Origin: Podarcis bocagei
Taxonomy: Eukaryota
Direction: 5' to 3' (one strand)
DNA length: 64,000 nt
Assembly (NCBI GenBank): GCA_964188305.1
Contig: OZ076898.1
The translations under genes and the position numbers were made by a program. Position 1 is the stretch's first letter. Each line of letters begins with the position of its first letter. Below are positions 1 to 64,000 of this stretch, piece by piece. The notes under the pieces are model-generated. The model made no database searches. It was not told where the DNA came from and saw only the letters and a list, made by a program, of their open reading frames with translations.

Positions 1-467
1 ATTGTAATCATGTTTAACTGAAGCCCCAAGCTTATTTAGAGAATTCTGGTCTCAGTGCCAGGTTTTGTTCATTACTGAGAAGGACCAAGGCTGCTCCAGG
101 GTCAGTTCTAATTTCTGTCAGCAATATAGGAATGATTTGTGGATCACATGAATATTCTTTTCCTCCAAGGGGGGAATATTTGGGGATCTTCCCCCAGCCC
201 TCCACACACACAATCCTCATTTTTCCTAACCTGGAAGTTAGTTTAAGACTGAGCAATAACAACTTCTCAAAAGCAACCATGTGAACTTCCCGGCAGGATA
301 AATATTTGAACACAGCTCATCTGCTAGCTCTACCCACCACACCTTTTAGGTTCAAGGTTGATTATTACACATCAAAACCATGAATTAACTGTGGACCTGA
401 AGAATACTCAAAAGATTTTCAGTCACCGTGATTTTGTGAATGGTTGGTATTGCCGTGTGTTTACTTA

Positions 468-887
468 CCATATTTTTCTGTGTATAACACGCCCCTGTGT
501 ATAAGACACCCCCTATTTTCAGGGACGCAAAATTGAGAAAATGGGGGGAAACTGCCCTGAGTTGTTGAGCTTTTCTTAGGGGGAATTGTCGAAAATTGCT
601 CACCCGCATAACCTACGCTGCCACTCGCATGCGTCGTAAAAGCCACCTATCGTCTGTCCCCACGCTGGCAAAAGCTGCCAATAGCCCGCCCTAGTGCTGC
701 AGTGGCAGCCAATCAACATCAGCCATTGCCGCAGCCACCAATAATACGCAAAATACCCACAGACAATCTCTGGCTCACGGCAGCAATCAATCCCACGTCC
801 TATGCACAATCCATGTATAAGACGACCCCCAATTTTTAACTTTATTTTTGAATTAAAAAAGGTTGCCTTATACACGGAAAACTATAG
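468..887. mobile_element. Non-autonomous Tc1/mariner-superfamily (pogo/Tc2-like) MITE
   Basis: Degenerate TIRs CCATATTTTTCTGTGTATAA / TTATACACGGAAAACTATAG flanked by TA; similar ends to the element at 40496-40876. Confidence 0.7.
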
Positions 888-1040
888 TATGTATTATCTG
901 CGTTACAATCTTAATAGTCATTTGAACATAGAGCACCTCCGCTAAATAAGTGGCAAAAGTTATATGAGGGTTGGGCTAGTTATCGATGCAAATGTAAAAA
1001 AATGACTTTGTGAAGTTCAAGACACAGATAGACACAATAC

Positions 1041-2321
1041 CTTGACAGTCCGGATGTAGTCCAGTGCATTTGGAACAAGGGATTCTAGTTCAGGAAACCG
1101 CTTGGAGTACTTGTCTCGAATGAACTTGTGAATAATATCTGAAAAGAGAGAGGTAAAGACGACCTTTTACAAAACAGACAGAAACGCAGAGCGTCATTGC
1201 ACTAGTGAGAATAAAAGCAGGCCTCCCAGAATATACTAGCTCAGAGACATTTTAATGCTGAGCCGTATAGCCTATTCAGAGATTGGCCAGCCTGAACCTT
1301 TTCTCCTGCCCAAGAAAGAGAGTGCTCTTATCAAAACAGTCCCTGTTCTACTGTGACACCAACACACAAATGTCCTTTGTACCCCAAAACTCCTGTGAAG
1401 GTTTGTCTGGCCAGTATGTGCCCTTCTATTTACTAGATCACACCCCCTGCTCCAATGAAGCCAGCCTTTCCCAATCTCACTACTTCCCTAACTCATCATC
1501 TGCCACCCTCACAGGGTAGCAGCTACTGTATTGTTTTCAAAGCCTTCTCAACCTCCCTCACCCCAAAGCAAGTGGCTAAGGTTTGCACTTACTTAGCTCG
1601 TTCTCAATCTCCACTGTGAGGTTATTGGCATCCACAATGACTCTGTATTCAGGAGCAGCCTCTACTGGACCTAGAACTAATAAGAAAGGAACATGCAAAG
1701 TCAAAATCCATACAGGGCACCTCACTATAAGGTAACAGGGAGATGGATATATGAGTACATTAGCTCTGTACTGCAGGACAAGGAAGTCCTGTAGCAGACT
1801 CTATACTGCAGGAATCAGATTGGGTGATGCGTGCATACACATCTGCTGGGTGACCTCTTTTCCAAAGGAAATCTCAGCCAGAGACTCTCAGTACCTTCAG
1901 ATGCTTTGGGCTGTTTGCTGATGTATTCCTCAATCTTCAGCAGGATTTCAGCAAACTGGACAAGAGAAAAAACAAAAAGTTGAGTCTTACTTTTTGAAGA
2001 GGGCACCTTTAAAGGGTTAACTTCCCCAGACTACACCCAAAAGGAAAAGGCAGATTATAGAACCAGTAGACCCCAGGTTGAACACTAATTTTGAAAACCA
2101 TCGCTTCTATACATACTGGCCCGGCAGCCAAGCGCATTTTCTCTCACCGTCTTACTGTCCCAGAGCTTGGCAATACTCTTGACTGAATCAGTTGCCAGAT
2201 CCACTTGCATTTCCTCCTGGACATCCTCAATGGGAGGCTCATCCTCTTCGTCTGCAAAGCTGCCATCCTCTTCTTCTGCTGCCTCTTCGAGGTCAGCCAA
2301 AAGCTCATCTGCCAAAGACAT
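1041..2321 (-). CDS. PRPF31: U4/U6 snRNP protein Prp31, first four coding exons (gene continues past the left edge)
   Basis: Coding exons 2321-2148, 1955-1895, 1676-1593 and 1138-1041, all GT-AG. They join to MSLADELLADLEEAAEEE...FAEILLKIEEYISKQPKASEVLGPVEAAPEYRVIVDANNLTVEIENELNIIHKFIRDKYSKRFPELESLVPNALDYIRTVK, nearly identical to recalled human PRPF31. Exon sizes 61/84/98 nt match. Confidence 0.98.
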
Positions 2322-2879
2322 GATGGATCAAGGCTGCAAAGGAGAAAAAGGGAGGGACACAAGAGAAAACCATAATAAGTGACATAAATATCCAGAGTCT
2401 TATTGATTTATTATTTCCCACAGTACTAGACTAGGAGAAATTCTAACCACTATCTAACCCAAGGGTAGCCAACACAGTGCCCTCCAAAGGTTGTAAACTG
2501 TGACTCCAATCATTCCCACCCATTAGCGAAGCTGGCTGGGGCTGAAGGCAGGTGAGGTCCAACAGACTGCTGGAGGCCACCACACTGATCTAATACAACA
2601 CTTATGAGGTAGCAGCAACCCCCAGAGAGCCACACACAGTTGCTAGACACCCATCAACACAAGATCCAGATCCACTGTACCCCTCAGTTCAAATGTGTCC
2701 TTTCCTTAGCCCCCTCTCTAAAAACATCTCTCCCTTTCCACAAATACAAGTGCCCAATTGGAACCCCCTTCAATTTAAGAGACCTAGAGTTAGCTCTTCA
2801 GTTTCCAACTCATCCACCTTTTGCCTTATAGAGATTTTTTAAAAATGAAATCACAATGAAATGCTTATAATTAATGTTA

Positions 2880-2938
2880 ACAAAGTATACATTCTCAAAC
2901 ACAGGATACAAAGTATACATTCTCAAACACAGGATACA
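2880..2938. repeat. 28-bp direct tandem duplication
   Basis: ACAAAGTATACATTCTCAAACACAGGAT occurs twice in a row. Confidence 0.9.
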
Positions 2939-3399
2939 GACAGAAGAGGCAGTGTAGGTATAGCAATAAAAAGTGCCAGAAGGGTCCTCAATGGAAGAAA
3001 TATAAGTGTTCCATGACTATGCAGAACACAAATGAAAAACAAGATACTGCCCAAACAGCAAAAGATCCAACTAGAAGGAAGAGCCATAATGTATTCCCAA
3101 CCGATAAGAGTATGGAAGAGAGTATTATTTTTGTTATTTCTACCGTATTGTTGTTGTTGTTGTTATTAGCGCAATCCTCACCGCGTTTGTGTAGGAGGAA
3201 GTCCTATTGACTTCCATGGTCCTAGGTAAACGGGGTTAGGTTTGCAGCAATACTGTAGCGTCTCTCTCTCTCTGCCCGCCCCCAAACCTTACACTTCTCT
3301 TTACCCCTTAGGAAACCAAAGGCCAGGGCTCATTTTTTGTTGCTCCCCAGTTAACCTCTCCCTCCCTCCTTTCCCTCCTCACCTTCTTTTTCTTTCTTC

Positions 3400-4400
3400 G
3401 ACTCCTCCGCCGCACAAACGAACTCCTCACGTTCTCTCTTTCAGTCTCGCAAAAAGTACGTCATGCACCTGGCGCCCTTGGTGTCGTCATCAACGAGCGC
3501 CTCCGCTCTGCCAGGCATTAAAACGGATAGAGATAGAGAAAAAGGAGAGGTCACGAAGAGAGTTCGCGTTCGGCTTCAGCCCAAGTGCCGCCATATGCGT
3601 GGCACCAACCTAGGCCAGAGTTGGGGTGCCGTTCTAACTTATGTCTCTATGGCATTGCCTATTGTGTCATCTCTTCGCACTGGGTGACCCACGCACATGC
3701 CAAGGGGAGCCGGAAGTGTCGTTAGGGTTTCGAGTCAGTTTCCTTTGAAATAACAGTACTATTTATGGCAGCACCCCAACCGTAGGTTTCTAATACGCTA
3801 TACTGAATTATGTCACTATGTCAACTGACACTTCCGTCAGTTTTTCATAATTTTTCCTCTGACTTACCTATTGGTCATAGAGCTAAGAGAAAGGCAAAGC
3901 TTTCGATTTTTACCGGAAGTTTAGACTGTGAGTTACTCTATTTTTCCTATCTCTAAGGCCACGACGCATCCAAAGGCGTGATGACACAACCGTACTTCAC
4001 CGCGCCAAGCGATCCTGTCCCCTACCGGAGAAACGGCGACAGGGACGCGACCACTATTTACGTTAACACGGCGCGACGAAACGCTAGGACATTCCACAGT
4101 GGGCTCTTCTGCAATACGTAATAAGCACGCGACACCTTCTCTTCTGCCCTGGTTCACTGTAACCGTGGCGTCTCGATAACTCAAACGCTTTTGTTGTGGG
4201 CTTACGTCACCGGTAAGCGACCGTCCATCCCATTACCCTCATTCAAGGGTTGCTCATTTCGCCTATAGGATTGGAAGGGTTAAGGTACGTCTGATGTGCT
4301 AGGAAATCCCATTGCAAAAGGAATCGGGCAAATTAAAATCGCCAATTGCCATCTTCCTCCTTATTGGCTCTGGAGCCTTTTTTCCTTGGAGGTTCGCCAG
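3400..4400. promoter_or_regulatory. CpG-rich bidirectional PRPF31/TFPT promoter with non-coding first exons
   Basis: CpG-rich interval between head-to-head genes. ETS/GABP CCGGAAGT at 3710 and 3913, CRE-like TTACGTCA near 4202, YY1-like GCCATCTT near 4349, CCAAT boxes. Strong minus-strand donor TAG|gtaagt at 3868/3867; plus-strand donor candidates near 4212, 4284 and 4602. Confidence 0.75.
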
Positions 4401-5368
4401 AAGCAGAGCCTGAGCTCCTTTAATTGAAGTCGAGGTGCTAGAACCAAGTTTTATTCAGCTTCTTTTAAGCCTGTTCATGTACAGGGTTGCAGTCTTTTCT
4501 GAACCATAGAGATGGATAAGCGCGTAAAATAGTGTGACCAAAGTATCTTGTACTGTATTCTCCAACTGAATAACAGGAACAGTTGTTTCTGCTTTCTGGC
4601 AGGTAAAGCCACCTCATATTCGCCTTTGCCTGGACTTACCTTTTACATTTACTTTCTGGCAGTATATTGGAGATTGTGAATAATACATTTTTAATTTTGG
4701 TGGGACACCTGCTCATAAAATGGGATTGTGGCAACAGCAAATGGCACAGTGCCTACCCATTTAGATGACATGCTATTTCTCCTACATGGAAACTAGAAAT
4801 CTCAATATTTTATGGGTTGATGAAATGATTTGTTAAAGGAAGTTAGTATGTAAGGAAAATTTAAACTTCTGAAAAATTGAGTATTTTTGGAGATTGTTTA
4901 GGAATATAGATTATAGAACATTTAAATACAAATTTGTGCATCCACAGAGAGCTGTAAGAAAATATATTTCACTGTTTGCTTTTTTTAAAAAAAAATTACA
5001 GGTGGATTATGCTCCCAAGCCCATAAAAGTGGCTGCCCCTTGTTCATCTCTTGTCATACTAATACCCTTGTCCTTGTTAATCAGCAGTGTGGAGCCTGTG
5101 GCCCTTCAGATGTTGCTGGACTGGAACTCCCATCTTATCCAGCCAGAATGACCAATGGCCAGGGAAGATGGGAATTGTCACCCAGCAACTTCTGGAGGAC
5201 CACAGGTTCCCCACCCTTGTTGTAAATGTACCTGTTTCCTGTCTCACATGACATAGGATATTGGGGTATAAAGGGAATGTGGCTTTAGATCTTCATATTG
5301 GAGTGGGGGGGTGGTTAATATTGGTTAGTATGTCAGTTTCTTTCTCTTTAAATCTCCAGAACACAACC

Positions 5369-7721
5369 ATGGCTGGTGTGGGCTTTGAAGAATTCTCTGT
5401 GCCCCCTGGATCAGAGCTGGCACTGCCTCCTCTTTTTGGTGGCAATATCCTCGAGAGTGAACTGGAGACAGAGGTGGAGTTTGCCGATGGTGGAATACCA
5501 GAAGAGGAGGAGGAAGAGGGGGCATTGAGGCAGCAGGAGATGACACGGCGCAAATGCCAGGCTCTTGCTCGGCGCTGCAAGGAGTTAGAGCAGGTAAGGG
5601 ATTGGCTGGAGAGGGTGGATAATTTTAATACACCAGCTGGAAAAATTAACAAACAGCTGTCACAGTGGGTTGAGCTCTGCTTTGACTTCAGGTATGAGCT
5701 CATGGAGCTGCCTTTTTATTCATTTATGTAGCCCAGGACTGTCTGCTCTCATTGTCAGGAGCTCTCGTTCTTTCCCAGCCAGGGACTGAACCTGGGACTT
5801 TCTGCTTGCCAAACATGTGCTCTGCCAAAGTATTTGGAAATCAGAGACACCTTGGGTACAAAGATCACAGGGTGGTTCACAAAATAAAAACACAAAATGA
5901 GAAGACAAAATGCATAATAAAAGAAAAACAAATCAATAACCCCCCTCCTACAAACACATTTAAAAGGCCATAGAATGATAATCAGCCAAGTGCCTGATTA
6001 TAGAGAAACATCACCTGGTGCCTAAAGATATGTAATGAAAGTGCCAGGTGAGCCTCCCTGGGGAGAGCACTCCACAAACAGGGAGCCACCACAGAAAAGG
6101 CCCATTCCCATGGAAGAGGCACACGAAGAAGGGCTTCAGATGGTGATCAGATGAAGGTATTAAATATATTCGCAAGAATCCTCTGAGCAAGGTAAAACAA
6201 GAGACAAGCCCTAGCCCAAAGTCCCCCAACATCTTTGGGGGCTGAGTGGAGTTTTAAACTTAGGTCTGTACTCTACCCACTATGCAATACTGTCTGTAGG
6301 TGGACAAGAAGGAAGAGATTCTTGCCCATGGGGTGCTAACCTGGACCAAATGAAAATCCAAACAGAGACCAAGGAGGAGGGACCACTGGGTGGGTGAGTG
6401 GAATACAAGGCTGGGTGTGGGAGAGGCAAAATTCTGATGTATTCTGGTGACATTGCCCACAAATACAGGTGAATGAGAGGATGTTAAACCGGCTGCATCA
6501 GGTCCAGAGAATAACACTGCGGCTTAAACAGGAGAGAAGGTATGTCTGGTAGTATGTCTTGGGAGTGTGAGGGGTGGGGAGATTTAAATACCTCTCCCTG
6601 AACAAGGAGGGTCTATTAAATTTTCATGCTCAGCAGACGAATTCTCCATGAATTCATCAGATCCCTCATTTAGAGCCATCCAAATTGACAGCTGTTACCA
6701 CATCTCATAACAGTGAATCCCCTACATCAACAGCACCATGCAAAAGAACACAGTTATTAAAGAGGATTAGTGGGGATGTCTTGTCTGCAGGTTATCTTTC
6801 TAATGGACTCTTCCTTCCCTTCAGGTTCCTCATGAGGGTCCTTGATTCTTATGGTGATGATTACAGGCAAGGCCACCTTGATATTGTCCTGGAGGTAAGA
6901 AACACACAGCTGGTCTAAGGAAATAAGGACATGTCCATGTTACCTTCTTATGGGTGGAAGGAATGTTAGGATGGAGGAGTTCTAGCTGAATCATGTTCTC
7001 TGTCTAGGATGAAGGTAGCCACAGCACTGATGCTCCAGCTCCTGGCAACACAGAGAATGAGCCCCCCGAGAAAGACACCCTCAGGTGTCTCTCGGGTCCT
7101 TTGCCTGCCCCAGAGGCTGAAAGTATCTCACCTACTGAGGGCCCCACCAGTAAGAAGCGGCGGCGCCACATGCGGGAGGAAAAGGAAGTGAGGTTACGCC
7201 GAGCAGCCCAAACATTGATTCCTATGGAAGAGTTTCCTGTGCAGGTACGGGAGAACTTAGAGGCTTTCAACTTTGAGAATATATAGATGACCATACAGAC
7301 TTAACCTACACACTACCTTTGGGGGTTAGGCGGGAAATGTGGCCAGATACAATGGTAGACAGGCATATTACTAGGTTATATATACTCCAGCTGTCGGCTA
7401 CACAGAATCTGCTACCATAATACAAATTCAGGATTTTGTCTTCTGTTTTTAAACAAGCTTCTAGTCCTGCTGGTTTATCACACATAACAGTTTGAAAGCA
7501 TCCCCTTTCTTCCCACATCACGCAAAGCGCTTCTGTTTAGCTTGAAACTGTGTTTTGAATCACTGTTTTGGTTTTTGTGGCTGCAGATAAAGTCTGAAGA
7601 GGATTTCCAATGTGAGCAAGAGGATGTCCTCACTCCTGCCTGGCAGCAGTCTAGTCCTCAGGATAAGTTACTCCATTATTCAAAGTTCTCTAGCCCAGGG
7701 GCCTGTTCTGATTTCGACTGA
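5369..7721 (+). CDS. TFPT: TCF3 fusion partner (INO80 complex subunit F, Amida)
   Basis: Exons 5369-5593, 6469-6539, 6825-6894, 7008-7244 and 7587-7721, GT-AG with compatible phases. Protein [38 protein letters not shown]...[16 protein letters not shown]...[14 protein letters not shown]...KKRRR...IKSEEDF...DFD* matches TFPT. Syntenic with PRPF31 and NDUFA3. Confidence 0.97.
5846..6150 (-). mobile_element. L2 LINE 3' fragment
   Basis: GCACTCCACAAACAGGGAGCCACCACAGAAAAGGCCC is the reverse complement of the typical L2 RAFSVVAPxLWNxLP C-terminal region. Confidence 0.6.
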
Positions 7722-9208
7722 GGCTCGCCACTCACCGGTGCTCACGAAGGAGACTCTATATGTATATCTGAACGTCAGTTGCCTCCCTCCTGGGTTAAAG
7801 AGGCCACTGCGCTGTCTGCTGATCAGTCACCTGGGAATATGTTTTGGACTGAAAGGAACACAAGCACATTTTAAGAGCCAGCAAGAGACGGACTGTGGAA
7901 CTCTCAGCCACTTGGAGTGCACTTGATCTGAACTGACACTCTGCGGCTGAGGGGCAGGTGCTGGAAGACAAATTGGACTGCACTAACTTAACTTGAAAGC
8001 CAATGTAGTAATAGTGTTCAAGTCCATCTGCATTAGGGAGATGAATGGATTCTGCTACCAATGTCCAAAAGCTTAAGTATGGGGTGGGAATGGGTATGTA
8101 TGTAGAATTTCTATGTCTTACATGTCTTGGGCCACACAATTTGTGAGTTTCTGAAGGAGTTAAGTGATCTCTGACTGAGGCCACATGGGCACCATGTTTA
8201 TAAGCACTTTTATGCCACTTTAAACAGTCTTGGCTTCCCCTAGAGAATCCTGGGGACTGTAGTTTGGTAAGGCTGTTGAGAGTTGTTGGGAGCTCTCTAT
8301 TCCCCTCCCAGAGCTACAATTCTCAAAATTCCCAGAGAAGAGGGATTTCTAAACCACCCTGGGAATAGTAGCTCTGTCAGGGGAATTGGGACCTTTGGAG
8401 GAACCCACGACTGCCCCCAAAAGTGGCATAATACTGCTTTAAATGTGCAATGCAGATTGAAAGTGGTGTGCAGGAGCTGGCTTCCATGCACTGTTCAAGA
8501 AAGGAAACAGAAGCAGCTTCTCTTTTGTGTGACAAATGTTCTCAGTGAATGAGGAGTCTTCTTACAGCTGCGAGAGCACTCTGCTGCTTTGCTTTCCAAG
8601 CCCAAGATTTTTATGAGTATCTTAACCATGAGGCACAATATATTAAAGCCAATTCTGTACTAAAAACAGTACTCCTACAACATGTGCAAATTATGCAAGA
8701 CTAGCAAATTTGTCAAGTGTTTGCTTATTTTCTCTGCCAGTCAGAAAGAGCAAGGCACTAAATCCCCCTCCCCCATTCTTTTCCGAAGCCATAAGGAGTA
8801 GACACTTCTTCCAGATCTCCTGCAGAACAGTTGTGCCTGGATTAAATTCTGCCCACCCGTTAAGTTTATTTTCATTTTTCTTTGAGGGCTGCAGAATACT
8901 GCACACTTCCTTCCCTTTCCCTTCCTCATTCCCTCCCCAACTGATCCATTTCAAGGGAGCTGCCAAACATAAGAATTGTTCTCAGAGCACACTGTCATTG
9001 CTTCCCTTAAAGACTCCTGGGCCAGGCAGTTTTTGTAAAGGTGCCAGGAATTACTCTCAGGTGAACTGCAATACCCAGTGTCCCTTGAAAGAGGAAGCTG
9101 TGATACCTAAGCTTGGTTAAGTGTCCCAACCCCTTTAGCAATGCTTTGTTTTGGGGGAGGGGGGTCACAAAGAGAAAGGTTGAGGAAGCCTGCTTTTAAG
9201 TTAGCAAG

Positions 9209-9214
9209 TTTATT
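9209..9214 (-). terminator. NDUFA3 polyadenylation signal AATAAA
   Basis: TTTATT on the + strand, about 110 nt downstream of the NDUFA3 stop. Confidence 0.65.
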
Positions 9215-9321
9215 ATATCCTGAAAATGTTACACATGTACACAAAAGAGCAGAGAGCAGTGCAGGCCTGGGTTGCCCCTTCAGTGTTGGTTCTCTAGGCC
9301 TGTTCTTCACAAGGGCCCATC

Positions 9322-12300
9322 TCAGAAGTTCTTTAGCCATTCAAGACTTGGTCCTTCCTTGTCACAAGGGTGGGAGGGAATATCTGGCATATTGCCATCA
9401 TCCCGAACTGGAACTGGAGAGAGGAAAAGAACAGAAATCAAGTGTGTGTATCTCCCAACTGCAGCTTGGATACAATCAAATACTTCTGTTAGGGAAGGAC
9501 ACAACAAGTATTTGAGTAAGAGACCCTGTACAGAACAAAATGGTGCCTCAACACAAAGTAGCCCACTGGCTTGTCACCTCGCCACTGCATCTCCACCCTC
9601 ATTTTTGGAAAGTGTGCGCAGCCATTGTTGACATTTTTCTTCCTGACAAAAGCTGTGCTATAGGGAGAAATGCTAAGGGAGAACCATTTCCTCCTAGCAT
9701 AGAGATGCAATGATGGGAAAACTATGCCCATTCTGGTTTTGCCAGCCAATCAGCTTGCTTTCTAGGTGCAGACCCTCTGCCCACAAATCAGTGTGTAGGG
9801 TGGTAATATTCACACTGGTAACTATGGATTCATTTTCAAGAATGTGTTGGCCAACTTTCAGTTCTCCTGCAAGGAGGCCAATTGTAGTGAAAATTTGACT
9901 GTTTTGTTAAAAGGTGAACAATATGACAATTGAGCTATTTTGGGAGTTCTCCAGTACGTGCCTTCCAGACCTGGCAGTCAGTTATTTTATTTGGGTGTGT
10001 ATGCTTTAATTTTTTATTTGTCAAGTATCCCAACAACGACATCACATATCACTTCTATTAGACCTTCAGTTGCCTTGCTCCAAAGAAGTAGCTCAGCCAT
10101 AGATTCCTGTCTAACATCAGCTGCACTAAACATAGAGTCAAATATTTCATGCTGCTCTTCTCCTAAGGAACTGCCTTTAAAGGGATAGGTGTTGTGGAGG
10201 CGGTTATACCTGGATATGTATATGGTACAGCCTGGTTCATCATGGAACTGTATTTTGTTAAGGGACTGACCCACGGTGCCACCAAAGCTGAAATCGGAAA
10301 GGAAAAAAACAGGTGTGAGTCAGAAAGAAACTGAAAACATAAATTGCACACCAAGCCACTAACAACAAAAGAAATAAACTCAAGAGTACTGCTCTCTTTA
10401 GATCAGTATAGGGATGGGCAAGACTTTAGCTTTGAGGACCTGCTCTGTTTTTTAAAACTCAAGAGATCCGCCAACCAGAGTCCAGTGCAAAAGGCTTTGA
10501 AGTCAAGAATTCTGAGTCCAGGAATTGGTTTCTAGTTCCAGAAACGAGCCCTTCCATAGAAGAGTTGCCTCTGGTTACCTACTTTCTTGGCTTTCTACAT
10601 TTCAACAGTATAACTTGGGCAGGAGGTTATCTCAAAGTTGTCATTTTTAAGCAACTGGGAGTAAGAAGTAGTTGCCAACCTACTTCAAATTACACAAAAT
10701 ATCCACCAACAAATCCTAATTGTATCTTCTGGCTACCCTTTGTCTATATTGGGAGGGGAACACCCATAATAGAGCATACTGATTTTAAATACAGAGATAA
10801 ACACCGGCAATTCTCTAACTGGGAGAAAAGGGTATCTATAGATTATGTGACCTGCTGTCAATGGTTTGTTATAAAAATAATAAACCATTGACAGACAAGC
10901 TATGCCAAATACTAGATCAGTGTTTCCCAACCACTGTTCCGCGGCACACTAGTGTGCCGCGAGATGTTGCCTGGTGTGCCGCGAGATGTTGCCTGGAGGG
11001 AGGCGGGCGAGTCGGGCGGCGAGAGGCGGGGCGGCGGCGGCGAGGAGAGGCCGCCCAGCGCGGGGCTCTCGCCGTCTGCCTGCCTGGCTGCCTGTGAGCT
11101 CGGCGGGCAGCGCCTCCGTCCGCAGCGCCCGCCTCGCGGCTCTCATTCCCTGCCCCTGCCAAAGCTCACCCAGCCAAGCCGCGCTCTCCTTCCTGCCTCG
11201 CTTTGCTGCCTCCTCCCCACCCCACCCCCAAAGCTTGGAGGTTCCCCGGCAAGGGGGAGGGGGAAAAATTGAAACTTACACTTTCGTGCGTCCCTCCCGG
11301 CGTGACGCTGCGCGCTGACGTCACGGGGCTGTAATGGTGGTGTGCCTCAAGATTTTTTTCATCAAACAAGTGTGCCTTTGCCCAAAAAGGTTGGGAAACA
11401 CTGTACTAGATGATAATTGTCCTAATTGGTTTCAACTATACCAAGTGTGCTCTTTTGCTCAACAACAACTCAAATCAGGCATTAATACTTGGCCACTAAC
11501 ACCGTCATGGGCAAACACCAACTCCAAAAGAATGCTATCTAGCATTTATAATAAAAAAATTCCTTCCAGTAGCACCTTAAAGACCAACTAAGTTAGTTCT
11601 TGGTATGAGCTTTCGTGTGCATGCACACTTCTTCAGATACGTGTGCATGCACACTTCTTCAGGTATCTGAAGAAGTGTGCATGCACATGAAAGCTCATAC
11701 CAAGAACTAACTTAGTTGGTCTTTAAGGTGCTACTGGAAGGATTTTTTTTATTTTGACTATGGCAGACCAACACAGCTACCTATCTGTAACTAGCATTTA
11801 TAAGGCACTCCTATCAGAATGGACTGGTAATACATTAGGCTTGAAAAGAGTATGGGAAATTGACTTAGGACAAGAGATACATGAGGAGAACGAATGCTCT
11901 CTGGGGCAAAGCTCCATTTAAAACTAAACTAAGAGTAAAACCAAAGTCCCAGGAGATTTTAAGAGAGATCAAGTTATATCAATCACAATATATGGAACTG
12001 ATGAACTTGGAGATTGAATGGAAGATAAAGCAGATGAAGCAAAAGACATTTGAATCAGCAAATAAATGTGGTAAACTTCTGGCTTGGCAACTGAAGAAAA
12101 GGCAGAAACTAAATACAGTCACAAGCTTAGAAGTGGATGGAAAGAATATATCTAAACCTAATGAAATTAGAAATTGCTTCCTGAGTTATTTTAAAAAGCT
12201 TTATACTCAAGGCCCGCAAAATGAAGAAGATATAGATAAATTCCTTGATAAATATGGATTACAAAAAATCTCTCATCAAAACAAGATGGATTTGAACCAG

Positions 12301-15300
12301 AGAATAACAGAACAAGAGATAGAGGCTGCCATTCAGAATATGCAACTGGGCAAGTCCCCAGGACCAGATGGATTGACTTCAAGATACTACAAATCGCTGA
12401 AGGAATGGCTGATTCAACCACTGAAAGAAGTCTGCAATGAGATCCTTGAGGGAAAAAAGACACCTGAATCGTGGAAAGAAGCATATATTTCACTCATACC
12501 AAAGACAGAGACTGAAAAGACTCAACTGAAGAACTACCGCCCAATATCACTACTTAATGTGGATTACAAAATCTTTGCAGACATTTTGGCAAAAAGATTT
12601 AAAAGAGTGTTGATGGAGAAGATTCATGGGGACCAAGCAGGCTTTCTCCCTAAAAGACACCTAGCAGACAATGTAAGGAATGTGATAGATATTTTGGAAA
12701 AGCTAGAGGTGAATATAAACACTAAAGCAGTATTGATCTTTGTGGACGCGGAGAAAGCCTTTGACAATATTTCTTGGAGCTTCATGATAAAGAATCTCCA
12801 TGGGATGGGGGTAGGTCAAGGTTTTGAGAATGGTATGGCCGCAATATACTCTGAACAAAAAGCTAAATTGATTGTAAATAATGTAGTGACGGAGGAACTT
12901 AAGATAGAAAAAGGAACACGACAGGGGTGTCCAATTTCCCCATTACTTTTTATCACAGTTCTGGAGGTGTTGCTGAATATGATAAGGGAAGACCAGCAGG
13001 TTAAGGGAGTGCAGGTCGGAGCTAAACATTACAAGCTAAGAGCGTTTGCAGATGACCTAGTATTGACTTTGCAAGAGCCAAACACTAGTACGAAAAAGGT
13101 TTTAGAAATAATACAACAGTTTGGCCAGGTAGCTGGATTTAAGCTGAATAAACAAAAAACCAAAGTCTTAGGAAAAAACTTAACAGAGGCAGAAAAGGAG
13201 AAGTTTCAAGAGGAGACAGGGTTGACACTGGTTAAGAAGGTGAAATATCTAGGGGTTTATTTGACATCTAAAAATGTGAATTTGTATAAAGACAACTATG
13301 AAAAATGCTGGTCGGAAATTAAAAAAGATCTAGAAATATGGTCAAATCTGAAATTGTCAATGTTAGGCCGAATTGCTGTGATCAAAATGAATGTATTGCC
13401 TAGAATGTTATTTTTGTTCCAGACCTTGCAGATCCTGGATAAGATGGAATGTTTTAAGAGGTGGCAGAAAGATATCTCGAAATTTGTCTGGCAGGGCAAA
13501 AAGCCCAGAATTAAATTTAAAATATTGACAGATGCTAAAGAAAGAGGGGGTTTTGCCCTGCCGGACTTGAAATTGTACTATGAGGCAGCAGCATTTTGCT
13601 GGCTGAAAGAATGGATGCTCCTCGAAAATACAGACATCTTAGATCTGGAAGGTTTTAACAATGCTTTTGGTTGGCATGCATATCTATGGTATGACAAAGT
13701 TAATAGTGTCTTTAAGAATCACATTGTTAGAAAAGCACTGTTTAATGTTTGGAGAAGATATAAAGATCTGTTGGAAAACAAAACCCCTAGATGGGTCTCA
13801 CCAGTGGAGGCCAAGGCAGTGAAGAAACTCAATATGGAGGTCGGATGGCCGAAGTATTGGGAAATTTTGGAACAGGATGGAGATAAGTTGAAATTGCAAA
13901 GTTATGAGAAACTGAAGCATAAGGTACAAAATTGGTTTCAATACCATCAAATAGTGGAATTTTTCAAACAGGACAGGAAAATTGGCTTCCAGATGGAAAA
14001 ATCAAAACTAGAAACTGAATTGTTAGAACCTAGTACTAAGAATTTATCTAGAATGTATAACTTGTTGCTGAAATGGAATACACAGGAGGAAACAGTCAAA
14101 TCAGCCATGATTAAGTGGGCACAGGATGTTGGTCATAACATCATGTCAGATGACTGGGAATGGTTATGGAACACCGGTATCAAATTTACGGCATGTAATG
14201 CCTTAAAGGAAAACATTATGAAAATGGTATACAGGTGGTACATGACCCCAGTCAAGCTGGCAAAAATTTATCATCTGCCCGATAACAAATGTTGGAAATG
14301 CAAAGAGACTGAAGGTACCTTCTACCACCTTTGGTGGACATGCCCGAAGATAAAGGCTTTCTGGGAAATGATCTATAATGAAATGAAAAAGGTACTTAAA
14401 TGTACCTTTCCTAAAAAACCAGAGGCCTTTCTCTTGGGCATTGTCGGCCAATTGGTGTCAAAGAAGGATAGAGCTTTTTTCATGTACGCTACAACAGCAG
14501 CAAGAATACTCATCGCAAAGCATTGGAAGACACAAGATCTACCCACTCTGGAAGAATGGCAGATGAAAGTGATGGACTATATGACATTGGCTGAGATGAC
14601 AGGCAGAATCCGTGACCAAGGAAAAGAGACAGCGGAAGAAGAATGGAGAAAATTCAAAAGTTACCTTAAGGACTATTATAAACTCAATGAATGTTAGAGT
14701 GTTTTGGTTCTTAGGAACAAAGGGATACAGTGACATAAGGTTAGAATATAGAGATGACTAAGATGACTGAGGTTGGAAAGTAACAACTGGGAGTTGCTAT
14801 AAAATTATAGACATTGGGATGCAGAAAGGGGGGGTATGGGGAAGTCCCAGAAAAGAGGTTTATGAAAATATGTTATGAATTTATACGTGTATGTTTGTTT
14901 TCTTAAGTGTTTGTCTGTTTTTTTAAAATTTGTAAAACCAATAAAAATCTTTTTTTTTTTAAAAAAAGCTCCATTTAAAACTATGCCCACAAAAGTTCAG
15001 GCATCTACTTTTAAAGTAATACATAGATGACACTGGGTTCCAGTTAAATTAAAAAGAATCAACCCAACATCTCTCCAGACTGCTAGAGAGAGTCTGGGAA
15101 AAGGGGAGGAAGTTAGCATCTATGGTGGGAATGCTACTATGTGAAGGAATTTTTAGTTGCTGTTTTTGAAAAAAATATTAAAAAATCACTAAGCAACAAA
15201 TTTTAGCCCTTAGCGCTTAATGACATCATCCACAAAGGCCCTCATTTGCTACACCAAGAACTTATAACCCTACTGCTAGAAATTGTGTGTCATTGGAGGG

Positions 15301-17161
15301 CCACAGGTTCCCTGTCCCTAGCCTACACAAAGGATTTCTTCCAGTTTCCTGGTACAGTATGCAGTCCCAAAAACATCCCCACTGCACTCTCTTTGATCTG
15401 GCTGCACCTTTCTGAAAGTCTGCTTGATATCTCCAATACCTGTAAGCAATCGCTGTGAATTAGTCCACCCATGGTATAAATTCGGTATGTTTCTGGAAAA
15501 GTACAATTTGACAGTGATGCCACTGAAGTATGGATTGTATGCTGCAAATTGTGTAAGGCCAGAAATTGGGGGCTAGGTCAATAACATACCAAGGATGTGG
15601 TCTGAAGACCCATAGTGCAGCACACTTTCTAAAGCTAAGCAGGACTGGCCCTAGTCAGTGTCTGGATGCAACAAGCTCTGGGACCCCATACACAGCACCC
15701 ACGAGCAAACTGCAAAAATGTATTAAGAAAGTGGATTCCTGGGCTGCAGGGAAAAGTAATGCAAACTCACCCATAAAACCAATGCCGAAAGAGAGAACGA
15801 CAACTGGATCCTTTCCCCATGCATTTTTCAGAAATGGGATAATTTCTGTGGGATAATGAAGTATGCACACTTATTAGAACTGTTTTGAATACTTGCTTCT
15901 CTGACAATGTTTGGAGGCCTAATAAGTTAGAACAGGGGAAGGCTATCAGAGTATTTGGGAGGATAGGAATTTTTCGCATCTAATATTTGCTTGCCCCTGC
16001 AGCTTACCAACATGGCAGGACCAGCATCTCCTTTTAAAAAACAGTGTCTTCTTGCTAGTGCCAAAGTAGGGAGTTGGCTTGTGCAGGCAGATCTACAAAG
16101 AACAGACTTTGGGCATTTTTTACTCATAATTTAAGAGGGTTGGGAACCAGGAGTTGAACGAGGCACTAATTAGTGAGCAGATCTGTCATTCAGCGCCTCA
16201 CTTTTCCCATCTGAAAAATTGAAACAACAGTGGCGTACACTTAAGACTGTAATAATAGAGGCTCTGTTCCAGGTACCCCAACTTTTCTAAGGTGGTGACC
16301 AGAGTTGGGGCCTTTTCTATGTAGGCACTGCATCTTTGGAACAACTAGATACTTGCTTGGTGCCTACACGCGAGATGAACACTTTTATTTCCCCGGAGCT
16401 ATTCTTGCTCCTGCTTCCAAGGTTTGCTCTTGGTTTTTCTGATCATTTATAATAGTTAGACACATTATTAATGGGAAAGCTGAGACATATTTTTTTTAAG
16501 TAAGTAAAAATAATGGATGCACAGTGGAACCTTAGGAAAATCTATTCAGAAGTAAGTCCCACCAAGTTCAATGAGGCTTAACCCCTGGTAAGTGTGAAAG
16601 GGGTTGCCACCACACTTGGCTCACAACATAGCTGAGAGAACAGGTTTTGTAACGTGTCTTGTGCTCAGGACTGAGTGGGCACCCACAGGTCGCTTTTCCT
16701 TCATTAGGGGTTTAAAAGCAGAGGGAAGGTGGCTATCAGAAATGTTTCTGTAGCGGATTTTCAGTATCTGCAATGGGTTGAGCTAGATGCCTCTTGTGGT
16801 CCCTTCCAACACTATGGTCGTGGTAGACTGAAAATACAGAGTACTCGTGTACCACCGGGCAACCCTCCCCCGTGCACACAGTTTGCGCGTGCCCTAAAGA
16901 CTCCGCCACGTTCCTTCTCCACCGACCCACTTAAGAAGGTCATCCTCATAACAATTTGAACGTCCTTGTTTATCTTTACAACCCGCCCAAAAACGGATCC
17001 CCACTTAACACTCATTGCCATAACCCTGGCTCCCTCTAGCAAAGGGGGAAACCCCTCCACGAACCCCGCGCCACTCAAAAGACACGGACCCGCCAGCCGA
17101 ATAAGTAGGGAGAAAAGGAAAAAGAGACACAGTTGGGGCACTTACTGCTCAGCGCCGCCAT
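9322..17161 (-). CDS. NDUFA3: NADH dehydrogenase (ubiquinone) 1 alpha subcomplex subunit 3, 86 aa
   Basis: Exons 17161-17146, 15845-15771, 10287-10210 and 9413-9322 give [86 protein letters not shown]. Canonical splice sites; 75/78-nt internal exons as in mammals. Confidence 0.97.
10918..11403. mobile_element. Young GC/CpG-rich hAT (Charlie-like) MITE
   Basis: Perfect 15-bp TIRs CAGTGTTTCCCAACC / GGTTGGGAAACACTG and perfect 8-bp TSD TACTAGAT (10910-10917, 11404-11411). Confidence 0.92.
11552..11790. mobile_element. Penelope-like element terminal fragment in inverted-repeat form
   Basis: About 90-bp inverted arms (~11550-11640 and 11663-11753), 13-bp flanking duplication CTAGCATTTATAA (11539-11551, 11791-11803), and a hammerhead core typical of Penelope pLTRs. 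Confidence 0.75.
11603..11640 (-). ncRNA. Minimal type I hammerhead ribozyme motif (Penelope-associated)
   Basis: Minus strand reads GTAT-CTGAAGA-A-GTGTGCATGCACAC-GAAA-GC-TC-ATAC: helix I GTAT/ATAC, CUGANGA and GAAA core, palindromic helix II, minimal palindromic helix III, UC cleavage site. A second copy on + (11663-11700) has a C>T change in helix II. Confidence 0.65.
11881..14697 (+). CDS. L1 ORF2 reverse transcriptase remnant, 938 aa (start codon supplied by flanking DNA)
   Basis: ORF track plus RT motifs. The first ~15 codons lie outside or within the 5' TSD, so this is not a native ORF2 start; expression unproven. Confidence 0.6.
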   Translation: MRRTNALWGKAPFKTKLRVKPKSQEILREIKLYQSQYMELMNLEIEWKIKQMKQKTFESANKCGKLLAWQLKKRQKLNTVTSLEVDGKNISKPNEIRNCFLSYFKKLYTQGPQNEEDIDKFLDKYGLQKISHQNKMDLNQRITEQEIEAAIQNMQLGKSPGPDGLTSRYYKSLKEWLIQPLKEVCNEILEGKKTPESWKEAYISLIPKTETEKTQLKNYRPISLLNVDYKIFADILAKRFKRVLMEKIHGDQAGFLPKRHLADNVRNVIDILEKLEVNINTKAVLIFVDAEKAFDNISWSFMIKNLHGMGVGQGFENGMAAIYSEQKAKLIVNNVVTEELKIEKGTRQGCPISPLLFITVLEVLLNMIREDQQVKGVQVGAKHYKLRAFADDLVLTLQEPNTSTKKVLEIIQQFGQVAGFKLNKQKTKVLGKNLTEAEKEKFQEETGLTLVKKVKYLGVYLTSKNVNLYKDNYEKCWSEIKKDLEIWSNLKLSMLGRIAVIKMNVLPRMLFLFQTLQILDKMECFKRWQKDISKFVWQGKKPRIKFKILTDAKERGGFALPDLKLYYEAAAFCWLKEWMLLENTDILDLEGFNNAFGWHAYLWYDKVNSVFKNHIVRKALFNVWRRYKDLLENKTPRWVSPVEAKAVKKLNMEVGWPKYWEILEQDGDKLKLQSYEKLKHKVQNWFQYHQIVEFFKQDRKIGFQMEKSKLETELLEPSTKNLSRMYNLLLKWNTQEETVKSAMIKWAQDVGHNIMSDDWEWLWNTGIKFTACNALKENIMKMVYRWYMTPVKLAKIYHLPDNKCWKCKETEGTFYHLWWTCPKIKAFWEMIYNEMKKVLKCTFPKKPEAFLLGIVGQLVSKKDRAFFMYATTAARILIAKHWKTQDLPTLEEWQMKVMDYMTLAEMTGRIRDQGKETAEEEWRKFKSYLKDYYKLNEC
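11927..14964 (+). mobile_element. Recent 5'-truncated L1 LINE (RT domain, C-terminal CCHC, 3'UTR, polyA signal)
   Basis: Stop-free ORF2 to 14697 with [44 protein letters not shown] and CWKC-x8-H-x4-C. No endonuclease domain or ORF1. AATAAA at 14939; 19-bp TSD AAAGCTCCATTTAAAACTA at 11908-11926 and 14965-14983. Confidence 0.95.
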
Positions 17162-17215
17162 CTTGAAAGGAAAGCGGAGGAGGCGCAACGCATTGTGGGA
17201 ATTGTAGTTTTATAG

Positions 17216-17283
<68 letters not shown>

Positions 17284-17720
17284 GCCCTGCATTTCCAATG
17301 TGATTTTGCACCCTTTAATAATACTTATTATTGTTATTATTATTATCGCTACTTTGTTTCTTTCAAACTGTTATAACCTGTTTCTCTTCGACAAGACTGG
17401 ACGTTTGCAATACTGTACAGGATAATGCACGCCGGCTTTTTGTCGTTAATGGATTTCTTACATCTCCGGACGTTTTCATGCAGGTGTTTGCTTGGGGTTG
17501 TAATATGAATGGAGAACACGAGCGGCGTGCAATGTTACAATAGTTCAAACCCTCGGCTCCCCCGCCCCGCGTTTCTTTGCTGCAGTGCGTTCACACGTGC
17601 ACATGAATAACGCCAGACGGCCAATCACGTCATCCTGAAGGTGCTTTGCTAGGGAGAAGAAGGCATAGGGGATTTCTTTTCACTTGGTGCACGTTTGCCC
17701 TTTAGTGGCTGGCTGTGAAT
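17150..17720. promoter_or_regulatory. NDUFA3 CpG-rich promoter
   Basis: YY1 motif GCCGCCATCTT over the ATG (17154-17164), ZNF143/THAP11-type motif ACTACAATTCCCACAATGC on - (17190-17208), E-box CACGTG near 17594, CCAAT plus CACGTCA near 17620. Confidence 0.75.
17218..17279. repeat. (CT)n microsatellite, about 31 units
   Basis: Direct reading. Confidence 0.98.
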
Positions 17721-18031
17721 CCAGGTGGCTAGAAATGCATACACACATCCCAAAAATCCTGGGAACTGTGGTATGTTAGGGGTGCTGGGAAATGTAGCTT
17801 TGTGAGGGGTAAACTACAGGCCCCCAGATTCTTTTGCAGGGGGTGGGAGATGTGCTTTAAATGTACGGTGTGTCAGCTGCAGAGAAACCCTGCTGAAGTT
17901 AATAAACTTAAGTTAATCACATTCATTGGTTTCAATAGGCCTGTTCTTGTGTTGGCTTAGATACAACCCAATGGGCATTTGACTGATGGCAGGTGGGGGG
18001 GGGGAGGCAAGTAGCGGAGTCAGATGCTATA

Positions 18032-18257
18032 CAGTGATACCTCAGGTTAAGTACTTAATTCGTTCCGGATGTCCATTCTTAACCTGAAACTGTTCTTAAC
18101 CTGAGGTACCACTTTAGCTAATGGGGCCTCCTGCTGCTGCTGTGCTGCCGGAGCATGATTTCTGTTCTCATCCTGAAGCAAAGTTCTTAACCCGAGGTAC
18201 TATTTCTGGGTCAGTGGAGTCTGTAACCTGAAGTGTATGTAACCCGAGGTACCACTA
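18032..18257. mobile_element. Tc1/mariner (Tigger-like) MITE
   Basis: TIRs CAGTGATACCTCAGGTTA / TAACCCGAGGTACCACTA, TA flanks; same family as 24320-24561. Confidence 0.85.
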
Positions 18258-19930
18258 TACTTTCTTTGAATGGCCTGAAAAATGTGAAGTTGCATGACAT
18301 TATCATTGCTAATGTATCGGGAATTATTTGATGACTTAAAAGAAAAAAGTTGCAACAGGAAACTCTGTCCCAGAGCATGTGCAGAGTATATTTCCCTGAC
18401 CACTACACAATCCGCTTTACAGCCCTGGGGACAGGTTGAGCTGTGGGTGTCACATCCTTTTTAAAAATTTGTCTCTGAACTTCTCTGCAATTAACCATTC
18501 GGGGACAATTTCCTTCCAAATAGCGATATTTCCACCTCCTCTGTCAATGCCAAAGACACTGGCAGCCCTACTAACACACTGGCAGCTGCTTCCTTTTGAG
18601 TCACCTCAGGGACTTTCTGGGTCTAAGATAAGGAAGCTTTCGACCTTGTTTGACCGCAAAACTCCAGTTTTTGACCTACTGTCACGTTCAGTTCCCCTTT
18701 GAAATGACCAGTCTGTTGGATAAAAATATTCTATTCTACAGGGGTATATTCTAGAGGCAAACAAAACGGGGGCGGGTGGGGGATCTTTTTCAGCTAGTAG
18801 GTCACATTCCCTTCAGAACAAACTTCTGTTCTGAGGGCCACATGCTAGTGGTGGATAGGGCCCGAGACCAAAGGCGGCGGGGAGCAACCATCTTAAAGGA
18901 AGCTAGTTTCTATACGCACACATGCCTCCCTTTCTATTACTCATCCATTATGAGATTTGCCAGTTCAGGCAAAACCACTTGGGAAGGGAGACAGATACTG
19001 AGAGAGTCTACATTTTGCATCTTGAGAGCTCTGCTGCTGTTTGCCAGATGTGTTGTACAGCTGGCTCAAGTAACCAAGAGGCCCTTCCTTATTATCACTT
19101 TATTTATTCCCAGGTTGAAGGCCTGGTCTGGCGCCCAGCCATTAGGCAAACTCCAAGTTTGATATGTGACATGCTTCATAACACGTTTGATATTGTTACA
19201 TGCTGCCATAGTCTCCACCAATGGCTGCATGGGGTTTGTGTTTCCTTCAGAAAATTGGGCACAAGGGAGGCTATAGTGTTTTATTATTATATATGGATTA
19301 TACACACACACACACACACACAACCTGAAACTGTCGCTGGAGGAGCTCACAGCTACAAAACGGCAACAAAACATTGGCTGGCAGAAGTTGGGAACGGATC
19401 CCAAATTCTGGGGTTTGTAGTTAATGAAGTTACCCCTGGTCTGAATATCAATTACTCAGTTGTGGGGGCGCTATAAACTGTGGGGTTTGAAATGACTATA
19501 AAACATTGACACAGGTTTGGAGTGACTTGGACAATGTTGGATTTCTGGGTGTTAACTACAAACCCCCATTTGATATTTGTTGAGCGAAACAAAATACATG
19601 GATCGTTCTACAAAATGATTACAAAACCCTACAAAAGTTTGGAGAGGATCCCAAATGTTGGGGTTCATAGTTAATGATGCTCTCTCTGCCTCCTGGTTAC
19701 ATTACTTCCCCCCTGCTTTGTTTACAGAGGGAGGACCCCATTTATTTGCATTCTAACACCCAAGTTTGCACGACTTCATTAGCACTTGTCAAATTAGCTA
19801 GGATTACACTGTCCAATACACAACCCAGGAAGTGTGCCTACTTAACTAGCTTTTACGTGTACTAATAACACAAGCTTATCGGTGGGTCCATCACACCTCT
19901 TACTACCCCAATGCACACTTGGGTCTAGCT

Positions 19931-20165
19931 CCTTGGTTCCCAACGTGGGGCACACGCCTCACAGTGGGGCAATTTGATTTTTAGGGGGGCAGCAATTTGA
20001 GAAAGAGTTATTAACAGTTCGTGGCCTTTTAGGCTTCCTCCACATGAATAGGAGTTTACTTTTTGAATAATAAGAATTACAGTACATGTCACGGTGGGGG
20101 GCGGGGAATCAGGATTTTAGAGATGCTTAGGTGGGGCATAGCCAAAAAAAGGTTGGGAACCACTG
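19931..20165. mobile_element. hAT MITE
   Basis: TIRs CCTTGGTTCCCAAC / GTTGGGAACCACTG; near-perfect 8-bp TSD GTCTAGCT / TTCTAGCT. Confidence 0.75.
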
Positions 20166-20935
20166 TTCTAGCTATTTTCCAGTTCTAACATACCAGTTCC
20201 AATTAAATTCTAACATTTATTAAATACAAGCATTTAGCACCCACAGATCTATAATGAAATATGAAAGTCGGTGTGTGTACATAGGTAGGCATGATTTTAT
20301 TTTTAGATAGCAGTCCATACTGCATTGTGTGAGCAAAAGTTGGCAATAGTGTGCACAAAGGCAGAACAAGATATTTGTTGAAAGCAGACTGCTGCCAAGA
20401 TGTTGCCTTCAGGGATGTGCAGCTGTGCTGTATAAAGCTACCTTGAAGCAGAAGCAAGTTGGGGAGGAGGATACTGCAGCTCCAGAAAGGAGCCAGTGTA
20501 CTTTTACTGAATCTCTGGCTTCCAATTTTTTGCTGCCTCTAGGCCACACAAACCACACACTTAAAGCACTTCAAACAGTCATGGCTTCCCCCAAATAATT
20601 CTGGGTGCTAAAGTTTGTTAAGGGTGCTGACAGTAGTCCGGAGGCCCCTATTCCCTGCAGACAACTACCATTTCCAGAGTTCCCTGTGAAGAGGAATTGA
20701 CTGTTAAACCACTCTGAGAATTATACCCCTGTCTTTAGAGCAACTGAAAACATCAAACAATAAGCCATTTATTGCTGCCTTTGTCAGAAAGGGAACTGTC
20801 CTTTTCCTTTTCTCTCTCTCTACCCCAACCCAACATTATGACTGATGATGGATCATCATTTCCTGGGCATCATATTTATATACTGGGATGTCCAGACACT
20901 CGAATTCTTATTTGAAGGCTCTGCGTGTTTTAAGG

Positions 20936-23900
20936 ATGCCTGTTACTCTCTCCTTCTTACTGCTTACGATCTGTGAGTATAGTTGAGCTCAGTGGGGTGG
21001 GAAGTATCTATTCAGCTGGTAAAATCAGAGGGGCATTGAATTCTGGGACTGCAGCAGCATCAGCAAGGAGAAGAGAAGTGGCTAGGGCTATCTGAAGATG
21101 TTTCTTGCTGCCTGATGAAACCCGGGTGGGTGGGTAGTTAGATGAGAGCGAGGATTTGAGTTGCATAGACACCATGCTTTAAAGCGCATTCAAAGCCCAC
21201 ATGCCTCAAAGAATCCTGGGAACTGTAGACATGGGATCTTGAATCAGCATTCCTGGGTTTTGGCAGTCGGCCCTTCTCTCTTTCAGCCCTGCCAAAGCCC
21301 TCTATCTTCTGGCTCCAGGCTCCGGATGCAGATGAGAAGCACCACCTCCGATGTACGGCTCAAGGGGCATATTTTGGCAGCTGGTTCTACCTGTACCAGG
21401 GAGGGAGCCCGGAGGCCGTGGCTGAAAAGAAAGCCTTGCCCACCCAATCCGAAGTGACCTTTGAGGTACACAACTTTGGGCCCAGGGACCAATTCCGCTG
21501 CAGCTATGAGATCTGGGAGGCAGGGAAGCCCATTCGCTCTCCGCTCAGCAGCCCTGCAAACATCACAGAGGGTAAGTGTTGGGCCGTACAACTCAATGAC
21601 CATGCTAGGAAGGTCATGCGCAATAATAGGCCCAAAGTGGTGCAGGAGGGTTGGTGTGAGAACCAGTGGGACTGGGACTGGTCCAGGAATAGGACTTTAT
21701 GGTAGTGAAGGACTTAGGGCAATGATGCTGGCCTTTAGCAAGGATGAGGAACCTGTGGCTCTCCCAACATTGTTGGATTCCATCAGTCAGGATCTTGAGC
21801 TTGATGGAGATGACACCCTATGAGGAAGGCTGATGAGAAGGGGTTGATTTTTTTTTGAACACTTGTTATGATTATTTAGGCTTGCCATATGTCAGGAAAA
21901 TTCTTTTTTTCGAGAGTAAAAATAGCATCAGGGGGATTTTACCGAATCTGCAATGTCAGGGAAAACCTGTATGTATGGCAACGTGAAGGAAAAAGCAACA
22001 GAAACAGCTCCAAAAGCTGAAAATCACTATTTTGGGGGGAGGTTTCCCTAAAAAAGCTCAACAACAAGGGTTTGTTCCCAAAAAGCTGAACAATTTTGGG
22101 TCTTCCTTAAAAAAAGGTCAACTTACTTTGTGAGTGTCAGGAATATAGCAACCCTAGGATTGCTTATACTATACCTTATACTTACATGATCAAGCTGCTA
22201 TGAAATGTGTGCACTTTTAACTTTTAGCATTTGCAAATCATTTGTACACTTTACAGTATAGCTCTATTTGTTACTATGTATTTTATAACATATGTTCAAG
22301 CTTCTGGTCACTATGGAAACATAAACATTTAAGACTCTATGAAATTTTCACATACATTGCTAGTTTTTGTACCATTTGGTATGGTCCTGCCAAGCAGCAG
22401 CTGCTGGTTATATTATTGTTGACATGCAATTGCACTGGAATGTGCATTATATTTGTAATTAATTGATATCTTTAATGATTGATAGTTCATTTTATGATGG
22501 CTTTAAAATGTTGCAATGTTCATATAATCACACAGAGTTATTTGCTGGATTGTCATACTATATTTTGAAGTGATTTAGTATTTGAGCTATTCTAAACATA
22601 TACTGTACTGATTTGCATTTTTGTTGTTCTCCTGCAAGCTGCTTTGAGCACATTTATAATATAAATCTAAATAATAAACAGACAAGCACACAAAGGCAGT
22701 GTGTTTGAACCCCTTCTCTTTACAAAGGTTTGTCGCTACTGTTTTTAATGTTGTAATTTTGCAAACACACTATATACCTTTAAAGCACATTCAAAGCACG
22801 TTCTTAACCTCCAAGAATTCTGGGCACCTTAGTTTACTGCTTACAGAGTTACAATTCCCAGCACCCTTAACAAACTACAGTGCCCAGACTTCTCTGAGGG
22901 TGTGTGTGTTTCAAACATGCTTTAAAGGTATAGTGTGTATAGTGGTACCTTGGTTCTCAAACTTAATCTGTTCTGGAAGTCTGTTCCAAAACCAAAGTGT
23001 TCCAAAACCAAGGCGCACTTTCCCATAGAAAATAATGCAAAACGGATTAATCCGTTCCAGACTTTTAAAACCAACCAATTTAACATGAATTTTACTATCT
23101 AACAAGACCATTGATCCATAAAATGGAAGCAATAATCAGTGCACTGCACTATAAGATAAATATGACAGTATTGTAGATGATAAAAATTAAAATTATCCCC
23201 CCCCCTTACCTGCACTGATGATAGTCATTGTTTGGATGGGGGGGGCGGGCTTTTATCCATTTCCACAGTCACACAATCAATCAATCAATCAGTAGCTGAA
23301 CTGGGTTCCACAAAGTCACAAAAACAACTTAACTGAAAAAGCATCAAAAACAAAAACGCAAAATAAACAGCAAAAACAAAAGCACCAAATTCAATCCATT
23401 CTGGAAGTCTGCCTGACTTTTGAAATGTTCAAAAACAAGGTGCAGCTTCTGATTGGTGCAGGCGCCCTGGAAACAATAGCCAACAACCGCATCGGATGTT
23501 CGGCTTCCAAAAAACATTTGTTAACCGGAACACTTACTTCCGGGTTTTTGGCGTTTGGGAACCAAGGTACCACTGTATGCCACTTGTGTATTTTGATATG
23601 AATTGGTTTTTGCTGTTTCATGGGGAATGTTTTAAAAATGATATTGATGTTTTTTCCGGCCACCTTGTATTACTATGCAAAAAGAAGCAACCTACAGTAT
23701 TATTATTTTTATTAACAGCAGAGAATAAGGTCTGAGGCTCAGTAAACAGCTTTTCTCTCCCCCTCACAGACCATTACCCCAAGCCATCCATCTCTGCGAG
23801 TCCCAGTACTGAGGTCCTTGCAGGGCAGGACTGGACTGTCTGTTGTCAGGCTCCATTGCTAGGGGTCAACTTTGTCCTCTACCAGGCCAGGGACTTTCGG

Positions 23901-26900
23901 ATAGAGGTCACTCCTCGAGGGGACTCTGACACCGCTGAATTCTCCTTGAAGAATGTCACCATGGCTGATGCAGGCCGATACACCTGTTATTACCACAGCA
24001 CCATAGAGCCCATCATCTGGTCAAACGCCAGTGACCCAGTGCAGCTGAAAGTTATTGGTGAGGAAACCTTTTGCTATCTTGGGGGCAGAATTTCCAACTT
24101 TCTTTTTCTGTGCCTTCAGCAGACATATGGTAAGCAGAAATTAAATTGGCTGGGTTTTTCTTTCTTTTTCTGGCATGGGAAAAACCAGAACTCATTGAAC
24201 TTGTGCTTGTTGTGGAGCTGCTAAAGGATCCCTGCCAGAAAAAAAAGAGAGAGAGAGAACCTTGTTAGGTGGAGGAGTGGTTTTAGGGATGGGACTTGCT
24301 GGTTTGGGAGTGAAATATACAGTGGTACCTCAGGTTAAGTACTTAATTCGTTCCGGAGGTCCATATTTAACCTGAAACTGTTCTTAACCTGAAGCACCAC
24401 TTTAGCTAATGGGGCCTCCTGCTGCTGCCGCGCTTCCAGAGCCCGATTTCTGTTCTCATCCTGAAGCAAAGTTCTTAACCTGAAGCACTATTTCTGGGTT
24501 AGTGGAGTCTGTAACGTGAAGCGTATGTAACCTGAAGCGTATGTAACCTGAGGTACCACTGTACTTTGAGTCAAGTGTGGATTTCATGCTCTTTATTCAG
24601 CTCATAGTAGTGAGGGATGCCAGTTCCCCCAAAATGTCTGCTTTATATACATTATTTACACAATGGGCCCCTTGTGATTGGCTAATTCCGGGATTCTTCT
24701 GTAGGCCAATCAGGTTGTGGATTCACTCCCACCTGGAGCTGGATTGGGTGGCTCCTGCGGACCAGTCAGACTGCTGCATTTTGGATCCTGTTCAACTCAG
24801 TACATAACAGGAGACAGCAGAAGTTGAGAGGAAGGGAACTGAACTGATGCAGATATGGGCCATCATCCTTTCTGGATTGAGATTTAAGCAATATATTCAC
24901 AGTCAGAAAGCCAGTGTGATGTGTTGGATAGAGTGGCAGATTGGGAACAAGAATGCCCGGATTGAAATCCCCACTCAGCCATGATGCTCACTGATAATAA
25001 GGCCACCCACTTTGTCACAGTCTAATTTACCTCACGAGGGCGCCATGGGAATAAAAGGGAGTACAATGTGCATCAGCCTGAACTCCTTGGAGGAAGGGCA
25101 ACATTGGGCTAGCTAGACACCTCTCTTCAGGCATTATAACTGACAGTTAAGTAAATTAAGACATGAGTGTGGGGTACCAGGGATGAGTACAATGGTTCAA
25201 CCTCCACACACACCCATTACTGTCCCTGTTGCCCTCCAACTAATGGAGAGTGCACCTCTGAAGCAGAAAGCCACCCCCTCCCATGGAAGTTCCTCATGTG
25301 CTTTAGGACATTACAGAAAGTTCCTCCCCACCTTATATCATAATAATAACTTATTATTTATACCCCGCTCATCTGGCTGGGTTTCCCCAGCCACTCTGGG
25401 TGGCTCCCAACAGAATATTAAAAACGCAATAAACCATCAAACCTTAAAAACCTTCCTAAACAGGGCTGTCTTCAGGTGTCTTCTAAAAGTCAGATAGTTG
25501 TTTATTTCCTTGACATCTGATGGGAGGGCGTTCCACAGGGCAGGTGCCACTACCGAGAAGGTCCTCCACCTGGTTCCCTGCAACTTCACTTCTCGCAGTG
25601 AGGGAACCGCTAGAAGGCCCTCGAAGCTGGACCTCAGTGTCCGGGCTGAACGATGGGGGTGGAGATGCTCCTTCAGGTATATTGGGCCAAGGCCGTTTAA
25701 GGCTTTAGGGCATCTAGTGCATCTTCTACAAGTTGGAGAGTGACAAGAAATGCAGCCTGGGAGTTGAGCTAGCTTCAGTCGTCCTCAGTGCTCCCCCAGC
25801 TTGCATAACTCCTAATTATAATGCCAGCAGAGGACTTCTCATCTTTCTATCTGCAAATATTTCCCCAATTTCCCACAATCAAGGCACAGGAAGAGTTTCA
25901 GCATTAAAACTCATAGACTTGTTACTTTTTACATAGTTTGGAAATAGAAAACTCCAGAGAATTCCAGTAATCAAGAAAATAGGTCTTGCAAAAGCATTTC
26001 TTGACAAAAGCTACAGTCACCTCATTTGTCCACTGACATTCCAGGACTCCCAAGCCCGAAAAGCAGATGACAGCTAAAAATAAATTATGAGTTGTATTCA
26101 GCTAACTTTTACTCAGGATAGGCAACTGAAAGCAATGGAACTTAGGATGGTCATTAATTTTAATGGGCCTTTGTTGAGTAAAAGGCAGTTGAATGTAGCC
26201 CTATAACCCAAAGTGAAACATTAATAACTGTACTCAGATTTTACTAAAATGTCTGAACTATCCTGATCCTACAATGGAGATTTTGTGCATTTACACTTTT
26301 TGTATCATTTAGTGTTGAGCTCCCAATTTTGCACAAAGTGCCAAAGGTTGCGGGGGAGGGAAGGATAGGTTAGGGAAAGACTGGACTGGTCACATTTTAA
26401 TCATGCCCACTTTTTTCTTTAAAGAATTGCAATTTATTTTGCTTACGCATTCCTTGCTCTTCCATTTATCTGTTGCATCCTGGGGCATTCTGAGAGTCCT
26501 GATTGATTCTCAGCCATCAACCTTGAATTATGGGAAATTCCCATAATCTTTGCGGTGGCTGTAAAGTACTAATCTTCTACTTAGAATATGTATCTATGGC
26601 CACAAGGATTACAAATGTGTTTTTAAAAAAGAAAAAGAAAGAAAGCCAGTTCAACACTGAGCTATATCTTTTTGCTTTCACACTTCTCCTCTTCCAGATG
26701 CAACTGTGGTCCCCAATTACCTGGAGGTGTTGGTGGACTCTGCGGGAAGATATCGAGTGAATTGCTCAGTCCCTTCTGCTGCTCAGGGCTGGTTTTATCT
26801 TTACCAAGGCGGGCAGCTCTTTGCTGAAACCAGAGCTTGGCAAGATGGGGCGATTGCAAGCTTCAACCTCACAGAAGAGGCCATTAACATCACCATAGGA

Positions 26901-28281
26901 GAGCTGAGCTGCCAATATAAGGAATATCAGCTCAATGACACTGAAGCGTGGACAGAAGGTGAGTCCAGGGGGGGATGGGAGAAGTGTACTCTAGCAGAGA
27001 GCTAGCCTGTGTACCTTTGAAGCACATTCCACACACATTCTGCCCCCAAAGAATTCTGGGCACTGTAGTTTGCTGGGAATTGTAACCCTGCAAGGGATAA
27101 ACAACAGTGCCCAGAATTCTTTGAGGGAAATAAAAGTGGTTTGAATGTGTATAGCGCACAGCCTTAGGTGATGATGATAATTGTACCATTCATGGTGCTT
27201 TACAGAGTAAAAGAGGGTAAGTCCCTGGTCCCAAGGAGCTTCCAATCTAAAAATGGATTTGAATATGGAAGTATGGAAGGTATTGTGAGGTTGAGTGGAT
27301 GCCCACAAAATGAATGACTAGCTGGAGAATCAAACACAACCATATTCCCACAGAAAATAACTTGGATGGGTGTGGGGTGGGTGGGACGGAGAACACATAC
27401 TTCTGTTTCTGCAGTCCTATGTAGCAGCAAAACAAGGTTTGCCACTCTGTCCTTTGGTGCTACCCACAGCTGGTCATTGGTATGCAAGCTGATTGATAGG
27501 TCATGCTGCATGTCTTCTTTAACGTTGCTATTTTCCCTGCATGGAAAATTCTGTAGGAAAAAGCAACATACAGCTGTATGCAAATTTTCATCTGTGGCAA
27601 TCACACGGGCATGTATGTGGTTGAAAGGCTTACAGGGGATGCACAGTAAGAAGCCGCCATTAGTTGCTGCTTTTCCATAAAGGAACACAGCACCAGAATA
27701 ATTTCATGTGATGTTTCACATCTAGACGTCACGCCACTTCTCTTCCCCCGCCCCCCTTCACTCGACAAGTGCTTTCCACGTATGTAAAGGATTGCTGTGC
27801 GATGGTTCTGGTGGTGTCATTGTCGCCACTGGAATGTTGCCCTTTTCAGATTATATTAGCACAGATGATTCAGGCTGCGGTGATAAGCACACTTAGCTGG
27901 GAGAAGCCCCTTTGAACAGGATGGCATTGCCAGTTAATGGCTGCCAAGGAAACCAAGCACAGGCAAGTGGATTCAAGGCGGCTCCCGTAGTGCTAATGCC
28001 CCATTCATTTGCTGCCTGCTCAGGGGCAAATTCATCTTCATGGGGACAGTTCTCAGGCTGCGTAGTGATTGATGAAAGAAGAAAGCCTGCTGTATACCGA
28101 AAACTATTTTTACATTGATACGCATTTTCTGATTTCTCCAGACTCACATTCCCAGGCCATGGATTTCACCGCAGCCAACTCACTGCGACTTGGGATCGGG
28201 GCCTGCATCCTCTTATTAGCCCTATTCTTCATAGCTGAAGCATGGTGGAGTGAGAAGCATCAGGAGAACTGGGCCAAATGA
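20936..28281 (+). CDS. OSCAR-like leukocyte-receptor-complex Ig receptor with three Ig domains and an activating (Arg-containing) TM segment
   Basis: Leader exon 20936-20972 (MPVTLSFLLLTI), possible 36-nt mini-exon 21098-21133, Ig exons 21287-21571 (LPKPSIFW...C...C), 23770-24057 (HYPKPSISASP...DAGRYTCYY...WSNASDPVQL) and 26698-26958, TM/tail exon 28142-28281 (DFTAANSLRLGIGACILLLALFFIAEAW). All junctions phase 1, GT-AG. Head-to-head with NDUFA3 as OSCAR is in mammals. AATAAA at 29022. Confidence 0.9.
21877..22156. mobile_element. hAT-type MITE (TAGGGTTGCCA-like ends)
   Basis: TAGGCTTGCCATAT ... ATATAGCAACCCTA; TSD degenerate. Confidence 0.55.
22940..23575. mobile_element. Tc1/mariner (Tigger-like) non-autonomous element
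   Basis: TIRs TAGTGGTACCTTGGTTCTCAAAC / GTTTGGGAACCAAGGTACCACTG, TA flanks. Confidence 0.85.
24311..24809 (-). mobile_element. Solo LTR (Gypsy-like) interrupted by a MITE
   Basis: Minus strand starts TGTTATGTA and ends TATTTCA; CCAAT/ATTGG boxes, TATATAAA and AATAAA in order; 4-bp TSD GGAG (24307-24310, 24810-24813). Confidence 0.75.
24320..24561. mobile_element. Tc1/mariner (Tigger-like) MITE nested in the solo LTR
   Basis: Perfect TIRs CAGTGGTACCTCAGGTTA / TAACCTGAGGTACCACTG with TA duplication. Confidence 0.9.
24908..25098 (+). mobile_element. Degenerate tRNA-derived SINE (Squam3-like)
   Basis: Similar to the copies at 44058 and 60318 (A/B boxes, CCCCACTCAGCCATGA, CTCCTTGGAGGAA). Confidence 0.6.
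25341..25708 (-). mobile_element. L2 LINE 3' end
   Basis: Reverse complement of the element at 62590-62890; encodes RTFSVVAPALWNALP; (TAA)n tail. Confidence 0.8.
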
Positions 28282-30654
28282 AGGGATCCTGGATCAGCAG
28301 GATCCCACTAAGCTGACCGAGTCTGGTTTGAAACCACAGGTTCCAGTGGCCTCTTTGGATGGGAAGGAACATAATGATGGATTGGGAACCACACACAGAG
28401 ATTGTCAGACTGCAGTCCTCAACCAATTTACCTCATAGTCAACACATCATGGCTCCTCTGAAACAGGAGCTTTGGCCTACAGGAATAAGGAACATGCAGG
28501 CCACCAGATGTTGTTGGACTCCATCTCCCATTAGCCCCAACCAGTATGGCCATTGGTCAGGAATGATGGGAGCCGTAGCCTGGCAACATCTGGAAGGCCA
28601 CAAGTCCCCTACCCCTTGCTGAACCTGAGGCAGAACTCGGAACCAGTTTTGACCAGCATAATTCAGTCCTAGATCATGTCCAGTAATTATCAAGAAGAAT
28701 TTGCTCGTGGGCATGCACAGAATGCCTTTGCCTCACCAGTGAGTAACCACAATCTCGGCCTTCACACAACTGATTTCCAGAGTGACATAGACACTAGCAC
28801 CTCAGGCCAGTGAGAGGAGCGGAAATTCTTATTTGTTTAAGTGTTTTCATCATGAAGTGTGTTGCTTTCATGCATGATCCTGTAGTTATATACAGCTTCT
28901 GTTCTTTTGCATTTTTTTGCTGTAACTCTAGATGCTTTATTCATTTTCAATGTTGTTCAACTCCTGTTTTATAATGTTATGCCATCCAGTGCTCCAGAAT
29001 AGACAAAGGGCAGGATATAACAATAAATGATTAAATGAATATTAACTGATGGGAGGGACAGAATGAAATGTGTGTTCTTTGTTGTTCAGAACTGGTCCTT
29101 TGTCTCCTTTTGGAATGCTAGATAAACCACATACCACTATGTTGGCACAATATGAATTATGTGATCATTTTTTATCACGTTGTTAATAAGAACCATTTAG
29201 AAAAAAGGGAGCAACTCCAGAAGAGGAGAGTTCTCTGCCTGAAGGTGGGGGGGGGGGGCAGAACAAGAGAAGGGGCAGCTGCAGCATATTAAAAATGACT
29301 GCCTTCTCAGGTAAAATTCTGTTAGCCAGGTTTGCCTTTAATGTTTGAGGGGGCTGGTATAAATTGCTAGTTAGGGCACACTGGTGGATAGGAATACTGT
29401 AATGATTGGTTGAAATCACGACTGTGCAAGTGAGAGGAAGGAAAAATGCCTGTTCTGTCCTTTTAGATGCAAAATAATGGTGTGTCATGCCAACTTAGAC
29501 AATTGCCTGTTGGGCATTTGAGGGAGGAGGATGGATGATAAGAACTAAGAAATACATGCCTTAACAGCCAGCCTTGCTGTGAAGTAGCCTGCTTTGGCAC
29601 CATTGCGTGGGGAAGGGCACGACTGGTATTAAGGGTTTGTCATGGTAGGGCCGCTGCTGAGGGACCACGCTCCTGCAGGGAACCCACTGACAAAGCCTCA
29701 TGGAGTGGAGGTAGACTTAACTGAGTACGGGGCAGGGAGGGTCACCTGGAGGTGACCCGTAGTGGTATAAGGTGAAGGCAGGAATTAATATCTGAATTGT
29801 TCAGTGGGGTATTTTAAAAATAAATAAATGTAAGTGTTGGGCTTGGAGGCAGGGGCACTATTTGGACTCTGCGTCAGGCGGGATATTGAGCTGAAAGCTG
29901 TTTTAAGCATTACCTGCACCTCTGTGCCAGTTTGTGAGGTGGCACTTAAATTTGAAAGCCTCAGTTCTATTAAGCACACTTCAAAAACACTGCCTCCTCC
30001 TTCCTAAGCTCAAGTGTCCAGAACTCCCAAACATTTCTTCCAAAGGTTAGAATTGAACCATCTGAGAATTCCCCATCTATCCACAGGTCTTGTATGACCT
30101 ATTGCACCCTCTTCAATATTTCTCCTCCATAAAGGGGCAGAGACAGAAGAAACTTGCCTTAGATTTGCCTAGTCTGATTTCTTCTGAACTGGATTCTGAT
30201 TGCAACTCTTTTTTTAGGCAAGCCTATCCAATTTTATAGACTGTTGATAAGTGTTTAGTTTGTTTTCTGAATGTTTTAAATATTTCTTTTAACTGATTTT
30301 ACTGATAATTTTATTCTTTTTTTTCACCTGTGTGTGTCTACCATCAAGCAGTGTAGTTTCTTTTTCCAAACGGTATATAAGTTTTCTAACATATATAAAT
30401 AATTATGAAGTCCTTCTGGTATGTCCTGTAAAAATAAATATGTATTAACATACTAATGAAAAGAATGATATGACAGCACCAGTCGTACCTCTTTGGAAAG
30501 AGCGTTCTAAAGTTGGGATGTATGCATTGCAAACTTGTGATAGGGAAAGCATGCAGAGAAAAGGTCTTCAACCAAAAATATTAATGTATTAAAATGAATG
30601 ACAAGTGACTGGAACATCAATTGATAGTTATATTTGATAATAATTAATTGTACG

Positions 30655-31080
30655 CAACAGTAAAGGACTGGACGAGGTAACTTTTAGGTGGATTTGTAGC
30701 TGGTTGACTGACCAAACCCAAATAGTGCCCACTAATGGTTCCTAGTTATCCTGCAAAAAAAAAGGGACTAGTGAGGTGCCACAGGGTTCTATCCTGAGCC
30801 CATTGTTGTTCAGCCTCTTTATAAATGACTTTGATGAGCATCCCCTCAATTCCTTCATCCAATTTCCAGGTGACACCAAACCGGGAGGGGTAGCCAATGC
30901 CACTCAACATGGAATCAGGATTCAATATGACCTTAACAGATTGGAGAACTGGGCCAAAACAAACAAAATGAATTTCATTAGGGGCAAATGTAAGCTTCTA
31001 CACTTAGGCAGGAAAAACCAGCTGCACCAATATAAGATGTGGGACACCTGACTTGCCGGCAGTAGATGTGAAAAGGATCC
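30655..31080 (+). mobile_element. CR1 LINE RT fragment
   Basis: VPQGSILSPLLFSLFINDFD...FPGDTKPGG...IQYDLNRLENWAKTNKMNF...KCKLLHLGRKN, a degenerate form of the classic CR1 RT motifs. Confidence 0.88.
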
Positions 31081-31563
31081 TCTTTTTCCCCTGTAACAGC
31101 AGAGGGCTCAGCTGCTTCCTATCAAAGTAGCTATTGCTTGTTATGCAGGTAAAGTGCCCCCTCTATTGCAATGGGCTGAGGAGGTGAGGCTGTGGTTTTA
31201 AATAAGTTGTGATTAGGTCTGAGTATGGCCCTTTTTCAAGCTACACCCTTTTGGGTTAATTGACTCTTGCCACACCCATACAAATGCAGGTTTATTAAAG
31301 GGGCATCAGTAGTGAAGCGCATCCCCCCCCCCCCGCTTTAATTGTTCGTGGTTTTCTTCAGCTTGAAAATATTTTACTTTTCTTTGCTTTTAAGAAATAG
31401 ATTTGTCTGGCTTGGAGGAGAATGTGGGTGGGCTTTGTGCTCCCCCCACACCCGGTACCCTGACTTGCAAGGGTAGCTGAATTTTCTGGAAAAGTGTTGA
31501 GGGTTAGGCAAGCTTGGGGAGGGAGGTGAGAGGATGTTATGATCTGAGGCCCAGATTAGGACC

Positions 31564-34500
31564 ATGGAAAAACCGCTCCTGGAAGTTGTGGTGAGATCCA
31601 CGGAAGAAGACCTTTGTCAGAAACGCCCAGCGTCTGAGGAAGAACAACCTATTTATAAAAGACTACGGATGGATTCGCCAGTTCATCCAGTCGAGTCGGA
31701 GGCCTCTCTACCACCAGAGAAGAGTATGTGGAGCTATTCTAATTGTGGGGAAACTGTTTTTTTCCTTTAAATTTGATTTAAAGATGGGGGATGCAGCAGG
31801 AGTGTGATATGGGTGTTGCAAAGAAGGATTGTCTCCATGGAGGTGGTAACTCCTATTGATTAACGTGTATTCAAGATTACTTAACGTTAGGCCCCATCTG
31901 CGCTAAACATTTAAAACACTTTAAATAGGTTTCCAGCAATGACTCTTTGAGAACTGTAGTTTGTTAAGCGTGATGAGAGTTGTAAGGAGACACCCCCTTC
32001 TCCTTCTGAGCTACAATTCCCAGAGCTCCTTATAAAGGGGGATTGAATGCTTATTTATTATTTACTTTGTACATTTATTATCCCGCCTGTTAAACCACTT
32101 TGGCTTTGTTAAGCCACTCTGGGTTTAAAGCAACCTGCTACTGTGCAAATGGGGCCTTCGATTAGTTATTCATAACAGCAGCCTCTGGCTTAGGGGTCAA
32201 CATACAAAGGCCTTGGAGCCAAATCCGGCCCCTGAGCTGGGACACCTGCAGCTTCTCCGGAGGTAAGAGAAGTTGTGGGGAGATGGGTTTGCGTGGCGAT
32301 GTGTCTGTCGCTGATTTTGCTAGGTGAGGGCCCCAGTCCGCATTTGCTCCTCACGTAAAACTGGTTGTGCCCTTTTCTCATGCTATGTCCCCTTTTCTCA
32401 CGCTTCGGGTGGCTTGGATTAATCTAAAGAAGCGTGAGCGGAAGGTGAAAATGCATTTGTGCTCCTCCGGGAACAATTGTGCCAGAGTTAATGGAAGGGT
32501 ACTTAGGCTGTAGTGCCATAATGTATGGGGGGAAGCAGGGTTGCATTTTGGTATAAAGGAAACAGTGCATGAGGAAAACATAGGCCGTACTCTTTGTTTC
32601 CAGGTCCAGTTCAAGGGTGCTCACATGAATGTTGAAAGCCCTAAATGACTTAGGCCCCAACGACTGCTTCTTTCCCTACAACCCCCCCCCCCCAGGGGTG
32701 TTAAGATCAGCAGATGGGGCCCTCTTGGTAGTTCCACCTCCCTCAGAAGTTTGGGGTGGCTTTCAACATGGAAAAATAATAAAATCTTATTACTGAATAA
32801 TAATACTTTAATTAGTTTGGGGTGGTGGCTCAGGGAAGGGCAATCTCTGTGGCAGCCCCAAGTTGTTGAACTTCCTCCCCACAGAGGTGTGTCTGGCTTC
32901 TTCACAATTCAGCTCCTGGCAAATGCTGCAGACACACTTTTTTACCCTGGGCTTTGGCTCATGAGATGTGTGTTCCCAGGGTCCACCCTATTCCTGTAAT
33001 TTTAATCTGCTTTAACTGTTGTTTATTTTGAATTTTAAATACTGTAGTTGTCATTTGCCCTGGGATCTGCTGGTGAAGGGCGGGGAATAAATTTAGTAAC
33101 AATCATGATGTTTAATAACGAGCAAGATGTAGAAGGCCATAAAAAGGGTCTCGCTTGAGACTAAGCCTGTGTGCAGTTGGAGGAACTCATGGATTTGGTG
33201 TTGGTTTTCCTCATACAGCGGTTTTCTGCTAAGGAAGAAATAGGCCTTCTCTGACAGGAATAGGCTTTCTGCTAGTGGAAAGACACCTTTAGGATCCAAC
33301 TCAATGCATACATAATGTGAAAATAGGGATTCCAGACATTCTTGACTTTTTAATGTTTTGTATCCTAATGATTTGTAGCTTCTACTCCAGCCTGCCCCAC
33401 AGCGCCCCCTCCAGCCTGCTCCACAGCTCCGCCTTTGTCCACACACCAGGGCAAGAAACCTTCACGCAGGGCTGCTTATCATCCCTTTGATTTCACCTCA
33501 GACGAGCTGGACCCTGCCTATGAGTGGCCAAGGGAATCTTCTTCTGCAAGGCAAAGTAAGATGCATGGAGGAGCTGACTAGTAATGTTTGTATGCTCTTT
33601 GGAAGGGACCCTGGTATGTGAGCATGGAAAAATAGGAGGTCTAAAACGCGTGGGTTTTATTCTAGAATGGGAGAGATGGTGAAGGTAAGAAAAGGAGACT
33701 GGTCTGTTTGAGAAGGTGTGGCCTACTGCTACACATTCAAGGGAATGAAGTGGGGGAATGGACTGCATCAGATTACAGGAGGGTGGGGTTGGCTGTCCAC
33801 TTTTGCATACGTATCCTTTAAAAAACACCCACCCATCCCAGGAAATAGAACACATAGACTCTAGCTGTGTGCTACCTCAGCCCTTTCCTACTATGCTGAA
33901 TTTATCATCATGGAGAAAACATAGGGAAACTTTCAAAAATGTGATGATTTACTTGCAGTTTGAAGAGGTACACTTTGTCCTCCCTGTTCAGCACACTCGT
34001 TTATACCTCATTCTGCGTAGAGCAGGCTGGCCATACCTTCCCCACCTTCAGCAGGAAGGAAATCATCCAACTCTCTGAAGAATACCCTCATCCTAATGAA
34101 GCCTGTTTCAGTTTAATATCTGATTGGAGGTTCTGCAAATACTTCCTTAACTGGAGAGAGGCCTTCAGCAGTTGCAATGGGAACTGAAGCCTAATGAGGC
34201 TAAGGGAAAAGAAATATAATAAAAGTCAGGAGTCCTGTGACTTTGAGTTTGTAGTATAGTCGAGAAATAATCAAGAGGAATTTGGCATGAAGAGCACAAA
34301 AACTTGTGTGCAAGTAAAGCACTGGTTCCACACTTAGCACCCACTGACAAATGGGCTAGCTGTTCCAGGTAACTGAGATCCATTCCAAACAACACTAAAA
34401 AGTAGGGCTGTGGGGCCACTCTGTCCGAATTCTAGATCCTGAACCAAATTGGGCTGATTGAGGCAGCCCCTGGTTAGGTCCACCCAAAGTGATCTAGAGC

Positions 34501-35002
34501 TGTCCAAAGGGGTGGTAATCGGGTGGCAAGGAGCAGGATGGAGGAGAAGAAAGAAATGCAGGCAGCCTGTCTGTGTCTCTTCCCCTACCATTGGACCACC
34601 TATAAAATAGGGTTTAAAACCACAATTAAACAATATGCTAGGGCCCCAATTCGGGGCCCAGTTCCAGGTCAAGTCTACCCCAGGACATATCTCGAACACT
34701 GGATCAGGGGGAATGCCCAGTCCTACTTAAAAGCCTTTTCATCATCATCAAGGCCTCTTTGTATCTTTCAGGTAGTGTGGATGTGATCCCTCTCCTCCGA
34801 AGCACTCTGGGCCAGTTTCCTTTAGGTTTGCGTCTGGATAAGCTGGAGGCCCTGGTATGGAAGGAGCACAAGGTCAAGCTGTGGAAACTGTGCTTGGAGC
34901 GAGGCTACAGTGACAGCCTGAAGTTCTTGGAGGTGTTACCTGGGATCAGGCTCAAACACTCCGGCAAAGGGACTTTCCGGTGCCTTGTGCTGTTGGACAC
35001 AG
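31564..35002 (+). CDS. Uncharacterised multi-exon protein with bipartite NLS and LOTUS/OST-HTH-like domain (3' end unresolved)
   Basis: Kozak ACCATGG at 31564. Phase-1 GT-AG exons 31564-31723, 32179-32262, 33379-33555 and 34772-35002 splice into 217 open codons. The last exon reads VIPLLRSTLGQFPLGLRLDKLEALVWKEHKVKLWKLCLERGYSDSLKFLEVLPGIRL, which fits the LOTUS pattern by eye. Candidate downstream acceptors at about 36035, 36735, 37340 and 38323. Confidence 0.6.
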
Positions 35003-37126
35003 GTGAGTGTTTCTCTCCTCTAGCCTGACCTTGTGTTCTCTCAGGAGAGCTACGGCACCCACAGCCTGGCAAGCTTTGGCCTTAATTTTATGCTTTTCTA
35101 GGTCATTGAAGGTTTGTATCTGATCTCCAAGAAGCAACTTGCAAATAATCTACAGGCCTAATTTTATTCAGAGGTTGTCAGTGCGGCACCTGCTCGCCCC
35201 ATGGTGCCTGCCATAGCATCATACGGTTCCTGCAAAATGTCTCAGTAAATATCATCTCACAAAATGTCTCGGTAAATATCACCTCAAAAATCCATAATGC
35301 ATGAGAGACTGATTGCCGTACCTGCTCATTTCCTGTTTGGGTTGGCTTTGTTGCTCTCTTACTTCGAACACCCCCCCCCTTAAATGTGCCCATATTTTTC
35401 GGGATGCCAGGATTGGACACCCAACTTCCCAACCATTCTGAGCAGAGGACAAATTCAGTGAGCTTTTCACTGTGAGTGTATATGGCAGTGGCTGATACAC
35501 ATTTTTTGTGAGGCATGCCCACTGCTTTTTGTGATCCGAGCTGATTTTATGCTCCTTTAGATGTGGCATCCCTTTCATGTTATACCACGCCGTGACAGCA
35601 CTTCCTCATAATTCCACATGTGCCCCCTGGCCCTGAAAGCTCGGTGACTCCTGTTAGTCTGCCTGATTTAAAGGGATCTGGGTGGGAAGCAGTGGGTGGA
35701 GCACATGCTCTAAACGAAGAGGGTCCTGTGATCAGTTCCCCAATATTTCTAGCACAAAGGAATCAGATAGCAGCTGATGCAAAGGCCTCTGCCTGAGATG
35801 TGGAAAGGCTACTGCAGGCAGTGTAGACAATAAAGGGCCTGTAGTCTGACCTGCTATAAGGAGGCCTTGTTTTGTTTTGTTTTGTTTTAACCCTCCTTTT
35901 GAACAGCAGGAAAGGGCAAAATAAACAAACCCCAATATTTAAAAGCCCTCCCAGTCCCCAAGATTAAGAGTACTCTGTACCACGCCTCACTCCACTTGCT
36001 TTTCAAAAGTCTTGCTTTTATAACCTGCCTTTAGTACAGAATGGAGCTCAGAGTGGTTGTGTGGGGTTTCAAAGTGGTCTCCCATCCAGGCACTCCCGAG
36101 ACCAAGATCTGCTTAGTTCCAGAAAAGCTGCTGTTGATGCTGTCTGGAGGTGGCAATATCTTTCTGCTCAGCTTTTGTACACCTCCAGTCCACTTCTCTC
36201 TGCTGGTTTCTCCACTCTGCTTTTCCCATTTTGCTTTAGTCTTCAGTAAGTAACTCTCAGTCCCAGTGGATTTGCACCGCCCATTTTGGGAAACCCCTGA
36301 GGCTTAACTGTACGTGGGCAGGAATGCATTTTATTCCACTGGGTATTATTGTTGCAAAGGCTGGCTTAAAAAAAAATGAGCTACTGGCTGTGTACATGCT
36401 ATATACATTTAAAGCGCTTTCGAAGCACATTCTTTCCCTCAAATAATTCTGGGCACTGTAGTTTGCTAAGGGTTGCTGGGAATTGTAACTCAGAGGGGCA
36501 AACTAGAGTGTGCAGAATTATTTGAGGGAAAGAATGTGTGCCGAATGTCCTTTAAACGTTTAGTGTGTGCATAGTTGTCAGGAGGCAAGGCTTCACTGTC
36601 CCCCAGGAAGGAAGCTGCCTTAAACAGAACCAGACCTTTGGTCCACCCATCTCAGCATTACCTGCACTGACTAATAGTTGCTGTCCATGTTTCAGTCAGG
36701 GGACATTCCCAGCCCTACTTGGTGTTGACTTCTAGAACTTCCACCTCACGGTTGGCCTTGTTTGCCGCATGGCTCTCGGATGAGCTGGCAATGTTTTGAG
36801 AGTTACAGTTGCACAGAAGAAGGGGACAGAATTCTGGTTATTCTTCTTGATGTAGTTAAGCCAGCACCAGAGGAAGAAACTGTGTATATACATATATACA
36901 CAAACATGAATTATTATTTTTTTTAATGCAAGGGGAGCATTGAAATTTGGTCCTCCCCCACCTGCAGTCTGAACTGGTGTAGTCCAGAAAATTATACCAT
37001 CTCATTTTGTGTTGAATGGCTGTTCAGGTTTAAAGGATATAGTGCATCCTCAAAGAGGAATGGTTGCAACACAGCACCACAGCACACATTTTACATGCAG
37101 AAGGTCTCAGGTAGACAATCCTGGTC

Positions 37127-37214
37127 TAAAGGTAAAGGGACCCCTGACCATTAGGTCCAGTCGCGGACGACTCTGTGGTTGCGGCGCTCATCTCGCTTTA
37201 CTGGCCGGGGAACC
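37127..37214 (-). mobile_element. Sauria SINE 3' fragment
   Basis: Matches the 3' end and (ACCTTT)n tail of the full copies at 52271 and 62024. Confidence 0.85.
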
Positions 37215-38268
37215 GGTATAAAAAGTAGCTTCCTACGCAGGTGGATCACTAGTCTGAAGGCAGCTTCCTATCTTTGGATTTCTGTTTTATGGCCCTTGGA
37301 TATCTTGAGTGTGTTGTCTTCTGCCCCTCCCTTTTATAGCTGGTCCTTATCGTTTGTCCTATGGGCCTGCAAACACAGCAAGCAAGGAACTGCGTGGCAC
37401 TGCAAGAACTGTAACGAGTTCTGCTTTGCCTTTGCAAGGATCCTGATGCTGTGAAAGAAACTGGATTCCAGCATCAGGTGGACTTCGTTGAACGGTGCTG
37501 GTTTCATTATAACAAGCTTCTCCCCCCCCAAAAAAAAAGAATGCATTGGGTGCCCTGTATTATTACTGCCTTGATCCGTCAGTCTTGGGAGTTGTTGGTC
37601 TTGAAAAGAGGTGCCTTTAGGGATCAAACCTCTAGAGGGAGCAACTTCCATATTTTTGTGTGTAACCCCCCCCCCCCCATTTCTTTGGCATCTTAATAAC
37701 CTAGCACTTTTATGCCTGGTGTTAATAGCTAATGGAGGAAAGTATTTAAAGGAGCTTTGGAAATGGATTCCCAGCACTGGAGCACACCAAACATTTATTT
37801 AACAGTAAGGGAAAGGAAGACAACTTGAATTGTGGAAGCCTGTGTAATTTGTGCTACTTTGTAAGGAACACTTAGTATGCAGCCGGTAGGCATCTTACCT
37901 CGGGGCTGTTGGCTTTATCAAAAGGGTGGGGGAAGATAGTGTCTCTGATTAGTGATGCAATCGTTGGTACTAGCCAATAGATTTGTGCAGCCACAGTCTG
38001 AACTGCACTAGATACTCGAATTGGTGCAGTAATGGGATGGGGTAGACGTGTTGCATGATAAAATATCCTGCATCTTAAGTGCTGGAGAACTGCTTTCCCT
38101 TTGATGCAGACATTTCTTTGAAAGAAGGCTTCTGAAATCCTAGGACTGGGCCACACTGCCGCAAAAAATGTGGACTTGTACCTGCCTGTCTCCCCAATAA
38201 TGGGAGGGGCATCCAGATGAGACCCTTCCCACCCCAGTGTTGTCTTAGAGGGGAGACAGGCAGGAAGG

Positions 38269-38269
<1 letters not shown>

Positions 38270-38305
<36 letters not shown>
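38270..38305. repeat. (GT)n microsatellite
   Basis: Direct reading. Confidence 0.97.
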
Positions 38306-38309
<4 letters not shown>

Positions 38310-39901
38310 GTTCCTTGCAAAGTCCAAAACAGCCAGGATCGAAAAACTCCGCATTTAAAGGGGGAAGGATGCAGGACAGCATCATGTGGGAGGCTCTCCA
38401 TTAGTAGAGAGACGGGTGCAAGTCCAGTGTAAACAAATCCTGGGATTCTTATTGGCGTCTTGATTCCCCGACAAATATGAAGCTGGGGGTTCTACCTGCA
38501 GGATACAAGATCCAGGCCCTCAAAGGACTCACCTGCCTTTAAAAGGGGCACAAGAGCGAATATTTTGCTGCCTCAAGCTGCTCTTCCACTATCAGCATAG
38601 ACGAAGCAACTGGAGAATCTGCACCTTGCTGGAATTTTCCCTTCTCCACAACAACTGAAGAGATGAGAGCTCTCTTGAATCTGGATCCTAGCAACCATAA
38701 TTCACTTCAATCCATGCTGATAAATTGTTCTATGATGCAACAGTATGTTATTTTTTCCCTTTGTCAATGAGCCTCAGGCATCTCTTCCCACTTGCTTTAG
38801 GACACTGCAGTGGCAGAACACTGGAGCCTTTGAACAAATGGGTAATAGTCACAGATGGACCGGCCTTCAATAAATCGTCTGGGTTGTGCCTGTTCTCCCT
38901 TTTTGTAGCTTAGTTTGAAGCATGTATGAATCTCTTTCCAGTTCCCTTTTTTAATTTCCATTTCCTTTTTCTAGATCCAATGAGGGAGGGAAGGATTTCC
39001 TTGCCTTACTTTACTTTACAGAAGATGTCTTTTGCATGCTGTTTATCATCTGCCCTGGGTCAAAACCTCTGGATGTGTATAAACCTTGGAACAGTCACTC
39101 TTCCTTTCTAAACTCTTCCCTTTACCAAACCAGTGGGGTTCAGTGCAATTAGTCTAACCTCTTAAACGTCAAAACATCTTCTGCAGGCTGCTTTGATCCA
39201 GTGCCAAAATACTGTATTTTGATCATGGAGAGAGATTTTTTGTAATACAACCTAGTGTCTATGGTTCAACTTATTATTTTATTGATTTTAGCCGCCCTGA
39301 TCCCGGCTTCGGCTGGGGAGGGCGGGATATAAATAAAATTTATTATTATTATTAAGGAAAAAAACCACGCAGCATCAACTGTTCTGTATGAATGTCTTCT
39401 ATTTTTACAAACATTGATTTGAGGGCTGGAGAAATGTAATTCCAGATTTCTGCTAGTATAATCGTTTATATATTCTTTTAGTGTCTCAGTAGCTGCACCC
39501 AGCATCCCTTGAGCAGCTCATCAGTGTAAGTTTACAAACCTCCTGCTTGTTCCCAGTTCATCCTACACAAACTTGAATTGCTCTAGTGTAGTTGCATTGA
39601 AGGGAAAGTGTTTGGCTTCCCTCATTGGCAGATGAAACTTAAAATCTCACTAAAACATGCTTGTCACAGTTTAGGATCTCATTCTGCAGTTCACTGGGGT
39701 CGGTGTTCATCAGATAGAAAAGTCTCCCAGTATATTTTATTAAAAGCTAGAAACCATAGTTTTATAGCCATCCCTGACTATTCTGTCCTGTCACATGAAT
39801 AATCTCTTTATAAACTGTTGTTCCTCTAGGAAATATTCCAGTCTGTTCCAGATTATCCTCCCAGTATTTTTTCCCCCTGCCTTGAGATTTTCAGAGAGGT
39901 T

Positions 39902-57685
<17,784 letters not shown>

Positions 57686-60317
57686 GGCCTTTGGGGAAAG
57701 GGCATTAAATTATACAGTACCCACAACTCTACCCTGTAACCAGAGTGGGCCTTTCCAAACCCTCTGGGTATGCAGCCATATAATCTTGCATCCTTGACCT
57801 AAAATTCTTCTGTCATGTCAAAAAAGAAACAGCGTGCCCTGCTCCTGCCTCTTTAACAGAATTTCTGTGTGTGGATTTTAGCCTCTGAAGCTGTTCAGGG
57901 CATAGAGATAAAGAATGATCATTGTTCATGGGACAGCCCCAGTGGCTAGTTCAACCATAACTTTCACCGTTTTCAGGTGGCCTAACTGCCTTAGTTTCAC
58001 TTTCTAAACCCTGATAGTACACTGGATTATTCTAATGCTGGATACCGGGACTCACGACCTCCTTCCACCCCTTGTCCAGATAAGCCTAAAGTTGACTCTG
58101 CATCTCAGTTTACCACATCCATAACTCCTTATCACCTGCTCTCTATTTACATTCATGGGAACTATCATATAGGCAACCTGTTTTCATGGTACATGTCAAA
58201 ATAGTGTTGGCACCCCTAGATTCCAAATCTCAGCCTCACGAAGAGTATAATTTGATTCTAAAACCCTTTTAACCCTAAACACAATATGATCTACATCCAA
58301 AGGTATGAGTAACGGTAGTTATCCTGGTAATCACAGCTCAAAAAATATGTCCGGGGGTGGATGGGGAACAGCCGTAAAATGCAAAACAAATACCCAAAGT
58401 ACCAGTTGTACTAACTAGTGCTAGAGCTGGTGGCCACACAACTGTTTGCCTGTTACTCTAGCATCTCCTTGAATCATAATTCAAGGTTGTGCCACCTCTA
58501 CAAACAAAAGAAACCTACTTGAGCTGTCACCCACTTCAGTTTGTGAATTGTCTTCGTTCCCACTGGTGGAAATTATGGGAAATTCATTTGAAACTAAGAG
58601 CCTGTGGAACAAATCTCTAGTCGGGCTGTCAGCTCTCTTGTATGCAACTGGACTCTGCAATCTTTATGATGTGGGATGACGAGATTAGCAGAATGTGGGG
58701 CAGGAGGAAACTCTTGCTTAGTAGGCAAAGACTAAAGGGAACCAGCAAGCTGTGTGACACTTGGGTGGACAGGGAGGTCTAGAAGGTTAGAACAGTGAGA
58801 ATAATACAAGCTGGGCTCTCTGGTTGGGGGTTGAGCCTATTGGGCTTAAAAAACAGCACCCAAGAGCATAAATCTCCTAGGTTCTCTTGTTGAGTTTGTG
58901 GAACAGTGCATCAACCGGCATAATATTATCTTGTCTTGCCAGGTAACCTTTCAAGGCACATCTCGAGAACAGTAGTTCTTTCTCTGACGTCTTCTGCCAG
59001 TCTGTGCAATCCTCTTTTTTGCAGCTTCAGACAATTATTTTTTTACAAAAAGGAAATACACCTCCTACACATTCACAAAGCCGAAACCTTCTTCCCAGAA
59101 GTTCATTTGGAGAAACCACTACTCGTCCTTCCACTTGCAGACACTTTCCCACACTTGCAGAAAATGGCTGTGTGAGAGAGTAGAAGCATCTCAAAGTGAT
59201 TAATCAAAGAGTTCCAACTTTCCTAGGTCCAGTTGTTTCTGGTGAGAAGTGTCGTCTTCTGTTACGGGCCAGACGTCAGAAGTTATCCTCACCTAGGCAA
59301 TGAGAATATTCTGCCCCAGTTATCTGCTAGGATGATTGCTATTTTCTGTGAATAAACAACTGGGAAATGTCTCTGGCTTTATTACTTTCCTTAAGTGATT
59401 GAGCAGTGGGAAGTACTTGGTTAAAGCAAATAATGTGTCAGCTTTGAGGGTCTAGGTCACCCCAAAGGTGGAAATTCCCACAGTCCTTGGCCAATGGCAG
59501 TCTGTCAGTTCCTGGAACAAGTGCCTTAAGCAGACCCAATGAATGAAGAAGAAATTAAAATCCCATGCCGGCCAGACTCTCTAGCCAATCAACCAGTGAA
59601 ATAATATTCTGTTCTTAGCCTATGAGGATGAACAGTGCATCCCTGCTGACTGGTGAATTAGCATTATGAAATCTTTCCTCCTTTTATCCAAGGAAGAGTT
59701 TAAGGTTGCCGATTCTTCTTAGCCAATCAGCTTTCAAAATTAAGCACTGGGATTTTCATCCAATGAACAGGAGCACATGTCCTCTTTTTACCTGCTCAGC
59801 TTCTTAGATCTCAGCCATTCAGATGTGTGACAGGGTCACAACTGAACATATCTTCTGCAGGCTGATTTTCCTGTTATGCAGTGGGTGGAAATTTCTTTCC
59901 CAGGGAGGTGAGGAGGAAGCCACCAGTTTAAAGAAGGGCGTCCTTTCACAGCTGCAGGTGCATCTCCTCGGTTGAATCGGGGGGCATCCCTTTGTACGGC
60001 CACAGTTCCTAAAGCATGCAAGAAGAGTAGGGGAATAGTATAATGAGATTGTTCTGCTTGTGTTTCTCCAGAAGAGTGAAGGAAATAGTACTTTACAAGA
60101 TTGTGGTGGACTTCCTTGAGAAAACAGCCACTCCTGTTTCACTGCCTGTCCAACCCAAGCCTGCCAGGTACGTTAGGTGCCACACAGGAAATTGCAGATA
60201 AGATTATATTACCTTGTTTATTTAGAACCCCACCTTTATGGCGAGTTAGGGGGCTATATAGAAACCAAAGGAAGCAGAGACTCTTGGGTCCTCTACAAAG
60301 AGAGGAGGGTGTAACAT

Positions 60318-60545
60318 ACAGTGCAGGGGTTTGAGTGCTGGGCTGAGATCTGGAAGGCCAGGGTTCAAATGCCCACTCAGCCATGAAACTCACTGGGTGA
60401 CATGGGGCCAGCCACCATCTCTCAGCTTAACCGCCCTCACAGGGTTGTTGGGAGGGTGAAATTAGGTTGGTGAGAACTTGGCACACCACTTTTTAGCTCC
60501 TTGGAGGAAAGTTGCGACATGAAAGTAATGATAAAATAAATATTA
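60318..60545 (+). mobile_element. tRNA-derived SINE (Squam3-like)
   Basis: B box GGTTCAAATGCC; body similar to the copy at 44058. Confidence 0.75.
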
Positions 60546-62023
60546 ATTAAGGAGCCGTAAGTCAGGATGATTTTTAAAAAAATATATTCATAAGGCCATC
60601 AAACCATCTTGGAGTCATGTTCCCGTTCCACCCATTCATTTCCAGAGAAAATCCTGGACTATGCCCACCCGCTTTAGAGACACCGCACTTTTCAGTCAGG
60701 AGTTTTCTCGTAATCTGTCTCTAAATGTCTGTGACAGGAACTGATGCAGCGATAGGGAAAGTTTGCCCAACCTGTTGAATTTCTGCCAGCTTTAAAAGCA
60801 CAAGAGCCACCCAAGCAAATGGGGAAAGGCAGGGAGGGGGGAAGCTGTGATTCTAATCCATTAAAAAGCTTCTCCCTAGGGTGATGGATTATAATATGTA
60901 GCATAGATGCCTTTTACAATTGCAGAGAAGGCCAGCAACACAACTTCTGCCTTTGACACAACTATTAAAGGTACAGGGTCCCCTACCTATTTTACAACTG
61001 GTTCACATCACTTTCCTCTCCAGCAGCCTGTATTCTTCCATCCTTCGTTCCTCTCCTTAACTCTGTAGGACTCAAATCTCCCTTCTCCAAAAACACATGA
61101 GACCTAACTTAATAGCTGCTCCCGCAAGTTACTTAGGTGTTGTTGTTTTTCGCCTTTACCAACACAGCAGACACCAGCTCCTTTGCGAAGGAGTAACAAG
61201 CAAAAACCTCATGCTCTCCGCCCACCCTACTAGGAGACCTCGCTAAACTATCCAGTTCATTCTTCCTTTTTCACACCGCATACCTGCTTGCTTAGGAGTT
61301 CCGGGTGTATATCCTCTTTTAAGTCCCCTGTTTATTGCTCTTCCTCATGAGATGCTGTATACAGGACTGTGCTCAGAGGGAAGCCATGGAATGCCCAACA
61401 CACTCTCTCTCTCTCTCTCTCTCTGTCCAAACCGACTTTAGGAGTTGTCTTCAGCAGCTGCCCTTCCTGCGCTTGTTGCCAGGTGGAGAGTAGAAGCAGC
61501 TCACCGATCCCGGAAGCCCAGGGATTGATTATTTGCAAAGCACCTGTTAGGAGTCTGGCTGCCAAGGTAGCTTAGAGGAATCGCCCTCCCCTGTAAGCAA
61601 ACAATGCAGCCTGCGGAGAATTTTAATTAATGAGACAATTGCATACCAAGCAGGGGTGGGGTGGGAGAGAGAGAGGTGAGCTCTGGTTGTCCCCTTCATT
61701 TGCATGACTAGGGGTGTAGGCAACACCCCCTCTTTTCTCCTTGGCTCTTGGGATATCTGCATGATCAGATCACACTTGGAGCCATGTCTCCAGACACAGG
61801 ACATTTATGCACAAACATTGCTTTGGAGTGTGGGTGGTAATACGCATTTAGTTCCCATTTGTTGCACCTGTATGCACTTTATCCCTCAAGGCTGCATGAA
61901 GGTGATTGTCCGCTTCTCAAGAGACCAGTTGGCTGCTTTCTGTGATGTCATTCATTGTGAGTGATATAACTTCCCCTTTGTCCAAGTACCCATACGGTTT
62001 TGGAAATTTTAAAAATTTAATTT

Positions 62024-62380
62024 AAAGGGTAAGGTAAAGGGACCCCTGACCATTAGGTCCAGTCGTGACCAACTCTGGGGTTGCGGCACTCATCTTGCTT
62101 TATTGGCCGAGGGAGCCGGCGTACAGCTTCTGGGTCATGTGGCCAGCCTGACTAAGCCGCTTCTGGTGAACCAGACCAGCGCACGGAAACGCCATTTACC
62201 TTCCTGCCAGAGTGGTACCTATTTATCTACTTGCACTTTGACGTGCTTTCGAACTGCTAGGTTGGCAGGAGCAGGGACCGAGCAACGGGAGCTCACCCCG
62301 TTGCGGGGATTCGAACCACTGACCTTCTAATCGGCAAGTCCTAGGCTCTGTGGTTTAACCCACAGTGCCACCCACGTCCC
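62024..62380 (-). mobile_element. Sauria SINE, full length
   Basis: Highly similar to 52271-52624; GGGACGTGGGTGGC head on -, (ACCTT)n tail. Confidence 0.92.
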
Positions 62381-62589
62381 ATAAAACTTAATATACATAT
62401 CCTTAATTCTGTAGATTTTGTGTTTTCTCCTAGTCAATGATTTGGTGGTTGTGCTCATCTACCATTTCATTATAAATTGTGAAAGGGCAGTAAATCGACC
62501 CCACTCCTATGCTCCACCAGTTTAGGAATTTTAAACCTCTTTGGAGACTGTGAACAGGCCATAACTTAATGGCAAAGCATCTGCTTTGC

Positions 62590-62890
62590 TTGGAGGTCCA
62601 ACTCTGGGAGCCTTCTGACAATTCCCTCACTGCAAGAAGTGAGGTTACAGGGAACCAGGCAGAGGGCCTTCTCAGTAGTGGCTCCCGCCCTGTGGAACGC
62701 CCTCCCATCAGATGTCAAGGAAATAAACAACTATATGGCATTTAGAAGACATCTGAAGCAGCCCTGTATAGGGACGTTTGTAATGTTTGATGCTTTATTG
62801 TGTTTTTAACATTTTGTTGGGAGCCGCCTAGAGTGGCTGGGGCAATCCTGTCAGATGGGTGGCATATAAAGAATAAAATTATGATGATGA
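62590..62890 (+). mobile_element. L2 LINE 3' end
   Basis: Encodes RAFSVVAPALWNALP; 3' stem and short tandem tail. Confidence 0.8.
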
Positions 62891-63178
62891 TATTGATGCA
62901 GAAGATTCCAGATTCAATTGCTGGCCTGCAGGTAGGGCTGGGGGTCCACCCCGACTGAAATCCTGGATTGCTGCTGCCAGTCAGTGTAGCTGTCTAGCTA
63001 GAATGAGCAATGGTCTGGCTTAGTTTAAGGCAGCTACTTCCTATGCCCTGCTGTGCTGGAGTGCACATCTAGCCAGGCTTTGTTTCTACGTAGAAGAAAG
63101 GGATGAACAGTAGCAAAGCAACCGTCTTACGCTAATATGTCACTTATATGTACAGATAGGGATAATGTGTTACTGTTA

Positions 63179-63726
63179 CAGTGGTGCCCCGCAAGACGAA
63201 CGCCTCGGAAGACGAAAAACTCGCTAGACGAAGGAGTTTTTCGTTTTCTTAGCCGCTTCGCAAGACACATTTCCTTATGGGCTTGCTTCGCAAAACGAAG
63301 CTTGCCCCACAAGCTCCGGGGATAGTGGGGAAGCGCAGTGCGTCTTCCCCGCTGTCCCCGGACCTCTTTTGAAGCAAGGGGCGGCAACGGGGAGAAGATC
63401 GCTTCTCCCTGTTGCCAGCCCCGCAATCTCTGGGGACAGGGGAAGGCGCGCGCACCTTCCCCTCTCTCCCTGGACCCCTTTTGAACCAAGGGGCGGCAAC
63501 GGGGAGAAGCGATTCTCCCCGCTGCCCCTTCCCTTGCTTTAAAACAGGTCCGGGGACAGAGGGGAAGGCGCGCGGCGCTTCCCCTCTGTCCCCGGACGGT
63601 CTCCATAGGAACGCATTGATTGATTTTCAATGCATTCCTATGGGAAACCGTGCTTCGCAAGACGAAAAACTCGCAAGAAGAAAAAACTTGCGGAACGAAT
63701 TAATTTCGTCTTGCGAGGCACCACTG
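63179..63726. mobile_element. Young Tc1/mariner (Tigger-like) MITE with GC-rich internal repeats
   Basis: TIRs CAGTGGTGCCCCGCAAGACGAA / TTCGTCTTGCGAGGCACCACTG, TA duplication. Confidence 0.9.
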
Positions 63727-64000
63727 TATAAACAACTTTTGCAGAGACTTTTGCAAAGGCAATTGCAACATTACCAGCATTCTAGTCTCTCATGGGGCCT
63801 CCCCATTTCCCTTCTCAACCGTTCTGTAGGCCCAGGGAGATGTCCTACTACATAATTTGTTAATCAAATGGATCATCCTTTAAAATTTCTCTCTATCTCA
63901 CACTCACGCCTGTGTTTTGAATATATTTGGGCTTCATCTCTCTTCTACCTCCCTCCCATCTATCCCTTCTACACACAGGGTCCTTTCTCAGAGGGAGGCC

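Follow-up and report, generated by a model that had tools for sequence, protein, structure and literature searches.

The 64-kb stretch of DNA that was analysed (the window) very probably contains a real gene for a protein with a minimal LOTUS domain, as structural modelling suggests. The gene consists of three conserved coding exons plus a short terminal exon, of which there are several interchangeable versions, and its product has approximately 213 residues. Judged from sequence, it is a member of a little-noticed reptile and amphibian LOTUS family. The best explanation as a whole, i.e., a genuine squamate protein-coding gene with a turtle orthologue at the same position and the mode of action proposed below, is considered reasonably probable.

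Exon structure of the transcript

The exons were analysed singly, and natural orthologue proteins stood in for the full-length product. The joints 31723>33379 (GT..AG) and 33555>34772 were present in spliced contigs from four runs, which covered two related species and two studies and were counted as RNA by a guessed label ("RNA?"). The depth of the spliced contigs was 81-1285 in exons versus approximately 0-5 in introns. The coordinates of the exons and motifs are given in Table 1.

The start codon of the coding sequence is the ATG at 31564; the first exon has its donor GT at 31724. The Kozak context claimed for this ATG was found (A at -3, G at +4). Eight codons upstream is an in-frame TGA, after which this ATG is the first in-frame start. 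Beyond 31400, the 5'UTR continues for at least 287 nt. The first exon encodes the conserved N-terminus ME.P.LEVV and a basic motif, and the same protein start was found in orthologues of at least 12 squamates and in turtles.

All four exon stretches of the original prediction translated as claimed, in phase 1. Three of these GT-AG exons (31564-31723, 33379-33555 and 34772-35002) were joined in the contigs of the four runs. The other one, claimed exon 2, was skipped in all of the main contigs (X1-X3 via 31723>33379, X4 via 31720>33391). Its donor, 32262, was used by one minor contig of organism B only (depth 22), and because this contig was unspliced from 31813, the acceptor 32179 was never seen in use. 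RefSeq lists 11 isoforms for Podarcis raffonei, P. muralis and Lacerta agilis, and the exon 2 peptide is missing from all of them. Claimed exon 2 was rejected as part of the main product on the basis of the contig joints. The alternative acceptor 33391 was used in organism B and likewise in L. agilis.

In organism A, the LOTUS exon was spliced to 44909. A loose end of 27 nt after 35002 in contigs X1 and X3 matched the window at 44909-44935 with one mismatch (chance expectation 0), and the match began exactly after an AG. The resulting tail is shared with P. muralis LOC114582295 and P. raffonei isoform X3. Since an AATAAA polyadenylation signal is present at 45104, the 3' end probably lies near 45125, beyond the gene range of 31564-38432 proposed originally. 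The coding part of this exon looks repeat-derived. Because exon 2 was skipped and the LOTUS exon was spliced to 44909, the conserved coding sequence amounted to 160 + 177 + 231 + 71 nt, or 213 codons, in place of the predicted frame of 217 codons; P. muralis LOC114582295 has the same length.

At least four further terminal exons exist, all short and non-conserved. Splicing to 37340 was a minor form found in organism B. The tail encoded by 35561-35596 matched P. raffonei isoform X5, that of 37729-37803 matched L. agilis isoform X2, and that of 38502-38543 matched L. agilis isoform X3 and P. raffonei isoform X4.

Table 1. Exons and motifs of the gene in the window
Feature	Position	Strand	Remarks
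First exon	31400..31723	+	RNA contigs over 31401-31723, continuing past the upstream end of the stretch
NLS-like basic motif	31621..31668	+	KRPASEEEQPIYKRLR (KR-x10-KRLR), read in sequence
Claimed exon 2	32179..32262	+	Unsupported as coding exon of the main transcript
Second coding exon	33379..33555	+	Contig joints; Pro/Ser-rich linker and acidic-aromatic motif
Acidic-aromatic motif	33477-33527	+	YHPFDFTSDELDPAYEW, in second coding exon
LOTUS exon	34772..35002	+	231 nt, phase 1/phase 1; whole minimal LOTUS domain (76 residues); contig joints
Alternative terminal exon	35561..35596	+	Tail DVASLSCYTTP, then stop; AG acceptor and phase-1 frame; sequence match, no reads found
Alternative terminal exon	37340..37447	+	35-residue tail, then stop; joint 35002>37340 (GT..AG) in contig X4, depth 12
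Alternative terminal exon	37729..37803	+	Tail ANGGKYLKEL...; AG at 37727-37728; no reads found
Alternative terminal exon	38502..38543	+	Tail GYKIQALKGLTCL, then stop; acceptor and frame present
Main terminal exon	44909..45125	+	Coding part 44909-44982; 24-residue tail, then stop

The LOTUS domain and the N-terminal part

The AlphaFold model of the LOTUS exon (pLDDT 88.9) had the order alpha-beta-alpha-alpha-alpha-beta-beta. Foldseek ranks 1-25 were LOTUS domains throughout, with TM values of 0.62-0.76. The VIA Z values were 11.9 for TDRD7, 11.2 for TDRD5, 11.2 for Tejas, 9.9 for Oskar and 8.3 for MARF1, versus at most 7.3 for other winged helices, and superposition on TDRD7 gave an rmsd of 1.4 Å over 72 of the 76 residues. 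The MARF1 LOTUS structure had the highest sequence identity among the structural matches, 23-26%.

No Pfam model, PF12872 and DUF7515 included, matched any exon alone at E<=10, and this also held for the 76-residue LOTUS exon, which likewise had no Pfam match when tested as member 1 of alignment A2. A phmmer search with this exon against PDB sequences returned a chance match only. The DUF7515 model (PF24359) was matched by 90 of the 124 homologous copies, though not by the exon of the window alone; in one homologous protein (P0003), the stretch aligned with the exon (133-203) overlapped the DUF7515 match (137-182). The OST-HTH model (PF12872) was matched by 27 of the 124 copies at E<=1 (best E 5e-5). 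When the family profile was compared with PDB sequences, the TDRD7 LOTUS domain was the best match (E 0.007), and hhalign against the canonical OST-HTH domains of long relatives gave an E value of 1.3e-4 at a probability of only 53%. At the family level, the sequence link to canonical LOTUS domains thus appears weak but consistent, and it is in register. The residues L12, G18, L36, G44, L52 and P56 were nearly invariant over the 124 copies, and the LOTUS signature was present at its positions: G-L in the first strand, the hydrophobic Leu, G-Y/F ahead of the last helix and a Pro that precedes the hairpin. The domain is basic, with a pI of 9.1-10.0 in squamates. The original LOTUS call was upheld by the structure searches, which LOTUS domains topped, and by the family links to OST-HTH and DUF7515; the Foldseek matches bore it out for the exon itself, but a Pfam match of the exon alone was not obtained.

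The exon ends after the last strand of the domain. The tails that follow have 2-35 residues, are unrelated between isoforms and species and are predicted to be non-helical; the orthologues stop 2-13 residues past the last strand. The model of a full-length orthologue had no helix after the domain, and its N-terminal part was disordered. Two types of LOTUS domain have been distinguished, an extended one with a C-terminal alpha5 helix and a minimal one without it, and Vasa binding needs the alpha5 extension (PMC5458760). Because there is no C-terminal helix, the domain is most probably of the minimal rather than the Vasa-binding extended type. As had been proposed, it is a stand-alone minimal LOTUS domain on a single symmetric phase-1/phase-1 exon.

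The N-terminal part of approximately 110 residues is predicted to be disordered; it is Pro/Ser-rich and, in most orthologues, mildly acidic. It contains three short conserved motifs: ME.P.LEVV, a basic KR...KR.R cluster and the acidic-aromatic DFTSDELDPAYEW. The predicted bipartite-type motif KR-x10-KRLR was present, and it fits the bipartite NLS pattern of KR, a spacer of 10-12 residues and a cluster in which at least 3/5 residues are basic. Squamates and turtles alike retain its second cluster (KR.R or KKRP.R). Most squamates also retain the first KR, but Anolis has KS instead, and turtles lack this first KR. The basic cluster looks like a nuclear import signal, and this partly conserved motif is the one feature that points to a nuclear location. 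The acidic-aromatic motif is kept in all squamate orthologues and reads W.TD.WDP.HEWPKE in turtles. The model of a full-length orthologue gave no confident docking of this motif on the domain (pLDDT 50-64).

Orthologues and selective constraint

When 1.84 billion representative proteins were searched with the LOTUS exon (phmmer), 56 matches were obtained; a word-index protein search with the 76-residue exon, in a limited length window, found two exon fragments only. Short orthologues of 190-230 aa were present in Lacertidae, Iguania, Anguimorpha, snakes and geckos. The squamate domains formed one clade (support 100/99), the inner branching of which followed the squamate groups, and this clade grouped with the copies from the turtle short genes at 87/83. 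The turtle orthologues have two or three LOTUS exons and occupy the same position beside FAM83E/SPACA4, and turtles have tandem multiples of the same phase-1/phase-1 exon. The Natator depressus orthologue is in tail-to-tail orientation to FAM83E (SACK1 and PLDc_2), and a UPAR_LY6 gene is nested within FAM83E; the window has the same arrangement. Neither a bird nor a mammal was found among the relatives that could be named, which were part of the matches. The lineage restriction proposed originally agreed with these data: all named relatives were from squamates or turtles, and longer relatives occurred in crocodilians and amphibians. Six-frame scans of the 64-kb window with the family HMM and the canonical OST-HTH HMM revealed no second LOTUS copy.

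The reading frame was intact in at least 12 squamate species across the deepest squamate split and in turtles; in one relative (L001), the last codon of the LOTUS exon is TAG. Identity between species was 75-86% in the LOTUS exon versus 30-55% in the flanking introns, and dN/dS was 0.21-0.40. Among the differences listed for close lacertids, non-synonymous exceeded synonymous ones (approximately 6 to 4 and 7 to 4), so the constraint is moderate.

Contrary to the original statement, the gene is not unrecognised. Unnamed RefSeq/GenBank models of it already exist, e.g., in P. muralis (LOC114582295), P. raffonei (LOC128399859), L. agilis (LOC117058256) and Anolis (LOC100556011), and these "uncharacterized LOC" models carry no domain call. 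A literature search on DUF7515 and six LOC identifiers found no paper.

Possible function and relation to known LOTUS proteins

A small adaptor is proposed as the function of the protein. Its minimal LOTUS domain would bind RNA, by analogy with other LOTUS domains, or a protein partner; binding of G-rich and G-quadruplex RNA by LOTUS domains is reported in PMC7498356. The acidic-aromatic motif would recruit a second factor, and the basic cluster would bring the protein into the nucleus. Because the C-terminal helix needed for the contact is missing, an action on Vasa like that of Oskar, TDRD5 or TDRD7 would not be expected. This RNA-binding nuclear adaptor mechanism, drawn by analogy, is put forward tentatively. 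More speculatively still, the gene and the long DUF7515 relatives may represent a further vertebrate LOTUS lineage of amphibians and non-avian reptiles, in which the nuclear, single-domain squamate member would link a specific class of RNA (e.g., G-rich, transposon-derived) to a nuclear germline partner via the minimal LOTUS domain and the acidic-aromatic motif.

Alternatively, the protein could be a cytoplasmic protein-protein adaptor that serves mRNA decay or the control of translation; its minimal LOTUS domain would bind a complex such as CCR4-NOT, and its basic cluster would be no working import signal. A link between Drosophila MARF1 and CCR4-NOT is reported in PMC6168497; the minimal LOTUS type is common to the protein and MARF1, which also had the highest identity among the structural matches, and the conserved acidic-aromatic motif resembles a docking peptide. 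However, there is one domain instead of the 6-8 copies of MARF1, NYN and RRM are absent, and the KR.R or KKRP.R cluster has been kept from turtles to lizards; we regard this alternative as unlikely. An action on Vasa through the LOTUS domain is given hardly any weight. It would fit the best structural matches, namely, the LOTUS domain of Tejas and, in both TDRD7 and TDRD5, the first such domain (Z 11.2-11.9), but the required alpha5 extension (PMC5458760) has no room in an exon that ends right after the last strand, and the orthologues, whose tails are unrelated and have no predicted helix, stop 2-13 residues past this point. On this modelled anatomy of the domain exon, the proposal appears already close to refuted.

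Two other explanations concern the gene itself. It could be a transcribed relic or non-coding RNA with a functionless product, the open frame being of recent origin or kept by chance. The numerous, short, unconserved and partly repeat-derived 3' exons, the many amino-acid changes in close relatives and the stop in L001 are in line with this, but the intact frame in squamates and turtles, the dN/dS values and the conservation of motifs beyond the domain are not, and the L001 stop costs only a dispensable tail; a relic is thus very unlikely. The exons could also belong to a larger gene, whether the long paralogue with several LOTUS domains (P. muralis LOC114583091) or a read-through with a neighbour, as one annotated Pelodiscus isoform links the same type of LOTUS exon with a canonical OST-HTH gene that lies upstream, and a second LOTUS gene lies directly upstream in turtles. 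Yet the RNA contigs begin in the 5'UTR, an in-frame stop precedes the ATG, the window has no further copy of either type of LOTUS domain, and the RefSeq models are separate genes in three lacertids, which leaves this explanation highly improbable.

To our knowledge, vertebrate LOTUS biology rests on TDRD5, TDRD7 and MARF1, all of which are germline regulators. The locus would add a further conserved LOTUS family, whose domain is missed by standard Pfam annotation in the short proteins. With one minimal LOTUS domain and a short disordered head bearing three conserved motifs, the squamate member represents the simplest case in nature, which makes it a convenient system for studying the role of the minimal domain itself. 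The turtle tandem copies are a clear example of the growth of a domain array via exon duplication. In practice, modest benefits follow: the exon models are corrected, "uncharacterized LOC" genes receive a domain call, and a hypothesis is available for testing.

The protein is none of the three named above, as originally proposed, since Tudor, NYN or RRM was found in no orthologue; the P. raffonei orthologue had no Pfam family, and precomputed Pfam annotation was empty for all short orthologues. TDRD5 and TDRD7 (Tejas and Tapas) gave the best superpositions (Z 11.2-11.9, rmsd 1.4-1.8 Å), but the lizard protein has neither Tudor domains nor the alpha5 extension and thus could not contact Vasa in the manner defined by Jeske et al. 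2017. With MARF1 (Limkain b1; Z 8.3), it shares the minimal LOTUS domain without a C-terminal helix and, in related proteins, tandem domain arrays (7-8 copies in the long turtle and lizard relatives). Unlike MARF1, it is single-domain, has no NYN nuclease or RRM, has approximately 213 aa versus approximately 1700, possesses a disordered N-terminal part with conserved motifs of its own and is restricted to reptiles. MARF1 identity was rejected for the long top matches, which come from reptiles and amphibians and have neither NYN nor RRM.

The Caenorhabditis elegans proteins MIP-1/EGGD-1 and MIP-2 likewise combine LOTUS with intrinsically disordered regions and, according to PMC8331183, have no enzymatic or Tudor domains. 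They differ in having two LOTUS domains, recruiting Vasa and acting as cytoplasmic germ-granule hubs; the likeness noted is one of architecture. The long DUF7515 (PF24359) proteins of amphibians, turtles, crocodilians and lizards also bear canonical OST-HTH domains. They have 600-2000 aa, 3-9 copies and long Pro-rich regions versus the one copy of the squamate gene, the N-terminal motifs of which were not found in them. Their likeness to the squamate protein is one of direct homology, with phmmer E values of 1e-75 to 1e-5, 30-41% identity and the same type of exon.

Gene structure and transcripts

When translated in the window, the four stretches of the original prediction (31564-31723, 32179-32262, 33379-33555 and 34772-35002) gave the phase-1 reading claimed for them. 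The start codon, an ATG at 31564 with A in position -3 and G in position +4, is the first one past an in-frame TGA located eight codons upstream. A run search gave five small runs from organisms A and B, two related species, which were labelled "RNA?" by guess, as well as DNA runs; four of the small runs were compared with positions 31400-37400 of the window. The joints 31723>33379 (GT..AG) and 33555>34772 were present in contigs of all four runs, from two studies; for the second, the tool printed 33557>34775 on account of one substituted base. Therefore, exons 1, 3 and 4 and their borders were confirmed. Contigs covered the exons at a depth of 81-156 (organism A) or 1214-1285 (organism B) and the introns at about 0-5. 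Exon 2 of the predicted model did not hold, as it was left out of every main contig of the four runs. Its donor at 32262 was used only by one depth-22 contig of organism B, unspliced from 31813, no use of its acceptor at 32179 was seen in the contigs of the four runs, and its peptide was absent from every RefSeq isoform of the relatives. In organism B, and likewise in Lacerta agilis, the acceptor of the 33379 exon was at 33391, 12 nt further on. Exon 1 reached at least 287 nt beyond 31400 in the contigs, and transcription starts upstream of 31113.

Contigs of organism A continued for 27 nt past 35002. The sole match of this segment in the window (44909-44935, one mismatch, 0 matches expected) began directly after AG. 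Read in phase 1, the terminal exon adds 24 residues up to a stop at 44980-44982, and the CDS of 160 + 177 + 231 + 71 nt comprises 213 codons. Podarcis muralis LOC114582295 is likewise 213 aa long, and its tail is identical to that encoded by the 44909 exon. A minor joint, 35002>37340, was found in organism B, and the tails of other RefSeq isoforms have in-frame, acceptor-flanked counterparts in the window at 35561, 37729 and 38502. All of the alternative tails are short and bear no likeness to one another; the conserved product stops with the LOTUS exon.

Features of the LOTUS gene and its surroundings in the window
Feature	Position	Strand	Remark
RVT_1 fragment	30776-31051	+	Pfam E 1.4e-5, below family cut-off
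Basic motif KRPASEEEQPIYKRLR	31621-31668	+	read in sequence
ORFs in intron 1	32629-32999	+	
LOTUS exon	34772-35002	+	231 nt, codes LOTUS-like peptide
Abundant repeat	37127-37207		
Terminal exon	44909-45125	+	AATAAA at 45104
FAM83E 3' end	45029-45522	-	last coding ORF ends 45520; minus-strand AATAAA (TTTATT) at 45029
FAM83E exons	57131-57685, 55014-55433, 45520-46134	-	
SPACA4-like ORF	50708-51085	-	UPAR_LY6 E 1.7e-6; between FAM83E exons, same strand

The N-terminus of P. raffonei isoforms X1, X3, X4 and X5 (MLKAPKDLGPNDCFF...) corresponds to the ORFs in intron 1, which are repeat-derived in look; they probably represent an alternative first exon, although whether it codes is doubtful. The reverse-transcriptase fragment lies on the strand of the gene and precedes the transcribed 5'UTR by a few hundred bases, and the LOTUS gene may owe its promoter region to a transposable element. 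The alternative exon 37340 is closely preceded by a very abundant repeat, probably a squamate SINE core, with a summed contig depth of 7,600-22,000 in 4/4 runs and hundreds of different flanks. At 44909-44975, the coding sequence in the terminal exon holds the tRNA B-box-like GGCTTCAAATCCCC, single-copy in the window, and the organism A contigs break 27 nt into this exon; this part may be an exonised tRNA-derived SINE. Judging from signals only, the terminal exon and the FAM83E 3' end appear to overlap tail-to-tail by about 100 nt.

Relatives, neighbourhood and selection

Single-exon searches of Pfam and PDB sequences gave nothing, and a word-index protein search matched only two exon fragments, in whose contigs the exon was 75-86% conserved and the flanking introns 30-55%, with acceptor and phase kept. 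A HMMER search of 1.84 billion representative proteins with the LOTUS exon gave 56 matches. The orthologues are short proteins of 190-364 aa from Podarcis raffonei, P. muralis, Lacerta agilis, Sceloporus, Phrynosoma, Anolis, Varanus, Crotalus, Naja, Liasis, Paroedura, Gekko and Sphaerodactylus, all of which are labelled "uncharacterized" or "hypothetical" or carry a wrong name. The top-scoring matches, also without names, measure 600-2000 aa and contain 3-9 domain copies; these long proteins occur in turtles, lizards, alligators, caecilians, salamanders and frogs. In these, Pfam detected DUF7515 (PF24359) repeats, and most, not all, of those scanned have one terminal canonical OST-HTH domain.

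Homologues of exons 1 and 3 were found only in the short squamate proteins and in one turtle protein set, which begins with ME.PW.EVVVV, continues with KKRP.R and W.TD.WDP.HEWPKE and then has 2-3 LOTUS domains. In the domain tree, the squamate copies all fall into one clade (support 100/99), within which lacertids, iguanians, snakes and geckos each form a starred group, and this clade joins the turtle short-gene copies (87/83). In Natator depressus, the orthologue, which belongs to this turtle set, is oriented tail-to-tail to FAM83E (SACK1 + PLDc_2), within which a UPAR_LY6 gene is nested, and the arrangement in the window equals this one. The gene is real and spliced, has been conserved since the squamate ancestor, and is common to turtles at the same position.

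The SPACA4-like ORF is nested in the same way at the Natator locus (OZ223876.1). At 2197-4083 of that locus, a second gene with LOTUS-like ORFs lies directly upstream of the orthologue on the same strand; therefore, a small cluster of LOTUS genes seems to be present next to FAM83E in turtles. The first of these ORFs appears closely similar in sequence to the N-terminus of the Pelodiscus protein P0068 and to aligned canonical OST-HTH domains, and the Pelodiscus annotation fuses the upstream gene and the orthologue in one isoform. An upstream LOTUS neighbour was not found in the window.

The LOTUS exon is in phase 1 at both ends, with 231 nt in the lizard and 228-231 nt in the turtle, where it recurs together with a linker exon as a repeated unit; the earlier idea of a symmetric, duplicable exon fits both observations. 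In comparisons of the window with two distant relatives, the dN/dS of this exon was 0.21-0.40, and among close lacertids non-synonymous changes exceeded synonymous ones in a partial list of differences. The constraint on the exon is real, not strong. In one relative, the last codon of the exon is TAG, and the loss is limited to the variable tail. The window differs from P. muralis, P. raffonei and L. agilis, compared as proteins only, at 33450 (Gly for Cys, QCKK), 34774 (Ser for Gly, first domain residue), 34958 (His for Pro, KPSGKG) and 35000 (Thr for Pro, last residue), and from the RNA contigs at 3/4 of these sites; the four residues are lineage-specific substitutions of the window's genome.

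Fold and family of the domain

An alignment of 124 domain copies was made with the window exon as its first row; L12, G18, L36, G44, L52 and P56 are nearly invariant in it. When the copies were scanned singly, DUF7515 was found in 90/124 and OST-HTH in 27/124 (best E 5e-5), and the window's own copy gave no family match. The best match of the family profile among PDB sequences was the TDRD7 LOTUS domain (E 0.007), and hhalign aligned it in register with canonical OST-HTH domains taken from the long relatives (E 1.3e-4, at only 53% probability).

An AlphaFold2 model built with this alignment (pLDDT 88.9) has the predicted order helix, strand, three helices and hairpin. Foldseek returned only LOTUS structures (Oskar, TDRD7 and Tejas) at ranks 1-25 and TDRD5 and MARF1 at ranks 29-33; the TM values were 0.62-0.76, and the shortness of the domain kept the E-values at only 0.02-0.07. 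By VIA-align, the Z values were 11.9 for TDRD7 (rmsd 1.4 Å, 72/76 residues), 11.2 for TDRD5 and Tejas, 9.9 for Oskar and 8.3 for MARF1, followed by other winged helices with Z of 7.3 or less. Given these ranks and family links, the LOTUS call made by eye, for which the exon by itself fails the Pfam test, is therefore supported at the fold and family level by the predicted model and the alignments.

The gene had been called unrecognised. Since models of it are already in RefSeq and GenBank, this does not apply; these models carry neither name nor domain call, and no literature on them or on DUF7515 was found. The gene encodes a LOTUS protein of an undescribed reptile and amphibian family.

Architecture and proposed function

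Full-length questions were addressed with natural orthologue proteins, and the window exons were handled singly. The N-terminal 110 residues are predicted to be disordered (pLDDT about 50-60); this part is mildly acidic in most orthologues, and the domain is basic (pI 9.1-10.0 in squamates). The acidic-aromatic motif of the gene is DFTSDELDPAYEW. It was shown that the product consists of a head, disordered by prediction, with three conserved motifs and a single minimal LOTUS domain. From its sequence, the basic cluster might direct nuclear import, and the acidic-aromatic motif might recruit a partner. By analogy, the basic LOTUS domain could bind RNA or, alternatively, a protein partner; LOTUS domains are reported to bind G-rich and G-quadruplex RNA (PMC7498356).

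Jeske et al. 2017 (PMC5458760) distinguish extended LOTUS domains, in which Vasa binding requires a C-terminal helix, from minimal ones without this helix, such as those of MARF1. The LOTUS exon terminates just past the last strand, another 2-13 residues follow in orthologues (2 in Gekko), and the full-length Lacerta model has no helix after the domain. The domain is a minimal LOTUS, and a Vasa-type role for the squamate protein is unlikely.
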